NCBI RefSeq assembly: GCF_044647545.1
Contig: NZ_CP172818.1
Length of the DNA: 64,000 nucleotides
Strand: one strand, 5' to 3'
DNA from: Escherichia coli
GTDB taxonomy: Bacteria; Pseudomonadota; Gammaproteobacteria; Enterobacterales; Enterobacteriaceae
Part shown: piece after piece, positions 1-64,000 of the stretch
Layout of the letters: the number at the start of each line of letters is the position of its first letter
How positions within the stretch are numbered: the first letter of the stretch is position 1
Made by a program: the position numbers and the translations under genes
The notes under the pieces: generated by a model
Database searches by the model: none
What the model saw: only the letters and a program-made list of their open reading frames with translations
What the model was told of the DNA's origin: nothing

Positions 1-311
1 CGGACAAAATTTGCGGCATCCTGATGAAAAATATCGCCCGAGTTGAGAAACAACGCGAACTTGCCTTGTGCCATCGCAATGCCCTTGTTCATGGCGTCGT
101 AGATACCGTTATCTGGCTCGCTGACAAAGCGTAGGTTATAGATACCCTTGAGATTTTCCAGATACTCACGGGTACCGTCGTTGGAACCGCCATCGACAAC
201 AATCCATTCGAAGCTGATATCGTCCACCTGCGCTAGATGCGCCAGCGAGGCATGTGTTTTGACTATCCCTTCGAGGTTACGAAACGCGACAGTGATTATG
301 CTAAGCAACAT
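1..311 (-). CDS. wcaE: Colanic acid biosynthesis glycosyltransferase WcaE, 5' portion only (gene runs off the window start)
   Basis: Reverse-complement translation from 311 begins MLLSIIT...; ATG confirmed at 309-311 (cat on + strand); position directly downstream of wcaD in the colanic acid operon. Confidence 0.8.
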
Positions 312-321
312 GTTCTTATTC

Positions 322-1539
322 TTACCTCGTAATATTTAACGCTTTTCGCAAAATAAACGGACAGACGATTAAAAATGCATATTCCGGGCTAAATATCGAA
401 CCGGTAAAAAACAGCGATACCGGAGTAAAAAGATATAATTGCACGCGAAAATTGCGGTTATCACCAAAAGCGTTGATCATCATTTTTATCACTTTCCCCA
501 TGTACCACAGTGATAAAAACACTGCGAACCAGGAAAAATAAATAATCAGCAGATACAAACCATTGTCTATGGTTTTTCCGATATCCGCACCGTTAAATAT
601 TCCGAATGATGCGACATATTCATAAAGTGAGCCAAATCTGACTACACCGTCAATATGGGTCAAAGAATAACCGACCATCACCAGCGGACCGACAATACGA
701 TAATACGATGACGATCCTTCCGTGCCTAAATCCCCCAGACGGGTGGAAATATAAGGAAACGCGATTACCACACCAACCAGGAATACAGCCAGAGAAATCA
801 ATGCTAACGGTAACTTTTTCTTAATCGCCTCTTTATTCAGATATTGAAATGCCCACTCCAGCAAATAAAAAAGGATAAAGGTCATAACCCCTGAAAACGA
901 TCCGGATAATATTATCCCTGCGAGAATCATAGCATCGGTTTTAGGCGTTTTGATACCAAACTGTTTGATGCTGAGCCAAATTGAGATTAATGCCAGAGCG
1001 AAAAATGCCGGTTCGAAATAAAGTGCTGTCGTGCGCTTGCCGCCGAATTTGATGAAATTCAGCACATAGCTGTTGCTGTAAATCAGATATTTCGAAATCG
1101 ACTCCATAATACTGCTGCCACCGGTGAGGATAATTTGCGCCATCTCCACTGCCGCCAGCGCCACCACCAGCCCGACCACCAGATAAAAGAAACGTAATAT
1201 CTTGCGATGGTTGTGTGGCGAAATCGTTTTAAAGCGAATACTCCACACCATGCCAATAATGATCACAATATAGACAAACAGCATGGTTGAAGTGACGTAT
1301 TTACTGGCATCCAACGACTGACCAAACAGGTAGTTAAACGCCGTGAGTCCCGCGCCAATCCCTAAGGCAATCATCAATTTTTTAACGCTGATGCGTTCTA
1401 AAAACAGCAGTAACAAGACAGGTAAAAAAGTGACGATGGTGATGGGGAAACTTTCGCCAAGCTGGGCGATTTTGACGTTAACCAACAGGTAAATCAGCGG
1501 CAGCAGCAGGTAGCTACAGATTCTGATAGAAGTTGACAT
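322..1539 (-). CDS. wcaD: Colanic acid polymerase WcaD (polytopic membrane protein)
   Basis: ORF 322..1611; internal Met ([19 protein letters not shown]...) gives the 405-aa product expected for WcaD; ATG confirmed at 1537-1539; highly hydrophobic. Confidence 0.85.
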
Positions 1540-2731
1540 ACTCCTCCAGCATCTGTTGTCCACTGTAGGCGGCGCGGCTGCGCTGGCTGAACTCAGCCAG
1601 CGTGGTACCAAATATCGCCTGCGCGATTTCCGGTTTGCTTAACTGCACCAGTTGCAGCACGTCTTCTTCGCTGACGGTTTTACCACCGGATTTTTGCAAC
1701 ACTTCCCGCGCCGCGTCGCTATGGGTGGCAATCACCGGCACACCAATCGATAGCGCCTCACACAAAATCAGTGGGTAGTTATCGACGCGAGAACTAAATA
1801 CCAGCGCATCCATCTGATTGAGCGCGCTCATCAACTTGCGCTTGTCAGTTTCAAAGCCGTGATTAACCACGTTGCCAGCGGTGAACGGCGAGAACTTACC
1901 AAAGGTATGCAGTTCAATTTTGTCGCCCAGCGCCATCATCTCACGCACCAGTTGCTGGTTAGTCTTGCCGTCGTAACGCAGGTCATGCGCTACCACCGCG
2001 ATTTTCGGCTTGCCCTGAGTTTCGCGCACCGGAGGCAAGTCCACCAGAATCGCTTCGGTTGCCATATCAATGCCATTATTGATAATCCGGCAACGCCCTG
2101 GCCCGTACAGACTATTGAAAGCATCAGCCACATGCTGGCTGGGGGAAATAAACTGACAGCCCAGTGCCAGCATCTCACGGAATAACTGGCGTTTGCCCGC
2201 TACCAGCTGGTGTGCGCGATCAATCTTCACCGGCGGATAGTTATTTAAGGTCGGGCATTTCTGGCAGCCCGTTTTCCAGCCTTCGCAACCGTCGGTAAAA
2301 GCGCAGCGTCCGGTAACGCTCCAGTGGTCGTGCAGCGTCCAGACCAGAGTGACATCCGATTTGTGGTTTTTCACTTTTTCGCAAAAGCGCACCACGCTCT
2401 TAAGATTCAACCAGTAGCTGTGCAGCACATGAAAATGCAGGACCACCGGTCCCGGTGTGCGAGTAATGGTGCGATATAACTCATTGAAATTGCCGAACAG
2501 ATCGCGATTAAACAGACGAAACAGGGCAATGTTCGCCATCGCGGTCATCCGCGGCGTATGTTTGATGACCTGCGGATAGTTCTGATGGCTGACGCTCTCT
2601 TTGCCGCCTTTGCCGTAGCCGTAGACAAAATGTGACGCCAGCCCCTGTTGCAGCGCGCGCTGGTGGAGATCTAACGCCACACCTGCTGCCCCGCCTTCCG
2701 CCAGTCGCACATTGAATTGCAGAATATTCAT
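1514..2731 (-). CDS. wcaC: Colanic acid biosynthesis glycosyltransferase WcaC (GT4-like)
   Basis: 405-aa ORF (MNILQFNVRLAEGGAAGVALDLHQRALQQG...); overlaps wcaD start by 26 bp as in an operon. Confidence 0.9.
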   Translation of the reverse strand: MNILQFNVRLAEGGAAGVALDLHQRALQQGLASHFVYGYGKGGKESVSHQNYPQVIKHTPRMTAMANIALFRLFNRDLFGNFNELYRTITRTPGPVVLHFHVLHSYWLNLKSVVRFCEKVKNHKSDVTLVWTLHDHWSVTGRCAFTDGCEGWKTGCQKCPTLNNYPPVKIDRAHQLVAGKRQLFREMLALGCQFISPSQHVADAFNSLYGPGRCRIINNGIDMATEAILVDLPPVRETQGKPKIAVVAHDLRYDGKTNQQLVREMMALGDKIELHTFGKFSPFTAGNVVNHGFETDKRKLMSALNQMDALVFSSRVDNYPLILCEALSIGVPVIATHSDAAREVLQKSGGKTVSEEDVLQLVQLSKPEIAQAIFGTTLAEFSQRSRAAYSGQQMLEEYVNFYQNL

Positions 2732-3216
2732 TTAATTACCTTCACTCGCGCTTTTTCTCCCACCACCAGCGCGTTGTCCGGGACAGAGTCGAGCACCACG
2801 CTGCCCGCGCCCACGGTGACGTTGTTACCAAGCGTGATATCACCAAGAATAATGACGTTGGCACCGAGTTCGACGCCGTTGCCAATGTGTGGACATGCCA
2901 TGTTATCGGCACCACGATTGCCGATAGTGACGCCGTGGCGAATGGTGAAATCATCCCCCGCGACCACGTTTTTATTGATTACTACGGCGTAACCGTGATG
3001 GATAGTAAAGCGGCGGCCAATGGTCGCGGCAGCCTGGATTTCATAACCGAAAAAGCATTCGGTGATAATGCGATACAGCACCAGCAGCGGGGCCGCCCAC
3101 AGATTGTTGAGGACGTTCTTTTTGCGCCACACCGAACAAAAATGAGCGGCGCGATAGGCAAGAACCATGCAGCACGGGCGTAAACTCCAGCTGTTGGCGC
3201 GCAGATCTTCCAGCAT
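2728..3216 (-). CDS. wcaB: Colanic acid biosynthesis acetyltransferase WcaB (hexapeptide-repeat family)
   Basis: 162-aa ORF with left-handed beta-helix hexapeptide repeats (IGxxVxIxHGVTIGN...); 4-bp overlap with wcaC. Confidence 0.9.
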   Translation of the reverse strand: MLEDLRANSWSLRPCCMVLAYRAAHFCSVWRKKNVLNNLWAAPLLVLYRIITECFFGYEIQAAATIGRRFTIHHGYAVVINKNVVAGDDFTIRHGVTIGNRGADNMACPHIGNGVELGANVIILGDITLGNNVTVGAGSVVLDSVPDNALVVGEKARVKVIK

Positions 3217-3218
3217 CT

Positions 3219-4058
3219 TTAGCGCCCCCGAATACCATCAGCCAGACGTTTGCCGTTACGCACCGACAGCAGCGTCAGCAAAGTGCGCCAGGTCATGCGT
3301 TTATTGCGGATCTGGTAGAGGGTAAACAGCTGATATTTTTTGCTGGCGCGGTCGAATTTGTCTTTGTGCTTACGGTAAAAGTGGAAGTATCCGGAGAATT
3401 TTTTCGGTGACGAGGTGATCTGCATTTCGCCGTGATTGATATGCAGGATCTGCGTCGCCTCTTCCACTTTCCACGGTTCGCCATACTCCACCACCATCCG
3501 CAGGAAGATGTCGTAATCCTGTGCCGCTTTCAGTTCGGTATCAAACAAACACTCTTTGAAACGCCACGCCCAGGTAAAGACCTGATTGCCAATGATATTG
3601 CGTTTGTAGAACAGGCGGCGTGAATACGGCGATTTGGGATACAGCGGTAGGCTTGCCGGTTGGGAATAGACTTCGCCCTGGCAAACGTAGTCGTTAGCGT
3701 ACAAAAAGGCGTGAGTGACCAGTTGCTGTTTATGGGCGAGGAAGACGCTCAGGCGGTTGGGTGTCCATTCATCATCATCATCGATCCCGGTGATGTATTC
3801 CCCTTGCGCCAGCATAATCGCCTGGTTACGTACCGCGCACGCCCCGCTGTTAATGTCGTTGTGAATGTAAGTGATACGCGGATCGTTGAGGGCGGTGACG
3901 TACTGTTGTAGTTGTTCCCAGGAGGTGGAGCAATCATCCACGATGATCATCTCCCAGTTACTGTAGTCCTGGCGCAGGACCGATTTTATCGCCCGAATAG
4001 CCAGTTGTTGGCGGTTCCAGGTCGGCATATAGATTGAAATCAGCGGATTGTCTTTCAT
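3219..4058 (-). CDS. wcaA: Colanic acid biosynthesis glycosyltransferase WcaA (GT2)
   Basis: 279-aa ORF, N-terminal GT2 signature (ISIYMPTWNRQQLAIRAIKSVLRQDYSNWEMIIVDDCS). Confidence 0.9.
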   Translation of the reverse strand: MKDNPLISIYMPTWNRQQLAIRAIKSVLRQDYSNWEMIIVDDCSTSWEQLQQYVTALNDPRITYIHNDINSGACAVRNQAIMLAQGEYITGIDDDDEWTPNRLSVFLAHKQQLVTHAFLYANDYVCQGEVYSQPASLPLYPKSPYSRRLFYKRNIIGNQVFTWAWRFKECLFDTELKAAQDYDIFLRMVVEYGEPWKVEEATQILHINHGEMQITSSPKKFSGYFHFYRKHKDKFDRASKKYQLFTLYQIRNKRMTWRTLLTLLSVRNGKRLADGIRGR

Positions 4059-4092
4059 AGGTTGTTCTCCCGGCTTATGAGCTGGTTTGCTT

Positions 4093-4129
4093 GCCGGATG
4101 CGGCGTGAACGCCTTATTATCCGGCCTAC
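4093..4129. repeat. REP (repetitive extragenic palindrome) element between wcaA and wzc
   Basis: gccggatgcggcgtgaacgccttattatccggcctac matches the canonical E. coli REP consensus. Confidence 0.65.
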
Positions 4130-4153
4130 GGGGCGGTGCGAATGCAGGCGTCG

Positions 4154-6316
4154 TTATTTCGCATCCGACTTATATTCGTATTCGTAATAGCCATAATCCT
4201 GATACGCGCTGGCGCGGCGGAAGATGGAGTTCAGAATCACCCCTTTCACCGGAATACCGTTTTGCTCAAAGCGGCTCAGACTGGTTTCCACTTCTTTCAA
4301 TGTGTTGACCGCATAACGCGCCACCATTAATGTGGTTCCGACATGACGACCAACAATTGCCGCATCGGTCACTGCCAGAATCGGCGGCGTATCAATCAAC
4401 ACCAGGTCGTAGTTTTTACTCGCCCACTTCACCAGTTCGGCAAAGCGTTCGCTCATTAACAGTTCAGAAGGATTTGGCGGCACCTGACCGCGCGGGATCA
4501 GGTCAAATTTGGCAATAGAGGTCGGTTTAGCAGCGGTAGTAATATCGCCCTGTCCAATCAGAATTTCCGACAGGCCATTAACGTTATTAGTGCCCAACAG
4601 CTCGTGGGTGTAGCCTTTGCGCATATCGCAGTCGATCAACAACACCCGTTTATTGGTCTGGCTAATCACCGCCGCCAGGTTGGCGCAGACAAAGGTTTTA
4701 CCGATTGACGGGCTAACCCCGGTCATCATCAACACATTCTTCTGCGCCTGCATCATCGCGAAGTGCAGACTGGTACGCAGACTGCGGATGGCTTCAATCG
4801 CCAGATCGGTTGGATTCCCCACCGCCAGTAGCTGGCTCTGTTTATAGCGTTTAATCCCTTTGATGGTTTTGACGCTATCGCGCGCTTTCTGCCATTCCGA
4901 CAACGGGATGCTGGCATAGACACTGATACCGTGTTCTTCCAGCACCTGCGGGCTTTCGATGCCGCGATTAAACAACGAGCGCAGCAGCACACCCACGATA
5001 GAGAGCATCAGGCCAAGGATAATCGCGCCGAGGATAATCAGCCCTTTCTTCGGTTTTAGCACGCCAGGCTGGGTGATTGCCGGGTCAACAATGCGCACAT
5101 CGCCGACGGTGCTGGCTTCGGTGATTTTCAGCTCCTGCTCTTTATTCAGCAGTTGCATATAGACCTGTTGACCAGACTCGACATCGCGGGTCAGACGGAC
5201 AATTTCCTGCTGGGTTTTCGGCATCGCCGTTACGCGACCGTTAAGTTTGGCTTTTTCGTCTTCCAGCGCCTGCCGTTTCTCCAGCAGCGTGCGATACGCC
5301 GGGTGAACTTTGGTGTACAGCTTGGAGATTTCCGCTTCTTTAAAGGTCAGTTCGTTCAACTGCGCGTCGATGTTCACCATCGAATCGAGCACCGCTTTCG
5401 CTTCCAGCGGCAGATCAACTGAATCTTTATCCTGACGGAAGGTATTCAGTTTGTTTTCGGCAACATCAAGGCGGTTACGTACTTCCGGTAACTGTTGCGC
5501 GAGGAAAGCGAGGCTTTTCGACGCTTCCGCCGATTTGCGCTCAATATTTTGTTCCTGATAGTTACGAGCGATGCTGTTAAGAATGTCGCGGATCTGTTCG
5601 CGATCTTCACCGGTATAAGTCAGGCTCAGTACACCTGCGTCTTTGCCGTTCTCCGTTACCGTCAGGCTGTTTTGCAGTTGATTGATCATCCCCAGCGTGG
5701 AGTATTTGGTGACGGTAAACTCACTGCCCGGGCTGGCGTGAATGGCTTCAACCATCAGCGTGACGCCTTCTTTTTTCAGCATCTGGCCCGCTTGCCCACG
5801 GGCGCTAAAGCCGCCATCGCTGATCAGGGTGTAGTTTTTGTTGTCCAGCACATTAAGCGTAAACACCTGATCCGCCATCTCTTTCGGGCGGTTAAAGGTG
5901 GTCACTTTTACCGTCTCGTTCTGGCGTCCCATCAGGCGATCCCAGCCCGCACCGAAAATCGGGAACGTGTTTTTGCTCACTGCAATATCGAGGTCGAGAT
6001 CGTCCACCGTTTTACCAAGCACCAGACGCGAACGAATCAACTGGATCTCGGCGTCCGATGCAGGCGGTTTGTTGGCTAATGCCGATCCGATATCCTGCAC
6101 TAACGAATTGCCGCTGCTTTGCTCGATTTGTACCAGTGCGTCGGCGCTATAAATCGGCGTGGCAAAGAAGGTGTAAACCACGGCACAGAGGGCGAATACG
6201 GCGGTGATGCCAATCACCCACCAGCGCGCTTCAATGACGGTGCCGACCAGGCGACCAATATCGATTTCATCACTGCCCGTTACCGGAGCGGCATGTTGTT
6301 TTACTTTTTCTGTCAT
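4154..6316 (-). CDS. wzc: Tyrosine autokinase Wzc (polysaccharide co-polymerase)
   Basis: ORF 4154..6352; internal Met (MTEKVKQHAAPVTGSDEIDIG...) gives 720 aa; Walker A (GVSPSIGKT), C-terminal Tyr-rich tail (YQDYGYYEYEYKSDAK); ATG confirmed at 6314-6316. Confidence 0.9.
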   Translation of the reverse strand: MTEKVKQHAAPVTGSDEIDIGRLVGTVIEARWWVIGITAVFALCAVVYTFFATPIYSADALVQIEQSSGNSLVQDIGSALANKPPASDAEIQLIRSRLVLGKTVDDLDLDIAVSKNTFPIFGAGWDRLMGRQNETVKVTTFNRPKEMADQVFTLNVLDNKNYTLISDGGFSARGQAGQMLKKEGVTLMVEAIHASPGSEFTVTKYSTLGMINQLQNSLTVTENGKDAGVLSLTYTGEDREQIRDILNSIARNYQEQNIERKSAEASKSLAFLAQQLPEVRNRLDVAENKLNTFRQDKDSVDLPLEAKAVLDSMVNIDAQLNELTFKEAEISKLYTKVHPAYRTLLEKRQALEDEKAKLNGRVTAMPKTQQEIVRLTRDVESGQQVYMQLLNKEQELKITEASTVGDVRIVDPAITQPGVLKPKKGLIILGAIILGLMLSIVGVLLRSLFNRGIESPQVLEEHGISVYASIPLSEWQKARDSVKTIKGIKRYKQSQLLAVGNPTDLAIEAIRSLRTSLHFAMMQAQKNVLMMTGVSPSIGKTFVCANLAAVISQTNKRVLLIDCDMRKGYTHELLGTNNVNGLSEILIGQGDITTAAKPTSIAKFDLIPRGQVPPNPSELLMSERFAELVKWASKNYDLVLIDTPPILAVTDAAIVGRHVGTTLMVARYAVNTLKEVETSLSRFEQNGIPVKGVILNSIFRRASAYQDYGYYEYEYKSDAK

Positions 6317-6318
6317 TC

Positions 6319-6762
6319 TTATACCTGCTCTGCGTTCAATGCCTGCGCCCACTGGCGGGCAGACCGTTCAAGTAATGTGTACACCGCTGCAAACGTTTCC
6401 CGGCTTTTGCGATACGGATCGGGGATTTCACATTCGTTATCCCAGTGACCAAACAGCATCACTTTGCCGCGCATCTCAGGTGCCATCTCGCATAAGCGTT
6501 CGATATGGCGCTTTTCCATGGTCAAAATCAGGTCGTAGTTGCGACACAGGCGACGGCTGATTTGACGGGCACAGTGACCTTCCAGAGACAGTTGATGTTC
6601 TGCGGCGACGCTGATAGCAGTAGGGTCAGCGCCCTTACCGACCAGCGCGCCGAGTCCAGCGGACTCCACTTTCAGCTCCGGGTGATAACGTTGCAGTAAG
6701 CGTTCCGCCGTCGGGGAGCGGCAAATATTGCCGACACAGACAACTAAGATGTTGTTAAACAT
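6319..6762 (-). CDS. wzb: Low-molecular-weight phosphotyrosine phosphatase Wzb
   Basis: 147-aa ORF with CxGNxCRS P-loop (VCVGNICRSP). Confidence 0.9.
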   Translation of the reverse strand: MFNNILVVCVGNICRSPTAERLLQRYHPELKVESAGLGALVGKGADPTAISVAAEHQLSLEGHCARQISRRLCRNYDLILTMEKRHIERLCEMAPEMRGKVMLFGHWDNECEIPDPYRKSRETFAAVYTLLERSARQWAQALNAEQV

Positions 6763-6767
6763 GACAA

Positions 6768-7907
6768 TTACCAGTTATGAATGTCGCTGGCTGTATCCGT
6801 CATGTAACGGACACCGCTAATAGTTGGCAGCAACTGATTGATCAGACGGTTCCAGCGGGAAACCGGGGCGGTGGTGACATACACCACGTCATAAGGTTGC
6901 AGGCGGAATTCTGTCGCCATCACCAGCGACGTGGCATCGGACATATCCAGCTGGTAGATATTGGCAATCTTGCCGTTACGCCCGCCCTCGCCTTTCAGCG
7001 GACGAATGACAAAGATGCCGCTGGCGTTGGAGGTGGTCATGTCGATGCCTTCAGCATTGCCCAGGGCTTCAGTCAGGGTCATGCCGCTAAAGTCCATTTT
7101 CAGGGTGCTCTGTTTCTTCACTTCACCCATCACAAACACTTTCAGATCATCATTACGTGGCACGTAAAGAATATCGCCGGGGTAAAGCAGTCGGTTCTGA
7201 TTGAGGTCGCCGTTTTGCATCAGCGCCTGCAAAGAAATGCGTTCTTCACGACCATTGTGTGTTAGCACTACGTTGCGCCAGTCAGCGGTGTCGGTCAGGC
7301 CACCTGCGGCGTTGATGGCGTCGAGAATGGTCAGTGGCACGTTGGTAATCGCCTGTTGACCGGATTTATTCACCTGACCGGAGATATAGGCTTTTTGCGA
7401 GCGGAAGGCGGCGATATTAACGTCCACCTGCGGGTCAGCGATGTACGTCGCTAAGCGCCCGGTAATATCACTGCGGATTTCAGCGAGCGTTTTCCCCACG
7501 ACGTGAACCTTGCCGATATACGGGTAGAACATGGTGCCGTCAGGCTGTACCCAGTTGCCGGTGTCGCTGGAGCTGCGGTACTGACCGGCTGGCGTGGTGA
7601 GTTCCGGGTGATCCCAGACGGTGACATTAAGAACGTCTCCCGGCCCGACGCGATACTGATAATTCGCGATCTCACTTTCCAGCGTCATATTGGGGCGCGC
7701 TACATTCGGGCGTGGGCGTAATTGATCAATCAGGCGCGGGGTCAACGGATAAACATTCACCATTTTGTCGAGATCGAAATCAGCGTCCTGCTGTTTGATG
7801 ACGTCTTTCCCCATCGTCGACATATTGCTGCCCGGAAGTACTGTGCAACCGCTTATCAAGGTTACTGACACCAATAATGGCATCAATTTCATTTTGGATT
7901 TCATCAT
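6768..7907 (-). CDS. wza: Outer-membrane polysaccharide export lipoprotein Wza
   Basis: 379-aa ORF, lipoprotein signal with lipobox (LISGC), Wza/OPX family sequence. Confidence 0.9.
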
Positions 7908-8085
7908 TGTTTATTTATCACTTTGGCAGAGTAATTATCCTGTGCACTATTAATAGCAATGTCGCCATGCACATTTACCTTGCAGTTAATTGAATAAAAA
8001 TTTAACTGGCATCAGTCCTAAAAAAATTGATTTCATCCGCAGGCTATTGACAGAATAATTCAGACTGGTCTTTCAGGCATCCAGA

Positions 8086-8097
8086 CACGCTACCGCC
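8086..8097 (-). promoter_or_regulatory. ops element (RfaH recruitment site) within the JUMPstart sequence of the wza leader
   Basis: + strand cacgctaccgcc is the reverse complement of ops GGCGGTAGCGTG; lies about 180 nt upstream of the wza start codon on the transcribed strand. Confidence 0.75.
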
Positions 8098-8345
8098 CCT
8101 GGCTTTTTAGCTACCAATACACTGATTTAGCTTAATTTTTAAAACCCTCTCAACATACAGTCGTTGATGAGAAAGGGTTATTGCGGAAATTAACTTCCGA
8201 ATATAAGGTGACATTATGGTAATTGAATATTGGCTCTCCAATAATGCAGGAGGAAGTGTTACAGCTAACGGAATAGCAGGCAAGGTAACAATTCGGCAAT
8301 TGGCTATTTTTAAGAATTATATTAAGTGTCATTCAATATGGTTTT

Positions 8346-8359
8346 TAGGAGTTTCTTTA
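8346..8359 (-). promoter_or_regulatory. Candidate RcsAB box of the cps (wza) promoter (weak match)
   Basis: taggagtttcttta partly resembles the reverse complement of the RcsAB box consensus TaAGaatatTCctA; position is plausible but the match is poor. Confidence 0.25.
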
Positions 8360-8565
8360 GGTTGACAATATTTAATATAGTGTCTCCATATGAGATATTT
8401 CTTAAATAACGCTTTATTATTACCGCTTATAATTCGGGGATAATGTGAGGTTATAAACCTCAAATAATATGAGATAAATAGTGCTGCAACATTGCATTTT
8501 TGCCCCGATTTATCCATGATCGAATTGTGACATTTGTCATACAACGAATAGGTTTTGTACTTACT

Positions 8566-10149
8566 ATGGAATGGATTGCCGATCCGTCTATCTGGGCTGG
8601 ATTAATCACGCTGATTGTGATCGAACTGGTCCTCGGCATTGATAACCTGGTCTTTATTGCCATCCTCGCCGAAAAACTACCGCCGAAGCAGCGCGACCGC
8701 GCACGGGTTACCGGGCTGCTGCTGGCGATGTTAATGCGCCTGTTACTGCTGGCGTCAATCTCCTGGCTGGTCACCCTGACTCAACCGCTGTTCAGCTTCC
8801 GCTCGTTTACCTTTAGCGCCCGCGACTTAATCATGCTGTTTGGTGGTTTCTTCCTGCTGTTCAAAGCCACGATGGAGCTGAACGAACGGCTGGAAGGGAA
8901 AGACAGCAATAACCCCACGCAACGCAAAGGTGCGAAGTTCTGGGGGGTGGTGACACAAATTGTGGTACTGGACGCCATCTTCTCACTCGACTCGGTGATT
9001 ACCGCCGTCGGGATGGTCGACCATTTACTGGTCATGATGGCCGCCGTCGTTATCGCTATCAGCCTGATGTTGATGGCCAGCAAGCCGTTAACGCAATTTG
9101 TTAACAGTCACCCGACGATCGTTATTCTCTGCTTAAGCTTCCTGTTGATGATTGGCTTTAGCCTGGTGGCAGAAGGTTTCGGCTTCGTCATTCCGAAAGG
9201 CTACCTGTACGCTGCTATTGGTTTCTCGGTGATGATCGAGGCGCTCAATCAGTTGGCTATCTTTAACCGGCGACGTTTTCTTTCCGCTAACCAGACGCTG
9301 CGCCAGCGAACTACCGAAGCGGTAATGCGCCTGTTAAGCGGGCAAAAAGAAGATGCGGAACTGGATGCCGAAACCGCGTCTATGCTGGTGGATCATGATA
9401 ATCAGCAAATCTTTAATCCGCAGGAACGGCGGATGATTGAGCGGGTACTTAATCTTAACCAGCGTACCGTCAGCAGCATTATGACGTCGCGCCACGATAT
9501 TGAGCATATCGATCTCAACGCACCGGAAGAAGAAATCCGCCAGTTGCTGGAGCGAAATCAGCACACGCGACTGGTGGTTACTGATGGCGATGACGCGGAA
9601 GATTTGCTCGGTGTTGTTCACGTTATCGACCTGTTACAACAGTCACTGCGCGGCGAACCGCTCAACCTGCGGGTGTTGATTCGCCAGCCGCTGGTGTTCC
9701 CGGAAACCTTGCCGTTGTTACCTGCCCTGGAGCAGTTCCGTAATGCCCGCACACACTTTGCTTTTGTAGTGGATGAGTTTGGCTCGGTGGAAGGGATTGT
9801 GACATTAAGTGACGTCACAGAAACCATTGCCGGTAACTTACCGAATGAAGTGGAAGAGATCGACGCCCGCCATGATATTCAGAAGAATGCCGACGGTTCC
9901 TGGACGGCGAATGGTCATATGCCGCTGGAAGATCTGGTGCAATATGTGCCGCTGCCGCTGGATGAAAAACGTGAATATCACACCATTGCCGGGCTATTGA
10001 TGGAATATTTGCAGCGTATTCCAAAACCTGGCGAAGAAGTTCAGGTGGGGGATTATTTGCTTAAAACGTTGCAGGTGGAAAGCCATCGCGTGCAGAAGGT
10101 GCAAATTATTCCGCTACGTAAGGATGGCGAGATGGAGTACGAGGTGTGA
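8566..10149 (+). CDS. yegH: Inner membrane protein YegH (TerC-like membrane domain with CBS and CorC/HlyC domains)
   Basis: ORF 8500..10149; start taken at [16 protein letters not shown] (ATG 8566), 527 aa; N-terminal transmembrane segments, C-terminal CBS pair. Confidence 0.85.
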
Positions 10150-10348
10150 TGGTATCAGTCATTTTACCCGATAGCCGAAAGGAATAAGATGAGGGAACCG
10201 CGCCAGCGGCGATTTACCGCCGGGAACCCGGGTTGCCAGGGTGGTGGCGATTGAGCCACCCTGGCACGTTCACCGGCTTAAGCGTTCCATAGTAGCGAGG
10301 AACATCAAGTGAACGGAACAGCCTTCGATCTTACATATTCAGAATATA

Positions 10349-10531
10349 ATGGTGCCGCCCGCTCGCGATGCTGATGGGATCTATCACGTCATGTATGTCG
10401 CAAAATTTGAAGAAGCGGTTTACGTATTGCATTGTTTTCAAAAAAAAACACAAACTACCAGTCAATCGGAAATTGATTTAGCCAAACGACGCTATAAAAA
10501 ACTTGTTCAGGAGGGGAAAAATAAAAATTAA
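10349..10531 (+). pseudogene. C-terminal remnant of a RelE/ParE-superfamily (HigB/Gp49-like) toxin
   Basis: 60-aa ORF ...GIYHVMYVAKFEEAVYVLHCFQKKTQTTSQSEIDLAKRRYKKLVQE carries the YVLHxFQKK motif of this toxin family; a stop lies immediately upstream in frame and no intact N-terminus or antitoxin is present. Confidence 0.45.
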
Positions 10532-10800
10532 AACCTTTGATAGTGGGTGGGATACGGTGAAGGACCCCCCTGAAGGAGGGGAAAAATTGGGGTTCGCGCC
10601 GGGTTGTAAAGAATAATTAAAAATGGAATGGAAAAAAAAGGGTTAGACCGGGTCGGAGAAATTTTCTTTTGGGGGGGTCACACACCCCCGTATTTTAAAT
10701 TCGACAAGGGGAAATCTCAATTTTTTATATATAAATAAATATAATATTATGGGCGCATATGGAGGTTCATATAATAAATATAAAAAATTAAAATACACAT
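10532..10800. repeat. Low-complexity, homopolymer-rich block (probable sequence artifact or insertion)
   Basis: Runs such as gaaggacccccctgaaggaggggaaaaattgggg, tttgggggggtcacacacccccg and AT-only stretches; composition unlike flanking E. coli DNA; no coding or RNA signature. Confidence 0.6.
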
Positions 10801-10820
10801 AGGCTTTATAGTAATAAAAA

Positions 10821-10850
10821 CAGATGGCGACAAATTGACGCCGCCATCTG
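10821..10850 (-). terminator. Probable rho-independent terminator downstream of asmA
   Basis: Inverted repeat cagatggcg...cgccatctg followed by a T-run on the minus strand (+ strand aaaaa at 10816-10820). Confidence 0.5.
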
Positions 10851-10861
10851 CATAACTTGTC

Positions 10862-12715
10862 TTACATCTTCTCCAGCAACTTCTTCACATCTTTGCCATT
10901 GCGGGAATCTTTATTCCGCTCGGCCCAGTCATTCAGGCGACGTTTCGCTTCGTCCTGTAGATGTTTGCGCAGTAACTGATCCACTTGCAGGCTGTAATTG
11001 AGTTGCTGCCAGTTGCCATAAACCCGCAGCGGTACTGGCGTTTCTTTGAGGAAATCAATCAGTTTGCTTTCTCCGTTCCAGCCACCAATCACACGAATGT
11101 CAAACTGGGTGTCGCAGGTTTGATCTGCCAGATTCAACATGCCTTCCCCTGTCAGCGCCAGCACTGGCGATTGACCTTGCATGTCGTTTAACGTCACGAC
11201 GCCATCCTTCAACGTCAAATCGGTGGTAAAGCGGTCAAGACGCGTTACGTTATCGAAGTTTTCAGCGGCCTTCACATCACCACCATTACGTTCTACCGCT
11301 TGCTGAATCATCTGCTGGAAGTTCATCCCTTCCATGCGCGTGTCGGTCATTTCGACATGTGCCTGTCCTTGCCAGTTATGGCGGAATGCGTCGGCATCTA
11401 TGTCAGCACCGGAGAAATCACCAGCCAGTGACATCTTTCCGGTCAACGAAATCGGATAGTTAAACGCCTTCAGAATGGTACCAATCTCAACGTTTTCCAG
11501 CCGTGGCTGGAAGTTTATCCGCGGATTTATTGATGTCGCGTCCAGCGTGCCCGGCAGCGAAACCTGTCCACCGTTAAGCTTGCCCTGCAGTTGAGTAATT
11601 TCCAGCAAACCCGACTTGTTGGTCATTTGCGTGGCAACGTCTGTAAAATTCATTCCGCGCCAGCGCACGTTACTGGCCTGCAACAAAATATCAGCCGTAA
11701 AGCCTTGCAATCCCTGATAGGCCGGTTCATCAATACGCGAAGAAATGACCGGGCGCGGCAACGTGGATTGGCTCTGCCCTTGCTGCGCGGCACCGTTTTC
11801 ACCGTTCGCTGTTTCTTTAAGCGGGATGAGGTTGTCAAGATTCAGTTGCGGGAATTGCAGTCTCAGCTGCCATTCCGGTTTCTCTGTCAGCGTGACCTGT
11901 GCTTGCCCGCTCAGCGTACTGTCATTGGCGGTCAAACTAATTTGGTTAAATGAAAGGCGTTTATGTGACTCCTGCCACTGGGCCTGGAAACTCCCCTGCC
12001 CCTGAATACCTTGTTTTGGTAAATCTGCACCCTGCAACTGCCAGTTAATTTGTTCAATAGCCGCCGTTAAATCATGCGGATAATCAGAAGCATCTACCGT
12101 ACCGTTAAGGGATATCGTGAGATCGCGCTGATCGCGATTAACCCGCCCGGAGAACTCAAATGAGCCACGATGTTGGGGATCTTGTTCCATTTGCAGGCGG
12201 ATATTGCGGATTGTCACCTGCTCGTCATCTTCATGCTGGAACACCAGCACGCTGTCCGCCACCTTAAGACTGGATATATCAAACGACCATCCGCGCTCGT
12301 CTGACAGATCCGGCAAGGTATTGTCGCGCGGTGCAACCGGAGCGTCTTCACTGCGCACTGCTTCCGTCTGCGGCGTCAGTTGGATCACTGCCCCTTTTAG
12401 CATCACCTGCTTAACGCTCAGTTGATGACTCAGTAGTGGTAAAAGCGCCACGTCCAGACGCATGTTGTCGGCGCGAACCAGTGGCTGGCTTGCGCCCTGG
12501 GCGGTGAGAGACATTCGCCCGGAGAGGATACTAAGCTGCGGCCAGACGTGCCAACGCAGTGGCCCGTCGAGCTGCAATTGATAACCGCTACGTGCAGCAA
12601 CTTGCTTGACCATATAGTCGCGGAAATCATTCGGATTCACCAGCAACACTAACGCAGATAACCCGGCCACCAGCACGACCAGGAGTATCATCAGCGTCGT
12701 CAGAAATCGTCTCAT
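10862..12715 (-). CDS. asmA: Outer membrane assembly protein AsmA
   Basis: 617-aa ORF with N-terminal membrane anchor (MRRFLTTLMILLVVLVAGLSALVLLVNPNDFRDY...). Confidence 0.9.
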   Translation of the reverse strand: MRRFLTTLMILLVVLVAGLSALVLLVNPNDFRDYMVKQVAARSGYQLQLDGPLRWHVWPQLSILSGRMSLTAQGASQPLVRADNMRLDVALLPLLSHQLSVKQVMLKGAVIQLTPQTEAVRSEDAPVAPRDNTLPDLSDERGWSFDISSLKVADSVLVFQHEDDEQVTIRNIRLQMEQDPQHRGSFEFSGRVNRDQRDLTISLNGTVDASDYPHDLTAAIEQINWQLQGADLPKQGIQGQGSFQAQWQESHKRLSFNQISLTANDSTLSGQAQVTLTEKPEWQLRLQFPQLNLDNLIPLKETANGENGAAQQGQSQSTLPRPVISSRIDEPAYQGLQGFTADILLQASNVRWRGMNFTDVATQMTNKSGLLEITQLQGKLNGGQVSLPGTLDATSINPRINFQPRLENVEIGTILKAFNYPISLTGKMSLAGDFSGADIDADAFRHNWQGQAHVEMTDTRMEGMNFQQMIQQAVERNGGDVKAAENFDNVTRLDRFTTDLTLKDGVVTLNDMQGQSPVLALTGEGMLNLADQTCDTQFDIRVIGGWNGESKLIDFLKETPVPLRVYGNWQQLNYSLQVDQLLRKHLQDEAKRRLNDWAERNKDSRNGKDVKKLLEKM

Positions 12716-12736
12716 GGTATCCTCAATGGGCCTGAA

Positions 12737-13318
12737 TTAGTCTTTATCGATTCGGCTGGCTACCGCGCCCTGCTGGTTGCGATATTTCGCATCTTCACGG
12801 CGGTTGTAAGGTCGCGCCGCCGGGCCGGAAAGCGGCTCAAAGCTCAGCGCACCAATTAACATGCCCGGACGCAGCGCCAGCGGCAGCTTACCGGAGTTGT
12901 AGAACTCCAGCACAATGCAGCCAGACCAGCCCGGATCGATGCGGTGCGCGGTGACGTGCACCATCAGCCCCAGACGCGCCAATGAGGAACGCCCGTCCAG
13001 CCATCCCACCAGATCGGCTGGCAGCGTCACCGACTCCAGCGTCACCGCCAGCGCCAGCTCTCCTGGATGAAGATAGAACGCCTCGCTTTCATCGAGAACG
13101 ATCTCATCGCTCATCACGCGGTCAAGCGCGGCGCTCACTTCATCTTTGGGACCGCTCAGATCGATAAACGCTGCCGTGTGACCACGGAAGGTACGAAATT
13201 TATTGCCCAGGCGCACATCCACCGTCGCGCCATTAATACGCTCCACTGGCGGACGTGGGTTGATCGACAAACGGCCTTCATCAAGCCAGGCTTCAATATC
13301 TCGGTCACACAGACGCAT
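12737..13318 (-). CDS. dcd: dCTP deaminase
   Basis: 193-aa [47 protein letters not shown]... Confidence 0.95.
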
Positions 13319-13409
13319 GGCATTTTCTCCTTTCGTGCATCACTCCCTTAACGCCAATTACGTCAAGGGCATACCAGGTTATCACTGAACGGTACACAAT
13401 TTATCAAGC

Positions 13410-14051
13410 TTATTCAAAGAACTGACTTATTTTCGCTTTCAATATATCGATCGCGATGCGGTTTTTCCCGCCGCGCGGCACGATAATGTCCGCATATTGT
13501 TTAGAAGGCTCAATGAATTGCAGGAACATCGGGCGCACGGTTTTTTGATATTGCGCCATCACTGAATCCATTGAACGCCCACGCTCGTTAACGTCACGCT
13601 TGATGCGGCGCATCAGGCAGATATCCAGCGGGGTATCAACGAAAATGGAGAAGTTAAGTTCGTCACGCAAACGCGCATCTGTCAGCAACAAAATGCCTTC
13701 GAGAATGATGACCTTCTTCGGCTCAACCGTCACCGTTTCTTTCATACGCGTATGTTCAACATAGCTGTAAACCGGCAGGTCAATTGCCGAGCCGCGTTTC
13801 AACGCTTGTAAATGCTCAAGCAGCAGGCTGTGATCCATCGCGCTGGGATGGTCGTAGTTGGTCTTAACGCGTTCTTCCATCGACAGATGGCTTTGATCTT
13901 TGTAATAGCAGTCTTCGGGAATTACGCCGATGTGTTCATCACCGACTTGCTCACGTAATTCACGATAAAGGGTACTGGCAATAAGACTCTTGCCGGAAGC
14001 CGATGCGCCAGCGATACCGATAATGACGCACTGATGAGACTGATCAGTCAT
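13410..14051 (-). CDS. udk: Uridine/cytidine kinase
   Basis: ORF 13410..14114; start taken at [23 protein letters not shown] (Walker A), 213 aa; ATG confirmed at 14049-14051. Confidence 0.9.
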
Positions 14052-14368
14052 ATATTTAGCGACCTGATTAACCTGGATGTTAGGAAGGGGGCGACGAAGC
14101 GCCAAACGCGGCAATTATAGGGATTTCATCCGCCTGATACCAGTCGAATAGCGTTGCCGCGCGCTCAGAGTTAATTGTTGACGAAGAATTCCCGGTGGCA
14201 AATTACGTTGATCAGTTTTATACAAGGTAAAAATTGTTATACGCAGTTGCGCAAATTATCCGCCTTTACGTCACTTTATGAGCAATTCGCATATAAAATG
14301 TAAAACTTTTGTACTAGCATAAACACAGAAACGAATACTGGCGACCTGGCCTTGCGGATAAAGCGGTA

Positions 14369-17300
14369 ATGAGCAAACAATCACAGCATGTATTAATTGC
14401 CCTGCCCCACCCGCTGCTTCACCTGGTCAGTTTAGGTTTAGTCTCGTTTATCTTCACCCTTTTCTCACTTGAGCTTTCGCAGTTTGGCACCCAACTCGCC
14501 CCACTGTGGTTCCCGACGTCCATCATGATGGTGGCGTTTTATCGCCATGCCGGGCGCATGTGGCCGGGGATTGCGCTGAGCTGCTCGCTGGGAAATATCG
14601 CCGCATCCATCCTGCTTTTTTCCACCAGCTCGCTGAACATGACCTGGACGACCATCAATATTGTTGAAGCCGTGGTCGGGGCAGTGCTACTGCGTAAATT
14701 GCTGCCGTGGTATAACCCATTGCAAAATCTGGCTGACTGGCTGCGTCTGGCACTCGGCAGCGCCATTGTTCCACCTCTGTTAGGGGGTGTTCTGGTTATC
14801 CTGCTGACGCCCGGAGACGATCCTCTCAGGGCATTTTTGATATGGGTACTGTCAGAATCCATCGGCGCACTGGCACTGGTGCCGCTGGGATTGTTATTTA
14901 AACCACACTATCTGCTGCGCCATCGCAACCCACGGTTGCTTTTTGAGTCGCTGCTCACGTTAGCCATCACACTGACGTTAAGCTGGCTTTCGATGCTGTA
15001 TCTGCCGTGGCCTTTTACTTTCATTATTGTGCTGTTGATGTGGAGCGCCGTGCGCCTGCCACGAATGGAAGCCTTTTTGATCTTCCTTACCACGGTGATG
15101 ATGGTGTCACTGATGATGGCCGCTGATCCCTCCCTGCTTGCTACGCCGCGTACATACCTGATGAGCCATATGCCGTGGCTACCGTTTTTGCTGATCCTGC
15201 TGCCCGCCAACATCATGACCATGGTGATGTATGCCTTTCGTGCGGAACGCAAACACATTTCCGAAAGCGAAACCCGTTTTCGTAATGCCATGGAATATTC
15301 CGCCATCGGCATGGCATTAGTGGGCACCGAGGGGCAATGGCTGCAATCCAACAAAGCACTCTGCCAGTTTCTCGGTTACAGTCAGGAAGAACTGCGCGGA
15401 CTCACCTTTCAGCAACTGACCTGGCCGGAGGATCTCAATAAAGATCTGCAACAGGTTGAAAAGCTGATCAGCGGTGAAATAAACACCTATTCAATGGAAA
15501 AACGCTACTACAACCGCAATGGCGATGTTGTCTGGGCGTTGCTTGCCGTCTCACTGGTGCGCCACACCGATGGTACGCCGCTCTATTTTATCGCTCAGAT
15601 TGAAGACATTAACGAGCTAAAACGCACCGAACAGGTGAATCAGCAACTGATGGAGCGCATCACGCTGGCTAACGAAGCGGGCGGGATTGGCATCTGGGAG
15701 TGGGAGCTTAAGCCGAATATTTTTAGCTGGGATAAGCGGATGTTCGAGCTGTATGAAATTCCTCCGCATATCAAACCGAACTGGCAGGTGTGGTACGAGT
15801 GCGTGCTGCCGGAAGATCGCCAGCATGCCGAAAAAGTGATTCGCGATTCATTGCAATCGCGCTCTCCCTTTAAACTGGAATTTCGCATTGCCGTGAAAGA
15901 TGGCATCCGCCATATCCGCGCCCTCGCCAACCGGGTACTGAATAAAGAAGGCGAAGTCGAACGTCTGCTCGGCATTAATATGGATATGACCGAGGTTAAA
16001 CAGCTTAACGAGGCATTGTTTCAGGAAAAAGAGCGCCTGCACATTACGCTTGATTCCATCGGTGAAGCCGTGGTCTGTATTGATATGGCGATGAAAATTA
16101 CCTTTATGAATCCGGTGGCGGAGAAGATGAGCGGCTGGACGCAGGAAGAAGCGTTAGGTGTTCCACTCCTGACGGTGTTGCATATTACTTTTGGCGACAA
16201 CGGACCATTAATGGAGAACATTTACAGTGCCGACACCTCACGTTCCGCGATTGAACAAGATGTGGTGTTGCACTGCCGAAGCGGCGGCAGCTACGACGTG
16301 CATTACAGTATTACGCCGTTAAGTACTCTGGATGGCAGCAATATTGGTTCGGTTCTGGTGATTCAGGACGTCACCGAATCGCGCAAAATGCTGCGCCAGC
16401 TGAGCTACAGCGCCTCCCATGATGCACTGACGCATCTCGCCAATCGAGCCAGTTTTGAGAAGCAACTACGCATCCTGCTGCAAACGGTAAACAGTACACA
16501 TCAGCGACATGCACTGGTGTTTATCGATCTTGATCGCTTTAAAGCGGTGAATGACAGCGCCGGGCACGCCGCTGGCGACGCTTTACTGCGCGAACTGGCG
16601 TCATTGATGCTGAGTATGCTGCGCTCCAGCGACGTGCTGGCGCGACTCGGTGGCGATGAATTTGGTCTGCTGCTGCCAGATTGTAATGTCGAAAGTGCGC
16701 GTTTTATCGCTACACGCATTATCAGCGCCGTGAATGACTATCACTTTATCTGGGAAGGACGAGTACATCGGGTAGGTGCCAGTGCCGGGATTACCTTGAT
16801 TGATGACAACAATCATCAGGCGGCTGAAGTGATGTCGCAGGCTGATATCGCCTGTTATGCCTCCAAAAATGGTGGACGGGGCCGGGTGACGGTTTACGAA
16901 CCGCAGCAAGCTGCCACAAATAGCGAACGGGCGGTGATGTCGCTTGATGAACAGTGGCGGATGATTAAAGAGAATCAGTTGATGATGATCGCCCACGGTG
17001 TCGCTTCGCCGCGGATCCCGCAAGCGCGTAATTTGTGGCTGATTTCACTTAAGCTCTGGAGTTGCGAAGGCGAGATTATTGATGAACAAACATTTCGTCG
17101 TAGCTTCAGCGATCCGGCACTTAGCCATGCTCTTGACCGACGGGTATTCCACGATTTTTTCCAGCAGACCGCAAAAGCGATTGCCAGTAAAGGCTTAAGC
17201 ATCGCCCTCCCCCTTTCCGTTGCCGGTTTGAGTAGCGCCACGCTGGTGAATGAACTACTTGAGCAGCTGGAAAATAGCCCTCTACCACCACGGTTATTAC

Positions 17301-17686
17301 ATCTGATTATTCCGGCAGACGCGATTTTAGATCACGCAGAAAGCGTGCAAAAACTGCGGCTGGCGGGATGTCGGATCGTATTCAGTCAGGTGGGCCGCGA
17401 TCTGCAAATCTTCAACTCGTTGAAAGCAAATATGGCAGATTACCTGCTACTTGATGGTGAGTTATGCGCCAACGTGCAGGGAAATTTGATGGATGAGATG
17501 CTGATTACGATCATTCAGGGGCACGCTCAGCGACTCGGGATGAAAACCATCGCCGGGCCAGTCGTTTTACCCTTAGTGATGGATACGCTTTCTGGCATCG
17601 GCGTCGATCTGATTTATGGCGATGTGATTGCCGATGCCCAACCGCTGGATTTGCTGGTGAATAGCAGTTATTTCGCGATTAACTAA
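14369..17686 (+). CDS. dgcE: Diguanylate cyclase DgcE (YegE): membrane MASE1 domain, PAS domains, GGDEF, degenerate EAL
   Basis: 1105-aa ORF; hydrophobic N-terminus, PAS-like repeats, GGDEF motif (RLGGDEFGLLL), C-terminal EAL-like region. Confidence 0.9.
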   Translation: MSKQSQHVLIALPHPLLHLVSLGLVSFIFTLFSLELSQFGTQLAPLWFPTSIMMVAFYRHAGRMWPGIALSCSLGNIAASILLFSTSSLNMTWTTINIVEAVVGAVLLRKLLPWYNPLQNLADWLRLALGSAIVPPLLGGVLVILLTPGDDPLRAFLIWVLSESIGALALVPLGLLFKPHYLLRHRNPRLLFESLLTLAITLTLSWLSMLYLPWPFTFIIVLLMWSAVRLPRMEAFLIFLTTVMMVSLMMAADPSLLATPRTYLMSHMPWLPFLLILLPANIMTMVMYAFRAERKHISESETRFRNAMEYSAIGMALVGTEGQWLQSNKALCQFLGYSQEELRGLTFQQLTWPEDLNKDLQQVEKLISGEINTYSMEKRYYNRNGDVVWALLAVSLVRHTDGTPLYFIAQIEDINELKRTEQVNQQLMERITLANEAGGIGIWEWELKPNIFSWDKRMFELYEIPPHIKPNWQVWYECVLPEDRQHAEKVIRDSLQSRSPFKLEFRIAVKDGIRHIRALANRVLNKEGEVERLLGINMDMTEVKQLNEALFQEKERLHITLDSIGEAVVCIDMAMKITFMNPVAEKMSGWTQEEALGVPLLTVLHITFGDNGPLMENIYSADTSRSAIEQDVVLHCRSGGSYDVHYSITPLSTLDGSNIGSVLVIQDVTESRKMLRQLSYSASHDALTHLANRASFEKQLRILLQTVNSTHQRHALVFIDLDRFKAVNDSAGHAAGDALLRELASLMLSMLRSSDVLARLGGDEFGLLLPDCNVESARFIATRIISAVNDYHFIWEGRVHRVGASAGITLIDDNNHQAAEVMSQADIACYASKNGGRGRVTVYEPQQAATNSERAVMSLDEQWRMIKENQLMMIAHGVASPRIPQARNLWLISLKLWSCEGEIIDEQTFRRSFSDPALSHALDRRVFHDFFQQTAKAIASKGLSIALPLSVAGLSSATLVNELLEQLENSPLPPRLLHLIIPADAILDHAESVQKLRLAGCRIVFSQVGRDLQIFNSLKANMADYLLLDGELCANVQGNLMDEMLITIIQGHAQRLGMKTIAGPVVLPLVMDTLSGIGVDLIYGDVIADAQPLDLLVNSSYFAIN

Positions 17687-17702
17687 GGCGTGCTTCCCCA
17701 TC

Positions 17703-17723
17703 GCCTGATGCGACGTATCAGGC
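17703..17723. terminator. Hairpin / REP-like palindrome between convergent dgcE and alkA (possible bidirectional terminator)
   Basis: gcctgatgcgacgtatcaggc forms a perfect 8-bp stem around a short loop; sits in the 37-bp gap between the two stop codons. Confidence 0.45.
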
Positions 17724-18578
17724 CTACAATTCGGCTTCGTCTGGTTGCCAGCCTTCCGTATACCAGATATGCAACAGCGCATAAGAACGCCAGGGCTTCC
17801 AGCGTTCGGCATAACGGCGGATTTGTGCCGGTGTCATTCCCGGAAATCGCTGTTTAATCAGATAATCATCCGGCAGGAAAACATCTTTCGCCTGCCAGCC
17901 GCGCAAGGCGAAATAATTCGCCGTCCAGCGCCCGATACCCGGAAAAGTTTGAAGCGTTTTCATCGCTTGCTCTACGTCGCCCGGAATTGTCATTGATAAG
18001 GTGCCCTCCAGCGCCGCATTTGCCAGATGAATCAGTGCCTCTGCCCGTTTCAACGGCATACCTAACGCTTTTAATGCCTGCGGGTCGGCTGCAGCCAGCC
18101 GCTGAGGCGTGGGGAAGCAGACATAATCCGGAAAATCATCCAGCCGTTCGCCATAAAGCTGTGCCACTCTGGCGGTCAATTTTGCCGCCATCGCCACGCT
18201 CACCAGTTGGCCTAAAATCGCCCGCACGCCCTGCTCAAAAACATCAACACAACCAGGTAAACGCAATCCGGGCCGCGCTGCGCCTAACTCGCCCAACGCC
18301 CCATTAACAATCTGCGGGTTACATTGCAGATCAAACAGGCGGCTCATTTTCGCCAGACACTCAGCGGCAACAGGTTCTAAACCTGCACTTAAATTTATGT
18401 GCAGAGTATGGCTGGCTATATCCGGAATAGCAGTCACCACGCCGCGATATTCGCCCACCGCCAGACTACGGGCATAATAATCGTCAGCGACCGTTTCCAC
18501 ACCGTTCACCGCACGGGCGGCGAGAAATCCCAACATCCACGACCAGTCATATGGCGGCTGCCAGTTCAGGGTATACAT
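17724..18578 (-). CDS. alkA: 3-methyladenine DNA glycosylase II
   Basis: 284-aa ORF MYTLNWQPPYDWSWMLGFLAARAV... with helix-hairpin-helix glycosylase core. Confidence 0.9.
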   Translation of the reverse strand: MYTLNWQPPYDWSWMLGFLAARAVNGVETVADDYYARSLAVGEYRGVVTAIPDIASHTLHINLSAGLEPVAAECLAKMSRLFDLQCNPQIVNGALGELGAARPGLRLPGCVDVFEQGVRAILGQLVSVAMAAKLTARVAQLYGERLDDFPDYVCFPTPQRLAAADPQALKALGMPLKRAEALIHLANAALEGTLSMTIPGDVEQAMKTLQTFPGIGRWTANYFALRGWQAKDVFLPDDYLIKQRFPGMTPAQIRRYAERWKPWRSYALLHIWYTEGWQPDEAEL

Positions 18579-18627
18579 CGCATCTCCTTTTTAATCCGCT
18601 TTCAGCATAAACGTTATTCAGACGCTA

Positions 18628-18640
18628 CGCTTTGCTTTCA
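18628..18640 (-). promoter_or_regulatory. Probable Ada box of the alkA promoter
   Basis: Minus-strand GAAAGCAAAGCG upstream of alkA resembles the Ada-binding AAAGC(A/G)AA motif. Confidence 0.45.
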
Positions 18641-18711
18641 TATTCCGGTTGTCGCGACGGCAACATTTCGCTAAAGTCTCGCCCCTTCTTCACCGGCATG
18701 GGGATTATTTC

Positions 18712-20064
18712 GTGTTTATTGGTTTTGATTACGGTACAGCAAACTGTTCAGTGGCGGTCATGCGCGACGGTAAGCCGCAATTACTGAAAATGGAAAACGA
18801 CAGCACGCTGCTGCCTTCAATGCTTTGCGCGCCAACGCGTGAAGCGGTAAGCGAATGGCTGTACCGCTATCATGATGTTCCGGCAGACGACGATGAAACG
18901 CAGGCGCTGCTGCGTCGGGCGATTCGTTATAACCGCGAAGAAGATATCGATGTTACGGCGAAAAGCGTGCAGTTCGGTCTTTCCTCACTGGCACAGTACA
19001 TTGATGATCCAGAAGAAGTGTGGTTTGTGAAATCACCAAAATCGTTCCTCGGTGCCAGCGGCTTAAAACCGCAGCAGGTAGCGCTGTTTGAGGATCTGGT
19101 CTGCGCAATGATGTTGCACATTCGCCAGCAGGCACAGGCGCAATTGCCAGAAGCGATTACCCAGGCGGTGATTGGTCGCCCGATCAACTTCCAGGGGCTG
19201 GGCGGCGATGAAGCAAACGCCCAGGCACAAGGGATTCTGGAGCGCGCAGCGAAGCGTGCCGGGTTTAAGGACGTGGTATTCCAGTACGAGCCGGTGGCGG
19301 CTGGGCTGGATTACGAAGCCACCTTGCAGGAAGAAAAACGGGTGCTGGTGGTGGATATTGGTGGTGGTACGACTGACTGTTCTTTACTGCTAATGGGGCC
19401 ACAGTGGCGTTCGCGCCTCGATCGTGAAGCCAGCCTGCTGGGTCACAGTGGTTGCCGTATTGGCGGTAACGATCTGGATATCGCACTGGCGTTTAAAAAC
19501 CTGATGCCGTTACTGGGCATGGGTGGCGAAACCGAAAAAGGCATCGCCCTGCCGATTCTGCCGTGGTGGAATGCGGTTGCCATCAACGACGTCCCTGCGC
19601 AAAGTGATTTCTACAGTAGTGCCAATGGTCGTCTGCTTAACGATCTGGTACGCGATGCCCGCGAACCGGAAAAAGTGGCCCTGTTACAGAAAGTCTGGCG
19701 TCAGCGTTTAAGCTATCGCCTGGTGCGCAGCGCGGAAGAGAGCAAAATCGCCCTTTCCAGCGCAGCGGAAACCCGCGCATCGCTGCCGTTTATCAGCGAT
19801 GAACTGGCAACGCTGATTAGCCAACAGGGGCTGGAAAACGCCCTCAGTCAGCCGCTGGCGCGAATTCTGGAACAGGTGCAACTGGCGCTGGATAACGCCC
19901 AGGAAAAACCGGATGTCATCTATCTGACTGGTGGTAGCGCCCGATCGCCGCTGATTAAAAAAGCGCTGGCAGAACAGTTGCCGGGCATTCCGATTGCAGG
20001 CGGCGATGACTTTGGCTCCGTCACCGCCGGGCTGGCACGCTGGGCGGAAGTGGTATTTCGTTAA
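18712..20064 (+). CDS. yegD: Hsp70-family (actin-like ATPase) protein YegD
   Basis: ORF 18649..20064; GTG start at 18712 (VFIGFDYGTANCSVAV...) gives the expected 450 aa; DxG phosphate-1 motif of the Hsp70/actin fold. Confidence 0.85.
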   Translation: MFIGFDYGTANCSVAVMRDGKPQLLKMENDSTLLPSMLCAPTREAVSEWLYRYHDVPADDDETQALLRRAIRYNREEDIDVTAKSVQFGLSSLAQYIDDPEEVWFVKSPKSFLGASGLKPQQVALFEDLVCAMMLHIRQQAQAQLPEAITQAVIGRPINFQGLGGDEANAQAQGILERAAKRAGFKDVVFQYEPVAAGLDYEATLQEEKRVLVVDIGGGTTDCSLLLMGPQWRSRLDREASLLGHSGCRIGGNDLDIALAFKNLMPLLGMGGETEKGIALPILPWWNAVAINDVPAQSDFYSSANGRLLNDLVRDAREPEKVALLQKVWRQRLSYRLVRSAEESKIALSSAAETRASLPFISDELATLISQQGLENALSQPLARILEQVQLALDNAQEKPDVIYLTGGSARSPLIKKALAEQLPGIPIAGGDDFGSVTAGLARWAEVVFR

Positions 20065-20076
20065 TTGAAAAATGGC

Positions 20077-22017
20077 TCAGCAGCGGCTTAAATCAGCCTG
20101 CGCCTGAGCCAGTTTTTCTGCCGCCTGACGTAACGGTTCCATCAACGGCATGGTCCGTGCTGGAGCTTGAAGGCGGAATCGCTGCAACTCTGTCGCGCCG
20201 ACAGTCAACGTCGATTCCAGCCGATGTCGTTTGGCGGCCATTTTAGTCAGTACCGCTTGTCTGTCTGCAGGCGTTACCGCTTCGTTCGGCCTGAAAACAA
20301 AACGGCGTTCGCAACTCGCTTTCCAGTCGATAACCGCCTGGGTCAGATGATCACCAAAACCTTTTACTTGCTTAACGCTCCGTCGGGTAACGTCTGCCGC
20401 CGTTTCAATACCAAAGGACCGTAACGCCGCTTTACGCGCAGGGCCAACGCCGGGAATAGAGGCAACATCAATAAAAAATCCCTCCAGAAACTTCTGCTTC
20501 TGCCGTTCCCTTGCGGTGTCCTGAAGTGCTGCCAGATCGCGCTTTTCTTCTTCCGGTAACCCAAGAATTTCGTCCTTCATTTTTTCGAGCATCGTCCGTT
20601 TGGCGATAAAACCTTCCAGCCCGCCCAACTGTTGGATCTGGCTGACTAAATGGTCATAGTCCATTTTTGCGCGATTAAAAGCCTCTCTTCGTTGCTGGAT
20701 TTCTGCTTTGTACGCTTTGCTTGTCAGGCTGCCAATAATCCAGATAGCCGACAGCACAGGAACCAAAATAATATAACGTGGTTCTGTCTGAAGGCCGCAA
20801 AGCAACAGCGATAACGCTGACAGTGCGATCTCAATCAGAATGATGTATTCACGCCTTAACAGGCCTAAAGGAAGCGGCCTGCCAGTCGGTTGGAAATGAT
20901 CGGGTAATGGCAGTTGCAATGCTGGCGGTGCTACTGACGCCATCACCATCGCCCAGACTTTCGCCAGCACAAAATCACCGCTGGTGGTAATGACCTCTTC
21001 GCCGAGATCAATAAAATAGATAACGCCTTGATTATCCAGAGCACACCACGGGCAGTCAGCCAAATGACCGGGATAAACATGCATTGCCGAAACGGTACAT
21101 TTCTTTAACTGTTGGCGTAGTAAATCAAGTGCCGCTACCCACGCTTTTGCCGTCGGACGCCCGGTTGCCACGCCACTTTCCGTGAATGCCTGCTGAAACA
21201 TGGCTTCAACATCGCCCGGTAACATCGACAGCGGAATAGATCGTGGCGGCGGTTTTAAACCACGTCGCTGATTATCTGACGCGTAGGCATAACGGAAATG
21301 GGCAATATCCGTCTCCAGCGCATTACCCGCATCAGAGATAAGCGGTACACCGGAATAAGGATGCCGACCACCAAACAAGACGTGAAAAATCAGCAACGCA
21401 AGGCCAAAATTATCGTGATTCGCGGTGCGTTCAAAGCCAACAAATGACGACAAGGTTTGCAGCTCTGGCGACGTAAAATGCGACACGCCCACTTCGCATA
21501 AATGCAGCGTTCCATTGGCGTTAATCTGAAAGGAGTCGCTATCAATCAACACCACTTTGCTGTCACGGCCTACCATAAAGCTGTTCTGGTTTACGTCACC
21601 CACGACGTGCCCGTGCTCGTGAATCGTAGCAAAAGATGAAGCAATATTGCGCGCAACATAGAGTAGAAAATCCCACGCACAATGAGGGTAACGTTGACGA
21701 CGATGTGCCGGGCTATAGATCATATGAATCGGTTCTTTACCAGAAACTTTTGGCATCATAAAACCGATAACCTTTCCGCCTCGTCCACCGTGAAGCGTTG
21801 CCTGCGGCCAGGCGACATAATTCAACAATTGCGCGTCAGCTGTCGCAGCCATAAAGGCAAGTTTGTCCTGTTTTAAGGCGGGTGGCGGCGTGTGATAAAT
21901 CTTGGCGACGCTATCGACAAACTCCTCGATATCATAAACCGCACCTTCGCCGCCTTTGCCCAGTTCACGGCCAGGCGTAACGCACTCACCAGTAGCAGTA
22001 TATAAAGTGGGTTTCAT
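20077..22017 (-). CDS. yegI: Protein kinase-like protein YegI (N-terminal kinase-like domain, C-terminal membrane-associated region)
   Basis: ORF 20077..22053; start taken at [30 protein letters not shown] (glycine-rich loop); ATG confirmed at 22015-22017; start choice uncertain. Confidence 0.8.
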   Translation of the reverse strand: MKPTLYTATGECVTPGRELGKGGEGAVYDIEEFVDSVAKIYHTPPPALKQDKLAFMAATADAQLLNYVAWPQATLHGGRGGKVIGFMMPKVSGKEPIHMIYSPAHRRQRYPHCAWDFLLYVARNIASSFATIHEHGHVVGDVNQNSFMVGRDSKVVLIDSDSFQINANGTLHLCEVGVSHFTSPELQTLSSFVGFERTANHDNFGLALLIFHVLFGGRHPYSGVPLISDAGNALETDIAHFRYAYASDNQRRGLKPPPRSIPLSMLPGDVEAMFQQAFTESGVATGRPTAKAWVAALDLLRQQLKKCTVSAMHVYPGHLADCPWCALDNQGVIYFIDLGEEVITTSGDFVLAKVWAMVMASVAPPALQLPLPDHFQPTGRPLPLGLLRREYIILIEIALSALSLLLCGLQTEPRYIILVPVLSAIWIIGSLTSKAYKAEIQQRREAFNRAKMDYDHLVSQIQQLGGLEGFIAKRTMLEKMKDEILGLPEEEKRDLAALQDTARERQKQKFLEGFFIDVASIPGVGPARKAALRSFGIETAADVTRRSVKQVKGFGDHLTQAVIDWKASCERRFVFRPNEAVTPADRQAVLTKMAAKRHRLESTLTVGATELQRFRLQAPARTMPLMEPLRQAAEKLAQAQADLSRC

Positions 22018-22774
22018 GGTACCACAGCGCCAGTGCCAACGTTTTATCATCATCGGTACGCTCGTTTACCGCCGGGCTGGACAAAAACTGCTTTAACAAT
22101 TCAGGTAATAAATCGAGTTGTTCCTGCGTTGCTGACGCCAGTCCATTGAAAAACGGGGTAAAGAAAGGCACATGCGGAGAATTATCCAGCATATTTAACG
22201 CCAGTCGCTGAATACCATCCGTAAATGCTGCAACTTTATGCGCACGCTCAGTACTGGTGTAAGTTTCCAGTCTGGAAACAGCATCGTCATCGGTAATGAA
22301 GTGCGTCATATTGGCATATTCCCCCACCATCGGCGTGAGCGGCAGTTGCAAACCGTGACCCAAATCTACCACCACGCCGCCATCGCCAATCTGCATAATC
22401 AAGGTGCCATTAGCTGATGAAATCAATCCCAAAAACGTGCAGGCAAAATCGCGAACCGCTAATTCTTTGGCTTCCGCCTCGGCAAAAAGTCGCTGACGAA
22501 TGGTCAGCACAATGTCCGTTGCGAGGACATCATTAAGCCCCAATTCCCCGCCCTGCACTTTTTGCGACATATAAGCCATCGCTTCATTGACGGCGAGCAT
22601 CGCACCTTCGCCACCCTGCGAGACGCTGCCTGCGCCATCAGCGACAAATACCGACAATAATGGCTGCTGGTCTTCTAACCAGGCAACCTGCATCTGGCAG
22701 GCATCCTGGCAAGACAAGTCAGCGCTGATGTGCGACGTTCCAACGGTTGATGCATAGACCAGACGCCAGCTCAC
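21986..22774 (-). CDS. yegK: PP2C-type Ser/Thr protein phosphatase YegK (PphC)
   Basis: 262-aa ORF with PP2C-like acidic motifs (VFVADGAGS..., IGDGGVVV); 4-bp overlap with yegL and 32-bp overlap with the yegI start as called. Confidence 0.8.
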
Positions 22775-23430
22775 ACTGACGTCCAGCCTTTTGGCGCTTC
22801 CAGCACAACTTCCGTTCCCGGCGTGGAGCGGGAAACCGAACGCAGCGAACTGGATAACCAGCTAAACAGTTCACGGAATTGTAATCCCTGCAGTGGCAAA
22901 GGCTGACGAACGCTGATTTGTGCCAAAGTCTTCATATCCGCCCCCTGAACACCGATGGAAAAGAAGGCAAACTTCTTATCTTCTTCCCCCTGAAACACTT
23001 TGTTGGCGGCAGCCTGCCACTCATCGGTTGGAGCGCCATCGGTGATCAGGAAAATCCACGGGCGATAATAGGAAATACCATTGGCGCGATACTCACGTTT
23101 GCGCTCCTCAACCATATCCAGGGCTTTGGTAATGGCAGCGCCCATTGGTGTATCGCCCTGGGCAAACAGGATGGGCGGGAAAAAATTAGCGGCGCTGGTA
23201 AAGGGTTGTTCCACATGCACCGGGCCGAACGTCACAATACCGAGTTCCACTCTTTTTAAGGCCAGCGAATCGGCAAGCAGCTCATCGCGAAAGGTAACCA
23301 ATCCGGCGTTAAGTTCATTAATAGGTCTACCGTTCATAGAACCAGAAACATCCAGCAGCAAAATGCAGGGACAACGTGGTTCCGGGTTACTGGCAAAATC
23401 GCTGGTGGCAAACGTGATTTGTTCGCTCAT
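22771..23430 (-). CDS. yegL: von Willebrand factor A (vWA) domain protein YegL
   Basis: 219-aa ORF with MIDAS motif (LLLDVSGSM) typical of vWA domains. Confidence 0.85.
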
Positions 23431-23611
23431 AAGAAATCCTTTCTTAGAGAATTATTGAGGTCCGGTATCATACCGATTGCAATAATGAAATAAGAGCAAA
23501 CGAAGAAACTTTCAGAATTAGGCCCGGCGGCGCAGAAAATTTTGCTATTCGCCTCGCAAGAACGGAGAGCCGTCGATTGACACTAAGGGCGGAGTGACAT
23601 AATTTCAGGAG

Positions 23612-23755
23612 TGAGGGTTAGGGAGAGGTTTCCCCCCTCCCCCTGGTGTTCTTAGTAAGCCTGGAAGCTAATCACTAAGAGTATCACCAGTATGATGACG
23701 TGCTTCATCATAACCCTTTCCTTATTAAAAGCCCTCTTCTCCGGGAGAGGGTTTC
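23612..23755 (+). ncRNA. sibA: SibA antisense sRNA (type I antitoxin of ibsA)
   Basis: Strong promoter ttgaca-N17-taattt at 23577-23605; transcript fully antisense to ibsA; terminator hairpin ccctcttctccgggagaggg + ttt at 23732-23754; ~144 nt. Confidence 0.6.
23652..23711 (-). CDS. ibsA: Type I toxin IbsA (19-aa hydrophobic peptide)
   Basis: Minus-strand ORF atgatgaagcacgtcatcatactggtgatactcttagtgattagcttccaggcttactaa = MMKHVIILVILLVISFQAY. Confidence 0.7.
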   Translation of the reverse strand: MMKHVIILVILLVISFQAY

Positions 23756-23947
23756 CCGTTTCAGCGTCCCGCTGAAATCGTCGGCTTACCTCCTTTCGCC
23801 CTGAATGCAGTCTATCGCTAACGCGTGAACAAAATAGTTTCCCCTGTGATTATTGCGTAACGTCTCGCAAAGAATATTTGCTCGCAGGATCGCAGACTAC
23901 AAAGCCTGCGGATTGACAATCTGATTGTGAAGGCATACTTTCAGGAG

Positions 23948-24083
23948 TGAGGGTAGAGCGGGGTTTCCCCCGCCCTGGTAGTCTTAGTATGCTGGCCAGC
24001 TAATCACTAAGAGCACCACGATGATGATCCACTTCATCATGACCCTTTCCTTATTTAAGGCCCCTTCCTCGGGAGGGGCTTTC
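23948..24083 (+). ncRNA. sibB: SibB antisense sRNA (type I antitoxin of ibsB)
   Basis: Promoter ttgaca-N17-tacttt at 23913-23941; antisense to ibsB; terminator hairpin ccccttcctcgggagggg at 24061-24078; ~136 nt. Confidence 0.6.
23984..24040 (-). CDS. ibsB: Type I toxin IbsB (18-aa hydrophobic peptide)
   Basis: Minus-strand ORF translating to MMKWIIIVVLLVISWPAY, paralogous to ibsA. Confidence 0.65.
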   Translation of the reverse strand: MMKWIIIVVLLVISWPAY

Positions 24084-24247
24084 CCGTTTCAGCGTCCCGC
24101 TGAAATCGGCGGCCTACCTCCTTTTGCCCTGAATGCAGTCTATCGCTAACGCGTAGATAAAATAGTTTCCTGTGTTATTACTGGATGCGTGCTCGCAAAT
24201 GCGCCCGTCATTCAGACGATTCCCGACAGTGTTTCATAATTCCTCCA

Positions 24248-24265
24248 TTTTTCTCCCTTATTGGC
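24248..24265 (+). promoter_or_regulatory. BaeR box in the mdtA promoter
   Basis: tttttctcccttattggc matches the BaeR-binding consensus TTTTTCTCCATDATTGGC at 17 of 18 positions, ~55 bp upstream of the mdtA start. Confidence 0.6.
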
Positions 24266-24318
24266 TGGCTACACTAGTATCATTCCGCGAAACGTTTCAG
24301 GAAGAGAAACTCTTAACG

Positions 24319-25566
24319 ATGAAAGGCAGTTATAAATCCCGTTGGGTAATCGTAATCGTGGTGGTTATCGCCGCCATCGCCGCATTCTGGTTCTGGCAAG
24401 GCCGCAATGACTCCCGGAGTGCAGCCCCAGGGGCGACGAAACAAGCGCAGCAATCGCCAGCGGGTAGTCGCCGTGGTATGCGTGCCGGTCCATTAGCCCC
24501 GGTTCAGGCAGCGACCGCCGTAGAACAAGCTGTGCCACGTTATCTCACCGGGCTTGGCACCATTACCGCCGCTAATACTGTTACGGTGCGCAGCCGCGTG
24601 GACGGTCAACTGATGGCGTTGCATTTCCAGGAAGGCCAGCAGGTCAAAGCAGGCGATTTACTGGCAGAAATTGACCCCAGCCAGTTCAAAGTTGCATTAG
24701 CACAAGCCCAGGGCCAACTGGCAAAAGATAAAGCCACGCTTGCCAACGCCCGCCGTGATCTGGCGCGTTATCAACAACTGGTAAAAACCAATCTCGTATC
24801 TCGTCAGGAGCTGGATGCCCAACAGGCGCTGGTCAGTGAAACCGAAGGCACCATTAAGGCTGATGAAGCAAGCGTCGCCAGCGCACAGCTGCAACTCGAC
24901 TGGAGCCGCATCACCGCACCAGTCGATGGTCGCGTTGGTCTCAAGCAGGTTGATGTTGGTAACCAAATCTCCAGTGGTGATACCACCGGGATTGTGGTGA
25001 TCACCCAGACGCATCCTATCGATTTGCTCTTTACCCTGCCGGAAAGCGATATCGCTACCGTAGTACAGGCGCAAAAAACCGGAAAACCGCTGGTTGTTGA
25101 AGCCTGGGATCGCACCAACTCGAAGAAATTAAGTGAAGGCACGCTGTTAAGTCTCGATAACCAAATCGATGCCACTACCGGTACGATTAAAGTGAAAGCA
25201 CGCTTTAATAATCAGGATGATGCGCTGTTTCCCAATCAGTTTGTTAACGCGCGTATGTTAGTCGACACCGAACAAAACGCCGTGGTGATCCCCACCGCCG
25301 CCCTGCAAATGGGCAATGAAGGCCATTTTGTCTGGGTGCTGAATAGCGAAAACAAGGTCAGCAAACATCTGGTGACGCCGGGCATTCAGGACAGTCAGAA
25401 AGTGGTGATCCGCGCAGGTATTTCTGCGGGCGATCGCGTGGTGACGGATGGCATTGATCGCCTGACCGAAGGGGCGAAAGTGGAAGTAGTGGAAGCCCAG
25501 AGCGCCACCACTTCGGAAGAGAAAGCCACCAGCCGCGAATACGCGAAAAAAGGAGCACGCTCCTGA
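24319..25566 (+). CDS. mdtA: Multidrug efflux periplasmic adaptor (membrane fusion protein) MdtA
   Basis: ORF 24172..25566; start taken at [26 protein letters not shown] (ATG 24319), 415 aa; stop overlaps the mdtB start (TGATG). Confidence 0.9.
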
Positions 25567-28500
25567 TGCAGGTGTTACCCCCGAGCAGCACAGGCGGCCC
25601 GTCGCGCCTGTTTATTATGCGTCCTGTCGCCACCACGCTGCTGATGGTGGCGATCTTACTCGCCGGGATTATCGGTTATCGTGCCCTGCCCGTTTCGGCG
25701 CTGCCGGAAGTGGACTATCCAACCATTCAGGTGGTCACCCTCTACCCAGGTGCCAGCCCGGATGTCATGACCTCTGCCGTTACCGCGCCGCTCGAACGCC
25801 AGTTCGGGCAGATGTCCGGCCTGAAACAGATGTCGTCGCAAAGTTCCGGCGGTGCGTCAGTTATCACTTTGCAGTTCCAGCTAACATTACCGCTCGATGT
25901 CGCCGAGCAGGAAGTGCAGGCCGCGATTAACGCTGCGACCAACTTGTTGCCGAGCGATCTGCCTAACCCGCCGGTTTACAGCAAAGTGAACCCGGCAGAT
26001 CCGCCAATCATGACGCTCGCTGTCACCTCAACCGCCATGCCGATGACCCAGGTGGAAGATATGGTGGAAACCCGCGTCGCGCAAAAAATCTCGCAGATTT
26101 CCGGCGTCGGCCTGGTGACGCTTTCCGGCGGCCAGCGTCCGGCTGTTCGCGTCAAACTTAACGCCCAGGCGATTGCCGCCCTCGGCCTGACCAGCGAAAC
26201 CGTGCGCACCGCTATTACCGGCGCTAACGTTAACTCGGCAAAAGGTAGCCTCGACGGCCCTTCCCGTGCGGTCACACTTTCCGCGAACGACCAGATGCAA
26301 TCCGCCGAAGAGTATCGCCAGCTGATCATCGCCTACCAGAACGGCGCGCCGATTCGTCTGGGCGATGTCGCAACCGTAGAGCAAGGAGCAGAAAACAGCT
26401 GGCTCGGCGCGTGGGCGAACAAAGAACAGGCCATTGTGATGAATGTTCAGCGCCAGCCCGGTGCTAACATTATCTCCACCGCCGACAGCATCCGGCAGAT
26501 GCTGCCACAACTCACCGAGAGTTTGCCGAAATCGGTGAAGGTGACAGTACTTTCTGACCGTACCACCAATATTCGCGCATCCGTCGATGATACTCAGTTT
26601 GAATTAATGATGGCTATCGCGCTGGTAGTCATGATTATCTACCTGTTTTTGCGCAATATTCCGGCGACCATTATTCCTGGCGTCGCAGTGCCGCTGTCGT
26701 TAATCGGCACCTTCGCAGTCATGGTGTTTCTCGATTTTTCGATCAATAACCTGACGCTGATGGCATTAACTATCGCCACCGGATTCGTGGTCGATGACGC
26801 CATCGTGGTGATCGAGAACATTTCGCGCTATATCGAAAAAGGCGAAAAACCGCTGGCGGCGGCGCTCAAGGGCGCGGGTGAAATCGGTTTTACCATTATC
26901 TCGCTGACCTTCTCGCTGATTGCAGTGCTGATCCCGCTACTGTTTATGGGCGATATCGTCGGGCGACTGTTCCGCGAGTTTGCCATTACCCTGGCGGTAG
27001 CAATTTTGATCTCCGCCGTGGTGTCGCTGACTCTGACGCCGATGATGTGCGCGCGGATGCTCAGCCAGGAGTCGCTGCGTAAACAGAATCGCTTCTCCCG
27101 AGCCTCGGAGAAAATGTTCGACAGGATAATCGCCGCCTATGGTCGTGGACTTGCGAAAGTGCTGAATCATCCGTGGCTGACCTTAAGCGTGGCGCTCAGC
27201 ACGCTGCTGCTTAGCGTGCTGTTGTGGGTGTTCATTCCGAAAGGTTTCTTCCCGGTACAGGACAACGGCATTATTCAGGGCACTTTGCAGGCACCGCAAT
27301 CCAGCTCCTTTACCAATATGGCCCAGCGGCAACGCCAGGTCGCGGATGTGATTTTGCAGGATCCGGCAGTGCAAAGTCTGACCTCGTTTGTTGGCGTTGA
27401 TGGCACTAACCCGTCGCTGAACAGTGCGCGTTTACAAATCAACCTCAAACCGCTGGATGAACGAGATGACCGGGTGCAAAAAGTCATCGCCCGTCTGCAA
27501 ACGGCGGTCGATAAAGTGCCGGGCGTCGATCTCTTCCTGCAACCAACGCAGGACCTGACCATCGATACTCAGGTCAGCCGCACCCAGTACCAGTTTACCT
27601 TGCAGGCCACGTCACTGGATGCGCTCAGTACCTGGGTGCCACAGTTGATGGAAAAACTCCAGCAGCTGCCACAGCTTTCTGATGTCTCCAGCGACTGGCA
27701 GGACAAAGGGCTGGTGGCGTATGTCAATGTCGACAGGGACAGCGCCAGCCGTCTGGGGATCAGCATGGCGGATGTCGATAACGCCCTGTACAACGCGTTT
27801 GGTCAGCGGCTGATTTCCACTATTTATACTCAGGCCAACCAGTATCGCGTGGTGCTGGAACACAACACCGAAAATACCCCAGGCCTCGCGGCGCTGGATA
27901 CCATTCGCCTGACCAGCAGCGACGGCGGCGTGGTGCCGCTAAGCTCAATTGCCAAAATTGAGCAGCGTTTTGCGCCGCTCTCCATCAACCATCTGGATCA
28001 GTTCCCGGTAACGACCATCTCCTTTAACGTGCCGGATAACTATTCGCTGGGCGATGCGGTGCAGGCGATTATGGACACCGAAAAGACGCTGAATCTGCCG
28101 GTGGATATCACCACGCAGTTCCAGGGCAGCACCCTCGCCTTCCAGTCGGCGCTGGGCAGCACTGTCTGGCTGATTGTCGCGGCGGTGGTGGCGATGTATA
28201 TCGTGCTCGGCATTCTGTACGAGAGCTTTATTCACCCGATCACCATTCTCTCGACGCTACCCACGGCAGGGGTTGGCGCACTGCTGGCGTTAATGATTGC
28301 CGGTAGCGAACTGGATGTGATTGCAATTATCGGCATTATTTTGCTGATCGGTATCGTGAAGAAGAACGCCATCATGATGATCGACTTCGCGCTGGCTGCT
28401 GAGCGCGAGCAAGGCATGTCGCCGCGCGATGCAATCTACCAGGCTTGTCTGTTGCGTTTTCGTCCGATCCTGATGACCACCCTGGCGGCTCTGCTCGGCG

Positions 28501-28688
28501 CGCTACCGCTGATGTTGAGTACCGGGGTCGGCGCGGAACTGCGTCGTCCGTTAGGTATCGGCATGGTCGGCGGTCTGATTGTCAGCCAGGTGCTGACGCT
28601 GTTTACCACGCCGGTGATTTATCTGCTGTTCGACCGTCTGGCATTGTGGACCAAAAGCCGCTTTGCCCGTCATGAAGAGGAGGCGTAA
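25566..28688 (+). CDS. mdtB: RND multidrug efflux transporter MdtB
   Basis: 1040-aa ORF with 12-TMS RND architecture and large periplasmic loops. Confidence 0.95.
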
Positions 28689-31600
28689 GTGAAGTTTTTT
28701 GCCCTCTTCATTTACCGCCCGGTGGCGACGATTTTACTGTCGGTCGCCATTACCCTGTGCGGTATACTGGGTTTCCGTATGCTGCCAGTCGCCCCGCTGC
28801 CGCAGGTCGATTTTCCGGTGATCATGGTCAGCGCCTCGCTGCCCGGTGCGTCACCAGAAACAATGGCGTCTTCCGTTGCCACGCCGCTGGAGCGCTCACT
28901 TGGGCGCATTGCCGGAGTCAGCGAAATGACCTCCAGCAGTTCGCTCGGCAGCACGCGCATTATTTTGCAGTTTGATTTTGACCGGGATATCAACGGCGCA
29001 GCGCGCGATGTGCAGGCGGCGATCAACGCCGCGCAAAGTCTGCTACCCAGCGGGATGCCCAGCCGTCCGACCTATCGCAAAGCGAACCCATCGGATGCGC
29101 CAATTATGATCCTCACGCTGACATCCGATACTTATTCGCAGGGTGAACTGTACGATTTCGCCTCGACACAGCTGGCTCCGACGATTTCGCAAATCGACGG
29201 TGTCGGTGATGTCGATGTTGGCGGCAGCTCGCTGCCCGCCGTACGCGTCGGGCTGAATCCGCAGGCGCTGTTTAATCAGGGCGTCTCGCTGGACGATGTG
29301 CGCACTGCCATCAGCAATGCCAACGTGCGTAAACCGCAGGGGGCGCTGGAAGATGGCACTCACCGCTGGCAGATCCAGACTAACGATGAACTAAAAACCG
29401 CAGCCGAATACCAGCCGCTGATTGTTCACTACAACAACGGCGGCGCGGTTCGTGTGGGTGATGTAGCAACGGTAACCGACTCGGTGCAGGATGTGCGCAA
29501 CGCCGGGATGACCAACGCCAAACCGGCTATTCTGCTGATGATCCGCAAGCTGCCGGAAGCCAATATTATCCAGACGGTTGACAGCATCCGGGCAAAATTA
29601 CCGGAGTTGCAGGAGACCATTCCGGCGGCGATTGATCTGCAAATTGCCCAGGATCGCTCCCCCACCATTCGCGCCTCGCTGGAGGAAGTCGAGCAAACGT
29701 TGATTATCTCGGTGGCGCTGGTGATTCTGGTGGTGTTTTTATTCCTGCGCTCGGGTCGCGCCACTATTATTCCCGCCGTTGCGGTGCCGGTTTCGCTGAT
29801 TGGTACGTTTGCGGCGATGTACCTGTGCGGTTTCAGTCTCAATAATCTTTCGTTAATGGCGCTGACCATCGCTACAGGCTTTGTGGTGGATGACGCCATC
29901 GTGGTGCTGGAAAACATTGCCCGTCATCTGGAAGCGGGAATGAAACCGTTGCAAGCCGCGCTGCAAGGTACTCGCGAAGTCGGCTTTACGGTGCTGTCGA
30001 TGAGTCTGTCACTGGTGGCGGTGTTCCTGCCGCTGCTGTTGATGGGCGGATTACCAGGACGCCTGTTACGCGAGTTTGCCGTGACGCTTTCTGTCGCCAT
30101 TGGTATTTCGTTGCTGGTTTCCCTGACGTTAACGCCGATGATGTGCGGCTGGATGCTAAAAGCCAGCAAGCCGCGCGAGCAAAAGCGTCTGCGTGGTTTT
30201 GGTCGCATGTTGGTAGCCCTGCAACAAAGCTACGGCAAGTCGCTAAAATGGGTGCTCAATCATACCCGTCTGGTGGGCGTGGTGCTGCTTGGCACCATTG
30301 CGCTGAATATCTGGCTGTATATCTCGATCCCGAAAACCTTCTTCCCGGAGCAGGACACCGGCGTGTTGATGGGCGGGATACAGGCGGATCAGAGTATTTC
30401 GTTTCAGGCGATGCGCGGTAAGTTGCAGGATTTTATGAAAATTATCCGTGACGATCCGGCAGTGGATAATGTCACCGGATTTACCGGCGGTTCGCGGGTG
30501 AACAGCGGGATGATGTTTATCACCCTCAAGCCACGCGGCGAACGCAGCGAAACGGCGCAGCAAATTATCGACCGTCTGCGGGTGAAGCTGGCGAAAGAAC
30601 CGGGGGCGAATCTGTTCCTGATGGCGGTACAGGATATTCGCGTTGGCGGACGTCAGTCGAACGCCAGCTATCAGTACACGTTGTTATCCGACGACCTGGC
30701 GGCACTGCGCGAATGGGAGCCGAAAATCCGCAAAAAACTGGCGACATTGCCGGAACTGGCGGACGTGAACTCCGACCAGCAGGATAACGGCGCGGAGATG
30801 AATCTGGTTTACGACCGCGACACCATGGCACGGCTGGGAATCGACGTGCAGGCCGCCAACAGCCTGTTAAATAACGCCTTCGGTCAGCGGCAAATCTCGA
30901 CCATTTACCAGCCGATGAACCAGTATAAAGTGGTGATGGAAGTGGATCCGCGCTATACCCAGGACATCAGTGCGCTGGAAAAAATGTTCGTTATCAATAA
31001 CGAAGGCAAAGCGATCCCGCTGTCGTATTTCGCTAAATGGCAACCGGCGAATGCCCCACTATCGGTGAATCATCAGGGATTATCGGCGGCCTCGACCATC
31101 TCGTTCAACCTGCCGACCGGGAAATCGCTCTCGGACGCCAGTGCGGCGATCGATCGCGCAATGACCCAGCTTGGCGTGCCTTCGACGGTGCGCGGTAGTT
31201 TTGCCGGCACGGCGCAGGTGTTCCAGGAGACGATGAACTCGCAGGTGATCCTGATTATCGCCGCCATCGCCACGGTGTATATCGTGCTGGGTATCCTTTA
31301 CGAGAGTTACGTACATCCGCTGACGATTCTCTCCACCCTGCCCTCGGCGGGCGTTGGAGCGCTGTTGGCGCTGGAGCTGTTCAATGCCCCGTTCAGCCTA
31401 ATCGCCCTGATAGGGATCATGCTATTAATCGGCATCGTGAAGAAAAACGCCATTATGATGGTCGATTTTGCGCTTGAAGCCCAACGGCACGGTAACCTCA
31501 CGCCGCAGGAAGCTATTTTCCAGGCCTGTCTGCTGCGTTTTCGCCCGATTATGATGACTACCCTGGCGGCGCTGTTTGGTGCGCTGCCGTTGGTATTGTC

Positions 31601-31766
31601 GGGCGGTGACGGCTCAGAGCTGCGGCAACCCCTGGGGATCACCATTGTCGGCGGTCTGGTAATGAGCCAGCTCCTGACGCTGTATACCACGCCGGTGGTG
31701 TATCTCTTTTTCGACCGTCTGCGGCTGCGTTTTTCGCGTAAACCTAAACAAACGGTAACCGAGTAA
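28689..31766 (+). CDS. mdtC: RND multidrug efflux transporter MdtC
   Basis: 1025-aa ORF starting with GTG directly after the mdtB stop ([23 protein letters not shown]...). Confidence 0.95.
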
Positions 31767-33182
31767 ATGACAGATCTTCCCGACAGCACCCGCTGGCAAT
31801 TGTGGATTGTGGCTTTCGGCTTCTTTATGCAGTCACTGGACACCACCATCGTTAACACCGCGCTTCCCTCAATGGCGCAAAGCCTCGGGGAAAGCCCGCT
31901 GAATATGCACATGGTCATTGTCTCTTATGTACTGACCGTGGCGGTGATGCTGCCCGCCAGCGGCTGGCTGGCGGACAAAGTCGGCGTACGCAATATCTTC
32001 TTTACCGCCATCGTGCTGTTTACCCTCGGTTCGCTGTTTTGCGCACTTTCCGCCACGTTAAACGAACTGTTGCTTGCTCGCGCGTTACAGGGCGTTGGCG
32101 GCGCGATGATGGTGCCGGTCGGCAGGTTAACAGTGATGAAAATTGTTCCGCGTGAGCAATATATGGCGGCGATGACCTTTGTTACGCTGCCCGGTCAGGT
32201 CGGCCCACTATTGGGTCCGGCGCTCGGCGGCCTGCTGGTGGAATACGCGTCCTGGCACTGGATCTTTTTGATCAACATACCGGTAGGGATTATCGGTGCG
32301 ATTGCCACGCTGATGTTAATGCCAAACTACACCATGCAGACGCGGCGTTTCGATCTCTCCGGTTTTTTGTTGCTGGCGGTCGGCATGGCGGTATTAACGC
32401 TGGCGCTGGATGGCAGTAAAGGCACGGGACTTTCACCGCTGGCGATTGCCGGACTGGCAGCGATTGGCGTGGTGGCACTGGTGCTTTATCTGCTGCACGC
32501 CAGAAATAACAACCGCGCCCTGTTCAGCCTGAAACTGTTCCGCACCCGTACCTTTTCGCTGGGCCTGGCGGGGAGCTTTGCCGGACGTATCGGCAGTGGC
32601 ATGTTGCCCTTTATGACACCGGTTTTCTTACAGATTGGCCTCGGTTTCTCGCCGTTCCATGCCGGACTGATGATGATCCCGATGGTGCTCGGCAGCATGG
32701 GAATGAAGCGAATTGTAGTGCAGGTGGTGAATCGCTTTGGCTACCGTCGGGTACTGGTGGCGACCACGCTGGGCCTGTCGCTGGTCACCCTGCTGTTTAT
32801 GACTACCGCGCTGCTGGGCTGGTACTATGTTTTGCCGTTCGTCCTGTTTTTACAAGGGATGGTCAACTCGACGCGTTTCTCCTCCATGAACACCCTGACG
32901 CTGAAAGATCTCCCGGACAATCTGGCGAGCAGCGGCAACAGCCTGCTATCGATGATTATGCAATTGTCGATGAGTATCGGCGTCACTATCGCCGGGCTGT
33001 TGCTGGGACTTTTTGGTTCACAGCATGTCAGCGTCGACAGCGGCACCACACAAACCGTCTTTATGTACACCTGGCTTAGCATGGCGTTTATCATCGCCCT
33101 TCCGGCGTTCATCTTTGCCAGAGTGTCGAACGATACGCATCAAAATGTCGCTATTTCGCGGCGAAAAAGGAGCGCGCAATGA
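31767..33182 (+). CDS. mdtD: MFS transporter MdtD
   Basis: 471-aa ORF, 14-TMS-type MFS sequence; starts 1 bp after the mdtC stop. Confidence 0.9.
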
Positions 33183-34582
33183 AGTTCTGGCGACCCGGTA
33201 TTACCGGCAAACTGTTTCTGGCGATTTTCGCCACCTGCATTGTCTTGCTGATCAGTATGCACTGGGCGGTGCGTATCAGTTTTGAGCGTGGCTTTATTGA
33301 TTACATCAAGCATGGTAATGAACAACGGCTGCAAATGCTCGGCGATGCGCTTGGTGAGCAGTACGCCCAGCACGGGAACTGGCGCTTCCTGCGTAATAAC
33401 GATCGCTTTGTATTTCAGATCCTACGTTCGCTGGAGCATGATAACAACGAAGATAAGCCCGGCCCCGGTATGCCGCCACACGGCTGGCGCACGCAATTCT
33501 GGGTGGTTGATCAAAACAACAAAGTGCTGGTTGGCCCGCGAGCACCGATTCCACCAGACGGCACACGGCGGCCCATTATGGTCAATGGGGCGGAAGTGGG
33601 TGCGGTGATCGCCTCCCCTGTTGAACGACTGACCCGCAATACCGATATCAATTTTGACAGACAACAGAGGCAAACCAGTTGGCTGATTGTCGCTTTATCT
33701 ACCTTGTTAGCGGCGCTGGCGACATTCCCACTGGCGCGCGGTTTGCTGGCTCCGGTCAAACGACTGGTGGACGGTACACACAAACTGGCAGCGGGCGATT
33801 TCACTACTCGCGTGACGCCCACCAGTGAAGATGAATTGGGCAAACTGGCGCAAGACTTCAACCAGCTCGCCAGCACCCTGGAGAAAAACCAACAGATGCG
33901 CCGCGATTTTATGGCCGATATCTCCCACGAGCTGCGCACGCCTTTAGCGGTACTGCGCGGCGAACTGGAAGCTATTCAGGATGGCGTGCGTAAATTCACG
34001 CCGGAGACGGTGGCGTCTTTACAGGCGGAAGTCGGTACACTGACCAAACTGGTTGACGATCTCCATCAGTTGTCGATGTCTGATGAAGGCGCTCTCGCCT
34101 ATCAAAAAGCACCGGTAGATTTGATCCCACTGCTGGAAGTGGCGGGCGGCGCATTTCGCGAACGATTCGCCAGCCGTGGCCTGAAACTGCAATTTTCCCT
34201 GCCAGACAGTATTACCGTATTTGGCGATCGCGACCGTTTAATGCAGTTATTCAATAACTTACTGGAAAACAGCCTGCGCTACACTGACAGCGGCGGTAGC
34301 CTGAAAATCTCTGCCGAGCAGCACGACAAAACGGTGCGCCTGACCTTTGCCGACAGCGCGCCGGGCGTCAGTGACGATCAGCTACAAAAATTGTTTGAAC
34401 GTTTTTATCGCACCGAAGGCTCCCGCAACCGAGCCAGCGGCGGTTCCGGGCTGGGGCTGGCGATTTGCCTGAACATTGTTGAAGCACATAATGGTCGCAT
34501 TATTGCTGCCCATTCGCCTTTTGGCGGGGTAAGCATTACAGTAGAGTTACCGCTGGAACGGGATTTACAGAGAGAAGTATGA
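33179..34582 (+). CDS. baeS: Envelope-stress sensor histidine kinase BaeS
   Basis: 467-aa ORF; HAMP region, H-box ([21 protein letters not shown]), HATPase_c G-boxes; 4-bp overlap with mdtD. Confidence 0.9.
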
Positions 34583-35301
34583 CCGAGTTACCAATCGACG
34601 AAAACACGCCACGTATTTTGATCGTGGAAGATGAACCGAAGCTGGGGCAGTTACTCATTGATTATCTGCGTGCTGCGAGCTATGCGCCGACGCTTATCAG
34701 CCACGGCGATCAGGTACTGCCATATGTGCGCCAGACACCACCGGATCTGATCCTGTTGGATCTGATGCTCCCTGGCACCGATGGCCTGACGTTGTGTCGG
34801 GAGATTCGTCGTTTTTCTGACATTCCGATCGTGATGGTGACAGCAAAAATCGAAGAGATCGACCGCCTGCTCGGGCTGGAGATTGGCGCAGATGACTACA
34901 TCTGCAAACCGTACAGCCCACGGGAAGTGGTAGCGCGCGTCAAAACCATTTTGCGCCGTTGCAAACCGCAGCGTGAGTTGCAGCAACAGGATGCTGAAAG
35001 CCCGTTGATTATCGACGAAGGTCGTTTTCAGGCTTCATGGCGCGGAAAAATGCTTGACCTGACGCCTGCGGAATTTCGTCTGCTGAAAACGCTCTCTCAT
35101 GAACCAGGAAAAGTGTTCTCCCGCGAGCAGTTGCTGAACCATCTTTATGACGACTACCGCGTAGTAACCGACCGCACCATCGACAGCCACATTAAAAACC
35201 TGCGCCGCAAGCTGGAATCTCTCGACGCCGAACAGTCATTTATCCGCGCCGTTTACGGCGTCGGTTACCGCTGGGAAGCCGACGCCTGCCGCATCGTTTA
35301 A
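34579..35301 (+). CDS. baeR: OmpR-family response regulator BaeR
   Basis: 240-aa ORF; receiver domain ([11 protein letters not shown]..., conserved Asp in [10 protein letters not shown]) and winged-helix C-terminus. Confidence 0.9.
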
Positions 35302-35480
35302 CATTTTTACCTGCCGGAGAAGGCATTCACGCCACATCCGGCAGCATTATCCCGCGCATTGTCGGCTATCTGACATTATCTCTCCGCCCTGGCAAGCACC
35401 TGAAAATCGCTCATACTTTAATCGGCAAACAGTCCTTTTAGATGCTGTTTTCGATACGCAATTTCAATCAAGGAGTCATT

Positions 35481-35813
35481 ATGGCTGGTTGGTTTGAACT
35501 CAGTAAGAGCAGTGATAATCAATTCCGGTTTGTGCTAAAAGCGGGCAATGGTGAGACTATCCTCACCAGCGAGCTGTATACCTCAAAAGCCTCTGCGGAA
35601 AAGGGCATCGCGTCGGTACGTAGCAACAGCCCGCAAGAAGAACGCTATGAGAAAAAAACGGCAAGCAACGGCAAATTCTATTTCAATCTGAAAGCCGCCA
35701 ATCATCAAATTATCGGCTCCAGCCAGATGTACGCCACCGCGCAATCTCGTGAAACCGGAATTGCCTCCGTTAAAGCCAATGGCACAAGCCAGACGGTAAA
35801 AGATAATACGTAA
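35481..35813 (+). CDS. yegP: UPF0339/DUF1508 family protein YegP (tandem repeat protein)
   Basis: ORF 35442..35813; start at MAGWFELSKSSDNQFRFVLKAGNGE (ATG 35481); two internal repeats (FRFVLKAGNGE.../FYFNLKAANHQ...). Confidence 0.85.
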   Translation: MAGWFELSKSSDNQFRFVLKAGNGETILTSELYTSKASAEKGIASVRSNSPQEERYEKKTASNGKFYFNLKAANHQIIGSSQMYATAQSRETGIASVKANGTSQTVKDNT

Positions 35814-36044
35814 TGACGATGCCGGGCGTGGGTTGTTGGCGTCCGGCTTTATATCAAAACAACTCTTATTTATTGATAATTAAGATTAACCTCCGCCATT
35901 AAAATATGGGCACTGACGAGCACTCGTTTCTTTCTTTTTTACCATCCCATACTTATCTTCCTGAATATGTTCATATGCCAAAATATCTTCTAATACTTTC
36001 GACCTACCGGTTTATGAAATACACTGATGAAGATTTTTACTTAC

Positions 36045-36545
<501 letters not shown>

Positions 36546-36653
36546 AGCTAAACCCGCCGATTGCGCTACAATGCCCGCCCTTAAAGTGGGGGCACTCCCC
36601 TAACCGCTTCATCAGGTGAAGCGGATCTGACCTGTCATCAGAACGAGAGAATT

Positions 36654-38015
36654 ATGTTTAAACCGGAACTCCTTTCCCCGGCGGGAACGCTGAAAAATAT
36701 GCGTTACGCTTTCGCTTATGGCGCAGATGCTGTTTATGCGGGCCAGCCGCGTTACTCCCTGCGTGTGCGCAACAACGAATTCAACCACGAAAATCTTCAG
36801 CTCGGCATCAATGAAGCCCACGCGCTGGGGAAAAAGTTTTATGTCGTGGTCAACATTGCACCGCACAACGCCAAGCTGAAAACCTTTATCCGTGACCTGA
36901 AACCGGTGGTGGAGATGGGGCCGGATGCGCTGATTATGTCCGATCCAGGGCTGATTATGCTGGTGCGCGAGCACTTCCCTGAAATGCCGATCCACCTCTC
37001 GGTGCAGGCTAACGCCGTGAACTGGGCGACGGTGAAATTCTGGCAGCAAATGGGACTGACCCGCGTGATCCTCTCTCGCGAGCTGTCGCTGGAAGAGATT
37101 GAAGAGATCCGTAATCAGGTGCCGGATATGGAGATCGAGATCTTCGTTCACGGTGCGCTGTGCATGGCCTACTCCGGTCGCTGCCTGCTCTCTGGCTATA
37201 TCAACAAGCGCGACCCGAACCAGGGCACCTGCACCAACGCCTGCCGCTGGGAGTACAACGTCCAGGAAGGGAAAGAAGATGACGTTGGCAACATCGTGCA
37301 CAAGTACGAGCCGATTCCGGTGCAAAATGTTGAGCCGACGCTGGGCATCGGCGCGCCAACCGACAAAGTGTTTATGATCGAAGAAGCTCAGCGTCCGGGC
37401 GAGTATATGACTGCGTTTGAAGATGAGCACGGCACTTACATCATGAACTCGAAAGATCTGCGCGCTATCGCCCACGTTGAACGCCTGACCAAAATGGGCG
37501 TGCATTCGCTGAAAATCGAAGGTCGTACAAAATCTTTCTACTATTGCGCACGCACCGCGCAGGTTTACCGTAAAGCTATCGATGACGCAGCTGCGGGAAA
37601 ACCATTCGATACCAGCCTGCTGGAAACTCTGGAAGGTCTGGCGCATCGTGGCTATACCGAAGGTTTCCTGCGTCGTCATACTCACGACGATTATCAGAAC
37701 TACGAATACGGTTATTCAGTTTCTGACCGCCAGCAGTTTGTTGGTGAGTTTACCGGTGAGCGCAAGGGCGACCTCGCGGCGGTAGCGGTGAAAAATAAAT
37801 TCTCCGTTGGCGACAGCCTTGAGCTGATGACGCCGCAAGGGAACATTAACTTTACCCTTGAGCATATGGAAAACGCCAAAGGCGAAGCAATGCCGGTCGC
37901 ACCGGGCGATGGTTATACTGTGTGGATCCCGGTCCCGCAGGATCTTGAGCTAAATTACGCGCTGCTGATGCGTAATTTCTCCGGGGAAACCACGCGTAAC
38001 CCCCACGGTAAGTGA
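36654..38015 (+). CDS. yegQ: Peptidase U32-family protein YegQ (TrhP-type tRNA modification enzyme family)
   Basis: 453-aa ORF MFKPELLSPAGTLKNMRYAFAYGADAVYAGQPRYSLRVRNNEF... with U32-family core and conserved Cys cluster. Confidence 0.9.
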   Translation: MFKPELLSPAGTLKNMRYAFAYGADAVYAGQPRYSLRVRNNEFNHENLQLGINEAHALGKKFYVVVNIAPHNAKLKTFIRDLKPVVEMGPDALIMSDPGLIMLVREHFPEMPIHLSVQANAVNWATVKFWQQMGLTRVILSRELSLEEIEEIRNQVPDMEIEIFVHGALCMAYSGRCLLSGYINKRDPNQGTCTNACRWEYNVQEGKEDDVGNIVHKYEPIPVQNVEPTLGIGAPTDKVFMIEEAQRPGEYMTAFEDEHGTYIMNSKDLRAIAHVERLTKMGVHSLKIEGRTKSFYYCARTAQVYRKAIDDAAAGKPFDTSLLETLEGLAHRGYTEGFLRRHTHDDYQNYEYGYSVSDRQQFVGEFTGERKGDLAAVAVKNKFSVGDSLELMTPQGNINFTLEHMENAKGEAMPVAPGDGYTVWIPVPQDLELNYALLMRNFSGETTRNPHGK

Positions 38016-38099
38016 TTAATTTCGATTATTTTTCCCGGATGGAAAATTCTTAGAAACCGATCACATACAGCTGCATTTATTAAGGTTATCATCCGTTTC

Positions 38100-38190
38100 G
38101 CTGAAAAACATAACCCATAAAATGCTAGCTGTACCAGGAACCACCTCCTTAGCCTGTGTAATCTCCCTTACACACACGGGCTTATTTTTT
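38100..38190 (+). ncRNA. cyaR: CyaR (RyeE) Hfq-dependent sRNA
   Basis: gctgaaaaacataacccataaaatgctagctgtaccaggaaccacctccttagcctgtgtaatctccc...gggcttatttttt matches CyaR as I recall it, including the terminator hairpin and U-tail. Confidence 0.8.
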
Positions 38191-38348
38191 ATGCATAAGC
38201 CCTATCTCTGGTAACCGTCTTCCATTGACCACATCGATAGAATCCTCCTTCATAGCACGATGCCTTTCACTTATCGGCATCGTGCTCCCACAGGTTCCGG
38301 CTACGCACAGCCAGAACGCGCATGTTTGACGCTTACCAAAAAATATTC

Positions 38349-38666
38349 TCACTCTCCACATTTGAATGTCAGACGAGCGACGCCATGTAATCCTGCACCT
38401 TCTGTCTTCAGGTCAACTATCTGCATTTTTTTTCCCTGAGTAACACAGAAATGAGCTGCATCATTTTTTACTATATTTTCTGCACCAGAAATTCTGCCCC
38501 TGGCTAAAGAAGCTTCGGCTTCGGTGTAGTATTGGTTATCGAGTTTACGCTGAATATTACTTTTATATGCAAGGCCAAATTTACCGATACTTGTCTCATC
38601 ATTATGCACAGCACAACCAGACATAAGAAAAACACTAATTAATGATATAGCAGCTATCTTTTTCAT
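38349..38666 (-). CDS. yegR: Small secreted/lipoprotein-like protein YegR
   Basis: ORF 38349..38726; start at MKKIAAISLISVFLMSGCAVHNDE (signal peptide with lipobox), 105 aa; ATG confirmed at 38664-38666. Confidence 0.8.
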   Translation of the reverse strand: MKKIAAISLISVFLMSGCAVHNDETSIGKFGLAYKSNIQRKLDNQYYTEAEASLARGRISGAENIVKNDAAHFCVTQGKKMQIVDLKTEGAGLHGVARLTFKCGE

Positions 38667-39080
38667 CTTACCTTCCCCCATTAAATACCAACGACACGCT
38701 CTGGTGTTTAAATATAATAATGGCATGATTATTATATTTGAATAGGATTATAATAAATGTTCTGTACAACATTTCCTACATAAGTAGGAATTACAGACAC
38801 GGATGCCCTTCCGGGTAACCCCATGGGGGGGTTAATATATTTTTAATAGTATATTGAAGATGCCACTGTTTAGTTGAATATTAGGTATATGCTCTTTTTT
38901 GAAATTTATCGGTGGCTGCCGTTAGTATTCGCTGTCCCCATTGCAAGCTCCTGGTGGTAACCACTGAATCTTCCATACTTGAACTGACTTTTTATCCTCC
39001 GACTTTCATCCTGTTCTGACTCTACCTTTTCTTTTCTGCTCTACACTATCTACAGACCAATCATAAAGGCACATACGATC

Positions 39081-39980
39081 ATGGCAGAATTTCCCGCCAG
39101 CTTACTGATTCTTAATGGCAAAAGTACTGACAATCTACCCCTGCGCGAAGCAATTATGCTGTTGCGTGAGGAAGGAATGACGATCCATGTGCGGGTCACC
39201 TGGGAGAAAGGCGATGCCGCACGATATGTAGAGGAGGCCCGGAAGTTGGGCGTCGCAACGGTGATTGCCGGTGGTGGCGATGGCACCATTAATGAAGTTT
39301 CTACGGCGTTGATTCAGTGTGAGGGGGATGACATACCCGTGCTGGGAATTTTGCCATTAGGAACCGCCAATGATTTTGCCACCAGTGTAGGGATTCCTGA
39401 GGCACTGGATAAGGCGCTGAAACTGGCAATTGCCGGTAACGCCATTGCGATAGATATAGCGCAGGTCAACAAACAAACCTGTTTTATTAATATGGCGACA
39501 GGCGGATTTGGGACGCGTATTACCACAGAAACGCCGGAAAAATTAAAAGCCGCGCTGGGTGGCGTCTCTTACATCATTCATGGCTTAATGCGCATGGATA
39601 CTCTGCAACCGGACCGTTGTGAAATCCGCGGTGAAAACTTTCACTGGCAAGGTGACGCCCTGGTCATTGGTATTGGTAACGGGCGTCAGGCCGGTGGCGG
39701 TCAACAATTGTGCCCGAACGCGTTAATTAACGATGGCTTGCTGCAACTGCGCATTTTTACCGGCGATGAAATTCTTCCGGCTCTCGTATCAACCTTAAAA
39801 TCTGACGAAGATAACCCGAATATTATCGAAGGCGCTTCGTCGTGGTTTGATATACAAGCCCCACACGAAATCACTTTTAATCTTGATGGCGAACCGTTGA
39901 GCGGACAAAACTTTCATATTGAAATACTTCCGGCGGCGTTGCGTTGTCGATTACCACCGGATTGTCCATTATTGCGTTAA
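39081..39980 (+). CDS. yegS: Lipid kinase YegS (diacylglycerol kinase catalytic-domain family)
   Basis: 299-aa ORF with DAGK_cat GGDGT motif ([13 protein letters not shown]). Confidence 0.9.
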
Positions 39981-40018
39981 TCAAACTATTCTCTCTTGAA
40001 CCAGGGAAAATCCGTAAT

Positions 40019-40052
40019 GCCGGATGCGGTGTAAACAACTTATCCGGCATAC
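40019..40052. repeat. REP-like element between yegS and gatR
   Basis: gccggatgcggtgtaaacaacttatccggcatac resembles the REP consensus. Confidence 0.5.
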
Positions 40053-40061
40053 AGAACAATA

Positions 40062-40841
40062 CTACACCGTAATTAATTTCACTCGTGTCTTCTGCAATGC
40101 CAGTTTATCCACCTCTGACACAGCATCGTCGGTAATAATAATGTCAATTTTTTCGATTGGCAGTACCTGATTAAAACCGCGACGATTAAATTTCGATGAA
40201 TCGAGAACGGCAATCACTTTATTTGCGGCTGTGACCATCGCCCCGCTAATCGAATAGCCTTCATTAAAGGTCGTAATACCATTAACCGCATCAATACCAT
40301 CAGCACCGACAAACATTAAATCGGCATTAATATCCTGCAATGAACGCTCAGCAATGGAGCCATGCATCGAGCGCGTTTTATGGCGGACCGTGCCACCGCA
40401 GACGACCAGAGTAATGTCTTTATTTTCGGAAAGGGCAAATGCTGCCGGGAGACTGTTGGTAATCACCGTGATATTTTTGGCGGTCATTAATCCTTCGGCG
40501 ATAAGCATTGTCGTACTTCCGCTGTCGAGAATAACGGTCATCCCTTCGTGGATCATTTTGACTGCCGCCTGCGCTATTCTGTTTTTTGGCGCGCTGGCGA
40601 GCTGAAATCGCTCTTTAAACCCGACTTCCTGGGTCTCGGTTTCACTATTACCGGACATTATTTTCGCCGCACCGCCATGAAAGCGCGTAACCACGCCTTT
40701 TTGTTCGAGAAAGCGCAAATCGGCACGGATTGTCGCTTCCGAGGCAGCAAATACTCCCGCCAGATCCTGAACAAGCACGGTTCCCTGTTCATTCACTAAT
40801 TGGATGATCTTATTCCTTCGCTCGAATGAATTCATCGTCAT
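40062..40841 (-). CDS. gatR: DeoR-family galactitol operon repressor GatR (uninterrupted)
   Basis: 259-aa continuous ORF; N-terminal DeoR HTH (RRNKIIQLVNEQGTVLVQDLAGVFAASEATIRADLRFLEQKG), C-terminal sugar-phosphate-binding domain. Confidence 0.85.
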   Translation of the reverse strand: MTMNSFERRNKIIQLVNEQGTVLVQDLAGVFAASEATIRADLRFLEQKGVVTRFHGGAAKIMSGNSETETQEVGFKERFQLASAPKNRIAQAAVKMIHEGMTVILDSGSTTMLIAEGLMTAKNITVITNSLPAAFALSENKDITLVVCGGTVRHKTRSMHGSIAERSLQDINADLMFVGADGIDAVNGITTFNEGYSISGAMVTAANKVIAVLDSSKFNRRGFNQVLPIEKIDIIITDDAVSEVDKLALQKTRVKLITV

Positions 40842-40940
40842 TTACCCATATTCAATTGTGGCTAGTGTAAACGAAGGGGGACCATTGGTGAATGATCTGT
40901 TTTGCACAATACCGGGCCAGCATCACGCTGGCCCGCGGTT

Positions 40941-41981
40941 TCAGGGAATGAGCAACACTTTGCCCGGCATAGCATTACGAGCGATGTCACGCACCGCCTG
41001 GGCGAAGCTTTCAAAGCTTCCACGGTGAGCGATTAATGGCTCCAGGCTTAACTTACGTTCTGTCAGCAACCGGCTCGCCGTTTCCCACTCCTGCCCCGGC
41101 CAAGGGCTGGAGTAGTTCATCCAACTGCCGATAACCGTCAGCTCTTTACGCAATATTTTGCCAAACGTTGCCGATGTTAAATGCAGATCCTGATGCAACG
41201 TGCCCACCAGCGCCAGCTGGGCATGAGGCCCGGCAATCTCTACCGCCAGTTCGACGGTTTGCGGGACGCCAGCCGTCTCGAGGATAAGCTGATTAAAGCG
41301 CAGCTCGCGTAAAACGCCCTGCATTTGCGGCGCGCTCATTTCAAGGCTGTTAAATGTTTGCATCGCACCGAAAGATTTTGCCAGTGCCAGTTTTTCTGAG
41401 CTAATGTCGATAGCCGTCACACTCTTTGCTCCCAGCGCGACAGCGCACTGAATGGCCAGCAGGCCAATGGTTCCGGCACCAATAATAATAACGTTTTTAT
41501 TCTCACAACCTTGCGCTAAATGAAAAGCATGCAGGCCAACGGTAATCGGTTCAATAAAAGCCCCTTCCTCAATAGGCATATCCGCAGGTAGAGCAAAGAC
41601 ATTTTTCCGCTTAACGACAATATATTCGGCAACCCCACCATCACGCCGTGAGCCAATAAAATCATATTTTGCGCACTGGGAATAAAACCCTTTCAGACAC
41701 TCTGGACAAGTAAAACAGGGTAATAACGGCACACAGGCAACCGCATCGCCAGGATGTAAATCATCAACACCGGATCCCACCGCATCAATATAGCCGCTAA
41801 ATTCATGGCCTAACGTTATTGGATAATAATGTGCACCATTTTTAAATATCCTGGGTAAATCGGAACCACATACGCCCGAGCTGGCAATTTTTACCCGCAC
41901 CTCATCCTGATGATTAATTTCAGGAATGACTCGTTCTTCAACGCGCACGATACCATCAGTATCATTCACCACTGATTTCAT
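40941..41981 (-). CDS. gatD: Galactitol-1-phosphate 5-dehydrogenase (Zn-dependent MDR family)
   Basis: 346-aa ORF with Zn-ligand Cys/His pattern (GVCGSDL, GHEFSG) and Rossmann GxGxxG (IIGAGTIG). Confidence 0.9.
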   Translation of the reverse strand: MKSVVNDTDGIVRVEERVIPEINHQDEVRVKIASSGVCGSDLPRIFKNGAHYYPITLGHEFSGYIDAVGSGVDDLHPGDAVACVPLLPCFTCPECLKGFYSQCAKYDFIGSRRDGGVAEYIVVKRKNVFALPADMPIEEGAFIEPITVGLHAFHLAQGCENKNVIIIGAGTIGLLAIQCAVALGAKSVTAIDISSEKLALAKSFGAMQTFNSLEMSAPQMQGVLRELRFNQLILETAGVPQTVELAVEIAGPHAQLALVGTLHQDLHLTSATFGKILRKELTVIGSWMNYSSPWPGQEWETASRLLTERKLSLEPLIAHRGSFESFAQAVRDIARNAMPGKVLLIP

Positions 41982-42029
41982 AAAAACTCCTGATTGGTTA
42001 AGGGGGATATTCTCCCCCTCAGGTAAAAA

Positions 42030-43385
42030 TTATTCTGCGAGAACGGCTTTCTCTTGTTTGGTAAAGCCGCGCGCTCTACGCCAGGTCATGAAAATACCGG
42101 TGAGATAAATGACGCCGATAATAATGAAACCGGGAATATTTTGCGGGGAGAAAACCTGAATCAGTAACCAGGTAATAGGAGAACCGCCCTGATCCATTGA
42201 AGCCACCATACCCCCGGCTTTTAACGCCCCAGCATTAGCCGCCAGTTGGGTGTGCAAACCAATAGTTTGCGTCGCGATCCACAGGGTGATGCTCATAATG
42301 ATGACACCCGAGATTAAGGTGCGGAACAGATTTCCACGATGCACCGCGACCGCCATCGCCACGAAGAAGCCGATAGTTGCAAGATCGCCAAACGGCAGCA
42401 CCTGATTACCCGGAACACAAACAGCAATTAAAATGGTGAGAGGGATAAAAATCAGGCTTGCCGATACCACCGCCGTATGCCCCAGCAACAACGCCGGATC
42501 AAGGCCAATCAGGAACTCCTGACCGCCGAACTTCGCCTGTAAACGACTACGGGCCTGCTTAGCGATGGGCGTTAAACCATCCATGATAGGTTTAATCACC
42601 CGTGGCATCAGCAGCATAACTGCCGCCGTTTTTACCGCCAGCTGCAATACACCTTTGACATCGTAACCCGCAAGGATGCCGATAATCAGCCCCATCACAA
42701 AACCCACGGTGACCGGTTCGCCAAAAGGGCCAAATTTGCGCTGAATATCATCGGCGCTAAATTTAATTCGGTTAACGCCTGGGATTTTCTCGATGATAGC
42801 ATCGACCAGCACCGCAATCGGCCCCATATACGCCGACGTACCGTGCGGAATAGCAATGCCTTCCAGCTCAAAGAAATTTCGGGTATCGCGGGCAAACCAG
42901 TCGCCGAGCTTATAAACAAACGCCGCGTGAATTACCACACCCGCCATCCCTATCATCCATGAACCGGTTGCCAGATGCAGCAACGCGCCGGTGAAGGTCA
43001 TATGCCAGATATTCCAGATATCAACATTTACCACCCGCGTCATACGGGTCAGTAACATCGCCACGTTAACCAGAATCGCAATCGGAATCGCCACCAGCGC
43101 AATTTGCGACGCCCAGGTCATGGGTGAAGAGCCCGGCCAGCCGACATCGACCACATGCAGATTCAGGTCGAAATTTTCCGCCATCGCTTTCGCCGCCGGA
43201 CCAATGGAATCCAGCATTAAGCCAATCACAAGGCCAATGCCAACAAAGCCAATCCCGATATGCAGACCCGCTTTAAAGCAATCGCCTGCCTTCATGCCTA
43301 ATATTTTAGAAAAAATAATGATGACAATCGGCAGCATCACCGTAGGGCCGAGGTCGAGAATATAACGCATGACTTCTGAAAACAT
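42030..43385 (-). CDS. gatC: PTS galactitol-specific EIIC component
   Basis: 451-aa polytopic membrane ORF. Confidence 0.9.
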   Translation of the reverse strand: MFSEVMRYILDLGPTVMLPIVIIIFSKILGMKAGDCFKAGLHIGIGFVGIGLVIGLMLDSIGPAAKAMAENFDLNLHVVDVGWPGSSPMTWASQIALVAIPIAILVNVAMLLTRMTRVVNVDIWNIWHMTFTGALLHLATGSWMIGMAGVVIHAAFVYKLGDWFARDTRNFFELEGIAIPHGTSAYMGPIAVLVDAIIEKIPGVNRIKFSADDIQRKFGPFGEPVTVGFVMGLIIGILAGYDVKGVLQLAVKTAAVMLLMPRVIKPIMDGLTPIAKQARSRLQAKFGGQEFLIGLDPALLLGHTAVVSASLIFIPLTILIAVCVPGNQVLPFGDLATIGFFVAMAVAVHRGNLFRTLISGVIIMSITLWIATQTIGLHTQLAANAGALKAGGMVASMDQGGSPITWLLIQVFSPQNIPGFIIIGVIYLTGIFMTWRRARGFTKQEKAVLAE

Positions 43386-43388
43386 AGG

Positions 43389-43673
43389 TCACCCCTGTAA
43401 GATAGTCAGAATTTTATTTTGTAATGCTTCGATACCGACACCAGAAACAAAAGGCATGCCGTGAACTAACGGAATATTGCCAAAACTACGATCCACCCTG
43501 GCAGTGGTGCATATCAAATGCACGCCATCCATATAGGTTTCTATTTCATTAACCCGACACTGGATTAATTCAACCGGAATATTATGACTCTGACACAACT
43601 CTTTAATTTCTTCCGCCGCCATCGTAGAGGTCGCAACCGCACCTCCGCAAGCGACAATAATTTTGCGTTTCAT
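43389..43673 (-). CDS. gatB: PTS galactitol-specific EIIB component
   Basis: 94-aa [33 protein letters not shown]... with the active-site Cys near the N-terminus. Confidence 0.9.
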
Positions 43674-43703
43674 AAATAGTCCTTTTCATTGTTACAGAGG
43701 GAT

Positions 43704-44156
43704 TTATTCGTCTGAATCTAAAACATACTTTGTGAAGTATTCCTTTAACTGGGTTTCAGGAAGAGTGATTAGTGTCTCGACGATATAGGGCTGTTGTAAC
43801 TTGCCAAATAAACAGCGTAAAAGTTTCAATTGCTGCTGCGGATTTTCCACAATCAACGCAATAACCAACGATACCGCCACGTCGTTATCATCATCCGCTT
43901 GCTGAAAATGAACTTTATTTGTTGGCCTTAACAGATAAATGGCTGACGACTTAGCATGAATCGCCTCACAATGCGGTATTGCAATGGCGTGCTGCTCAAG
44001 CATTATCCCGGTAGGGAATTCTGCTTCTCTGGCAATTAATGCCTGTGGCCAGGTATCATGAACCACACCTTTCGCGAGCATCTCATTACCGATATGGGTT
44101 AAAACTTCGCTACGATCGACAAAAGAAATTCCGCTACGAACAAACAGGTTAGTCAT
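43704..44156 (-). CDS. gatA: PTS galactitol-specific EIIA component
   Basis: 150-aa ORF, EIIA(Ntr/Mtl-like) fold with active-site His (IAIPHC). Confidence 0.9.
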   Translation of the reverse strand: MTNLFVRSGISFVDRSEVLTHIGNEMLAKGVVHDTWPQALIAREAEFPTGIMLEQHAIAIPHCEAIHAKSSAIYLLRPTNKVHFQQADDDNDVAVSLVIALIVENPQQQLKLLRCLFGKLQQPYIVETLITLPETQLKEYFTKYVLDSDE

Positions 44157-44165
44157 ATATCGTCC

Positions 44166-46365
<2,200 letters not shown>

Positions 46366-46425
46366 TCAAATGTCGAGATAACGATCACAAAAACGACAAT
46401 GTGAAAATTAATCAGAATGACAGGC

Positions 46426-46453
46426 AAAAAAAACGGCCTCCCGGGGAAGCCGT
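46426..46453 (-). terminator. Rho-independent terminator downstream of fbaB
   Basis: Minus-strand hairpin cggcttccccgggaggccg followed by T8 (+ strand aaaaaaaa at 46426-46433). Confidence 0.55.
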
Positions 46454-46536
46454 AACGAAGTGCGCGTGTTTTTATGCCGGATGCAACGTAAACGCCTTTT
46501 CTGTCCTACGGGGTGGTGCTGTTCATATGAGGCGCA

Positions 46537-47589
46537 TCAGGCGATAGTAATTTTGCTATCGAGATAAACGTCCTGTACGGCGTTAATCAGTTTCACGCCG
46601 TCAGCCATCGATTTCTTGAAGGCCTTACGTCCAAGAATCAGCCCCATTCCGCCTGCGCGTTTGTTGATAACCGCAGTACGCACTGCATCGCTGAGGTCAG
46701 TTTCACCGCCTGCAGCACCGCCGGAGTTTATCAACCCGGCCCGGCCCATATAGCAGTTAGCTAACTGATAACGCACCAGGTCAATCGGGTTTTCACTGGT
46801 CAGTTTGCTGTAGACTCGATCGTCGGTATAACCGTAATTAATCGCTTTATAGCCGCCGTTATTTTCCGCCATTTTTTGTTTGACGATATCTGCACCTATG
46901 GTTGCCGCCAGATGGTTCGCCTGACCAGTCAGGTCGGCGGAAACATGGTAATCAACGCCATCTTTCTTAAAGGCGGAGTTACGCAAATAGGCCCACAGCA
47001 CTGTCACCATGCCCAGCTCGTGCGCACGTTCAAAAGCCGCAGAAATTTCTTCAATCTGGCGACGTGACTCTTCCGAGCCAAAATAGATAGTCGCCCCAAC
47101 CGCCACCGCGCCCATATTGAACGCCTGCTCCACGCTGGCATACAGCGTTTGATCGTAGGTATTCGGGTAACTTAGCGTCTCGTTGTGATTAAGTTTGACG
47201 AGGAATGGAATGCGATGCGCGTAACGCCGCGATACCGATGCCAGCACGCCGTAAGTTGACGCCACACAGTTACAGCCCGCTTCGATCGCCAGTTCAACAA
47301 TGTTTTTCGGGTCAAAGTAGAGCGGGTTAGCGGCAAATGAAGCTCCGGCAGAATGCTCAACGCCCTGGTCAACCGGCAGAATAGAAAGATATCCTGTGCC
47401 AGCCAGACGCCCGGTGTTGTACAACGTCTGCATATTACGTAACACCGCTGGCGGGCGATTATTGTCAATCATCACGCGGTCTACGTAGTCATGTCCGGGG
47501 AGATAAAGCTGGTCAGAAGGAATAGTCATACAACGGTGCTGTAAAAGGTTGTCGGCGTCTTTGCCAAGCAACTGCGCAATATCTGTCAT
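46537..47589 (-). CDS. fbaB: Fructose-bisphosphate aldolase class I
   Basis: ORF 46537..47661; start at [24 protein letters not shown] (ATG 47587-47589), 350 aa. Confidence 0.9.
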
Positions 47590-47845
47590 TACTATGCTCC
47601 CGTAAATTCCGATTGGATATCGGCTATGGATTGTCCTGGCCCGCCTTTTGCGGGCAATCATAATCCTGGTCGTTACGGGCGAGTTTTTCCATCTTTTGGA
47701 TGTTTTTTCAGCGTTTTCTGTTGGCTCGATTCATCAGAAAAAATGTTACCGCGGTCAAGTTTTCACCGCAAAGGTATTTGAAAGGTATTATTAAGTGGTA
47801 TTGTCATCGCGTACCTTACATTACCTGTCATGAAGGAATTAAAAG

Positions 47846-49123
47846 ATGAAAACAACAGCAAAGCTGTCGTTCATGATGTTTGTTGAATGGTTTATCTGGG
47901 GCGCGTGGTTTGTGCCATTGTGGTTGTGGTTAAGTAAAAGCGGTTTTAGTGCCGGAGAAATTGGCTGGTCGTATGCCTGTACCGCCATTGCGGCGATCCT
48001 GTCGCCGATTCTGGTTGGCTCCATCACTGACCGCTTTTTCTCGGCACAGAAAGTGCTGGCGGTATTGATGTTCGCTGGTGCGGTGCTGATGTATTTCGCC
48101 GCGCAACAGACCACTTTTGCCGGGTTCTTCCCGTTACTGCTGGCCTACTCGCTAACCTATATGCCGACCATTGCGCTGACTAACAGTATCGCTTTTGCCA
48201 ACGTGCCGGATGTGGAGCGTGATTTCCCACGCATTCGTGTGATGGGGACTATCGGCTGGATTGCCTCTGGTCTGGCATGTGGATTCTTGCCGCAAATGCT
48301 GGGTTATGCCGATATCTCACCGACGAACATCCCGCTGCTGATTACTGCCGGAAGTTCTGCTCTGCTTGGTGTGTTTGCGTTTTTTCTGCCCGACACGCCA
48401 CCAAAAAGCACCGGCAAAATGGATATTAAAGTCATGCTCGGCCTGGATGCGCTGATCCTGCTGCGCGATAAGAACTTCCTCGTATTTTTCTTCTGTTCAT
48501 TCCTGTTTGCGATGCCACTGGCGTTCTATTACATCTTTGCCAACGGTTATCTGACCGAAGTTGGCATGAAAAACGCCACTGGCTGGATGACGCTCGGCCA
48601 GTTCTCTGAAATCTTCTTTATGCTGGCATTGCCGTTTTTCACTAAACGCTTTGGTATCAAAAAGGTATTGTTGCTTGGTCTAGTCACCGCTGCGATCCGC
48701 TATGGCTTCTTTATTTACGGTAGTGCGGATGAATATTTCACCTACGCGTTACTGTTCCTCGGTATTTTGCTGCACGGCGTAAGTTACGATTTTTACTACG
48801 TTACCGCTTACATCTATGTCGATAAAAAAGCTCCCGTGCATATGCGTACCGCCGCGCAGGGGCTGATCACGCTCTGCTGCCAGGGCTTCGGCAGTTTGCT
48901 CGGCTATCGTCTTGGCGGTGTGATGATGGAAAAGATGTTCGCTTATCAGGAACCGGTAAACGGACTGACTTTCAACTGGGCCGGGATGTGGACTTTCGGC
49001 GCGGTGATGATTGCCATTATCGCCGTGCTGTTCATGATTTTTTTCCGCGAATCCGACAACGAAATTACGGCTATCAAGGTCGATGATCGCGATATTGCGT
49101 TGACACAAGGGGAAGTTAAATGA
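47846..49123 (+). CDS. yegT: MFS nucleoside:H+ symporter-family transporter YegT
   Basis: 425-aa polytopic membrane ORF resembling NupG/XapB-type transporters. Confidence 0.85.
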   Translation: MKTTAKLSFMMFVEWFIWGAWFVPLWLWLSKSGFSAGEIGWSYACTAIAAILSPILVGSITDRFFSAQKVLAVLMFAGAVLMYFAAQQTTFAGFFPLLLAYSLTYMPTIALTNSIAFANVPDVERDFPRIRVMGTIGWIASGLACGFLPQMLGYADISPTNIPLLITAGSSALLGVFAFFLPDTPPKSTGKMDIKVMLGLDALILLRDKNFLVFFFCSFLFAMPLAFYYIFANGYLTEVGMKNATGWMTLGQFSEIFFMLALPFFTKRFGIKKVLLLGLVTAAIRYGFFIYGSADEYFTYALLFLGILLHGVSYDFYYVTAYIYVDKKAPVHMRTAAQGLITLCCQGFGSLLGYRLGGVMMEKMFAYQEPVNGLTFNWAGMWTFGAVMIAIIAVLFMIFFRESDNEITAIKVDDRDIALTQGEVK

Positions 49124-50124
49124 AAACAGAACGTATTCTCGGTGCTCTTTATGGGCAGGCGTTAGGGGATGCGATGGGGATGCCCTCCGAGCTTTGGCCA
49201 CGCAGCCGCGTTAAAGCACACTTTGGCTGGATTGATCATTTTCTGCCTGGACCAAAGGAGAATAACGCGGCCTGTTATTTTAACCGCGCCGAATTCACCG
49301 ACGATACCTCGATGGCGCTGTGTCTGGCGGATGCGTTACTGGAACGTAAAGGCAAGATCGATCCGGATCTGATTGGGCGTAATATTCTCGACTGGGCGCT
49401 GCGTTTCGACGCCTTTAACAAAAACGTACTAGGTCCGACCTCGAAGATTGCGCTTAACGCCATTCGCGACGGTAAACCCGTTGCTGAACTGGAAAATAAC
49501 GGCGTGACCAACGGCGCAGCGATGCGCGTCTCGCCATTAGGTTGTTTGCTTCCGGCGCACGATATTGACTCTTTTATTGATGATGTGGCGCTGGCCTCCA
49601 GCCCGACACATAAATCCGATCTGGCGGTTGCGGGGGCGGTAGTCATCGCATGGGCGATTTCTCGTGCCATTGACGGAGAAAGCTGGTCAGCGATTGTTGA
49701 TTCACTGCCTTCAATTGCGCGACATGCTCAACAAAAACGCATCACTACCTTCAGCGCCTCACTGGCAGCACGTCTGGAGATTGCGCTGAAAATTGTGCGC
49801 AATGCCGATGGCACCGAATCCGCCAGCGAACAGCTTTACCAGGTCGTTGGCGCAGGTACCAGCACTATTGAGTCCGTTCCGTGCGCCATTGCGCTGGTTG
49901 AACTGGCACAAACCGACCCGAACCGTTGCGCCGTCCTGTGCGCTAACCTTGGCGGCGACACAGACACCATCGGTGCTATGGCGACGGCAATTTGTGGCGC
50001 GTTGCATGGCGTTAACGCTATCGATCCTGCGTTAAAGGCGGAACTGGATGCAGTAAATCAGCTTGATTTCAACCGCTATGCCACGGCGCTGGCGAAGTAT
50101 CGCCAACAACGGGAGGCGATATGA
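49120..50124 (+). CDS. yegU: ADP-ribosylglycohydrolase-family protein YegU
   Basis: 334-aa ORF (MKTERILGALYGQALGDAMGMPSELW...DDTSM...) typical of the ADP-ribosylglycohydrolase fold; 4-bp overlap with yegT. Confidence 0.85.
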   Translation: MKTERILGALYGQALGDAMGMPSELWPRSRVKAHFGWIDHFLPGPKENNAACYFNRAEFTDDTSMALCLADALLERKGKIDPDLIGRNILDWALRFDAFNKNVLGPTSKIALNAIRDGKPVAELENNGVTNGAAMRVSPLGCLLPAHDIDSFIDDVALASSPTHKSDLAVAGAVVIAWAISRAIDGESWSAIVDSLPSIARHAQQKRITTFSASLAARLEIALKIVRNADGTESASEQLYQVVGAGTSTIESVPCAIALVELAQTDPNRCAVLCANLGGDTDTIGAMATAICGALHGVNAIDPALKAELDAVNQLDFNRYATALAKYRQQREAI

Positions 50125-51086
50125 GCGGCGCTCGATTACACACGCTGCTGCCTGAATTAGCCACGCGTCAGCCGGTGATGGTCGTCGGCGCGGCGGTCAT
50201 TGATGTGATCGCCGACGCTTATGCCCTCCCCTGGCGTGGGTGCGATATCGAACTGAAACAGCAGAGCGTTAACGTTGGCGGCTGTGCACTGAATATTGCC
50301 GTGGCATTAAAGCGCCTCGGCATCGAAGCGGGTAATGCCTTGCCGCTCGGTCAGGGGGTGTGGGCGGAGATTATTCGCAACCGGATGGCAAAAGAGGACT
50401 TAATCAGCCTGATCGATAACGCCGAAGGTGATAACGGCTGGTGTCTGGCGCTGGTTGAGCCGGATGGCGAACGCACTTTTATGTCATTCAGCGGTGTGGA
50501 AAATCAGTGGAATCGCCAGTGGCTGGCGCGATTAACCGTTGCGCCTGGCAGCCTGCTCTATTTTTCCGGTTATCAACTGGCCTCGCCCTGCGGCGAATTG
50601 TTAGTGGAATGGCTGGAAGAGCTGCAAGACGTGACGCCATTTATCGATTTTGGCCCACGTATTGGCGATATCCCGGATGCATTACTGGCGCGGATCATGG
50701 CCTGTCGACCTTTAGTGTCACTCAATCGTCAGGAGGCTGAGATTGCCGCCGAACGTTTTGCTTTATCCGCAGAGATAACAACACTAGGCAAGCAATGGCA
50801 GGAGAAATTTGCTGCGCCGTTGATCGTTCGTCTCGATAAAGAGGGCGCATGGTATTTCAGCAACGACGCTTCTGGCTGCATTCCGGCATTTCCAACGCAA
50901 GTTGTAGACACCATTGGGGCGGGCGACAGTCATGCCGGCGGCGTACTTGCCGGGCTGGCCTCTGGTCTGCCACTGGCGGATGCCGTATTACTGGGCAATG
51001 CAGTGGCGTCGTGGGTTGTCGGGCATCGGGGCGGTGATTGTGCGCCAACGCGCGAGGAACTACTCCTCGCACACAAAAACGTATAG
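50121..51086 (+). CDS. yegV: PfkB-family carbohydrate/nucleoside kinase YegV
   Basis: 321-aa ORF with ribokinase-like motifs (DTIGAGDSHAGGVLAGL near the C-terminus); 4-bp overlap with yegU. Confidence 0.85.
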   Translation: MSGARLHTLLPELATRQPVMVVGAAVIDVIADAYALPWRGCDIELKQQSVNVGGCALNIAVALKRLGIEAGNALPLGQGVWAEIIRNRMAKEDLISLIDNAEGDNGWCLALVEPDGERTFMSFSGVENQWNRQWLARLTVAPGSLLYFSGYQLASPCGELLVEWLEELQDVTPFIDFGPRIGDIPDALLARIMACRPLVSLNRQEAEIAAERFALSAEITTLGKQWQEKFAAPLIVRLDKEGAWYFSNDASGCIPAFPTQVVDTIGAGDSHAGGVLAGLASGLPLADAVLLGNAVASWVVGHRGGDCAPTREELLLAHKNV

Positions 51087-51806
51087 ATCGCTGCGACAGT
51101 GGCTGATGCTGTACTCAATAGGCCGTTGCTGTTGGTCAAGCGCCACTTGCTTGATCACCAGCACCGGTACTTTGCTATCTAACTGAATATGTGACTGAAA
51201 CTCGGCATCCGGCATCCGGGCGCTAACGCGGGAACGCGTACGTTGTGGGTAAATGTGCTGGCTGCGGAAGTAGTCATAAAGAGAAATTCCGATGGCATCA
51301 ACATCATGAATTAAATGCGCCGGAACCCACGATTCCTCAATCGATACCGCTTCTTCATCGACATAGCGAATACGCTTAAGCAAAAAGACATCACTTCCCG
51401 CTTCGACCGCCAGCTGCTGCGCAACTTCTTCGGGACATTTCACGACACGCTTGTTAACCCATAGCGTATCGGGCTTTTTCCCGCGCAATACCACCTGCTG
51501 AGAAAAACCTCGCGCTTCTTTCAACGAGTATTCGAAGATGTTGTTGATCTGCGTACCGTAACCACGCGAACGCGTCACCACGCCCTCTTCTTCCAGCGCC
51601 TGCATCGCCTTGCGCACCGTAATGCGCGAAACGCCGGTTAACTGACTTAAATCACGCTCACCGGGCAAAATATTGCCATGCTCCAGCACCCCGCTGCGCA
51701 CGGCATTTTTTACCGTTTCGGCAAACTTAATATAAAGCGGCGTGTTATCCGCCGCTAAAATACGTTCGTTCAGTTGGGCAATCAGCTGGGTATGCGCTTG
51801 TTCCAT
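51060..51806 (-). CDS. yegW: GntR/HutC-family transcriptional regulator YegW
   Basis: 248-aa ORF with N-terminal GntR HTH (LPGERDLSQLTGVSRITVRKAMQALEEEGVV) and UTRA-type C-terminus; 27-bp convergent overlap with yegV. Confidence 0.85.
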   Translation of the reverse strand: MEQAHTQLIAQLNERILAADNTPLYIKFAETVKNAVRSGVLEHGNILPGERDLSQLTGVSRITVRKAMQALEEEGVVTRSRGYGTQINNIFEYSLKEARGFSQQVVLRGKKPDTLWVNKRVVKCPEEVAQQLAVEAGSDVFLLKRIRYVDEEAVSIEESWVPAHLIHDVDAIGISLYDYFRSQHIYPQRTRSRVSARMPDAEFQSHIQLDSKVPVLVIKQVALDQQQRPIEYSISHCRSDLYVFVCEE

Positions 51807-51857
51807 TTGTCTTTTTCCTGCCGGGGAGTCTGGTGGGAGTATATCACTGCTTCTTAT

Positions 51858-52685
51858 TTAAGGCGTTTCTTTAATCCCATCAACGAATCCCTGCAACTCC
51901 TCCTCTGTGCCATTAAACACATTAAAATCCACCGGACCATTAATGCCATCTACCTGCCCACGGTCGGAATGCTGCCAGAAGCGCCAGGCCATGCCGTCAT
52001 TGTCCGGACGACGTTGATAGTAGTGAGCCACCCACCACGGATATTCATTGAAATAGCCCGCCAGATTCGTGTGATAAAAAACGGCTCCTGAGTAAATAAT
52101 CGGCTTTTTCCCCGTACTTTTTTCGACCATTTTTAGCCACTGACTTACCCGCTTGCGTAATTCTTTTGCCGATAATTTTCCCCGTTCTTCTACGTCCAGC
52201 ACGGCAGGGAAATCGCCTTGTGAGAAATCCACCGTTTGCAGAAATAATCTCGCCTGAACTGAAGCGGATACCGACGGGGAAAAATAATGATACGCCCCGC
52301 GCAGCAGGCCATTTTCGCGGCTTAGTTGCCAGTTACGCGAAAAATAGGGGTCCACCAGCTTTTCGCCTTCCGTCGCCTTAATAAAAGCAAACTGTAAGCG
52401 GATACCGTTGTCGCGCATTTTTGCCACCCGCTGCCAGTCGATCCGCTCCTGCCAGCGCGAAACATCTATTCCGTGAATGGTGTAACTGGCAGGAATGCGA
52501 ATAGCAAAAGATTTGACTGGACGATAACCGTAGAAGTGGATGTAGTCTTTAATCTGAATTGCTGTCGAGTAGAAAAAATTCACCGTCTGACGCGGATAAA
52601 TTGCAACGATGGAAATTAGCCCAAGAGCGCATAATAAAGCGGTGAATTTTTTTCGACTGGTGATTCTCAGCTGCATTGGTTTCAT
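51858..52685 (-). CDS. yegX: Glycoside hydrolase family 25 (lysozyme-like) protein YegX
   Basis: 275-aa ORF with N-terminal membrane anchor and GH25 core (HGIDVSRWQERIDWQRV...FIKATEG). Confidence 0.85.
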   Translation of the reverse strand: MKPMQLRITSRKKFTALLCALGLISIVAIYPRQTVNFFYSTAIQIKDYIHFYGYRPVKSFAIRIPASYTIHGIDVSRWQERIDWQRVAKMRDNGIRLQFAFIKATEGEKLVDPYFSRNWQLSRENGLLRGAYHYFSPSVSASVQARLFLQTVDFSQGDFPAVLDVEERGKLSAKELRKRVSQWLKMVEKSTGKKPIIYSGAVFYHTNLAGYFNEYPWWVAHYYQRRPDNDGMAWRFWQHSDRGQVDGINGPVDFNVFNGTEEELQGFVDGIKETP

Positions 52686-52740
52686 CCCTGAATGTCAGCG
52701 CCAAAGGCTGACAATAACCAAAGCAGCTATAGTACGGTGC

Positions 52741-53541
52741 TCACCACCAGGCGTGGAAGTGGTGAACCGGACCAATACCGTGACCAACTTCCAGCGTGTC
52801 GGCCTGGGCTAACGCCGATGAAAGCCAGCTTTTTGCCTCCTGTACGGTGTCAGCCCAGTTTGTATGGCGCGGGCGCAGTGCAGCCAACGCCGCAGAGAGC
52901 GTACAACCAGTGCCGTGAGTGTTTTTGGTCATAATGCGCGGTGCGGTAAACCGTTGTTCCCCCTCACGAGTAAACAGCCAGTCCGGGCTTTGCCCATCAT
53001 CCAGATGACCACCTTTCATTAGCACTGCGCCACAGCCCATCGCCAACAGCGATCGCCCTTGTTCCAGCATTTCCTGTTCGGTGCGCGCGTGTGGCGCGTC
53101 GAGCAAGGCGGCTGCTTCGGGCAAGTTTGGCGTTATTAATGAAACCTGTGGCAATAATCGACTGCGCAGCGTAGCAACCGCCGAAGGTGAAAGCAGCGGG
53201 TCGCCGCTTTTTGCCAGCATAACGGTGTCGAGTACCACGTTTTGGATCTGATAACGTTGCAACCGTTCTGCCACCGCTTCAACAATATCGGTTTCCGCCA
53301 ACATACCGATTTTAGTGGTGTCGATTCGCACATCACTGAACACCGAATCGAGCTGGGCGGCGACAAAATCAGGCTCAATGCGATACACCGACTGTACGCC
53401 ACGGGTATTTTGCGCCACCAGTGCAGTAATAACTGAGCAACCATAAGCGCCAAGTGCCGAGAAGGTTTTAAGATCGGCCTGAATCCCCGCACCACCACTC
53501 GGATCAGTACCGGCAATCGTCAGAGCGTTAATTCGTTTCAT
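52741..53541 (-). CDS. thiD: Hydroxymethylpyrimidine/phosphomethylpyrimidine kinase
   Basis: 266-aa [37 protein letters not shown]...; 4-bp overlap with thiM. Confidence 0.9.
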
Positions 53542-54326
53542 GCCTGCACCTCCTGCGTCAATTGCCAGAGCGCATCAAGGAAATGTGGAACAAAACTGCC
53601 TGGCCCCTCGCTTCTGGCAACTGCGCGTTCTCCGGCTTGTTTCATCCAGTGACAGGCAGATGCGATATTTTCCAACGTATCGCCTGGTAGCGCACAACAG
53701 GCAGCGACAACCGCCGATAATGCACAGCCAGTTCCTACCACTTTGGTCATTAGCGGATCGCCACCGTGAATGCCAACGATACGATGTCCATCGGTAACAT
53801 AATCCACCTCGCCAGTGACCACGACGATTGCGCCAGTTTCCCGTGCCAGTGTTTGTGCAGCAGGTATCGCGTTAGCTGCGGCATCAGTGGTATCCACTCC
53901 CCGTCCGCCATTAGCAACGCCAGCTAATGCCATGATTTCCGAAGCATTACCACGTATGGCGGTTGGCTTATGAGACAGAAGTTCCAGACAAAAACGGCGG
54001 CGATAATCGAGTGCACCCACCGCTACTGGATCAAGCGTCCAGGGTGTTTGAGAGCGTTTTGCCTGTTCAACGGCGGCACGCATCGCCTGTGCGCGTGGCT
54101 GCGTCAGCGTGCCAACGTTAATCAGCAACGCACTGGCGATTGCCGCAAACTGACTGGCCTCTTCGGTTTCGATGACCATCGCTGGCGATGCACCGAGCGC
54201 CAGTAAGGTATTGGCAGTAAAGGTTTGCACCACATCATTGGTCATACAGTGCACAAGGGGGGAATGTTTGTGAAAAAGATGTAACGCGTGCGCAGATTGC
54301 GCGGAACTCAGCAGGTCGACTTGCAT
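53538..54326 (-). CDS. thiM: Hydroxyethylthiazole kinase
   Basis: 262-aa [42 protein letters not shown]... Confidence 0.9.
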
Positions 54327-54334
54327 AGTTTGCT

Positions 54335-54470
54335 CCTGCCATAACGTGAAGAAGCAATGACCTGGTGGTCCGTGACTTCCCTACGCTGGCATTATCCAGA
54401 TCAGGTGATACGGGTATTTCTCAGCCTTCACGCAGAAGGGCACCCCGAGTCGTTTGGTTGCGATAATAAA
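54335..54470 (-). promoter_or_regulatory. TPP (thi-box) riboswitch in the thiM leader
   Basis: + strand 54374-54446 is the reverse complement of GGGGTGCCCTTCTGCGTGAAGGCTGAGAAATACCCGTATCACCTGATCTGGATAATGCCAGCGTAGGGAAGTC, the thiM aptamer with its CUGAGA element. Confidence 0.8.
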
Positions 54471-54548
54471 TCGCAGAGGAGGATGGTAATGTCCAGCGCA
54501 CGCGTTGTAAACGGGGAAAAACGGCGGTATTACAATAACGTTGTGAAA

Positions 54549-54821
54549 TTATTTGATATAAGAATCCAGCACCTTCAGAACGACATCCAGATCTTCTTCA
54601 CGTTTTAGCTCATCCCCCTGGTGAACGATGTGTTCCGTCAGATGGCCTTTAATCACTTCCCGCATCAGACCGTTTACCGCGCCACGGATAGCAGCAATCT
54701 GTTGTAAAACTGCAGCGCATTCGTGCGGCTCGTCGAGCATTTTCTTGAGCGCCACGACCTGGCCCTGAATCTTACTGGCACGCGCTTTCAGTTTCTGTTT
54801 ATCACGGATGGTATGAGACAT
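54549..54821 (-). CDS. rcnR: Ni/Co-responsive transcriptional repressor RcnR (CsoR/RcnR family)
   Basis: 90-aa [55 protein letters not shown]... Confidence 0.9.
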
Positions 54822-54869
54822 GGCAACACCTGGTTAACAAGAATATGAAAAATCATAGCACTATTAATC

Positions 54870-54904
54870 TACTGGGGGGTAGTATCAGGTACTGGGGGGG
54901 AGTA
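54870..54904. promoter_or_regulatory. Two RcnR operator sites (TACT-G6-N-AGTA) in the rcnR-rcnA intergenic region
   Basis: tactggggggtagta at 54870-54884 and tactgggggggagta at 54890-54904. Confidence 0.7.
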
Positions 54905-54941
54905 GAATCAGATTGCCGAATTAATACTAAGAATTATTATC

Positions 54942-55745
54942 ATGACCGAATTTACCACTCTTCTTCAGCAAGGAAATGCCTGGTTCTTCATCCCCAGCGC
55001 CATCTTACTTGGTGCGCTTCATGGCCTGGAACCAGGGCACTCAAAAACGATGATGGCGGCGTTTATCATCGCCATCAAAGGCACCATTAAACAGGCGGTG
55101 ATGCTCGGACTGGCAGCAACCATTTCGCATACCGCGGTGGTCTGGTTGATTGCCTTTGGCGGGATGGTAATCAGCAAACGTTTTACTGCTCAATCTGCAG
55201 AACCGTGGCTCCAGTTGATTTCCGCGGTGATCATTATTGGCACCGCGTTCTGGATGTTCTGGCGTACCTGGCGCGGCGAACGCAACTGGCTGGAGAATAT
55301 GCACGAGCACGAGCACGAGCACGAGCATGATCATGAGCATCATCACCATCACGAACATGGCGAGTATCAGGATGCCCATGCACGAGCCCATTCCAATGAC
55401 ATTAAAAGACGATTTGATGGTAGAGAGGTCACCAACTGGCAAATTTTGTTATTTGGCTTAACCGGTGGCCTTATCCCCTGCCCGGCAGCAATTACCGTGC
55501 TGTTGATTTGCATTCAGTTGAAAGCCCTGACACTGGGCGCAACACTGGTCGTCAGTTTTAGCATTGGCCTGGCGTTAACGCTTGTCACCGTAGGCGTTGG
55601 CGCAGCAATCAGCGTTCAGCAGGTCGCAAAACGCTGGAGCGGATTTAACACTCTCGCTAAACGCGCCCCCTATTTTTCCAGTCTGTTGATTGGCTTAGTT
55701 GGTGTGTATATGGGCGTACATGGCTTCATGGGCATAATGCGATAA
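54942..55745 (+). CDS. rcnA: Nickel/cobalt efflux protein RcnA
   Basis: 267-aa membrane ORF with His-rich cytoplasmic loop (HEHEHEHEHDHEHHHHHEHGEY). Confidence 0.9.
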   Translation: MTEFTTLLQQGNAWFFIPSAILLGALHGLEPGHSKTMMAAFIIAIKGTIKQAVMLGLAATISHTAVVWLIAFGGMVISKRFTAQSAEPWLQLISAVIIIGTAFWMFWRTWRGERNWLENMHEHEHEHEHDHEHHHHHEHGEYQDAHARAHSNDIKRRFDGREVTNWQILLFGLTGGLIPCPAAITVLLICIQLKALTLGATLVVSFSIGLALTLVTVGVGAAISVQQVAKRWSGFNTLAKRAPYFSSLLIGLVGVYMGVHGFMGIMR

Positions 55746-55963
55746 CTCAATCCTTTAGGCTTGCATGTTATCTTCAGCCCAGGATGATTCTTAAATCAGC
55801 TATTTCCGCTGACTCTCTGCTCGCTAAGGATGCTTTTAGAGCATCCTTTCATTTACACTTTTTACGAAATCATGGGATCACTAACAAAATATCGCTTGTC
55901 AGTTATATTGTATGGCAGGAAAGATATGCGACTGATATTACAGATCCCCAAAGTGGAGAGTTT

Positions 55964-64000: not shown

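Follow-up and report, generated by a model that had tools for sequence, protein, structure and literature searches.

Which signals ahead of wza, the first gene of the colanic-acid operon, start transcription, and which carry RNA polymerase through to the distal genes? In Escherichia coli and related bacteria, colanic acid forms the general slime of stress and biofilms, and it is an engineering target as a product. The operon behind it, of roughly 20 genes, is expressed only under both of two controls, Rcs-dependent initiation and RfaH-dependent processivity. We addressed the question in a window of E. coli DNA, meaning the whole stretch of 64,000 nucleotides that was analysed. The gap between wza and the divergent gene yegH is very probably the colanic-acid (cps/wca) regulatory region, in which Rcs-dependent initiation is followed by RfaH-dependent elongation. 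An ops/JUMPstart element and an Rcs-activated promoter before wza are already known, and our analysis adds no new biology to them; the correct recovery of this textbook arrangement from raw sequence serves as a positive control. Modest additions are the cross-genus footprint of the whole control region, an ambiguity between two RcsAB boxes and natural variants that lack JUMPstart.

Conserved blocks and an ops element between wza and yegH

The region and its neighbours, as given by the open reading frames and annotation, are as follows.

7908–8565, no strand assigned: divergent wza/yegH intergenic region, 658 bp, AT-rich
6768–7907, minus strand: wza, a 379-aa open reading frame
8566–10149, plus strand: yegH (TerC family), transcribed divergently from wza

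Downstream of wza, in the same orientation, come wzb, wzc, wcaA, wcaB, wcaC, wcaD and wcaE, and the series continues past the start of the window. A preliminary description of this DNA had pictured a long AT-rich non-coding region before wza. This proved correct: the gap spans exactly 7908–8565, has the same length in K-12 MG1655, and lies in a stretch (7800–8599) with a GC content of 0.275–0.40 in 200-nt windows, compared with 0.50–0.60 in the flanking genes. The closest genomes carry a 49-aa PGAP ‘hypothetical protein’ at 8216–8365 on the plus strand. We consider it spurious, as it runs antisense over the wza promoter and boxes, starts in non-conserved sequence and is missing from the K-12 annotation.

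At thresholds of at least 90% identity and at least 80% coverage, the gap was present in 4818 of 5426 complete E. coli genomes. Matches at 99% identity or more amounted to 73 records, and among the matches listed at least 12 complete genomes, from clinical and animal isolates, share a 100% identical allele. The window and K-12 differ by 18 substitutions across the 658 positions, none of which falls in ops/JUMPstart, the promoter, the blocks of box 1 or box 2, or the leader downstream of ops.

To look beyond the species, we took 80 loci that code for close relatives of Wza from contigs representing one genome per species; 79 of these loci had enough upstream DNA. The genera sampled include Escherichia, Salmonella, Citrobacter, Enterobacter, Lelliottia, Kosakonia, Phytobacter, Franconibacter, Atlantibacter, Trabulsiella, Cedecea and Buttiauxella. 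As a neutral baseline served 150 four-fold-degenerate sites of wza from the same loci, with a mean identity to the window of 0.51. Read in the direction of wza, the gap resolves into seven blocks.

8372–8343, minus strand: block (i), TTGTCAAnnTAAAGAAACTCCTAAAA, identity 0.77; contains candidate box 1 (8359–8346)
8325–8307, minus strand: block (ii), identity 0.87; its plus strand reads TAAGAATTATATTA at 8311–8324
8283–8250, minus strand: block (iii), identity 0.79; reads as a weak sigma-70 promoter
8245–8125, minus strand: block (iv), spacer from promoter to JUMPstart, poorly conserved (identity 0.33)
8124–8086, minus strand: block (v), JUMPstart (identity 0.86) and ops (identity 0.95)
8052–8035 and 8030–8001, minus strand: block (vi), conserved leader blocks ATTATTCTGTCAATAGCC and TTTTTTTAGGACTGATGCCAGTTAAATTT, identity 0.78–0.79
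7945–7908, minus strand: block (vii), near-invariant start-codon block GGATAATTACTCTGCCAAAGTGATAAATAAACA, identity 0.93; runs directly into the wza ATG

Further upstream, 8480–8380 is variable (identity 0.42), and 8545–8490 is conserved again (0.71), facing yegH. The stretch from about 8490 to 8565 is the conserved upstream region of yegH itself, outside wza control. Control of wza is limited to about 7908–8372, and the remainder of the gap faces yegH.

Block (v) contains ops and JUMPstart.

8086–8097, minus strand: ops, GGCGGTAGCGTG, exact, on the non-template (sense) strand of wza, with its first base 190 nt upstream of the ATG
8086–8124, minus strand: JUMPstart (CAGTGTATTGGTAGCTAAAAAGCCAGGGGCGGTAGCGTG), 39 nt, with a 5-bp hairpin and with ops as its 3′ end

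The exact reverse-complement ops 12-mer that the preliminary description had placed at 8086–8097 is indeed there. Oriented like wza, it agrees fully with the 12-nt consensus GGCGGTAGnnTG and is the sole exact copy in the window; a single copy with one mismatch was found at 34292–34303 (plus strand), within a 467-aa open reading frame. The chance expectation in 2 × 64 kb is about 0.008 for an exact 12-mer, and rises to a mean of 0.32 with one mismatch permitted. The same description had proposed a scan with a JUMPstart model, which returned a full match to Rfam RF01707 containing ops (57.3 bits against a gathering score of 35; E = 6e-12; model positions 1–38 of 38), the only JUMPstart in the 64-kb window. 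The element heads a long same-strand operon for surface components, reaching from wza, wzb and wzc to wcaA–wcaE. An Rfam match to mir-320 (18.7 bits against a gathering score of 55.5) is noise.

The ops core GGCGGTAG lies between −186 and −199 from the wza ATG in 74 of the 79 loci (−190 in the window). Locus L045 (C. amalonaticus) carries it at −308, with an insertion of about 118 nt, and in L005 the core has a single mismatch (GGACGGTAG) within a JUMPstart that still scores 41.8 bits. In three loci no JUMPstart lies within 4 kb in either direction, and both the promoter block and the start-codon block are kept: L035, L036 and L039, which come from an uncultured Enterobacteriaceae bacterium, ‘Escherichia sp. 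ESNIH1’ and Pseudescherichia vulneris. Since the element is missing in these three related species, ops is not indispensable in every lineage.

A conserved, predicted promoter and two RcsAB-like boxes

Upstream of JUMPstart, blocks (i) to (iii) hold the candidate signals for initiation.

8346–8359, minus strand: RcsAB-box candidate 1, TAAAGAAACTCCTA, at about −105 from the predicted start
8311–8324, plus strand: RcsAB-like box 2, inverted, at about −70 from the predicted start
8255–8283, minus strand: predicted core promoter with −35 TTGCCT (8283–8278), a 17-nt spacer and an extended −10, TGT + AACACT (8263–8255)
8245–8249 (about 8247; K-12 about 2137583), minus strand: predicted transcription start, placed from the −10 position only

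The promoter block reads CTTGCCTG..TTAGCTG(C/T)AACA(A/C)TTC across genera, with a mean identity of 0.79 compared with the neutral 0.51. Most other genera have TGC + AACAAT as the extended −10, as opposed to TGT + AACACT in the window. Judged from its motifs and conservation, 8283–8255 is probably the weak sigma-70 promoter of wza. Its hexamers match at 7 of 12 positions, in addition to the extended −10, and it falls below the threshold of a simple promoter scan. The sole match of that scan, TGGAGA-16-CATAAT at 8240–8213, is not favoured, being non-conserved and having a K-12 substitution (8236) in its −35.

From the position of the −10, transcription is expected to begin near 8247. Given such a start, the leader would be about 340 nt long and ops would occupy roughly +151 to +162. 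The preliminary description had pointed out that a start downstream of 8086 would leave ops outside the transcript. The sole conserved promoter-like block lies about 160 nt upstream of ops, which argues for a start ahead of the element, with the reservation that this start is a predicted one. Published work describes a single promoter upstream of wza, with −10 and −35 sites and an RcsAB box (PMC2478693). In CFT073, the wza promoter region is covered by H-NS, and deleting both hns and stpA brings out a sigma-70 peak upstream of the gene; the transcription start of wza is listed as ‘NA’ in Dataset S2 of the same study (Hustmyer 2022; PMC9765446).

Binding of RcsA–RcsB at the wza promoter, and the loss of activation when the site is mutated, were reported by Wehland & Bernhard 2000, as cited in PMC9976346 and PMC2478693. 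The RcsAB consensus is given as TaAGaatatTCcta, with the right half taken as the RcsB half-site (PMC4325325). Known operators (wza, rcsA, K. pneumoniae galF, E. amylovora amsG, S. Typhi tviA and flhDC) are asymmetric, A/T-rich sites of 14 bp that include an RcsB half of the TCCTA type and lie ahead of an exopolysaccharide operon. The window departs from this pattern in that both of its candidates reach only 10 of 14 positions and that two conserved boxes stand in opposite orientation, 35 bp apart from centre to centre.

Box 1 agrees with the consensus TaAGaatatTCcta at 4 of the 5 capital positions and has an exact right half, TCCTA; within its block, TCCTAAAA is near-invariant. Box 2 likewise agrees at 4 of 5 capital positions and has an exact left half, TAAGAAT. 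In loci that read TAAGAATAATATTA, as in most genera, box 2 rises to 11 of 14. A consensus scan of the 64-kb window with TaAGaatatTCctA, allowing up to 3 mismatches, found 4 sites compared with 3.75 expected, none of them in the wza/yegH gap. The preliminary description had expected an RcsAB box upstream, had suggested such a scan, and had called 8346–8359 a weak candidate. The candidate scores 10/14, and conserved blocks (0.77 and 0.87 compared with 0.51) do lie upstream of the promoter, as expected; the motif match is at chance level. Support for box 1 comes from cross-genus conservation and from its place upstream of the promoter, not from the motif score.

Box 1 is probably the operator; the two boxes acting jointly is a distinctly less likely arrangement, and box 2 on its own is improbable. 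The main alternative, which we regard as possible yet doubtful, is that the functional operator is not box 1 alone and that the inverted box at 8311–8324 serves instead or as well, forming a bipartite operator. Composite RcsA half-sites are reported elsewhere, in the ‘RcsAAB’ box of Yersinia hmsC (PMC4325325). The exact TAAGAAT half, the 11/14 match in most genera and the better-conserved block (0.87 compared with 0.77) speak for a part played by box 2. Against this, box 1 possesses the exact RcsB half-site TCCTA, and its position at about −105 would fit the RcsAB box of wza, which we take to lie about 100 bp upstream of the start; as a motif, neither box stands above chance. We favour box 1, although the second conserved box makes the exact operator ambiguous.

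The leader between ops and wza

Downstream of ops the leader is more conserved than expected of neutral sequence, with identities of 0.72–0.93 compared with 0.51. The start-codon block is the extreme case: 76% of its positions have an identity of at least 0.9 across the 79 loci. No canonical Shine-Dalgarno sequence is recognisable in this block (7945–7908) before the wza ATG.

RNA folding of the 265-nt region from JUMPstart to wza with RNAalifold gave −8.4 kcal/mol, with 0 compensatory pairs and without recovering the JUMPstart stem, and a single-sequence fold of the whole leader was no better than shuffles (z = −1.5). A terminator-like hairpin followed by UUUU, from 8179 to about 8141, upstream of JUMPstart, had an energy of −14.9 kcal/mol (z = −2.6). 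It was rejected as an attenuator because it lies in the least conserved stretch (0.33) and because its U-run is broken in K-12, where five substitutions fall within the hairpin or directly 3′ of it and two of them hit the run.

In about 25 genera, conservation of the blocks downstream of ops greatly exceeds the neutral rate, without a conserved RNA structure.

A further-reaching reading, to which we give little weight, holds that the leader does more than bridge the distance from ops to wza, that the block at 7945–7908 and the U-rich/AGGA block at 8030–8001 form a control element acting after RfaH recruitment, and, separately, that the RcsAB operator is bipartite. The leader blocks could serve as a protein- or sRNA-binding site, as a ribosome standby site in conjunction with RfaH–S10 coupling, or as an internal promoter.

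The last of these roles leads to a different account of the operon, in which a second promoter within 8052–7908 drives RfaH-independent expression of wza, wzb and wzc, and ops has a role only in those transcripts that begin at the distal promoter. A GATAAT hexamer at 7940–7935 and leader conservation unaccompanied by RNA structure would suit such a promoter, and RegulonDB is said, in a figure legend of PMC9764084, to list an additional predicted sigma-E promoter for the wza unit. Neither a scan nor inspection by eye found an acceptable −35/−10 pair in 8052–7908, however; TTGCTA is set at a spacer of only 14 nt, and the literature cited above places a single promoter upstream of wza. We hold a second promoter to be quite unlikely, and keep to transcription of the whole leader, ops included, from the predicted promoter at 8283–8255.

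RfaH recruitment at ops and comparison with known systems

In RfaH systems generally, RNA polymerase pauses at ops, where the non-template strand presents the element to RfaH. RfaH takes the place of NusG on the polymerase and refolds in its C-terminal domain. A polymerase modified in this way withstands pausing and Rho-dependent termination. The domain, once refolded, binds ribosomal protein S10, and this probably makes up for weak ribosome-binding sites.

Applied to the window, this suggests the following course of events. H-NS would bind and silence the AT-rich DNA until RcsA–RcsB, at one or more upstream operators, activates the weak sigma-70 promoter at 8283–8255. The operator would be the conserved block with the 14-mer at 8346–8359, possibly together with the inverted box at 8311–8324. 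With about 150 nt of the leader (about 340 nt in all) behind it, RNA polymerase would transcribe JUMPstart and pause, and ops, displayed on the non-template strand, would recruit RfaH. RfaH would displace NusG, stay with the polymerase and suppress pausing, Rho-dependent termination, polarity and H-NS roadblocks. Its refolded KOW domain may couple a ribosome, through S10, to the start region of an mRNA whose first gene is without a good Shine-Dalgarno sequence. Processivity and ribosome coupling would together allow the distal genes of the roughly 20-gene operon to be expressed.

Of these steps, H-NS silencing of the AT-rich promoter region, activation by RcsAB and the loading of RfaH at ops are established for the wza locus by published work. 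In CFT073, the wza ops GGCGGTAGCGTG is listed at −190, in the ‘UTR’ and with RfaH signal ‘Y’ (Hustmyer 2022, Dataset S2; PMC9765446), and it belongs to a set of 8 ops sites in non-template leader regions that show an RfaH ChIP-seq signal. The signal at wza is gone in an rfaH deletion strain and is seen only in the hns stpA double deletion, the operon being silent in rich medium; copies of ops that lie inside genes elsewhere fail to recruit RfaH (PMC9765446). According to the same study, the RfaH-modified complex resists H-NS filaments (PMC9765446). Transcription of wca is attributed to ‘a JUMPStart-RfaH antitermination mechanism’ and to activation by RcsA/RcsB in PMC9976346, which cites Stout 1996 and Hobbs & Reeves 1994. 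RfaH is required for the genes downstream of wzc, and JUMPstart–RfaH antitermination is described at cps together with RcsAB activation (PMC3673037). The RfaH-dependent antitermination of the cps/wca operon that the preliminary description had deduced from ops is supported by the full JUMPstart, by its narrow range of distances from wza (−186 to −199 in 74 of 79 loci) and by the ChIP data from CFT073. Because the 12-mer and the −190 distance in the window are identical to the Dataset S2 entry, we regard this as the rediscovery of a known element.

JUMPstart might instead act mainly as a structured RNA, whose hairpin binds a factor or alters the fate of the transcript, rather than through contact between DNA ops and RfaH. 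In Rfam it is treated as a cis-regulatory RNA containing a 5-bp stem, conservation extends to the JUMPstart bases 5′ of ops, and the stem is pairable in 99% of cells across 41 sequences. In the same 41 sequences, no pair carries a double change and the result does not rise above the shuffle control, so that covariation of the stem is uninformative either way; RNAalifold, as noted, recovers neither the stem nor a covarying structure in the leader. Work by Artsimovitch and Landick in 2002 and later structural studies reportedly show ops being read as non-template DNA, which counts against the RNA reading. We judge it very improbable, and prefer recruitment of RfaH by ops in the DNA.

That the ops match is a chance or relic sequence without function at wza, as the silence of the operon under standard conditions, the unrecruiting intragenic copies and the three species without the element might suggest, is effectively refuted by conservation and ChIP data, namely an exact 12-mer inside a full 39-nt JUMPstart of 57.3 bits, a fixed distance in 74 of 79 loci with an identity of 0.95 compared with the neutral 0.51, and an rfaH-dependent RfaH signal at the wza ops (PMC9765446).

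The JUMPstart/ops–RfaH system of E. coli colanic acid (cps/wca) has been described before at the same locus (Hobbs & Reeves 1994; Stout 1996; Navasa 2014; Hustmyer 2022). The window shares with it the 12-mer, the −190 distance and the neighbour yegH, and shows no difference of substance. Group 1 capsule (K30) and Klebsiella cps loci (galF-JUMPstart-wzi-wza) likewise have homologous wza-wzb-wzc genes behind JUMPstart, and their genes beyond wzc need RfaH. Their JUMPstart stands between galF and wzi and their expression is largely constitutive, whereas the leader in the window follows an RcsAB-dependent promoter next to yegH.

The other RfaH operons (waaQ (rfaQ), rfb/wzx O-antigen, hlyCABD, kps region 3 and F tra) also carry ops on the non-template strand, in an untranslated leader ahead of a long operon whose products are placed on the surface or secreted, and like wza they are bound by H-NS in CFT073 (PMC9765446). 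Unlike them, wza is cryptic in rich medium, and its initiation needs Rcs activation or removal of H-NS. The distance from ops to the first gene also varies, from 71 nt at wzx and 190 nt at wza to 634 nt at hlyC.

The upstream RcsAB-like boxes and their surroundings

The preliminary description had proposed a weak candidate RcsAB box at 8346-8359, upstream of wza. A second RcsAB-like 14-mer was found nearby in inverted orientation, together with a predicted gene that overlaps the region:
8311-8324, plus strand: second RcsAB-like 14-mer, TAAGAATTATATTA, with an exact left half
8216-8365, plus strand: hypothetical protein of 49 amino acids (WP_162829205.1), annotated by PGAP in the closest genomes

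The centres of the first candidate and the inverted box are 35 bp apart, and the block that holds the latter (8307-8325) is the most conserved upstream block, with an identity of 0.87 across genera. Because of this spacing and conservation, the two RcsAB-like boxes could possibly constitute a bipartite operator. The reading frame of WP_162829205.1 runs antisense over the wza promoter and the RcsAB blocks and carries no such annotation in K-12, and is probably a spurious call.

Directly upstream of JUMPstart, a hairpin followed by UUUU (8141-8179, minus strand) has a predicted energy of -14.9 kcal/mol (z = -2.6). This hairpin is strain-specific and lacks conservation between genera, its U-run is interrupted in K-12, and it is probably not functional.

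The post-ops leader and wza loci without ops

Two minus-strand blocks of the leader between ops and wza far exceed the neutral identity of 0.51 measured at four-fold-degenerate wza sites: 7908-7945, with an identity of 0.93, and 8001-8052, with an identity of about 0.79. An AGGA/GGA motif occurs in each of them (UUUUUUUAGGACUG and CACAGGAUAAU). No conserved RNA structure was detected in these two blocks, and a Shine-Dalgarno sequence is absent ahead of the wza ATG. In Citrobacter amalonaticus (locus L045), ops is located at -308, shifted by an insertion of ~118 nt in the post-ops leader.

In three species, an Enterobacteriaceae MAG (UBA7338), 'Escherichia sp. ESNIH1' and Pseudescherichia vulneris (loci L035, L036 and L039), JUMPstart/ops is absent from the leader and from everywhere within 4 kb, while the conserved block of the promoter is retained, as is the one adjoining the start codon. 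This arrangement is a natural variant of the operon without ops:
~3640-3973 (locus coordinates), ~330 nt upstream of wza: region without ops in loci L035, L036 and L039

The yegH side and the intergenic region across E. coli

A conserved palindrome precedes the divergent gene yegH:
8526-8541, plus strand: TGACATTTGTCA, ~25-40 nt before the start of yegH

The palindrome, for which a CRP-like TGTGA-N6-TCATA site (9/10 matches) is an alternative reading, is a possible operator for yegH.

Among 5426 complete E. coli genomes, the wza-yegH intergenic region had no megablast match in 595 and matched at only 60-80% identity in 6; these genomes may have had the region deleted or replaced by a group 1 capsule locus. 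In the otherwise identical strain FDAARGOS_497, an IS110-family transposase that is missing from the window lies downstream of yegH (5506-6531 of its locus, L001).

The wzc-wcaA gap and other elements

The 95-nt gap between wzc and wcaA holds a REP-like palindrome:
4093-4125, minus strand: GCCGGATAATAAGGCGTTCACGCCGCATCCGGC

It forms a hairpin without a U-tract, and its position coincides with the point where read-through reportedly depends on RfaH in clusters of the group 1 and colanic acid types.

Elsewhere in the window, a one-mismatch copy of ops is intragenic and was taken as a chance match, and the remaining elements are Rfam matches at gathering level:
34292-34303, plus strand: one-mismatch ops copy, GGCGGTAGCCTG, in a 467-aa ORF (33179-34582)
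23577-23726 and 23913-24055: two Sib antitoxin RNAs in tandem
38098-38187: CyaR/RyeE sRNA
54361-54457, minus strand: TPP riboswitch

What the first reader, a model, noticed from the sequence alone, without database searches (positions are those of the whole stretch)
10150..10531. Orphan RelE/ParE-like (HigB/Gp49-type) toxin C-terminal fragment downstream of yegH
The 60-aa ORF at 10349-10531 carries the C-terminal signature of RelE/ParE-superfamily toxins (VYVLHCFQKKTQ...IDLAKRRYKKL), but an in-frame stop lies directly upstream and the preceding ~200 bp does not encode a recognisable N-terminal half in any frame I could read. No cognate antitoxin is visible. This looks like a decayed type II toxin-antitoxin locus, or one partly overwritten by the adjacent low-complexity block. 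I do not recall an annotated gene here in K-12, so it may be an unannotated relic.
Basis: partly seen in the sequence, partly recalled or inferred. Interest (0 to 1): 0.5.

Follow-up and report, generated by a model that had tools for sequence, protein, structure and literature searches.

The report
Truncated toxin gene, garbled antitoxin neighbour
This is the dead 3' half of a known HigB/Gp49-type toxin gene, already annotated as a pseudogene in related E. coli; its antitoxin partner lies right next to it and is unreadable here only because the stretch looks like an assembly error, so the finding is ordinary.

Summary
The 60-aa ORF (10349-10531) is real. It matches the C-terminal half of Pfam Gp49 (RelE/ParE superfamily; model 46-90 of 90, E 2.4e-15). 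The 200 bp upstream is the K-12-type yegH-asmA spacer, not a toxin N-terminus.

"Orphan" is wrong. The cognate helix-turn-helix antitoxin gene starts at 10521.

Among 5,426 complete E. coli genomes:
- about 793 carry the intact toxin-antitoxin operon at this site (for example O157:H7);
- about 116 carry this truncated toxin, annotated as a pseudogene by RefSeq, in the three inspected with an intact 96-aa antitoxin;
- the rest, including K-12, carry neither.

In this window, 10444-10819 is scrambled. Mismatches to relatives rise from 0 to about 40% left to right, then stop abruptly at 10820. Substitutions preferentially copy a neighbouring base. No complete genome shares the block. A second block with the same signature sits on the parDE locus at 35907-36544.

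All other private differences in the window lie at structural breakpoints relative to K-12, carry the K-12 state, or are a homopolymer miscount. One SNP (41633) could not be placed. I infer a K-12-templated consensus assembly that mangled long insertions.

Verdict: a known pseudogene plus a data artefact. Low interest.

The parts
10150..10359 (+). K-12-type yegH-asmA spacer. It takes the place of the toxin promoter and codons 1-57. It contains an 11-bp-stem hairpin at 10234-10266.
   Evidence: Colinear with K-12 up to 10359. No Rfam match. Hairpin. Median of one matching place per genome for the 801-nt query that contains it.
10360..10360 (+). An extra C at the junction, absent from the three truncated-locus relatives read. 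It puts the ATG at 10349 in frame with the toxin fragment and so creates the 60-aa ORF.
   Evidence: Absent from L001, L004 and L005.
10364..10531 (+). 3' fragment of a Gp49/HigB-like RelE/ParE toxin gene: codons 58-112 plus the stop. A pseudogene.
   Evidence: Pfam Gp49 46-90/90, E 2.4e-15. Colinear with O157:H7 toxin WP_001227701.1. Annotated as a pseudogene in relatives.
10521..10809 (+). Cognate antitoxin gene (HTH_37/XRE type, 96 aa in relatives). Here the start codon reads ATA and the frame is broken by stops, because the sequence is scrambled.
   Evidence: Alignment to L001 2099-2389. Translation. Residual N-terminal match E 2e-9. The intact homologue hits Pfam HTH_37 at E 5e-22.
10444..10819 (.). 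Scrambled block 1. The mismatch rate to relatives climbs from about 7% to 30-47%, then drops to 0 at 10820. Substitutions are biased towards copying a neighbouring base and making homopolymers.
   Evidence: 69 of 96 substitutions copy a neighbour where 47 are expected (p 6e-6); Spearman rho 0.83. No complete genome matches it above 72.7% identity.
10820..10851 (-). Terminator-like hairpin just downstream of asmA. Perfect identity with relatives resumes at its base.
35907..36544 (.). Scrambled block 2, covering the parD/parE toxin-antitoxin insert between yegP and yegQ. It has the same signature and degenerates into poly-G and poly-A runs.
   Evidence: 146 of 191 substitutions copy a neighbour where 84 are expected (p 1e-19); rho 0.72; 64 nt missing.

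Best explanation
The locus is a decayed copy of a chromosomal type II toxin-antitoxin operon that sits between yegH and asmA in part of the E. coli population.

Intact form (for example O157:H7). A 112-aa Gp49/HigB-like RelE/ParE-superfamily toxin gene comes first. It overlaps by 11 nt a 96-aa antitoxin gene with an HTH_37/XRE DNA-binding domain. By family knowledge (inferred, not tested here), the toxin is a ribosome-dependent mRNA endonuclease. The antitoxin binds and neutralises it and represses the operon.

Form in the window's lineage. The promoter and toxin codons 1-57 are replaced by the K-12-type spacer. What remains is a 55-codon toxin stump, which cannot form the fold and has lost the operon's own upstream region, so I treat it as a pseudogene. 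The antitoxin gene is intact in the three close relatives inspected.

The low-complexity stretch. In this window, 10444-10819 (the last 90 nt of the toxin stump and the whole antitoxin gene) is not biological decay but an error in the source record. The most likely origin is a consensus made by piling error-prone reads of a strain close to FDAARGOS_497/ECONIH1 onto a K-12 reference. Long insertions relative to K-12 are stacked from the left without realignment. Read registers then drift, errors grow from left to right, bases smear into their neighbours, and accuracy returns abruptly where reference-anchored alignment resumes.

Shown: homology, truncation, population census, the error signature, and the coincidence with K-12 breakpoints. 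Inferred: toxin biochemistry and the exact pipeline that made the artefact.
For: Toxin identity:
- The fragment hits Pfam Gp49 46-90/90, E 2.4e-15.
- The intact O157 homologue hits 1-90/90, E 1.5e-30.
- PHROG 2523 matches both.

Antitoxin identity:
- HTH_37 at E 5e-22.
- PDB 2a6c at E 3.4e-14.

Synteny and annotation:
- Intact pair in O157:H7.
- Pseudogene plus intact antitoxin in CFSAN061771, FDAARGOS_497 and ECONIH1.
- Neither gene in K-12.

Census of 5,426 complete genomes:
- Antitoxin gene in 910.
- Toxin 5' half in 793.
- 116 cover at least 80% of the window-type arrangement.

Artefact:
- The flanks are 99.99-100% identical to relatives.
- The mismatch gradient rises 0 -> 0.07 -> 0.3-0.47 -> 0.
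- Neighbour-copy excess has p 6e-6 in block 1 and p 1e-19 in block 2. A naturally divergent yehA allele used as a control shows none (149 observed, 150 expected) and no gradient.
- These two blocks are the only outliers above 3.5 SD in same-neighbour fraction across the 64 kb.
- The block is absent from all 5,426 complete genomes.

K-12 template:
- Both blocks lie inside insertions relative to K-12.
- Private indels at 17734, 22021, 38170 and 46443 sit 0-4 nt from K-12 structural junctions.
- The yehA block is 100% K-12, yet no complete genome matches across its junctions better than 99.3%.
- SNPs at 3199 and 57443 carry the K-12 base, and a C7 run is called C6 at 59573.
- A private protein variant of the window is recorded on a contig of only 4.50 Mb.
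Against: - The source record and its assembly method could not be retrieved. The pipeline explanation is therefore inference from pattern.
- Block 1 recovers 43 nt, and block 2 about 14-18 nt, before clear K-12 homology resumes. This needs the extra assumption that those last bases were aligned against the K-12 REP or spacer sequence.
- The private pphC variant exists in NCBI with UniRef n=4. At least some of the private differences may therefore be real lineage markers.
- The absence of the 170-bp element and the IS110 insertion could equally be a natural empty site.
- No experiment shows that the toxin stump is untranslated. In relatives it has a GTG with a Shine-Dalgarno-like GAGGAA.
Confidence: 0.85

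Rival explanations
1. The scrambled block is real. In this strain the antitoxin gene (and the parDE locus) has undergone localised, polar hypermutation or slippage-driven decay after the toxin was lost.
For: - Both scrambled blocks fall on toxin-antitoxin cassettes.
- At least one other private difference of the window, the pphC frameshift, exists in a public NCBI protein record. The source is therefore a real deposited genome, and not every oddity need be an error.
Against: - About 100 substitutions occur in 375 bp, while the surrounding ~62 kb differs from relatives at fewer than 10 sites.
- The pattern has a left-to-right gradient, an abrupt end, a neighbour-copy bias and register-preserving changes.
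- The substitution spectrum is broad, with A the least mutated base, so it is not adenine-specific DGR-type mutagenesis and not deaminase-like.
- The block is found in none of 5,426 complete genomes.
- Both blocks coincide with insertions relative to K-12, and the other private errors sit at K-12 breakpoints.
Confidence: 0.04
2. The block is an artefact of a different kind: a low-quality read tail (late Sanger, or flow-based dephasing) used once to close a gap. It is not a K-12-templated consensus.
For: Progressive loss of accuracy, undercalls followed by homopolymer runs, and an abrupt junction with good sequence are classic features of read tails.
Against: - It does not explain why both blocks lie inside K-12-absent insertions.
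- It does not explain why the small private indels sit on K-12 structural junctions, or why yehA is 100% K-12 in a background otherwise identical to FDAARGOS_497.
- From my own knowledge of accession numbering, WP_400165266.1 looks like a recent deposit rather than a Sanger-era genome.
Confidence: 0.1
3. The toxin stump is not inert. In relatives it is translated from the GTG that has a GAGGAA Shine-Dalgarno sequence (73 aa), or here from the ATG (60 aa). It would act as a small protein, for example by titrating the antitoxin or as a partial toxin.
For: - An open frame with a plausible ribosome-binding site exists in L001, L004 and L005.
- The stump differs from the O157 toxin by only one residue over 55.
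Against: - Only the C-terminal 49% of the domain remains.
- The native promoter region is gone, and no promoter-like site was found upstream.
- The start codon context differs between the window and its relatives because of the extra C at 10360.
- PGAP calls it a pseudogene.
- The low divergence is equally explained by a recent truncation.
Confidence: 0.05
4. In relatives (not readable in this window), the retained antitoxin is a functional orphan. It would act as an anti-addiction factor against incoming Gp49-type toxins, or as a stand-alone repressor. That would explain why it stays intact after the toxin was lost.
For: - The antitoxin is annotated as intact in 3 of 3 inspected truncated loci.
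- By my count on alignment A1, the truncated-locus allele and the O157 allele differ at 7 nucleotide positions, of which only one changes an amino acid (I/V).
Against: - The operon promoter was deleted with the toxin 5' half.
- No promoter-like site was found upstream in the window.
- The synonymous excess cannot be assigned to the branch that follows the truncation.
- Intactness may simply reflect a recent event.
Confidence: 0.25

Closest known systems
RefSeq/PGAP pseudogene 'type II toxin-antitoxin system RelE/ParE family toxin' (CA902_RS08570, EGY17_RS24965, ECONIH1_RS12180) with the adjacent HTH protein WP_000687871.1 / WP_022645843.1
   Same: - Same locus, between yegH and asmA.
- Same truncation point and same upstream spacer.
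- Nucleotide sequence identical up to 10443, apart from the extra C at 10360.
   Different: - In the window the last 90 nt of the stump and the whole antitoxin gene are scrambled.
- The window lacks the 170-bp element, with or without the IS110-family insertion, that these relatives carry just after yegH.
Intact toxin-antitoxin pair of E. coli O157:H7 at the same site (toxin WP_001227701.1, 112 aa; antitoxin WP_000687872.1, 96 aa)
   Same: - Same chromosomal position.
- Same gene order (toxin first), with an 11-nt overlap.
- The toxin residues 58-112 are identical except for one residue.
   Different: O157 keeps its own upstream region (a hairpin after yegH, then the start of the operon) and codons 1-57. 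The window and K-12 have an unrelated ~200-bp spacer there instead.
HigB/HigA-type modules with solved structures (PDB 6af3 HigB-HigA; from my own knowledge also Vibrio cholerae HigB2-HigA2, a Gp49-family toxin)
   Same: - Toxin-first gene order.
- RelE/ParE-superfamily toxin paired with an XRE-type HTH antitoxin.
- The conserved C-terminal motif (hhF.K+TQKTp..ei..A) aligns with 6af3_A residues 93-134.
   Different: - Sequence similarity to solved structures is weak: E 0.01 for the toxin and 0.29 for 6af3_B.
- No activity data exist for this E. coli pair, and no paper was found.
- The toxin scores below the curated cut-off of NCBIfam TIGR02683 (27 against 62.85 bits).
E. coli K-12 HigB-HigA (ygjN-ygjM), from my own knowledge
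   Same: Same reversed gene order and the same general mechanism class.
   Different: It is at a different locus, and to my knowledge belongs to a different Pfam toxin family (not tested here). K-12 has nothing at the yegH-asmA site.

Membership tests
Pfam Gp49 (PF05973), RelE/ParE toxin superfamily | Significant match to the family profile | tested here: met
   The 60-aa ORF matches at E 2.4e-15, model positions 46-90 of 90. The intact homologue matches at E 1.5e-30, positions 1-90 of 90.
Pfam Gp49 (PF05973), RelE/ParE toxin superfamily | Complete domain, that is a foldable toxin | tested here: not met
   Only the C-terminal half of the model is covered. The upstream DNA is the K-12 spacer, not toxin codons.
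Type II toxin-antitoxin operon (HigBA-like arrangement) | Adjacent, overlapping cognate antitoxin gene with a DNA-binding domain, toxin gene first | tested here: met
   In relatives the toxin stop overlaps the antitoxin start by 11 nt, and the antitoxin hits HTH_37 at E 5e-22. In the window the same gene sits at 10521-10809 but is scrambled.
Type II toxin-antitoxin operon (HigBA-like arrangement) | Own promoter or operator upstream of the first gene | tested here: inconclusive
   The O157-type upstream region is replaced. A simple sigma-70 scan finds no + strand site upstream of 10349, but it also finds none in the intact O157 locus, so the scan is uninformative.
Type II toxin-antitoxin operon (HigBA-like arrangement) | Toxin inhibits growth (mRNA cleavage on the ribosome) and the antitoxin neutralises it | not testable with these tools
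   No experimental paper on this pair was found.
NCBIfam TIGR02683 (upstrm_HI1419, RelE/ParE family toxin) | Score above the curated cut-off of 62.85 bits | tested here: not met
   The intact homologue scores 27 bits. The 60-aa fragment gives no hit.
Diversity-generating or other targeted hypermutation (considered for the scrambled block) | Base-specific substitution spectrum (adenine-specific for DGRs) without a positional gradient | tested here: not met
   The spectrum is broad and A is the least mutated base. There is a strong left-to-right gradient and a neighbour-copy bias.

The most novel reading that the evidence does not exclude
The two scrambled blocks are genuine. In that case this lineage has a polar, locus-restricted mutational process that homopolymerises toxin-antitoxin cassettes (10444-10819 and 35907-36544) while leaving the surrounding ~62 kb essentially unchanged.
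Probability: 0.03. Interest if true: 0.8.

Novelty: already known. Interest (0 to 1): 0.08.

Why it matters
Biologically it matters little. It is one more decayed chromosomal toxin-antitoxin module, already annotated in related genomes, at a site that is polymorphic in E. coli: intact pair, truncated toxin with antitoxin, or nothing.

The practical value is as a warning. This window appears to come from a reference-templated consensus. Its strain-specific insertions are garbled, and its most divergent allele reverts to K-12. Other "odd" features in the same source, such as low-complexity blocks, frameshifts at indel junctions and K-12-identical patches, should be treated as suspect before any biological reading.

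Tried and rejected
- NCBIfam scan of the 60-aa peptide gave no hit. Pfam and PHROGs did.
- Rfam on 9900-11000 gave only a chance sub-threshold hit, so the 200-bp spacer is not a known RNA.
- Literature searches for yegH/asmA/toxin-antitoxin, and for guessed O157 locus tags, found nothing.
- Three attempts to identify the source record failed: an exact 40-mer from the scrambled block against GTDB representative genomes gave 0 hits; an exact-protein lookup found only the private pphC variant, WP_400165266.1, on a 4.50-Mb contig, whose DNA could not be fetched; and no complete genome carries the 22021 deletion.
- An apparent third divergent block at 23.5-24.5 kb was a BLAST cross-match between the two ibs/sib repeats. 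The region is identical to relatives.
- The divergent block at 56468-57441 proved to be a natural yehA allele, and I used it as a control.
- I first favoured a late Sanger or flow-sequencing read tail for the scrambling. I demoted that idea once the coincidence with K-12 structural breakpoints emerged.
- DGR-type and deaminase-type hypermutation were rejected on the substitution spectrum.

Full report
**What is there**

The window is the E. coli wza-yegH-asmA-dcd-udk region. The ORF at 10349-10531 (60 aa, + strand) exists.
- It matches Pfam Gp49 (PF05973, RelE/ParE superfamily) over model positions 46-90 of 90, with E 2.4e-15.
- It matches PHROG 2523 over positions 58-106 of 108.
- NCBIfam gave no hit for the fragment.

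**The syntenic locus in other E. coli**

A megablast of 10100-10900 against 5,426 complete genomes showed three states of the yegH-asmA spacer.
- **Intact operon**, as in O157:H7. A 112-aa toxin (Gp49 1-90/90, E 1.5e-30) overlaps by 11 nt a 96-aa antitoxin. The antitoxin hits HTH_37 at E 5e-22 and PDB 2a6c at E 3.4e-14.
- **Truncated toxin with intact antitoxin**, as in CFSAN061771, FDAARGOS_497 and ECONIH1. RefSeq annotates the toxin remnant as a pseudogene 'missing N-terminus'.
- **K-12 state.** Neither gene is present, only a ~200-bp spacer and a REP-like sequence.

Counts: the antitoxin gene is in 910 genomes and the toxin 5' half in 793. The difference is 117, which agrees with the 116 genomes that cover at least 80% of the window-type arrangement.

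The window belongs to the truncated state.
- The K-12-type spacer runs to 10359.
- The toxin sequence resumes within codon 57, so codons 58-112 remain.
- The spacer matched at a median of one place per genome (for the 801-nt query that contains it), has no Rfam match, and contains one 11-bp-stem hairpin.

**The antitoxin is present but unreadable**

The antitoxin gene starts at 10521. In the window the start codon reads ATA and stops break the frame, yet the first 23 codons still match (13 of 23 identical, E 2e-9).

Aligned to CFSAN061771:
- The window is identical from 10361 to 10443.
- Mismatches then appear at about 5-10% (10441-10560).
- They rise to 28-47% (10561-10819).
- They fall to zero at 10820.
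- 69 of 96 substitutions copy an adjacent base where 47 are expected (p 6e-6).
- Runs of four or more identical bases go from 3 to 15.
- A is the least-mutated base.

No complete genome has this block at more than 72.7% identity, although dozens are 100% identical over the 5.1 kb immediately to the right.

**Is the scrambling biological?**

I compared the whole window with FDAARGOS_497. Outside a few sites the identity is 99.99-100%.

A second block, at 35907-36544, covers a parD/parE cassette between yegP and yegQ. It behaves the same way:
- It begins with single-base losses.
- It then shows neighbour-copy substitutions (146 of 191 where 84 are expected, p 1e-19).
- It then degenerates into poly-G and poly-A runs.
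- It returns abruptly to perfect sequence.

These two blocks are the only outliers above 3.5 SD in same-neighbour fraction across the 64 kb.

A naturally divergent allele in the same window, yehA at 56468-57441, serves as a control. It shows no gradient and no neighbour-copy excess (149 observed, 150 expected).

A natural process is very unlikely to give about 100 polar, register-preserving, neighbour-copying changes in 375 bp, twice, in a genome that otherwise differs from its relatives at fewer than 10 sites in about 62 kb.

**Likely origin of the artefact (inference)**

Every difference I could place between the window and its near-identical relatives is tied to K-12.
- Both scrambled blocks lie inside insertions relative to K-12.
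- The 1.56-kb insertion that the closest relatives carry after yegH (a 170-bp element holding an IS110-family element) is missing, as in K-12.
- The yehA block is 100% identical to K-12 strains, while its flanks are 100% identical to FDAARGOS_497. No complete genome matches across those junctions better than 99.3%.
- The private small indels at 17734, 22021, 38170 and 46443 sit 0-4 nt from junctions of indels relative to K-12.
- The SNPs at 3199 and 57443 carry the K-12 base, and a C7 run is called C6 at 59573. The K-12 state of the SNP at 41633 could not be determined.
- The window's private PphC variant is recorded in NCBI on a contig of only 4.50 Mb.

This fits a consensus made by stacking indel-prone reads on a K-12 template. 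Long insertions pile up left-justified and drift out of register. Insertions too long to align are dropped. Alleles too divergent to map stay K-12. I could not retrieve the source record to confirm this.

**Consequences for the finding**

- The 60-aa ORF as such is partly an accident. Its ATG is in frame only because of an extra C at 10360, which is absent from the three relatives read. There the frame is open 81 nt further up, with a GTG preceded by GAGGAA.
- Its last four amino-acid differences fall in the onset of the scrambled block.
- The underlying feature, a 5'-truncated Gp49/HigB-like toxin gene next to its antitoxin, is real, recurrent and already annotated.

**Mechanism**

For the intact operon the mechanism follows from family knowledge and was not tested here. 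The toxin is a RelE/ParE-fold ribosome-dependent mRNase. An antitoxin with an XRE-type HTH domain neutralises it and probably autoregulates the operon.

The stump retains 49% of the domain and has lost the operon's own upstream region, so I consider it dead.

The retained antitoxin in relatives may be a functional orphan. By my count on alignment A1 it differs from the O157 allele at 7 nucleotide positions, with one amino-acid change. This is weak evidence and cannot be examined in this window.

**Verdict**

Novelty: already known. Interest is low. The main useful outcome is a flag on the quality of the source sequence.

Noticed in passing
window 35907-36544: A second scrambled block covers a parD/parE type II toxin-antitoxin cassette between yegP and yegQ. 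This cassette is intact in FDAARGOS_497 and absent from K-12. The block degenerates into long poly-G and poly-A runs, then snaps back to perfect sequence at 36545.
   Followed up: yes
window 56468-57441: The yehA fimbrial adhesin block is 100% identical to K-12 strains, while both flanks are 100% identical to FDAARGOS_497, which carries a yehA allele matching at only about 58% of aligned positions. No complete genome matches across the junctions (55900-58000) better than 99.3%.
   Followed up: yes
window 59573 (ORFs 57434-59515 and 59434-59928, minus strand): The yehB usher gene is split by a 1-nt loss in a C run. The window has C6, relatives have C7, and K-12 has CCCACCC. It looks like a homopolymer miscount rather than a real pseudogene.
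   Followed up: partly
window 22021: A 1-nt deletion lies exactly at the junction where the K-12 yegJ segment is absent. It changes the end of pphC to give a 262-aa variant. That variant exists in NCBI as WP_400165266.1 (UniRef n=4), but in none of the 5,426 complete genomes.
   Followed up: partly
window 38170-38173, inside the CyaR sRNA (Rfam match 38098-38187): A private ACAC insertion sits in the 3' part of CyaR, at the junction where the K-12 ogrK/P2-remnant segment is absent. It is probably another junction error.
   Followed up: partly
window 17734 and 46443: A private 3-nt deletion and a private 1-nt deletion (G5 to G4) relative to otherwise identical relatives. Each is within 1 nt of an indel junction relative to K-12.
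   Followed up: partly
window 10165-10172; L001 1523-1700; L004 795-2352: Just after yegH, relatives carry a ~170-bp element flanked by an 8-bp direct repeat, TACCCGAT. In FDAARGOS_497 and ECONIH1 an IS110-family element (transposase WP_000868863.1) is inserted inside it. The window and K-12 show the empty site. The 12 best-matching truncated-toxin genomes listed all had the element.
   Followed up: partly
L001 1888-2109 (equivalent to window ~10309-10531); L003 ~1757-1816: In truncated-locus relatives, a GTG preceded by GAGGAA opens a 73-aa frame that fuses 18 spacer-encoded residues to the toxin stump. In K-12 the same GTG opens a 19-codon ORF, going by my reading of the printed sequence. 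Expression is unknown.
   Followed up: no
window 23577-23726 and 23913-24055: Two Sib antitoxin RNAs (Rfam RF00113), with the ibs type I toxin genes opposite. This is the known K-12-like tandem pair, and it is identical to relatives.
   Followed up: yes

Follow-up and report, generated by a model that had tools for sequence, protein, structure and literature searches.

A garbled low-complexity block between yegH and asmA of Escherichia coli, very probably a construction artefact over a toxin-antitoxin remnant

Does the low-complexity block that lies between yegH and asmA in this Escherichia coli record represent genuine sequence of the strain, or is it a corrupted version of something more ordinary? 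The block lies in the window, by which we mean the whole stretch of 64,000 nucleotides that was analyzed. A sequence-only reading had placed it at 10532-10800, just after the fragment of a toxin gene and where an antitoxin gene might be expected, and had suggested that the sequence could be corrupt. It had also remarked on a similar block near 36 kb. We have compared both regions with the equivalent loci of related genomes, and have examined how the discrepancies are distributed.

An abnormal tract in the yegH-asmA spacer

The low-complexity character of positions 10532-10800 is statistically real. This segment contains eight homopolymer runs of at least 5 nt, compared with a mean of 1.28 (standard deviation 1.49) for all 269-nt windows. 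Windows with eight or more such runs per 269 nt were found only where they touch either the yegH-asmA block or the 36-kb block, the maximum elsewhere being seven. The probability P that a base repeats the preceding one is 0.444 in the segment, against 0.267 in the whole window (z = 4.2), and there is an excess of G and A on the + strand, with a GC skew of up to +0.43. The strings quoted in the sequence-only reading were all found where it had located them.

The yegH stop codon is at 10149 and that of asmA, which is encoded on the minus strand, is at 10862. This gives a spacer of 712 nt, compared with 273 nt in K-12 MG1655, agreeing well with the ~710 bp that had been claimed and with the impression that it is longer than in K-12. 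On its yegH side the spacer has a clean segment at 10165-10359 that is shared with K-12 at 96.9% identity, and homology with K-12 stops at 10359. At its other end is the terminator hairpin of asmA (10820-10851, minus strand), with 13 pairs; this is also clean, and the same as in relatives. An Rfam scan of 10100-10900 returned a single match, a sub-threshold chance similarity to a Plasmodium snoRNA that scored 25 bits, where the gathering score is 80, and a promoter scan of the block gave a count that was not above that for shuffled sequence.

The intact locus in related genomes

The spacer was compared by megablast with 5,426 complete E. coli genomes. It was covered over its whole length in 116 of these, at only 86.1% identity. 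In one of them, FDAARGOS_497 (NZ_CP033850.1, 4720836-4721559), the same site carries an annotated pseudogene of a RelE/ParE-family toxin lacking its N terminus, followed by an intact helix-turn-helix gene of 291 nt and 96 codons (WP_022645843.1) and then directly by asmA. A complete pair is present at the same site in O157:H7, with a toxin of 112 amino acids and an antitoxin of 96 amino acids whose genes overlap by 11 nt. K-12 MG1655 has neither toxin nor antitoxin there.

The O157:H7 toxin contains a Gp49 domain (PF05973, E = 1.5e-30). A phmmer search for this gp49-family toxin found no solved structure. The antitoxin protein contains an HTH_37 domain (PF13744, E = 1.3e-21), and its nearest solved relative is 2a6c (E = 3.6e-14). 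The full-length antitoxin gene was found in ~909 of the 5,426 complete genomes, in every case with at least 90% identity, and with at least 95% in 904 records. The expectation that an antitoxin belongs at the position of the block was therefore well founded, since an intact 291-nt HTH antitoxin gene occupies it in these genomes.

The upstream toxin fragment is also real. It lies within an ORF at 10349-10531, and the remnant itself occupies 10364-10531 on the + strand, corresponding to the C-terminal 55 codons of a gp49-family toxin (PF05973, RelE/ParE superfamily) and to the pseudogene of FDAARGOS_497. It matches residues 57-112, the C-terminal 56 residues, of the O157:H7 toxin with 89% identity, although its last ~90 nt already bear artefactual substitutions. 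The truncation is common to the closest relatives, where the C-terminal 55-56 residues likewise are left, and because it is shared in this way we conclude that the truncation of the toxin is genuine.

The arrangement of the two genes is preserved even in the window, where the stop codon of the toxin at 10529-10531 overlaps the start position of the antitoxin at 10521, giving the toxin-first order and the overlap. The same 11-nt overlap is found in FDAARGOS_497 (12050-12217 and 12207-12497 of the locus extract) as well as in O157:H7. What the window as written lacks is an intact antitoxin ORF with an HTH domain, which is present in the relatives as a protein of 96 amino acids. An intact toxin ORF with a Gp49/RelE-fold domain is absent from both the window and its closest relatives, and present in O157:H7.

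How does this locus compare with known systems? Toxins of the gp49 family are members of the RelE/ParE superfamily; their genes precede those of the antitoxins (T/A), and they cleave mRNA in a ribosome-dependent manner (PMC11980606, Table 1). By its toxin-first order, Gp49 toxin and HTH_37 antitoxin, the O157:H7 locus is predicted to be a module of this kind. The window and its nearest relatives depart from it in that the toxin lacks its N-terminal ~57 residues, and the pair is not expected to function. The sequence-only reading had asked whether any E. coli genome has a higB/higA-like pair at the site. O157:H7 does have a toxin-antitoxin pair there, but the pair is of gp49/HTH_37 type and not a canonical HigB/HigA. 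HigB2 is PF06296, outside the gp49 family (PMC11980606), and both this identity and that of canonical HigB (PF09907) were rejected, the toxin being PF05973 instead.

In the real strain the locus most likely comprises an orphan antitoxin, probably of the HTH repressor type, beside a dead toxin, with nothing left for it to neutralize.

A positional pattern of errors at two sites

Over the 64 kb, the window and FDAARGOS_497 are 99.97-99.99% identical outside three places, i.e., with about one difference per 10 kb. This genome served as the template for the locus. The spacer matches it perfectly through to 10443 save for one extra C at 10358 (GCCGCCCGC vs GCCGCCGC), which is the first discrepancy and falls exactly at the boundary of K-12 homology. 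From 10444 to 10819 the sequence is corrupted, with 90 substitutions and 13 gap columns relative to the template. The block is thus abnormal, as had been claimed, but the limits of 10532-10800 originally placed upon it were too narrow.

The discrepancies are not distributed evenly along the tract. There are 1-3 mismatches per 25 nt over 10444-10574, rising to 7-11 over 10575-10799, with 10 in the last bin. The error is ~40% at 10800-10819 and zero from 10820 onward; the final mismatch is at 10819, so that the corruption halts at the base of the asmA hairpin. Despite this, the length of the block is kept to within 1 nt, and the ungapped identity in register is 71.7% over 460 nt (~28% of positions differ). 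The substitutions have a distinct character, in that 68 of the 90 replace a base by the one that precedes or follows it in the template, where 45 ± 4.5 would be expected; this was reached in none of 5,000 simulations. The copying is symmetrical, 46 substitutions being to the previous base and 42 to the next. C is the base most often lost and A that most often gained. The corrupted tract contains 13 runs of at least 5 nt compared with one in the template, and these homopolymers arise because the errors mostly copy neighboring bases.

The antitoxin gene can still be recognized within the tract. At 10521-10809 on the + strand there is a garbled form of the 96-codon HTH_37 gene, with ATA in place of its ATG start and stop codons at codons 32, 42 and 94. 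Parts of the real protein remain visible in the garbled frame (IKIKTFDSGWDTV vs MKIETFDSVWDTV, and GVTHPRI vs GVTQPRI).

Two apparent terminator signals owe their existence to the errors. A hairpin of G5/C5 on the + strand at 10673-10689 (GGGGGTCACACACCCCC) is a product of the corruption, the template having AGGGGTCACTCAACCTC. Similarly, the T-run of the asmA terminator on the minus strand is made cleaner at 10810-10819 by the corruption, and is absent from the true template.

We searched for the garbled sequence in other records. At least 80% of the block was covered in none of the 5,426 complete E. coli genomes, the best match having 74.5% identity over 60% of its length, and there were no exact matches to the garbled string in the GTDB representative genomes. 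An exact search of the JGI metagenomes also gave no matches; since the positive control with an intact stretch likewise gave none, that scan was uninformative. The block is therefore absent from independent assemblies that contain the same locus.

The second block has the same signature. Between yegP and yegQ, the sequence at 36001-36544 is a garbled parD-parE pair, with isolated errors beginning at 35906 and a clean restart at 36545, a few bases 5′ of the parE stop codon. The pair is intact in FDAARGOS_497 (36014-36551 in terms of the window). Here the errors begin as isolated deletions of 1 nt, followed by substitutions that increase from left to right, and the block is ~61-65 nt shorter than its template. 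It passes into poly-G where the template is rich in G and then into poly-A where it is rich in A, but after ~250 nt of this the template signal returns (TTTTTTTTTTCTTCCTTCC vs TTTTTGTTCTTCCTTTT). The late re-emergence of the template indicates that the process was reading a true template through a noisy channel, and not inventing sequence. The likeness between the two blocks that had been remarked upon is consequently borne out, with the same gradient and homopolymers lying over an unrelated locus.

Elsewhere in the window, tandem type I Ibs/Sib repeats at 23598-23871 and 23934-24199, with ~83% identity between the copies, are intact and uncorrupted. In relatives they correspond to ibsA and an Ibs-family toxin.

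What do the two garbled places have in common? Only two segments of the window longer than 50 nt have no counterpart in K-12 MG1655, at 10360-10862 and 35848-36562, and these are the islets that are garbled. In successive steps of 100 nt rightward of the left K-12 boundary, the error rate is 0.02, 0.06, 0.29 and 0.38 in the first islet, and 0.05, 0.06, 0.21 and 0.45 in the parDE islet. Errors set in 85-150 nt beyond the left edge in both islets, and the clean restart precedes the return of K-12 homology by 43 nt in the first block and 18 nt in the second. Both gradients run along the + strand of the window.

There are 19 other alignment columns in which the window and FDAARGOS_497 differ, most of them at structural junctions with K-12, in K-12-absent segments or in homopolymers. 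Small deletions occur in two shorter segments that K-12 lacks (18 and 48 nt); TCC is missing within one such segment at 17733, at the 3′ end of alkA, and A is missing within another at 22020, at the pphC/yegI junction. At 38170-38173 an additional ACAC (TTACACACACGGG vs TTACACGGG) falls at the junction where K-12 has the ogrK/P2 prophage remnant, which is absent from the strain, and this looks like a junction artefact. The parDE islet has four single-G deletions at 35906-35937. Two homopolymers are shortened, G5 to G4 at 46442 between gatY and fbaB, and C7 to C6 at 59572 in yehB, where it would cause a frameshift. Four single-base substitutions fall outside the junction and homopolymer classes. 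One is in gatD (C/A at 41633), another is at 3199 (G/T, where the window agrees with K-12), and the others are in the parDE islet (T/C at 35966) and the yehA tract (A/G at 57443).

The central part of yehA, encoding a fimbrial adhesin-like protein (56468-57443, minus strand), is anomalous in another way. Its complexity is normal, and it is 100% identical to K-12 MG1655, with the K-12 type at all 507 informative sites; in its flanks, all 270 are of the FDAARGOS type. The K-12-type allele is common, with at least 99% identity in 1,349 genomes, but its combination with FDAARGOS-type flanks was found in none of the 5,426 complete genomes. The tract could be either carry-over from a reference or a natural exchange of alleles. 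In addition, FDAARGOS_497 and other listed top matches have an element of the IS110 family of ~1.56 kb just after yegH. The site at 10165-10172 is empty in the window, as it is in K-12, and the absence of the element could be genuine.

Taken together, the errors are positional and technical in nature, with a gradient, an abrupt end and copying of neighboring bases, and the same pattern recurs at unrelated loci of the record, in the parDE block and in the small errors at junctions and homopolymers. All the testable features of an artefact were found in the block, which by contrast does not conform to a gp49/HTH_37 module, having neither an antitoxin ORF nor a complete toxin. It is a position-dependent degradation of a known template in which the register has been preserved. 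The conclusion that we draw from these sequence comparisons is that the block at 10444-10819 is very probably an artefact of construction, a degraded rendering of the 3′ end of the toxin remnant together with an intact 291-nt antitoxin gene. The suggestion of corruption made at the outset is well supported, since the relatives have a clean antitoxin gene of the predicted size and the garbled form occurs in none of them.

Possible origins of the artefact and its consequences

How might such a degradation have come about? We lean toward the view that the window is a consensus sequence whose construction was guided by a K-12-like reference. Under this mechanism the regions alignable to K-12 would be called essentially perfectly, and where the allele of the strain is too divergent to align, as may be the case in yehA, the bases of the reference would be retained. 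In insertions relative to K-12 the bases would be stacked from the left anchor, without realignment of the indel-prone reads to each other. The register would then drift with distance, such that a vote on each column would give neighboring bases and later whichever base is locally commonest, until the right anchor restored the register. The quality of the sequence does track the presence of a K-12 counterpart, as such a process predicts. The window resembles artefacts of this class in its gradient from the boundary of homology, its copying of neighbors, its homopolymer smears and its abrupt recovery, and equally in the errors of homopolymer length (G5 to G4, C7 to C6); the K-12-identical tract in the hyperdivergent yehA may be a further such feature. 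The genes of the window follow the same ascending order (wza, yegH, asmA, dcd, udk) as in the standard MG1655 record, and this would suit left-justified insertions.

The agreement is not complete. The right restart occurs 18-43 nt inside the islets and not at the K-12 boundary, which counts against a K-12-guided mechanism. Voting by column on left-justified insertions was imitated in a toy simulation, which gave a delayed onset, rising errors, a neighbor-copy fraction of 0.6-1.0, runs of at least 5 nt and slight shortening. It failed to generate the plateau of 40-50% error or the loss of ~65 nt from parDE, and over the range of indel rates for which the onset is delayed it missed the lower neighbor-copy fraction that is observed (0.73-0.75), so the fit is qualitative only. 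A deterministic blur, using a Gaussian kernel that widened either as the square root or linearly and taking the argmax, predicted 73.5-73.9% of positions compared with 71.7% for the raw template, and this gain is too small to discriminate between the models.

The main rival, possible though we think it doubtful, is that in each islet the gap was closed by the poor-quality 3′ tail of one Sanger-type read, to which the following contig was attached at 10820 in the first. As the peaks broadened the base-caller would at first repeat neighboring bases and eventually register nothing but the dominant dye; both the copying of neighbors and the homopolymers are seen, with a gradient in one direction and an abrupt end. 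The tails of Sanger reads in finished sequence show a comparable progressive loss of resolution, repeated calls and late collapse to one or two bases, and the 36-kb block is shortened and ends in poly-G and poly-A as late compression of a trace would predict. A Sanger read is, however, normally clean for at least 600 nt. The onset here is tied to the edge of the islet instead of to distance from a primer, lying 85-150 nt beyond it with the same curve of error against distance in both blocks, and both primers would have had to lie ~500 nt upstream by coincidence. The first block remains almost in register, its length being held to 1 nt over 460 nt, which is unusual for the tail of a trace. Such a tail also leaves the K-12-identical yehA tract and the small errors at K-12 junctions without explanation.

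We consider it improbable that the sequence was corrupted by software after assembly, either by deliberate or simulated degradation or by a sequence model filling in between true flanks. The collapse into poly-G and poly-A is like degenerate generative output, and the blocks lie near the limits of the toxin-antitoxin genes (10364-10809 for the genes against 10358 or 10444 to 10819 for the errors, and 36014-36551 against 36001-36544). This coincidence is equally well explained by these islets being the only ones absent from K-12. Free generation would not maintain similarity to the template to the end of the first block, nor allow it to return in the second, and as the second block is shorter by 61-65 nt the replacement was not one of equal length. 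Moreover, the Ibs type I toxin genes are untouched, and the small errors of the second block start at 35906, well 5′ of the annotated gene.

That the sequence is genuine, the antitoxin having been orphaned by truncation of the toxin and then decayed or hypermutated in this strain, is hardly credible. The toxin is truly truncated in the lineage, and relaxed selection on the antitoxin may have followed. Yet the tract has ~100 changes in 376 nt in surroundings that have ~1 per 10 kb, which would require the local rate to be raised by a factor of thousands, and the antitoxin gene varies by no more than 10% across the species. Decay would not be expected to produce a smooth gradient with a knife-edge end and the copying of neighboring bases, nor to have the same pattern at an unrelated and intact parDE pair. 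We attach just as little weight to a localized, directional hypermutation that scrambled two toxin-antitoxin islets by converting bases to their neighbors while sparing the flanks. Hypermutation by a deaminase is ruled out by the mixed spectrum, in which G>A and C>T together make up 29 of the 90 substitutions, the remainder being mainly transversions. Mutagenesis by a diversity-generating retroelement is adenine-specific, and is ruled out by the same spectrum. Poor coverage resulting from toxicity on cloning was set aside, since a dead toxin and an antitoxin are all that the first block holds, and absence from K-12 accounts for both sites.

If the block is an artefact of construction, as we think very probable, the record should carry a flag on data quality. 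All insertions relative to K-12 appear to be unreliable in it, and the hyperdivergent yehA may be sequence of the reference. The 36-kb block should be dismissed on the same grounds. The apparent losses, i.e., of the parDE pair, of the antitoxin and of the yehB reading frame through the frameshift at 59572, are not to be taken as biology, and the seemingly better T-tail of the asmA terminator belongs to the artefact. The block itself is without biological significance. What lies underneath it is a common and already annotated toxin-antitoxin remnant, an ordinary accessory type II module of the gp49/HTH_37 kind that has been reduced in this lineage.

Follow-up and report, generated by a model that had tools for sequence, protein, structure and literature searches.

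Introduction

The TerY-P triad, in which a TerY-like vWA protein is combined with a PP2C phosphatase and a Ser/Thr kinase, was described by Anantharaman, Iyer and Aravind in 2012, as relayed in PMC11090510 and PMC4978471. According to those papers, the three domains are encoded in one tight operon that is kept across phyla and sometimes lies inside restriction or defence loci, and in the triads associated with CoCoNuT systems the kinase domain is immediately followed by a zinc-binding element. Triads whose kinases carry C-termini other than that of YegI protect against T7-like phages (PMC11090510, PMC7699616, 10.1101/2022.08.12.503731). The TerY-P system of Gao et al. 2020, represented in PADLOC by vWA, PP2C and STK_OB models, follows the same three-component logic and is active against T7-like phages (Autographiviridae); its kinase ends in an OB fold and has neither a membrane anchor nor a helix-hairpin-helix (HhH) motif. 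Comparable pairs are also known from mycobacteria and Bacillus, where a membrane-anchored Hanks-fold kinase is dephosphorylated by a PP2C phosphatase encoded in the same operon (PknB-PstP and PrkC-PrpC).

One of the very few Ser/Thr kinase/phosphatase pairs in Escherichia coli, YegI and PphC, was characterised by Rajagopalan, Nagle and Dworkin (J Bacteriol 2018 and FEBS Lett 2020; preprints 10.1101/303594 and 10.1101/819920). YegI was shown to be an active Ser/Thr kinase that crosses the inner membrane twice and has both termini in the cytoplasm; its activity was shown in vitro with the REL606 protein, Mn2+ was preferred, and self-activation proceeds by autophosphorylation of serines in and near its DSDS loop (10.1101/819920). 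PphC is an active PP2C phosphatase that dephosphorylates YegI (10.1101/303594), and no substrates beyond YegI and PphC themselves are reported in the literature. The coupling of pphC to yegI through an ATGA overlap and the interruption of this arrangement by yegJ in K-12 were described by Rajagopalan and Dworkin (10.1101/303594, 10.1101/819920). Transcription of yegL-pphC-yegI was undetected under any tested condition in several studies (including 10.1101/303594), and weak stationary-phase expression in REL606 and recurrent yegI mutations in long-term evolution lines have been reported (10.1101/819920, 10.1101/303594). Overproduction of YegL, and likewise of YegI, raises endogenous DNA damage in E. 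coli (10.1101/354589).

Results

Organisation of the yegL-pphC-yegI locus

The window analysed in this study is a 64,000-nt stretch of an E. coli genome (GCF_044647545.1, contig NZ_CP172818.1). Its ORF list places three tightly packed, co-directional genes, yegL, pphC (yegK) and yegI, on the minus strand at 20077-23430, as stated in the initial annotation, and a near-identical genome carries the same gene names in RefSeq. All but three of the 5,426 complete E. coli genomes contain the locus (5,423); since the ORFs are also long, a chance find was ruled out. The locus is the E. coli yegL-pphC-yegI operon in its compact form without yegJ, which is already published (10.1101/303594, 10.1101/819920), and the initial annotation had been right not to call the system undescribed. 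The window shares with the published operon the REL606/O157-type order, with pphC immediately upstream of yegI, as well as the 646-aa length and all key residues of YegI and D46 of PphC. Within Escherichia, the cassette belongs to the fixed core genome; it has ordinary GC content, lies between yegD and mdtA and does not form part of a variable defence island; the locus of E. marmotae is syntenic with that of E. coli. The IS4 listed under some best matches lies between ibsA and ibsB, outside the triad, and is irrelevant to it.

yegL (22771..23430, minus strand) encodes a TerY-like vWA/MIDAS protein of 219 aa, which matched Pfam VWA (PF00092, E 2.2e-9) and VWA_2 (PF13519, E 4.2e-7). The MIDAS DxSxS motif is intact (DVSGS, residues 27-31), and D27, S29, S31, T94 and D131 were invariant among the homologues compared. 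The conserved, Ser-rich C-terminal tail includes a GW dipeptide; S193, S195, S200, S202, P204, G205, G215 and W216 in this tail were invariant in eight homologues (58-85% identity). A tblastn search of plasmids with YegL returned 2,331 records, mostly ter-operon plasmids of Klebsiella, Escherichia, Enterobacter and Salmonella, whose vWA proteins (annotated TerY-C or VWA) showed 28-36% identity with YegL (E 4e-16 to 3e-10). Judged by these alignments, YegL is TerY-like, its closest relatives being vWA proteins encoded in ter (tellurite resistance) loci.

pphC (21986..22774, minus strand; start GTG at 22774) encodes a PP2C-type Ser/Thr phosphatase, whose ORF in the window is 262 aa long. Residues 11-220 matched Pfam PP2C_2 (PF13672, E 7.4e-51), and the catalytic D46 (in DGAGS), D131 and D186 were invariant in nine homologues. 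The 4-nt overlap of yegL and pphC that had been noted earlier was read as GTGA at the junction.

The region upstream of yegL (23431..23576, minus strand) holds the yegL leader and the presumed operon promoter; yegL has a ribosome-binding site (AAGGA) 7 nt upstream of its ATG, and a consensus scan of 23431-23576 gave no strong sigma-70 match. No Shine-Dalgarno sequence precedes yegI. Promoter and terminator consensus scans gave counts no higher than those of shuffled sequence, with no promoter-like or terminator-like site at the gene junctions. Since the reading frames overlap, yegI lacks a Shine-Dalgarno sequence and the junctions carry no such sites, we infer that yegL, pphC and yegI are co-transcribed.

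The pphC/yegI junction

Canonical PphC has 253 aa and ends at a TGA that overlaps the yegI ATG in a 4-nt ATGA (about 22014). The initial annotation had the pphC stop within about 30 bp of, or overlapping, the yegI start; an overlap exists in both cases, and its length of 32 nt in the window stems from a private 1-nt deletion. Direct comparison with NZ_CP033850.1 located this deletion at 22021..22022, where one A of GGTAACC (plus strand) is lost to give GGTACC. The last two pphC codons are thereby frameshifted, LP and the stop are replaced with 11 other residues, and the ORF, now ending at 21986, encodes 262 instead of 253 aa, unlike the published PphC. Of the complete-genome records, 3,469 have the compact junction; all of these aligned with a 1-nt gap, and none matched the deleted form exactly. 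The last two residues of PphC are variable among homologues.

We consider it an even chance that the deletion is a sequencing or assembly error and that the true junction is the canonical ATGA overlap. It is common to no complete genome, and over about 50 kb the window differs from its nearest relative mainly by isolated single-base deletions, with only about three isolated substitutions; two of the single-base deletions hit homopolymers of G and C, and one of them breaks yehB. On the other hand, AA to A at 22021/22 is a change in a very short run, and private frameshifts are known to occur, which speaks for a real allele.

The initial annotation had also stated that yegJ separates yegI from yegK in K-12 and is absent from the window, and alignment to K-12 bore out both points. 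K-12 has the same flanks as the window, with yegD at one end and ibsA/sibA and mdtA at the other, and its proteins are about 94-96% identical, but in its locus yegJ lies between yegI and pphC-yegL and is read from the opposite strand. There, a 725-nt AT-rich segment replaces the junction, which recodes the last two residues of PphC and about the first 16 residues of YegI and carries yegJ (DUF2314) and divergent sigma-70 promoters with H-NS binding, none of which is present in the window.

Of the 5,426 complete E. coli genomes, about 3,468 have the compact junction and 1,934 (36%) carry the yegJ spacer, so that the K-12 form is not confined to K strains. Outside E. coli, every locus sampled (E. 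marmotae, other genera and plasmids) had the compact junction. Comparison of the yegI-yegK spacer across genomes thus indicates that the compact junction is no assembly artefact, being the majority state in E. coli and the sole state seen elsewhere. Since E. marmotae and every sampled non-Escherichia locus carry it, the compact junction is ancestral.

Domain architecture of YegI

yegI (20077..22017, minus strand; start ATG at 22017 as in RefSeq) encodes a Ser/Thr protein kinase of 646 aa. Its product is identical to WP_022645848.1, because the sequence showed zero differences from FDAARGOS_497 over 17734-22021. Residues 1-303 (21109..22017, minus strand) form a divergent Hanks-type kinase domain according to an AlphaFold2 (AF2) model, Foldseek and conserved residues. 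The AF2 model built from 111 sequences had a pLDDT of 95.1; a run with 14 close homologues, in which the kinase domain reached a pLDDT of 63, was set aside in its favour. When the model was compared with the PDB by Foldseek, more than 1,900 kinase chains matched at E<=1e-3, the best being CaMKII, PknB, BRAF and Aurora B (E about 1e-7, target TM 0.65-0.74, about 300 columns). YegI thus has the bilobal protein kinase fold.

The kinase motifs comprise VAK39, the catalytic loop VGD141VNQNS, and DSDS (159-162) where DFG is expected. K39, D141, N143, D159, D161 and S162 were invariant in 111 homologues; these include the ATP-anchoring lysine and the catalytic aspartate. The residues needed for activity (K39, D141, S153, D159, S160, D161 and S162) are all present in the window, and all but S153 and S160 were invariant in the same set. 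YegI has neither the canonical HRDxxxxN nor the DFG loop, a departure that was reported earlier (10.1101/819920). The Pfam Pkinase profile gave no match to YegI at E<=10, and a YegI family profile gave no kinase match among PDB sequences, so that the kinase was revealed by the structure-based search only; some relatives of YegI carry weak precomputed Pkinase matches. With NCBIfam, the three proteins gave only sub-threshold matches (LanL/LanKC kinase domains, Stp1, cobaltochelatase vWA and DNA polymerase IV HhH). The vWA/MIDAS, PP2C and kinase assignments of the initial annotation are therefore upheld, by Pfam and, for the kinase, by Foldseek on the AF2 model.

The zinc knuckle and the HhH region of YegI had not been picked up in the initial annotation. 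Residues 304-330 (21028..21108, minus strand) form a predicted zinc knuckle (C307, H313, C322-P-W-C325), modelled by AF2 as two short strands and a helix; C307, H313, C322, W324 and C325 were invariant in 111 homologues of 32-62% identity, and this invariant CHCC set together with the model suggests metal binding. After residue 350 the model is all helical. Two hydrophobic helices at residues 389-435 (20713..20853, minus strand) form a membrane hairpin, with Kyte-Doolittle peaks at 391-409 and 415-433 and AF2 helices at 389-409 and from 415 onward, in agreement with the two-pass topology found by experiment (10.1101/819920). The hydrophobic segments, previously placed at the C-terminus, are thus central (about residues 391-433 of 646). 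Residues 436-511 (20485..20712, minus strand) are long cytoplasmic helices (model helices 415-465, 467-485 and 487-511) and probably constitute a coiled coil or dimerisation stalk.

Residues 512-572 (20302..20484, minus strand) contain two HhH motifs, IPGVGPARKAAL and VKGFGDHLTQAV, supported by Pfam HHH_5 and by conserved Gly and Phe residues (G523, G525, G553, F554 and G555 in the 111-homologue set). The HhH assignment depends on a marginal HHH_5 score (E 7.6e-4); NCBIfam gave a weak match to the HhH region of DNA polymerase IV, and among the source names is 'DNA-binding helix-hairpin-helix protein with protein kinase domain'. The pair is predicted to be a non-specific DNA-binding module.

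Distribution of the cassette outside E. coli

The vWA (218-226 aa), PP2C (252-261 aa) and kinase genes abutted in the same order at nearly every sampled locus outside yegJ-type E. coli. The exceptions were a PP2C call with a shorter ORF and, for P0137, the first place shown, whose shortness prevented a judgement. The loci came from Beta-, Gamma- and Alphaproteobacteria and from large plasmids, and their neighbourhoods were unrelated. YegI homologues were present in 83 plasmid records and, at E<=1e-30, in 4,227 clusters (50% identity). No full-length YegI homologue was found in phage genomes, and a prophage origin of the cassette was rejected on that ground. yegD (Hsp70-like), the ibs/sib modules and yegH (TerC family) were rejected as cassette members, as none was adjacent in any other genus sampled.

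Defence neighbours confirmed with PADLOC were PifA (1e-118), AbiH, JetB (3e-93), BrxR-like WYL, PDC-S36/PD-T4-1, GmrSD-like (2e-213) and HEC-05. As a raw share, no more than roughly half of the foreign loci that were informative had such neighbours. The triad is thus a widespread self-contained cassette that is plasmid-borne and present in some defence islands.

Comparison with TerY-P and PknB-type systems

The architecture of the TerY-P triad was found in yegL-pphC-yegI, namely a TerY-like vWA, a PP2C and a Ser/Thr kinase gene that are adjacent, co-directional and kept as a unit across taxa, and the zinc knuckle follows the kinase domain of YegI as the zinc-binding element does in the CoCoNuT-associated triads. 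By contrast, the E. coli locus stands alone, without McrBC/CoCoNuT or ter genes, and its kinase adds a transmembrane hairpin, a coiled coil and two HhH motifs. These features and the zinc knuckle also set YegI apart from the kinase of Gao et al. 2020; neither Pfam nor the AF2 model gave a C-terminal OB fold in YegI. YegI and the kinase of a Pseudomonas entomophila TerY-P locus (recovered with a published TerY-P primer) showed 29% identity over only 72 residues around the catalytic loop.

YegI, PphC and YegL had no match to the PADLOC TerY-P models at E<=0.01; the system of Gao et al. 2020 represents another protein family. Other PADLOC models gave weak kinase-fold matches (PD-T4-6 and MkoA) for YegI and none for PphC and YegL. 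As a positive control, the P. entomophila locus scored 5.4e-230 with STK_OB and 3e-41 with PP2C. Since the models work on the control and miss all three proteins, the classification of yegL-pphC-yegI as a validated TerY-P defence system was rejected. The literature searched contained nothing linking yegI to phage and no phage-protection experiment on the three genes.

YegI and PphC resemble PknB-PstP and PrkC-PrpC in pairing a membrane-anchored kinase with an operon-encoded PP2C. YegI differs from PknB and PrkC in that it has no extracytoplasmic PASTA sensor, both of its termini being cytoplasmic, and in its non-canonical catalytic and Mg-binding loops (VGDVNQNS and DSD); over the fold alignment, YegI and PknB share 16-19% identity. 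Furthermore, a third, vWA gene is obligatory in yegL-pphC-yegI.

Discussion

The identity of the genes and their action as a kinase/phosphatase switch are held with high confidence. The earlier description of the locus as a eukaryotic-like Ser/Thr signalling cassette agrees with the published kinase activity and the published action of PphC on YegI (10.1101/819920, 10.1101/303594). As an overall explanation, we regard it as likely that the ancestral compact operon encodes a three-gene phosphorylation switch, most likely with a normally silent stress or defence role. One message from upstream of yegL would be translated with coupling through the GTGA and, normally, ATGA overlaps. PphC strips the autophosphates of YegI and thereby holds the kinase off, and YegL may be the third partner, serving as sensor/adaptor or as a substrate. 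With its coiled coil and two HhH motifs, the C-terminal cytoplasmic half of YegI would place a DNA-binding module at the membrane, and a cassette of TerY-P architecture would travel between genomes as a unit. From these last features (the HhH motifs at the membrane, the TerY-P architecture and the movement as a unit), the most likely role appears to be a normally silent stress or defence switch, in which foreign or damaged DNA or a metal-linked cue would lead to Ser/Thr phosphorylation. The overall explanation is further favoured by the defence neighbours, the TerY-like character of YegL, the DNA damage that follows overproduction of YegL or of YegI (10.1101/354589) and the phage protection given by other TerY-P triads. 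Against it stand the undetected transcription, the lack of substrates beyond YegI and PphC, the missing PADLOC TerY-P matches, the short similarity to the P. entomophila kinase, the fixed core position in Escherichia, the share of about half for defence neighbours, the absence of phage reports on yegI in the literature searched and the marginal HhH score. A defence or DNA-sensing role taken by itself is put forward tentatively.

The same genes may instead form an endogenous Ser/Thr signalling pair that controls housekeeping proteins, in stationary phase or under envelope stress for instance, and plays no part against foreign DNA. In that case YegL would serve as a scaffold and the HhH region would anchor the kinase close to the nucleoid. 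Presence in 5,423 of 5,426 E. coli genomes, synteny in E. marmotae and normal GC content accord with such a role, as do the weak stationary-phase expression in REL606, the recurrent yegI mutations in long-term evolution lines and the approximately 100 E. coli proteins that carry Ser/Thr phosphates with no assigned kinase (10.1101/819920). A regulator wired into its host, however, would not typically move as a unit to plasmids, unrelated neighbourhoods and distant phyla, and no host substrate is reported; we treat housekeeping regulation as a possibility of some weight, short of probable. It seems improbable that the operon no longer has a function and survives as a silent evolutionary remnant. 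Although its transcription was undetectable in several studies, the yegJ replacement is tolerated in 36% of genomes and the pphC end is frameshifted in the window, the three ORFs are intact in the genomes examined, the catalytic residues are invariant and the proteins are active in vitro (10.1101/819920, 10.1101/303594), and the frameshift alters just two non-conserved terminal residues of PphC.

A metal- or tellurite-type stress sensor, in which the MIDAS of YegL would bind a metal or metalloid and the kinase/phosphatase pair would transduce the signal, would account for the intact MIDAS, the 28-36% identity to ter-operon vWA proteins and the Mn2+ preference of YegI (10.1101/819920), and a metal-sensing phosphorylation switch was the role first proposed for TerY-P triads, as cited in PMC11090510. 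Nevertheless, the ter genes (terZABCDE) accompanied the cassette in no sampled locus, and the sole TerC-family gene in the window, yegH, lies about 10 kb off and is unlinked. MIDAS sites, moreover, mostly serve protein contacts and not free-metal sensing, and there is little probability that the cassette is such a sensor.

The operon, the enzyme activities, the membrane topology and the strain difference in yegJ were all in print in 2018-2020. What is added here are the junction counts, the ancestral state, the private deletion, the architecture of YegI, the spread of the cassette and its mismatch with the PADLOC TerY-P models. Extending the stress or defence reading, the cassette might be a distinct TerY-P-like branch of immunity or DNA surveillance, in which the HhH motifs of a membrane kinase would sense incoming or damaged DNA, PphC would be the brake and YegL a phospho-regulated partner; we offer this as a speculative and rather unlikely proposal. 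If it were true, a TerY-P-like branch would be fixed in the E. coli core genome, as hardly any defence system is, and about a third of strains, including K-12, would have the cassette uncoupled by the yegJ replacement. K-12 is the usual test strain, yet it carries the derived, uncoupled form of the operon. The triad is invariant, mobile, plasmid-borne, at times located among defence genes and outside current defence-finder models, which narrows the experiments that would be worthwhile.

Gene content and setting of the yegL-pphC-yegI locus

The window is E. coli chromosome, and its region 19500-24000 was matched in 5,423 of the 5,426 complete E. coli genomes, the best matches differing from it by one 1-nt gap only. 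On the matched stretch, the RefSeq gene order is yegD, then yegI, pphC (yegK) and yegL on the opposite strand, ibsA with an ibs-family toxin gene, and mdtA. On the minus strand, yegL (22771-23430) encodes a protein of 219 aa matching Pfam VWA (E = 2e-9), and its end shares GTGA with the start of pphC, a GTG at 22774 (Pfam PP2C_2, E = 7e-51). yegI (20077-22017, minus strand) encodes 646 aa, and its sole Pfam match was a marginal one to HHH_5 at residues 515-551. The ORFs, the Pfam matches and the RefSeq names showed that the initial annotation, which had read 20077-23430 as a module of a vWA protein, a PP2C phosphatase and a kinase-like protein, was right in its coordinates and gene content. 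The observation was thus confirmed and its interpretation supported, and its content is already in the literature.

The locus is the subject of two Dworkin laboratory papers (10.1101/303594, 10.1101/819920), so the finding as first noted had already been published. These papers report that PphC is an active Mn-dependent PP2C and that YegI is an active Ser/Thr kinase with non-canonical catalytic and DFG loops, which autophosphorylates at S153, S160 and S162 and is dephosphorylated by PphC. They place YegI in the inner membrane as a two-pass protein with both ends cytoplasmic, name the upstream vWA gene yegL, and describe an ATGA overlap of pphC and yegI in REL606 and O157:H7, with yegJ intervening in K strains. 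Expression of the locus was undetectable under standard conditions (10.1101/303594, 10.1101/819920; 2026 study PMC13232886), and YegL and YegI were both recovered in an overproduction screen for raised endogenous DNA damage (10.1101/354589). The only additions made here are a frameshift at the pphC-yegI junction that may be an error, the frequencies of the junction types, a domain map of YegI, and evidence showing that the cassette is a mobile triad not covered by current defence models.

The region just upstream of yegL holds two Sib antitoxin RNA genes (23577-23726 and 23913-24055; Rfam 147.5 and 136.8 bits), with the ORFs of ibsA and the ibs-family toxin (23652-23711 and 23984-24040) antisense to them; an IS4 element is found between the two Sib/ibs copies in some ST131-like genomes. 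At the other end, the stops of yegD (20064, plus strand) and yegI (20077, minus strand) are convergent and 12 nt apart, and no terminator-like hairpin is present between them, so the transcripts of both genes would overlap. Overexpression of yegJ is reported to induce yegD in K-12 (2026 paper). yegH (ca. 8566-10149), a gene for a TerC-family membrane protein, lies about 10 kb from yegL; this proximity is probably a coincidence because the two are unlinked in other genera.

Compact junction and yegJ spacer

In K-12 MG1655, yegJ (DUF2314) lies between yegI and pphC on the opposite strand, just as the initial annotation had it. Alignment of the K-12 and window junctions showed a replacement rather than a simple insertion: K-12 departs from the window right after the Trp codon two residues short of the PphC end and resumes about 16 codons into yegI, with an AT-rich segment of 725 nt between the breakpoints. 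The K-12 yegJ segment was found in 1,934 of the 5,426 complete E. coli genomes (90-100% identity), and the compact junction, in which pphC directly abuts yegI, in 3,468. The absence of yegJ from the window, for which a sequence error had been considered, is therefore real. PMC13232886 states that yegJ occurs 'only in K strains'; the spacer is far more widespread than this. E. marmotae, too, combines these flanks with a compact junction, and all loci sampled outside Escherichia were compact; the compact junction is therefore the ancestral state, from which the yegJ form is derived.

Within the K-12 spacer are an H-NS site and divergent constitutive sigma-70 promoters (PMC3946193), which give yegI a promoter of its own in that strain. 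At the compact junction of the window, no promoter for yegI was visible. RNase E has been reported to be bound by YegJ (2026 study, PMC13232886).

A private 1-nt deletion at the end of pphC

One A present in the nearest relative, FDAARGOS_497, is missing from the window at 22021/22 (GGTAACC to GGTACC). Read on the coding strand, PphC now ends in ...[18 protein letters not shown] instead of ...ALW-L-P-stop, the last two codons being frameshifted and the protein lengthened from 253 to 262 aa. The pphC stop is thereby relocated from the ATGA overlap, which is lost, to 21986-21988, 28 nt within yegI. All 3,469 complete-genome records that carry the compact junction aligned with one gap, and this deletion was in none of them. 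Since the two affected PphC residues are variable among homologues, the phosphatase fold should be unaffected. There is no Shine-Dalgarno sequence before yegI in the window, and yegI translation probably depends on termination-reinitiation; the deletion may therefore lower it.

Over about 50 kb of clean alignment, the window differed from FDAARGOS_497 mainly by isolated single-base deletions, with only about three isolated substitutions, and two of the deletions fall in G and C runs. This pattern suggests sequencing error, and the change at 22021/22 may be one such error. At 59573, a C run of 6 stands in place of the 7 in the nearest relative and breaks yehB, a fimbrial usher gene, into minus-strand ORFs of 693 aa (57434-59515) and 164 aa (59434-59928); the shorter run reflects an error in homopolymer sequencing, or else yehB is a pseudogene. 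At 46443, one G is lost from a G run in the gatY-fbaB intergenic hairpin. Other differences from FDAARGOS_497 were an ACAC insertion at 38170-38173 in a CA repeat within the CyaR sRNA gene (Rfam match 38098-38187) and an in-frame 3-nt deletion at 17734 in the 3' end of alkA. The window also differs in mosaic fashion from its closest complete genome at ca. 10165-10820, 36124-36545 and 56467-57441; parDE, a toxin-antitoxin pair, and the fimbrial gene yehA are present as divergent alleles, and the window is without the IS110 element and relE remnant found downstream of yegH in that genome.

Domain organisation of YegI, YegL and PphC

A YegI model built from a shallow alignment was poor, and one built from an alignment of 111 cluster representatives (32-62% identity) reached a mean pLDDT of 95.1 and a pTM of 0.84. 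In this model, residues 1-303 adopt a Hanks kinase fold, for which Foldseek against the PDB returned PknB, CaMKII, BRAF and Aurora B (E ca. 1e-7, target TM 0.65-0.74, 12-19% identity). The kinase residues G22, K39, D141, N143, D159, D161, S162 and E185 were invariant in the 111 sequences, in agreement with the residues important by experiment. A predicted zinc knuckle follows at 304-330, with C307, H313, C322, W324 and C325 likewise invariant. Two hydrophobic helices were assigned to 391-433 from the model and hydropathy, long helices extend up to 511, two HhH motifs are indicated at 512-572 by the marginal HHH_5 match and conservation, and a single long helix (583-645) ends the protein.

YegL carries a MIDAS DxSxS motif and shares 28-36% identity with vWA proteins of ter-operon plasmids, and is therefore TerY-like. 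The C-terminal 30 residues of the protein, [14 protein letters not shown]...GW, hardly vary among eight homologues (58-85% identity to YegL), and the conserved serines of this tail, S193, S195, S200 and S202, are candidate phospho-acceptor sites. PphC retains D46 and the other metal ligands.

Relation to TerY-P and distribution of the triad

The three-domain operon fits the description of the TerY-P triad, which consists of a TerY-like vWA protein, a PP2C and a Ser/Thr kinase (PMC11090510, PMC4978471); triads with an OB-fold kinase end protect against T7-like phages (PMC11090510, PMC7699616, 10.1101/2022.08.12.503731). The PADLOC TerY-P models gave no match to YegI, PphC or YegL. As a positive control, a published TerY-P sequencing primer was searched against genome contigs and led to a Pseudomonas entomophila locus, whose kinase (STK_OB, 5.4e-230) and phosphatase (PP2C, 3e-41) were both detected; this kinase shares 29% identity with YegI over 72 residues only. 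Membership of the validated TerY-P family was thus rejected, and the cassette is a mobile triad of TerY-P architecture outside current defence-system models.

The YegI-like family comprised 4,227 clusters (50% identity) at E <= 1e-30, and the top matches were mostly full length (ca. 645 aa). Klebsiella, Piscinibacter and Chromobacterium have homologues of about 60% identity, and homologues of 31-51% identity lie on 74 non-Escherichia plasmids from Agrobacterium, Rhizobium, Pseudomonas, Cupriavidus, Ralstonia, Sphingomonas and Deinococcus; no full-length homologue was found in phage genomes. At nearly all sampled loci, a vWA gene (218-226 aa) and a PP2C gene (252-261 aa) directly preceded the kinase gene, the exceptions being a PP2C call with a shorter ORF and a contig whose length did not permit a judgement. 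Gene neighbourhoods were unrelated between loci, and the kinase C-terminus varied within otherwise identical triads: one form of 351 aa, made up of kinase and knuckle, was followed by a separate 489-aa ORF, another was 1,010 aa long, and a third, on a Sphingobium plasmid, bears a fused topoisomerase-type C4 zinc finger. A Rhizobium rhizogenes plasmid carries the triad right behind a His-Xaa-Ser radical-SAM cluster (hxsB, hxsC, hxsA), with a DUF262/HEC-05 protein and a UvrD helicase encoded nearby.

Possible role of the cassette

Of the informative loci, about half had recognised defence genes within 8 kb, a proportion at most suggestive of an association. The neighbours confirmed by PADLOC were PifA (1e-118), AbiH, JetB (3e-93), BrxR-like WYL, PDC-S36/PD-T4-1, GmrSD-like (2e-213) and HEC-05. 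A role of the cassette in defence or DNA surveillance is possible but less likely than not. The main rival reading, in which the cassette signals endogenously to host substrates, gains support from the ordinary GC content of the locus and its fixed core position in Escherichia, and is a possibility short of likely.

It is very probable that the cassette forms a kinase/phosphatase switch in which YegI is active upon autophosphorylation and PphC reverses this. In the mechanism considered most likely, the three genes would be expressed as one translationally coupled transcript, and YegL would serve as sensor/adaptor or as substrate via its Ser-rich tail. The HhH region of YegI may bind DNA, and the switch would be triggered by foreign or damaged DNA or by a metal-linked cue.

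Follow-up and report, generated by a model that had tools for sequence, protein, structure and literature searches.

What do the two tandem repeats between yegL and mdtA of Escherichia coli encode, and does the divergence between them reflect a need of each antisense RNA to recognise its own target? Sib/Ibs loci are a model for how near-identical cis-antisense RNAs distinguish their targets, and a preliminary description of the interval 23576–24175 in a 64,000-nt stretch of E. coli DNA (the window) had proposed two duplicated type I toxin–antitoxin (TA) units whose toxin peptides diverged, a pattern it expected if each antisense RNA has to discriminate. Here, we conclude, with a probability of about 97%, that the interval is the array of Sib/Ibs type I TA modules that E. 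coli carries between yegL and mdtA, in which sibA/ibsA is followed by a sibB/ibsB-type unit. The locus is already known and well studied, and the identification is correct but ordinary. What the analysis adds lies at the population level, namely that arrays hold 1–4 units, some of them recombinant, that two recognition patches are hypervariable and that this strain carries a rare allele.

The array is located between yegL, a vWA-domain gene on the minus strand (22771–23430), and mdtA, an RND adaptor gene on the plus strand with its ATG at 24319. It consists of two head-to-tail repeats of ~330 bp at 23541–24199. Repeat unit A (23541–23876, ~336 bp) and repeat unit B (23877–24199, ~323 bp) were delimited from direct-repeat families and pairwise alignment, and a TCGCA(A/G) motif at the unit boundaries is shared with the sibC/D/E units. 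The repeat search recovers in-register direct copies at a spacing of 328–336 bp, the longest repeat block being 143 nt (23729–23871 versus 24057–24199, 84% identity). Pairwise alignment of the two units agrees with the search and the match is far above chance, which bears out the tandem direct repeats originally proposed. The interval first drawn around them starts at the −35 element of unit A but cuts ~24 nt off unit B, for which homology extends to 24199.

Several sources name the two units. When the whole window was scanned against Rfam at gathering thresholds, SIB_RNA (RF00113, threshold 56 bits) was placed on the plus strand at 23577–23726 (147.5 bits, E 1e-30) and at 23913–24055 (136.8 bits, E 4e-28), both matches covering model positions 1–147 of 147. 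The intergenic region is 100% identical to that of E. coli FDAARGOS_497 (NZ_CP033850.1), in which RefSeq lists both ORFs, again between yegL and mdtA, as Ibs toxins of type I TA systems, and it is matched in 5,419 of 5,426 complete E. coli genomes. In K-12 MG1655, the curated ncRNAs at the yegL–mdtA site are sibA, of 144 nt, overlapping ibsA, and sibB, of 136 nt, overlapping ibsB. Hence, Rfam, RefSeq, MG1655 and the literature (PMC2943612) agree with the initial proposal of two type I TA units, each with a ~140-nt antisense sRNA overlapping an 18–19-codon hydrophobic ORF. The DNA itself shows two sRNA genes with two ORFs fully antisense to them, their folds, and identity with annotated loci.

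SibA extends over 145 nt of the plus strand (23613–23757) and the SibB-type antitoxin sRNA, a rare allele, over 136 nt (23949–24084, plus strand); both follow from the Rfam matches, with ends transferred from MG1655 sibA (b4436) and sibB (b4437). In K-12 the Sib RNAs are known to be expressed as abundant sRNAs of ~140 nt (Han 2010, PMC2943612; PMC12956327), and by analogy SibA and SibB are probably expressed in the window strain. Each is preceded on the plus strand by the −35 hexamer TTGACA (sibA, 23577–23582; sibB, 23913–23918), which was read directly, marks the first position of the Rfam model and is invariant across the compared units of all five types (A to E). With the +1 set at the G of GAGGGT, as transferred from the curated MG1655 start, TTGACA lies at −36 to −31 and the −10 hexamer of sibA would be TAATTT after a 17-nt spacer (23600–23605, plus strand), with an overlapping alternative, CATAAT, at 23598–23603 on the same strand. 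The corresponding sibB hexamer is TACTTT (23936–23941, plus strand). A +1G without an NAD cap has been reported for sibA and sibB, unlike sibC/D/E (PMC12956327).

These promoters had been called strong, which the sequence does not show. The −35 is perfect and the spacer is 17 nt, but both −10 hexamers match the consensus at 3 of 6 positions, and a generic σ70 scan for promoters and terminators between 23400 and 24350 picked out neither of the Sib promoters, no ibs promoter on the minus strand and no Sib terminator on the plus strand. The promoter assignment is therefore based on the curated K-12 +1 and not on consensus. The sole promoter-like site called in that range, at 24211–24240, is part of the region upstream of mdtA. 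The divergence of the −10 elements had also been overstated: TAATTT and TACTTT are one base apart, and at that base B-type units are themselves polymorphic, some in other strains having TAATTT.

The minimum free energy (MFE) folds of SibA (−58.5 kcal/mol, z −4.4) and SibB (−60.1 kcal/mol, z −4.5), computed independently, share a multi-branch architecture and reproduce the RF00113 family structure, with a closing stem, internal hairpins including AUGAUGA/UCAUCAU, and then a terminator. The predicted terminator hairpin of SibA (23729–23754, plus strand) has an 11-bp stem with an A-tract on its 5' side and a U-tract on its 3' side, and the terminator scan reads this hairpin as terminator-like on the minus strand. 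That of SibB (24057–24082, plus strand) has compensatory changes in its stem relative to SibA, and at 80% identity the two terminators are less alike than the 'nearly identical' first reported. Within SibB, the MFE structure places the P5 apical region, the equivalent of target recognition domain TRD1, at 23989–24005 and the P6 hairpin loop, opposite ibsB codons 4–5, at 24028–24033 (both plus strand); strain comparison identifies both as hypervariable among E. coli B-type units. Two plus-strand ORFs that run from the AUGAUGA arm of P6, at 23692–23775 (27 aa) and 24021–24149 (42 aa), were rejected as chance occurrences: they have no Shine–Dalgarno (SD) sequence, they overrun the Sib 3' end and their length is not conserved between the units.

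On the minus strand, translation of 23652–23711 yields the ibsA toxin ORF of 19 codons plus stop, MMKHVIILVILLVISFQAY, and translation of 23984–24040 yields the ibsB-type toxin ORF of 18 codons plus stop, MMKWIIIVVLLVISWPAY, exactly the peptides given in the preliminary description. The former lies wholly within SibA and the latter wholly within SibB, in each case on the opposite strand. The first peptide is IbsA (WP_010723109.1 in the 100%-identical record) and the second is WP_106421789.1, which RefSeq names only 'Ibs family toxin'. Both are highly hydrophobic (GRAVY 1.98 for IbsA and 1.91 for the IbsB-type peptide) and fit the Ibs pattern MMK…(V/L)IS-aromatic-x-AY over 18–19 residues. An SD sequence, AAGGAAAGGG, is found 2 nt upstream of the ATG in both genes; in ibsA it occupies 23714–23723 on the minus strand and, by sequence and fold, is the complement of SibA's single-stranded joint, the TRD2 equivalent. 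Both ibs mRNAs are predicted to begin with a small 5' hairpin and to hold their AUGAUGA start in a hairpin with the UCAUCAU of codons 6–7.

ORFs of 18–19 codons are too short for a statistical gene call, IbsB is labelled 'putative toxic peptide' in MG1655 where IbsA is 'toxic peptide', and premature stops, frameshifts or stop loss have caused ORF decay in some units of other strains (L013_1, L018_3 and L022_2). These observations would suit repeats that are non-coding intergenic elements, the old 'QUAD', with minus-strand ORFs that arise by chance and are untranslated. We consider this highly improbable, given that the ORF, the SD sequence AAGGAAAGGG and the motif MMK…VIS-aromatic-x-AY are conserved in A–E units and across strains, with variation that is largely synonymous or conservative. 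Moreover, Ibs toxicity and its rescue by Sib are published (PMC2943612, PMC8309996), and translation from the internal ATG has been demonstrated for a Salmonella Ibs.

Compared with MG1655 sibA/ibsA (b4436/b4667) and sibB/ibsB (b4437/b4668), the window has the same locus, flanking genes, order and strands. The intergenic regions are 96.6% identical by blastn, with 30 differences in 889 nt, and the differences are unevenly spread: ten fall inside the 57-nt ibsB ORF and none in ibsA. IbsA is 100% identical, and the window SibA differs from that of K-12 by a 1-nt insertion in a C-run and one terminator base. In the second unit, the ibsB differences change the IbsB peptide (L4W, L5I and F15W), the P5 apical region of SibB, which holds 6 of the 30 differences, and the P6 loop. 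With 3 of 18 residues different from K-12 IbsB and only the family name from RefSeq, the second toxin is IbsB by position only, and its earlier naming stands in that sense. Another six differences cluster at 24109–24134, in the conserved flank downstream of sibB.

This flank is the best-conserved part of units A and B, and the contrast drawn earlier between a conserved downstream flank and a diverged ORF is well founded. Between the two units, the −35 hexamer is identical (6/6) and the −10 hexamer nearly so (5/6), and the promoter spacer between them is 35% identical; identity is 62% in the Sib 5' part, 75% in the anti-ORF segment, 88% in the segment opposite the initiation region (anti-TIR) and 80% in the terminator. 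Beyond the Sib 3' end it reaches 96% over the initial 25 nt and 89% over the following 63 nt, and falls to 43% further downstream. The conserved flank covers 23758–23845 in unit A, with a palindrome at 23759–23777, and 24085–24173 in unit B, with a palindrome at 24087–24105. It lies outside the Sib/ibs overlap and is therefore uninformative on discrimination. For ibsC and ibsD, the sites where transcription begins have been mapped ~18 nt past the Sib 3' end (PMC2943612), and by analogy the A/B flanks should carry, on the minus strand, the promoters of ibsA and ibsB, each with the opening bases of the leader; these promoter positions are likely rather than mapped. Conservation of the flank is specific to the A/B units, because the flanks of sibC/D/E are unrelated beyond ~25 nt. 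It also corresponds to no known RNA family, since a permissive, sub-threshold Rfam scan of the intergenic region returned nothing besides SIB_RNA at E ≤ 1. The minus-strand ibs 5' ends would be expected near 23770–23777 and 24098–24105; an ibsA 5' end near 23802 would instead mean a long leader with a AAGGAGGT motif.

In the mechanism by which the array would work, a plus-strand promoter in each unit (TTGACA, 17 nt, TAATTT or TACTTT, +1G) would drive a structured Sib of 136–145 nt that ends at the intrinsic terminator, and a weaker minus-strand promoter in the conserved flank would give an ibs mRNA of ~160 nt, of which the SD sequence, start codon and entire 18–19-codon ORF are, by the cis-antisense layout, perfectly complementary to Sib. 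Pairing would begin at exposed regions, the apical P5 loop meeting the ORF in its 3' part and the joint, which is single-stranded, meeting the translation initiation region (TIR), and would then spread, so that the mRNA is no longer translated and RNase III cleaves the duplex. The Ibs peptide, if made, would enter the inner membrane as a short helix and cause depolarisation, lower ATP and a growth stop.

For the Sib/Ibs family this scheme is established. The ~140-nt Sib RNAs cover the whole TIR and ORF of the ibs mRNAs, the cognate Sib represses, and overexpression of the Ibs peptides, 18–19 residues long, is toxic (Han 2010, PMC2943612). RNase III-cut double-stranded RNA at ibsA/sibA has been captured in vivo in K-12 (PMC7373196), IbsC depolarises the membrane (PMC8309996) and in Salmonella an Ibs peptide acts as an inhibitor of the ATP synthase Fo sector (bioRxiv 10.1101/2025.05.26.656083). 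The Salmonella gene called 'ibsA' was rejected as an orthologue or functional proxy: its position at yqiK–rfaE corresponds to the ibsD/E locus of E. coli, and it is therefore not the orthologue of the window ibsA. A search of the literature found no experimental test of the window IbsB allele; by analogy, the W4/I5/W15 peptide is probably toxic and kept in check by its own SibB.

Whether the divergence of A and B serves discrimination is a separate question. Discrimination between cognate and non-cognate targets through variable regions of Sib is published for SibC and SibD (Han 2010, PMC2943612). SibC recognises the ibsC mRNA through two independent domains, TRD1 in the P5 loop, directed at the ORF, and TRD2 in the single-stranded joint, directed at the initiation region, and a swap of either TRD1 or TRD2 re-targets SibC to ibsD (PMC2943612). 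The two domains have been mapped only for SibC and SibD, and their equivalents in the window are assigned by alignment. In the TRD1-equivalent region, A and B differ at 5 of 17 apical positions, and in the TRD2-equivalent region they are identical over 14 nt. Paired in register, SibB and the ibsA mRNA can join in a helix of 24 bp, one pair being G·U, that spans the start codon and SD sequence; for SibA and ibsB the possible helix is 22 bp long, has two G·U and lies within the ibsB ORF, and their helix in the initiation region is broken by an A·C mismatch. A contiguous 22-nt duplex is enough for cross-repression (Han 2010, PMC2943612), and ibsA is a documented exception to discrimination, as it is repressed by non-cognate Sibs and cells without SibA are viable (PMC2943612). 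The in-register non-cognate helices in the window support caution on discrimination, with ibsA as the exception. The target discrimination invoked in the preliminary description thus has a published model behind it in SibC/SibD, but for this array it has to be weighed against the behaviour of ibsA and the possible 22–24-bp non-cognate helices.

Tandem duplication of ibs and copy-number variation between strains are already documented, as is the distribution of the family across species (PMC2887945). In a sample of 21 E. coli genomes, chosen across the identity range, the array has one unit in one genome, two in seven, three in ten and four in three. Several units are clear recombinants: the single unit of one genome (L004) combines an A-type body with a terminal B-type flank, two genomes (L009 and L010) have an A-type promoter joined to a B-type body, and two more (L008 and L015) have an A-type body joined to a B-type terminator. 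The flank is a mosaic of few haplotype blocks across strains. IbsA is nearly invariant in the sampled genomes, and the variation of B-type peptides is almost confined to residues 4–5 (LL, WI, IL, RL or LV) and residue 15 (F, W or Y). Among complete genomes, the A-type body is detectable in 4,490 of 5,426, and 61 of 5,349 records (~1% of complete genomes) contain a match of ≥99% identity to the SibB allele of the window, the next-best matches being at 95.6%.

The polymorphism of B-type units is focused on two loop patches of Sib. Using regions defined from the MFE fold and non-singleton polymorphic positions among 21 unique B-type units, we find that 10 of 23 positions are polymorphic in the P5 apical region and P6 loop, versus 3 of 113 elsewhere (Fisher 6e-7), and that only one of the other 29 unpaired positions is variable. 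In A-type units the P5 and P6 loops are essentially invariant. The RNA changes where the peptide is conserved: codons 12, 13, 16 and 17 of B-type units have synonymous changes only and codon 15 stays aromatic. At least 11 combinations of P5 and P6 patches occur among 36 units, and the peptide stays hydrophobic and aromatic at the patch codons.

We tentatively suggest that B-type units behave as recombining RNA 'specificity alleles', in which polymorphism in the P5 apical loop and a 4-nt core of the P6 loop is mixed and matched between units. The window allele, with WI at residues 4–5 and W15, would then be a rare fine-scale recombinant, and arrays of 1–4 units would arise by unequal crossover in the conserved flank. 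If true, sRNA–mRNA recognition is actively diversified within a species, and the asymmetry between A·C and G·U at 23712/24041 would explain why ibsA, and not ibsB, tolerates loss of its cognate Sib.

Many of the same data can be read without selection for discrimination, as neutral drift of old paralogues combined with homogenisation and shuffling through unequal recombination and gene conversion, which would leave the TA identity of the locus unchanged. Arrays of 1–4 units with clear recombinants and a mosaic flank are what such a process would produce, and both the possible 22–24-bp non-cognate helices and the repression of ibsA by non-cognate Sibs fit with it. One genome (L013) has three B units with identical recognition patches, and although co-resident B units differ in 15 of 18 pairs, their difference does not significantly exceed that of random pairs (permutation p = 0.10); a p value of 0.002 is obtained only after post-hoc removal of the genome with the three identical copies. 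Drift and shuffling do not readily account for polymorphism that is concentrated in the P5 apical region and P6 loop of B-type units, spares nearly all other unpaired positions and the loops of A-type units, and alters the RNA where the peptide is preserved, and the TRD1/TRD2 swaps re-target SibC to ibsD experimentally (PMC2943612). We regard drift and shuffling as a possible explanation of the divergence, but not a probable one.

The specificity-allele interpretation, if true, would go modestly beyond Han et al. 2010. If confirmed, the B-type units would provide a natural allelic series for RNA–RNA recognition specificity, with the understanding of the system itself unchanged.

Besides sibA/ibsA and sibB/ibsB of MG1655, several other known systems are close to the array. 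sibC/ibsC of K-12 shares with the window units the Rfam family, a fully overlapped ORF (19 aa in ibsC) and the overall architecture, in which the fold runs from a closing stem and 5' G/C hairpin through a long hairpin, with its recognition loop at the apex, and the AUGAUGA hairpin to the single-stranded anti-SD joint and terminator. It differs in being a single unit, located at fau–serA, in having a flank that is unrelated to the A/B flank beyond ~25 nt past the terminator, and in its transcript start, which is an NAD-capped +1A where sibA and sibB have an uncapped +1G (PMC12956327). The sibD/ibsD–sibE/ibsE, ldr/rdl and zor/orz loci likewise combine a small hydrophobic toxin with an antisense or adjacent sRNA and are duplicated within one intergenic region, with a copy number that varies between strains (PMC2887945). 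However, the Ldr and Zor toxins are unrelated in sequence to Ibs, and their sRNAs overlap the 5' UTR only or lie beside the gene; Sib, by contrast, spans the complete ORF and the TIR. hok/sok of plasmid R1 has no sequence similarity to Sib/Ibs, but it is likewise a type I TA system in which an antisense RNA blocks translation, the duplex is cleaved by RNase III and the peptide depolarises the membrane. It differs in that Hok is ~50 aa long, Sok targets the overlapping mok leader frame and not the toxin ORF, and the system serves plasmid maintenance.

Nearly all the polymorphism of E. coli B-type units, those resembling window unit B, is held in two patches of the antisense RNA, which in SibB are the P5 apical region (the TRD1 equivalent, 23989–24005) and the P6 loop (24028–24033). 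When the yegL–mdtA loci L003–L024 from the sampled E. coli genomes were compared, 10 of the 23 positions in these patches were polymorphic, against 3 of 113 elsewhere, and the P5 and P6 variants occurred in at least 11 mix-and-match combinations. Of 5,349 records, 61 gave a match to the window SibB allele at ≥99% identity. In the yegL–mdtA intergenic region, ibsA is untouched by the 30 differences between the window and K-12, ten of which lie inside the ibsB ORF.

The array itself is also variable, with one to four units (mode three) in the regions of L003–L024 corresponding to window 23431–24318. The same loci contain recombinant units, joining an A-type promoter to a B-type body or an A-type body to a B-type terminator, as well as ibs ORFs decayed by premature stop, frameshift, stop loss or a Y19D substitution. 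No megablast-detectable match to the A-type Sib body was found in approximately 17% of complete genomes.

The best-conserved portion of the A/B repeat is the flank beyond the Sib/ibs overlap (23758–23845 and 24085–24173, minus strand). It carries a perfect palindrome, UUUCAGCG-GGA-CGCUGAAA (23759–23777 and 24087–24105), an invariant Shine–Dalgarno (SD)-like AAGGAGGT (23788–23795) that has no start codon downstream, and a −10-like TAGACT (23809–23814), together with a polymorphic block (23799–23807) whose minus-strand sequence is TTCAGG, TTGCAT or TACAGG. A σ70 promoter scan returned zero calls inside either copy of the flank; its sole σ70-like call in the region, TTCAGA–18–CATAAT (24211–24240, plus strand), lies outside the repeat units, upstream of mdtA. 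On the other side, the array is adjoined upstream by yegI (protein kinase), pphC (PP2C phosphatase) and yegL (vWA) at 20077–23430 on the minus strand, a trio whose stop and start codons overlap in the annotation of the identical RefSeq record. Elsewhere in the window, Rfam gathering-threshold matches were obtained for the CyaR/RyeE sRNA (38098–38187, plus strand, 86.8 bits), a TPP riboswitch (54361–54457, minus strand, 71.2 bits) and a JUMPstart element (8086–8124, minus strand, 57.3 bits).

Within the units, the Sib terminator hairpins (23729–23754 and 24057–24082) are terminator-like on the minus strand too, as a hairpin followed by CUUUUAAUAA, because each is flanked by an A-tract on its 5′ side and by a U-tract on its 3′ side. 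On that strand they fall in the ibs leader, directly upstream of the SD, and judging from this arrangement their minus-strand reading could attenuate ibs transcription. Two plus-strand ORFs of 27 codons (23692–23775) and 42 codons (24021–24149) begin at the arm of the Sib P6 hairpin that carries AUGAUGA. Both were judged to be chance frames, given that they are without an SD, extend beyond the 3′ end of Sib and show no conservation of length.

Comparison of the translation initiation regions (23703–23726 and 24032–24055) revealed a differing base, A at 23712 versus G at 24041, and K-12 has the same bases at the equivalent positions. SibB is predicted to form a 24-bp helix with a single G·U pair on ibsA mRNA, and an A·C mismatch breaks the predicted helix of SibA with ibsB mRNA; non-cognate pairing across the initiation region is thus, by base complementarity, asymmetric between the two units. 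This asymmetry could account for the published repression of ibsA by non-cognate Sib RNAs.

Follow-up and report, generated by a model that had tools for sequence, protein, structure and literature searches.

Winged-helix response regulators of the OmpR/PhoB family bind tandem direct repeats head-to-tail, one helical turn apart, and at PhoB-type promoters such repeats stand in for the −35 element. The efflux-pump promoter associated with AdeR in Acinetobacter has two direct CTCCA(T) repeats 10–11 bp apart. In Escherichia coli K-12, the BaeR site and operon at mdtA were reportedly described by Baranova and Nikaido in 2002, Nagakubo in 2002, Nishino in 2005 and Choudhary in 2020, and the work of Baranova and Nikaido is said to have included electrophoretic mobility shift assays of BaeR binding at mdtA. 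The BaeR box, the operon and its positive autoregulation are already known from the literature since 2002–2005, and were reconfirmed by ChIP-exo and RNA-seq in 2020. A footprint of the BaeR-like regulator DzrR (Dickeya, Burkholderia) covers two CTCCAT repeats that are 11 bp apart, and the DzrR box resembles the site considered here in that an efflux-pump promoter is activated by a BaeR-like regulator through direct CTCCA(T) repeats (PMC10052836). DzrR and AdeR are nevertheless different regulators serving other pumps, and mdtA has a single canonical repeat whose partners are degenerate (TTTCAT and CTCCCT).

We analysed a 64-kb window (the whole stretch of DNA presented above, 64,000 nt), which is E. 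coli chromosome. Several complete genomes agree with it at 100% identity over 23400–24700, a segment that has matches in 5419/5426 complete E. coli genomes. We conclude, with a probability of about 0.93, that the site upstream of mdtA is the sigma-70 promoter through which BaeR activates the E. coli mdtABCD–baeSR operon. The site controls an RND efflux pump together with the BaeSR envelope-stress system, and so concerns intrinsic tolerance to drugs, metals and bile salts. Because the 66-nt core promoter is present in 5416/5426 complete E. coli genomes (at least 99% identity in 4470 matching records), finding the box here adds nothing new. The added value lies in a phylogenetic footprint of box conservation across the Enterobacteriaceae, which aids BaeR regulon prediction outside E. 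coli. As a modest addition to what was known, the alignment indicates that the family-wide conserved BaeR element is CTCCAT at 24243–24248 rather than the 3′ two-thirds of the published 18-mer.

Gene content and borders of the mdtABCD–baeSR locus

All six proteins encoded downstream of the site pass their NCBIfam cut-offs (Table 1). The model is of subfamily type for MdtD and an equivalog for each of MdtA, MdtB, MdtC, BaeS and BaeR, and the assignments agree with those that RefSeq gives for a strain with 100% identity. BaeR aligns over residues 1–240 with the E. coli BaeR structure (PDB 4B09, E = 3.5e-159), and also matches the CreB, PhoB and OmpR models, in each case below their cut-offs.

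The genes are co-oriented and span 10,983 bp (24319–35301). They overlap or abut throughout this block of about 11 kb, as the initial annotation had stated, with junctions of −1 nt (mdtA/mdtB), 0 nt (mdtB/mdtC and mdtC/mdtD) and −4 nt (mdtD/baeS and baeS/baeR). An arrangement without intergenic gaps is consistent with translational coupling and co-transcription. The order mdtA–mdtB–mdtC–mdtD–baeS–baeR is kept in 65/65 enterobacterial loci from which all six genes were recovered. These come from 80 enterobacterial loci fetched with MdtA, a set from which Salmonella mdtA is absent; the 15 loci outside the gene-order count comprise 14 partial DNA stretches and one full-length locus (L036) with incomplete matches.

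Table 1. Features of the mdtABCD–baeSR locus and its upstream region, with positions in the window
Feature	Position	Strand	Basis or remark
yegL	22771–23430	−	RefSeq annotation of identical strain
Sib antitoxin RNA	23577–23726	+	Rfam
ibsA	23652–23711	−	RefSeq annotation of identical strain
SibB (Rfam SIB_RNA match)	23913–24055	+	
Ibs-family toxin gene	23984–24040	−	RefSeq annotation of identical strain
GC-rich hairpin 3′ of SibB	24060–24079	+	Inverted repeat GCCCCTTCC/GGGAGGGGC
Second hairpin after SibB	24087–24105		
Conserved upstream block, CATTCAGACGATTCCcGACAGTgTTTCATA	24209–24238	+	Many columns ~70–100%, 78 species
Nearly invariant block, (A)CAGTgTTTCATAwTTCCTCCATTTTT	24226–24252	+	Enterobacterial alignment
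Possible repeat R1, TTTCAT	24232–24237	+	11 bp 5′ of R2; highly conserved
Repeat R2, CTCCAT, putative BaeR half-site	24243–24248	+	10 bp 5′ of R3; column conservation 94–100%
BaeR box, tttttctcccttattggc / TTTTTCTCCCTTATTGGC	24248–24265	+	17/18 to consensus; contains R3 and ATTGGC tail
Repeat R3, CTCCCT	24253–24258	+	Overlaps predicted −35 position
Nearly invariant −10 region, CTAcACTAGTATCATT; alignment block CTAaACTAGTATCATT	24269–24284	+	85–100% columns; 1.4–2.0 bits
Candidate −10 hexamer TACACT	24270–24275	+	Suggested by conservation; overlaps TAGTAT
Candidate −10 hexamer TAGTAT	24275–24280	+	Suggested by conservation; overlaps TACACT
Purine-rich 5′-UTR block, TTCAGGAAGAGA (alignment TTCAGGAwGAGA)	24296–24307	+	97–100% in 11/12 columns; 24303 = 56%
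mdtA, 415 aa, RND periplasmic adaptor	24319–25566	+	NF008589, 721 bits (cut-off 391)
mdtB, 1040 aa, RND permease	25566–28688	+	NF007798, 2244 bits (cut-off 1584)
mdtC, 1025 aa, GTG start, RND permease	28689–31766	+	NF007905, 2208 bits (cut-off 1774)
mdtD/iceT, 471 aa, MFS transporter	31767–33182	+	NF007799, 961 bits (cut-off 426)
baeS, 467 aa, sensor histidine kinase	33179–34582	+	NF007837, 932 bits (cut-off 603)
baeR, 240 aa, OmpR/PhoB-family response regulator	34579–35301	+	NF007982, 450 bits (cut-off 380)
yegP	3′ of baeR		RefSeq annotation of identical strain

On the 5′ side of mdtA, the GC-rich hairpin that follows SibB is probably the SibB terminator and the upstream border of the mdtA promoter region. 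Because the Sib RNAs and the hairpins end at 24105, we place the mdtA regulatory region at about 24106–24318. The initial annotation had given 24172–24318 for the element; the box does lie inside this interval, but the outer limits are those of a non-coding 5′ extension of the longest mechanical open reading frame. An N-terminal extension of MdtA from the GTG at 24172 was rejected. The RefSeq mdtA start is at 24319, the alignment to the MdtA family model begins at residue 4 of the 415-residue protein, ATGAAA at 24319 is kept in nearly all 80 species, and 24100–24208 is poorly conserved and carries indels (78 species), unlike the block at 24209–24238.

Small open reading frames of at least 20 residues on either strand of 24060–24318 are mechanical ones only, none of them supported. 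Rfam searches of the mdtA upstream region returned the Sib RNAs only, with no riboswitch match, and the 5′-UTR segment 24282–24345 folds more weakly than its shuffles (z = +1.17) and has no significant structure. The purine-rich block in the 5′ UTR probably includes the ribosome-binding site.

The BaeR box and published evidence from K-12

The 18-nt sequence TTTTTCTCCATDATTGGC is quoted as the BaeR consensus in two papers, both of which credit Nishino et al. 2005 (PMC3799227, PMC3915751). The initial annotation had claimed a match to the consensus at 17 of 18 positions at 24248–24265, and both the exact position and the score are borne out. The single mismatch is C for A at position 10, and no other site on either strand of the 64-kb window matches with three or fewer mismatches. 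The box lies 54–71 nt 5′ of the mdtA ATG (24319), on the same strand, and 4–10 nt 5′ of the two candidate −10 hexamers in 24269–24284. Taking the commonest base at each position of three K-12 boxes, those of mdtA (TTTTTCTCCCTTATTGGC), spy (TTTTTCTCCATAATTGGC) and acrD (TTTTTCTCCACGATTGGC), gives the published consensus, and the box in the window is the K-12 mdtA box, so the score of 17/18 is partly circular. This circularity is removed by a consensus-free comparison, from which the same 18-mer emerges: the best 18-mer shared by the upstream regions of mdtA in the window and of spy and acrD in K-12 starts at 24248, with 47/54 pairwise identities compared with 34.4 ± 1.3 (maximum 38) in shuffles.

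The spy and acrD boxes share TTTTTCTCC-NNN-ATTGGC with mdtA, and pairwise identities among the three are 15–16/18. Upstream of each of these two boxes, at 11 or 22 bp, there is another repeat of the (C/T)TCC type. In acrD this takes the 11-bp arrangement CTCCTT-N5-CTCCAC, whereas spy has two CTCCAT motifs 22 bp apart with TTTCTT between them. The mdtA site differs from both in having C and not A after CTCC in the box, in carrying the canonical CTCCAT in its upstream repeat, and in a repeat spacing of 10 bp (11 in acrD, 22 in spy). The distance from box to start codon is 71 nt in mdtA, 88 nt in acrD and 156 nt in spy.

From 24225 to 24326 the window is base-for-base K-12 MG1655, so that the 18-mer, the two CTCC repeats, the −10 block and the 5′ UTR are all shared, and the same six genes follow in the same order. 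The differences from K-12 are SNPs at 24202 and 24224 and several more between the SibB terminator and 24135, and are expected to bring no functional change. ChIP-exo in K-12 detected BaeR peaks upstream of mdtA at 2153931–2153967 and 2153972–2153998 (PMC7657598, Data Set S2), which map to 24234–24270 and 24275–24301 of the window with an offset of 2,129,697. These are the strongest of all BaeR ChIP-exo peaks, with signal-to-noise values of 11.0 and 15.0 (PMC7657598). Both the 18-mer and the upstream repeat fall within the first peak. The second runs from the −10 region over the early transcript, and bound polymerase is its simplest explanation. As the spy peaks in the same data set flank their box and do not cover it, the peak borders are to be read as approximate footprints.

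Expression data agree with BaeR control of mdtA through baeS. In ethanol, RNA-seq of a K-12 baeR deletion relative to wild type gave log2 changes of −4.0 for mdtA, −3.8 for mdtB, −3.6 for mdtC, −3.35 for mdtD and −4.6 for baeS, corresponding to a 10- to 25-fold lower induced expression from mdtA through baeS (PMC7657598, Data Sets S2, S3 and S5 for occupancy and expression together). That these genes lose induction in parallel gives indirect support to a single transcript starting at the mdtA promoter. Bury-Moné et al. include the mdt–bae operon among four reported BaeR sites (PMC2731931), and a Salmonella mdtA–lacZ fusion is BaeR-dependent (PMC3160322). Reviews describe baeSR as co-transcribed with mdtABCD, hence positive autoregulation (PMC8308502). 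The initial annotation had proposed an autoregulated, envelope-stress-inducible unit, a proposal supported by the K-12 results from ChIP-exo and from RNA-seq and by the reviews on co-transcription. BaeR occupancy and BaeR-dependent induction of the promoter in the window would be expected from its sequence identity to K-12, from which they are carried over.

Tandem repeats and their conservation across the Enterobacteriaceae

The segment 24240–24259 consists of two 10-nt direct repeats, TTCCTCCATT|TTTCTCCCTT, which are identical at 8/10 positions and have their CTCC cores 10 bp apart. The pattern CTCCAT-N4-CTCC has a single occurrence in the window. A generic repeat search (seed 6) did not report these 10-bp repeats, which are too short and degenerate for it. 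TTTCAT at 24232–24237 may be a third half-site: its columns carry 1.1–2.0 bits (at least 1.6 in 5/6 columns), and its spacing from the CTCCAT repeat agrees with the 11-bp period in the spy and acrD upstream sequences.

The mdtA promoters of 78–80 enterobacterial loci were aligned with MAFFT and also without gaps, with the −10 region as anchor. CTCCAT occupies the upstream repeat in 75/80 promoters and CTTCAT in the other 5/80, always at the same ungapped distance from the −10 block. CTCCCT at 24253–24258 is present in only 20/80, those of the window, Escherichia and Citrobacter. The ATTGGC tail is rarer still, at 4/80, and gives way to ATTAGC or ATTGAC even in E. albertii and in a divergent Escherichia locus (L008). 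Conservation of the 13 nt at the 3′ end of the 18-mer is confined to Escherichia and Citrobacter. For Enterobacter, Klebsiella, Raoultella and Lelliottia, the consensus has its best match 10 bp further 5′, on the conserved repeat. The site extends beyond the 18-mer, which is also not its best-conserved portion; the invariant element is CTCCAT at 24243–24248. Because 13/18 of the positions in the 18-mer are lineage-specific, what is essential may not be the 18-mer itself.

It is therefore conceivable, at a little under even odds in our judgement, that the primary BaeR determinant at mdtA is CTCCAT at 24243–24248, perhaps paired with TTTCAT at 24232–24237. The 18-mer would then supply the first bases together with an auxiliary, lineage-specific half-site (CTCCCT, ATTGGC), which refines and does not contradict the assignment of the promoter to BaeR. 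The counts favour this arrangement, with CTCCAT at a fixed −10 distance in most promoters and CTCCCT and ATTGGC in few, as does the position of the best consensus match on the upstream repeat in Enterobacter, Klebsiella and Lelliottia. In acrD, 27 nt separate the CTCCA core from TACAGT, which equals the distance between the upstream repeat and TACACT in mdtA. Guerrero et al. name CTNCA as the conserved BaeR core, the DzrR box is itself made of two CTCCAT repeats (PMC10052836), and the mapped ChIP-exo peak at 24234–24270 starts 5′ of the 18-mer. Against these points, mdtA, spy and acrD of E. coli share the full 18-mer, including ATTGGC, far beyond chance, which argues that the ATTGGC tail matters, at least in E. 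coli; conservation of 24232–24240 could also reflect another factor or an upstream promoter. If CTCCAT is indeed the primary determinant, CTCCCT and ATTGGC, which define the textbook BaeR box, would have been added recently and only in Escherichia and Citrobacter, and BaeR regulon predictions based on the E. coli 18-mer would be mis-anchored in other Enterobacteriaceae.

Predicted core promoter architecture and the extent of BaeR control

Within the BaeR-activated promoter, a 17-bp spacer from either −10 candidate puts the predicted −35 at ATTTTT or TCTCCC, inside the repeats. Transcription would start at about 24282–24290; a literature search returned no relevant transcription start data for mdtA. 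A generic promoter scan reported only TTCAGA-18-CATAAT at 24211–24240, which is at chance frequency, and missed the mdtA promoter because this is activator-dependent and has no recognisable −35. ATTGGC was rejected as the source of a −35 hexamer (TTGGCT), its spacing to either −10 candidate being 3–8 bp.

We infer class II activation because the predicted −35 falls in the repeats and no recognisable −35 is present. The direct repeats starting at 24243 (CTCCAT) and 24253 (CTCCCT) have a period of 10 bp, and the cognate regulator is a winged-helix protein of the OmpR/PhoB family. The most fitting interpretation of the site is that of tandem repeats of PhoB type, which would overlap the predicted −35. 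It shares with the PhoB pho-box promoters tandem direct repeats about one helical turn apart that lie directly 5′ of a good −10 and would replace a recognisable −35, and its regulator belongs to the same family. The half-site differs (CTGTCAT in the pho box, CTCCAT here), and the BaeR mechanism is likened to that of PhoB by analogy.

In the mechanism that we propose, envelope stress (indole, flavonoids, metals or ethanol) would activate the kinase BaeS, and BaeR would become phosphorylated. Phospho-BaeR would then bind head-to-tail on the tandem repeats at about 24232–24265, comprising TTTCAT, CTCCAT and CTCCCT with the ATTGGC tail at intervals of 10–11 bp. These repeats would adjoin and overlap a poor −35, about 10–30 bp from the −10 block at 24269–24284, and BaeR bound there would recruit RNA polymerase in a PhoB-like class II manner. 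Transcription would continue through the six overlapping or abutting genes, and because of this read-through the MdtABC pump, MdtD and BaeS/BaeR would all be raised by the same stimulus, giving positive autoregulation.

The 11-kb block need not strictly be one unit, because one or more internal or BaeR-independent promoters could also feed baeSR, with autoregulation acting on top of a basal supply. In unstressed cells, deletion of baeR leaves mdtA, mdtB, mdtC, mdtD and baeS unchanged (log2 +0.07 to −0.44, with baeS at −0.41; PMC7657598). Since unstimulated baeS does not depend on BaeR, some basal baeSR transcription appears to be BaeR-independent, although this basal expression may equally represent leaky firing of the mdtA promoter. 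Of the six genes, mdtA and baeR belong to the BaeR iModulon and those between them do not, and BaeR overexpression raises mdtA 5.3-fold compared with 1.5-fold for baeS (PMC2731931), both of which fit an additional promoter. A promoter-like site at 34465–34492 within baeS would be a candidate, but such sites occur at chance level (2 found, 2.1 expected). Moreover, with junctions of −4 to 0 nt there is no space between the genes, and under induction the loss of baeR lowers baeS as strongly as it lowers mdtA. We consider separate promoters for baeSR improbable, at perhaps one chance in a few.

The BaeR-activated promoter could also be assisted by a second regulator, with CpxR or another factor binding the block at 24209–24238 and boosting BaeR-dependent activation, which we likewise regard as unlikely. 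This block is conserved across the Enterobacteriaceae and its flanks are not, the literature has CpxR enhancing BaeR-dependent acrD expression, and mdtA is listed as a CpxR target in RegulonDB. For CpxR, however, the consensus GTAAA-N5-GTAAA is absent from 24056–24318 at two or fewer mismatches, and its count over the whole window is at chance level (62 compared with 52 ± 8). ChIP-exo of CpxR in K-12 under ethanol stress gave no mdtA peak, and mdtA is not among the direct CpxR targets (PMC7657598).

That the BaeR box is a fortuitous likeness without any regulatory function is effectively refuted: matches at three or fewer mismatches are not rare, being found in 18/100 shuffled windows, but the actual match has one mismatch, and 2.7e-4 hits with at most one mismatch are expected per 128 kb of this composition (about 0.02 per 5-Mb genome), and the box stands just upstream of the known BaeR target mdtA, has the same sequence as K-12 at the BaeR ChIP-exo peak there and is recovered without use of the consensus.

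Sequence constraint around the mdtA promoter

The ATTGGC tail of the BaeR box upstream of mdtA (24260–24265) is already variable inside Escherichia, where comparison of three mdtA loci (L008, recorded as E. coli strain E69; L009, from E. albertii; and L010) identifies the forms ATTGAC and ATTAGC. The second candidate −10 element, TAGTAT (24275–24280), changes to TAGTAA among the same loci. On this sequence comparison, these variants suggest weaker constraint on the tail and on the second −10 candidate than on CTAcACTAG and the putative BaeR half-site CTCCAT (24243–24248).

In K-12, the spy upstream sequence (L005) has a perfect consensus BaeR box at 265–282 (NC_000913.3 1825764–1825781). Published BaeR ChIP-exo peaks at spy (1825677–1825711 and 1825823–1825843) fall either side of this box and leave it uncovered, whereas the K-12 mdtA box is covered. 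The spy peak positions may reflect either imprecise peak calling or BaeR/RNA polymerase contacts that reach well past the box.

Upstream of the mdtA box, the block at 24209–24238 (CATTCAGACGATTCCcGACAGTgTTTCATA) is kept across approximately 78 Enterobacteriaceae, unlike the flank at 24100–24208. It holds TCAGAC and CCcGAC at a spacing of 10 bp, together with a promoter-like TTCAGA-18-CATAAT. The block contains no CpxR consensus, and no K-12 CpxR ChIP-exo peak is present at the equivalent region.

Directly 3′ of the inferred mdtA transcription start is a perfect 10-bp palindrome, GAAACGTTTC (24289–24298), with an invariant TTCAGGAwGAGA block (24296–24307) after it. The AGGA of this block lies 16 nt from the mdtA ATG, a long spacing for a ribosome-binding site. 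RNA folding of the region is not significant, so the palindrome and invariant block may serve as an operator in the DNA or as a target for an sRNA or a protein.

Tandem Sib/Ibs loci upstream of mdtA

The interval between yegL and mdtA contains two tandem Sib RNAs, each antisense to an Ibs-family toxin gene, and these loci are the known SibA/SibB–IbsA/IbsB type I toxin–antitoxin pair.

Features between yegL and the mdtA promoter
Feature	Position	Strand	Details
Sib antitoxin RNA	23577–23726	+	Rfam RF00113, 147.5 bits
ibsA toxin ORF	23652–23711	−	opposite first Sib RNA
Sib antitoxin RNA	23913–24055	+	Rfam RF00113, 136.8 bits
Second Ibs-family toxin ORF	23984–24040	−	opposite second Sib RNA
Hairpin	24060–24079		arms GCCCCTTCC/GGGAGGGGC
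Hairpin	24087–24105		arms TTTCAGCG/CGCTGAAA

Both hairpins sit between SibB and the mdtA promoter and probably terminate SibB, shielding mdtA from read-through; neither was reported by a simple terminator scan. The RefSeq name of the second toxin in an identical strain is ‘Ibs family’ only, not ibsB.

The 3′ limit of the mdt–bae unit

A constitutive sigma-70 promoter has been described for yegP (PMC3946193), and CTGGCA-17-CATACT at 35389–35417, 3′ of baeR, matches it. This match marks the 3′ limit of the mdt–bae unit. In the baeR–yegP interval no clear intrinsic terminator was detected, only a weak stem at 35360–35375. Further downstream, the interval between yegP and yegQ (approximately 36022–36616, + strand) is annotated in the 100%-identical strain FDAARGOS_497 with an antitoxin–toxin gene pair (ParD family and RelE/ParE family, respectively).

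Follow-up and report, generated by a model that had tools for sequence, protein, structure and literature searches.

The yegQ-gatR region is, with high confidence, an ordinary and undamaged yegQ-cyaR-yegR-yegS-gatR segment of a non-K-12 Escherichia coli strain nearly identical to JBEHAAB-19-0176, with an empty P2 site and a complete GatR. No observation speaks against this reading. The window, which is the whole stretch of DNA analysed, comprises 64,000 nucleotides of contig NZ_CP172818.1 (assembly GCF_044647545.1). An empty P2 site and an intact gatR are already documented and ordinary, and the finding matters little beyond the bookkeeping entry that the window is not K-12. Any novelty is confined to an ACAC duplication of uncertain reality within the cyaR terminator. 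The features are listed in Table 1.

Table 1. Features of the cyaR-gatY region, in window positions
Feature	Position	Strand	Basis and remarks
cyaR (ryeE)	38098-38187	+	Rfam RF00112, full-length model match
Unoccupied attB core of P2-like phages	38160-38191	+	Overlaps the cyaR terminator; 32 nt here, 28 nt in the wild-type form
ACAC, 4-bp tandem duplication	38174-38177 (ambiguous within 38170-38177)	+	Descending (3') arm of the terminator, middle of the attB core
Single copy of a 25-bp sequence	38174-38198	+	Two copies flank ogrK-D' in K-12; the blastn alignments overlap here
Perfect 11-bp inverted repeat, 11-nt spacer	38254-38286		Repeat search; shared with K-12 and O157
yegR, putative lipoprotein, 105 aa	38349-38666	-	ORF from an ATG that gives MKKIAAISLISVFLMSGC (lipoprotein-type signal)
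yegS, lipid kinase, 299 aa	39081-39980	+	NCBIfam NF009602 equivalog, 491 bits against a cut-off of 284
Imperfect inverted repeat	40017-40050		Repeat search; between the convergent yegS and gatR
gatR, DeoR/GlpR-family repressor of the galactitol operon	40062-40841	-	Continuous ORF of 259 codons
GTC triplet, target of IS3 in K-12	40537-40539		Duplicated in K-12, single here; blastn breakpoints and junctions
gatD, gatC, gatB, gatA, gatZ, gatY	40941-46317	-	ORFs of 346, 451, 94, 150, 420 and 286 (284) codons

The interval between cyaR and yegR

The product of cyaR (ryeE) is a CRP-dependent, Hfq-binding small RNA. In the window, yegQ/trhP ends at 38015 and is followed by a cyaR gene that scores 86.8 bits with RF00112, against a gathering score of 47, and covers model positions 1-85 of 85. 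Like other members of the CyaR/RyeE family, it has the conserved CCACCUCC loop and the UCUCCC loop of the terminator, but it carries 4 additional nucleotides on the 3' arm of the terminator stem. Apart from this ACAC insertion, the aligned gene is the same as cyaR of K-12 and of JBEHAAB-19-0176.

The preliminary description reported a short gap after cyaR without a prophage remnant, and placed ogrK and yegZ in the same gap of K-12. Both points are borne out. About 160 bp lie between the end of cyaR, as placed by Rfam, and the end of the yegR ORF at 38349, and no ORF of phage origin is found inside. MG1655 is annotated with ogrK in this gap, together with a 'phage late control D' pseudogene that corresponds to yegZ, a truncated gene D. 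This P2 remnant measures about 0.6 kb and is bounded by a 25-bp direct repeat according to blastn, in which window 36563-38198 and 38174-40539 align to positions 1164-2795 and 3400-5757 of the MG1655 locus (L001). The alignment to MG1655, which had been proposed as a check, shows that the K-12 arrangement differs at both loci, with a remnant after cyaR and an IS3 in gatR. As the comparison is with actual genomes, chance plays no part in it. A screen of the 157-bp spacer between cyaR and yegR for a hidden gene or terminator returned the inverted repeat of Table 1 only, and this repeat has no U-tract.

The neighbouring yegR is intact in the window and interrupted by IS1 in JBEHAAB-19-0176, at a point corresponding to window 38461-38468. 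RefSeq names its product either 'protein YegR' or 'lipoprotein YegR', and an NCBIfam search of YegR gave no match. The imperfect inverted repeat between yegS and gatR looks like a candidate REP element.

The P2 attachment site

Judged from its sequence, the site after cyaR is the known attB of phage P2. The 3' end of wild-type cyaR (positions 2761-2788 of reference locus L002) is identical in 28 of 28 nucleotides to P2 24355-24382, which spans the annotated 27-nt attP (24356-24382) and the Int-binding 'attP core'. In O157:H7 FRIK2455, exactly this cyaR site is occupied by a P2-like prophage with an integrase, cox and an HTH repressor. The phage supplies its own copy of the core at the prophage junction, and cyaR is therefore rebuilt upon integration. 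This prophage and the ogrK-D' element of K-12 both lie at precisely the cyaR position. The genome paper of E. coli W lists 'cyaR RNA' as an integration site, with Wphi2 (P2) in W, ogr-D' in K-12, P2*B in B, and no occupant in Crooks (PMC3032704).

The window site has the same position between yegQ and yegR as the K-12 ogr-D' remnant, and the same core overlapping the cyaR terminator. In contrast to K-12, it is empty and has a private ACAC duplication in the core, which is longer than the wild-type form because of this insertion. The window core is thus not identical to the 27-nt attP core of P2, and consists of two 14-nt halves split by ACAC.

On this reading, the 3' end of cyaR, comprising the terminator stem and the U-tract, doubles as the chromosomal attachment site of P2-like phages. 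The site is unoccupied in the window strain, contains a decayed P2-like prophage end in K-12 (ogrK and the 3' part of gene D), and contains a whole P2-like prophage in other strains. The cyaR terminator is a textbook instance of a small-RNA gene that serves also as a phage attachment site. The sequence is compatible with an empty site that may never have been occupied or may have been restored through precise excision.

gatR and the galactitol operon

The window gatR is uninterrupted. The continuous reading frame given in the preliminary description is confirmed, as is the disruption of the K-12 gene by an insertion sequence, which is an IS3 at the GTC triplet of Table 1 with duplication of this target. 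The RefSeq start lies two codons later and gives a protein of 257 aa. In MG1655, gatR is annotated as two pseudogene pieces around the IS3 transposase.

The window GatR is the same in 257 of 257 residues as WP_001295426.1, the protein of JBEHAAB-19-0176 and of the HS stock LAM_HS. It is also identical to a K-12 GatR rebuilt in silico by deletion of IS3 and one GTC. The DeoR architecture, with an N-terminal helix-turn-helix and a C-terminal effector-binding domain, is present in full length. GatR aligns end to end (residues 3-259) with the AgaR, SrlR, and GlpR models, with all scores below the equivalog cut-offs, and is therefore a paralogue of these regulators and not one of them.

Sousa et al. 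report that the IS insertion in gatR of MG1655 makes the gat operon constitutive, and that gatR of E. coli HS in place of the MG1655 pseudogene restores gat regulation (PMC5850726). The wild-type GatR of HS has identical residues to the window protein, and its gene has the same place downstream of gatD and the same strand. K-12 gatR has the same coding sequence as the window gene, but it is split by IS3 and its gat operon is constitutive, whereas the window gene is unsplit.

The structural genes gatYZABCD are all full length in the window. Their products match those of JBEHAAB-19-0176 exactly, with GatD as the one exception: its residue 117 is V, against F in both JBEHAAB-19-0176 and K-12. This V117 is a private substitution in the galactitol-1-phosphate dehydrogenase, at window 41633. 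A single-base difference at 46447 was considered as a change in the gat promoter and rejected. It lies in the G-run of a hairpin just downstream of fbaB, and no gat control element was recognisable there.

The window GatR is identical in amino acids to the HS allele that restores regulation, and the six structural genes are full length; because of this, the earlier expectation that the gat operon of the source strain is repressed by GatR and inducible by galactitol is a sound prediction from sequence. gatR encodes a complete DeoR-type repressor, the K-12 copy of which was destroyed by IS3, making gatYZABCD constitutive there. Since the repressor gene and the six structural genes are all intact in the window, the operon should stay off until galactitol is available, with repression predicted to be relieved by galactitol or its phosphate. 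The constitutive gat phenotype of K-12 is not to be assumed for the window strain.

Strain background

The closest genome is that of JBEHAAB-19-0176, a human stool isolate from Okinawa. The window is 100% identical to it over positions 1-10172 and 99.99% identical over 38461-56467. At window 10165-10172, JBEHAAB-19-0176 contains an IS110-family element with about 1.5 kb of additional DNA, which the window does not have.

The non-K-12 origin put forward earlier is upheld. Neither of the K-12 lineage features, the ogrK-yegZ remnant and the IS3 in gatR, is found in the window. Identity across yegQ-cyaR and yegR-gatR is merely 96.7-97.6% to MG1655, compared with 99.8-100% to JBEHAAB-19-0176. An alternative origin is a K-12 derivative that lost its P2 remnant and IS3 through engineering or precise excision. 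Some laboratory strains with the K-12-like remnant do have an intact gatR, such as CY708, in which ogrK and the D' pseudogene are present and IS3 is missing. However, between yegP and yegQ the window also contains a ParD/ParE-locus insertion absent from K-12, and its GatD differs from the K-12 protein at 9 residues. This origin has a negligible probability and is rejected on the identity of about 97% to MG1655.

Frequency of the two states in E. coli

The two states were counted in 5,426 complete E. coli genomes. The empty cyaR-yegR junction, taken as a 141-nt probe covered to at least 80% in one place, is present in 4,207 genomes (78%). An intact gatR, likewise covered to at least 80% in one place, is present in 4,756 (88%). 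The K-12-specific junction from D' to yegR occurs in only 359 of the genomes, and the gatR::IS3 junction of K-12 in only 345. The genomes listed with the K-12 junctions are laboratory derivatives of K-12, for instance BW25113 and ER1709. Other broken cyaR junctions mostly hold something else, for example the P2-like prophage of O157:H7 FRIK2455.

The window arrangement is the majority state and presumably the ancestral one. The two features had been described as markers of strain background. Absence of both K-12 lesions does exclude K-12, but it indicates no particular lineage at these frequencies. Both 'markers' are the majority state of the species, and K-12 is the oddity.

The ACAC duplication in the cyaR terminator

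At the duplication, the window reads the 8-nt ACACACAC where the wild type has TTACACGGGC. Alignment shows that the duplication is missing from JBEHAAB-19-0176, K-12, and O157. A 50-nt probe across the insertion, in which every 28-mer spans the insertion and whose local control matches the window and not the wild type, matched none of the 5,426 E. coli genomes. Exact 30-nt patterns of the variant were absent from metagenome contigs and from 100,044 species-representative genomes. A control scan with the wild-type 26-nt pattern gave 11 matches, in Escherichia, Kluyvera, and Citrobacter, so the negative results for the variant are meaningful.

The wild-type terminator is predicted to form 10 base pairs with a 6-nt loop at -15.0 kcal/mol, and the window terminator 8 base pairs with a 14-nt loop at -11.3 kcal/mol. 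The window stem is shifted or bulged by ACAC; the U-tract is present, and the stem abuts it. A simple consensus scan for terminators detects the wild-type hairpin and misses that of the window. The window cyaR terminator is thus predicted by folding to be weaker than the wild type.

A duplication that is real and functional, altering the terminator and Hfq-binding module of CyaR and breaking the P2 attB core, is possible but doubtful. The location of ACAC, in the middle of the core identical to the 27-nt attP and within the 3' arm of the terminator, agrees with such an effect, as do the reduced hairpin stability and the result of the terminator scan. The 1.9 kb flanking the insertion are otherwise identical to JBEHAAB-19-0176. 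On the other hand, the variant occurs in no other sequence searched, and the same window has two corrupted stretches and several homopolymer-length differences, which make an error at ACAC plausible. Also, termination may be nearly normal, since a G+C-rich stem of 8 bp still abuts the U-tract. If the duplication is real and functional, the level or the 3' end of CyaR would be changed, and the strain would be a poor target for integration of P2-like phages at this site. The more specific proposal, in which a true mutation both inactivates the preferred P2 core and re-registers the CyaR terminator, is unlikely. If true, it would be a natural host change at an attB embedded in a small-RNA gene, altering phage integration as well as 3'-end formation and Hfq binding of the small RNA.

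The slightly favoured reading is that ACAC is an artefact of sequencing, assembly, or editing, as are the other private single differences in the window. The uniqueness of the variant to the window points to this, together with the decay of window 10360-10819 and 35907-36545 into low complexity where the closest genome has intact genes, and three homopolymers that differ by a single base, with yehB split by one of them. Against an artefact, replication slippage also typically produces clean tandem duplications of dinucleotide repeats, and the kilobases on either side of ACAC are free of errors. The duplication requires read-level confirmation before any further use.

Corrupted stretches and other private differences

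Window 35907-36545, in the yegP-yegQ spacer, begins near identity with scattered small indels, passes into low-complexity runs such as G27, A28, and A18, and returns abruptly to 100% identity. In JBEHAAB-19-0176 the corresponding interval encodes an intact toxin-antitoxin pair, ParD/ParE, and the K-12 interval is just 146 bp long. Coverage of the window spacer stays below 80% in every complete E. coli genome. The stretch has the look of an artefact or a corruption and does not seem biological.

Window 10360-10819, which likewise does not look biological, decays in a similar way, with 99 differences from JBEHAAB-19-0176 and a drift into low complexity rich in A, T, and G. It maps within a few nucleotides onto a type II toxin-antitoxin locus with an HTH antitoxin and a partial RelE/ParE toxin. 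Each of the two corrupted stretches falls on toxin-antitoxin genes and decays in the plus direction. With the homopolymer differences, which are relative to JBEHAAB-19-0176, these stretches mean that private differences in the window need read-level support.

Position 59579 of the window carries C6 against C7 in the closest genome, and this splits the yehB fimbrial usher gene into ORFs 57434-59590 and 59434-59928 on the minus strand. The result represents a frameshift pseudogene or, alternatively, a sequencing error in the homopolymer. At yehA, about 1 kb of normal-looking sequence (56468-57443) has no megablast similarity to JBEHAAB-19-0176, and probably represents a divergent yehA allele (fimbrial subunit or adhesin). 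Two further differences from JBEHAAB-19-0176 are a one-base deletion at 22022, at the overlap of pphC and yegI, and a 3-base deletion at 17734, near the 3' end of alkA.
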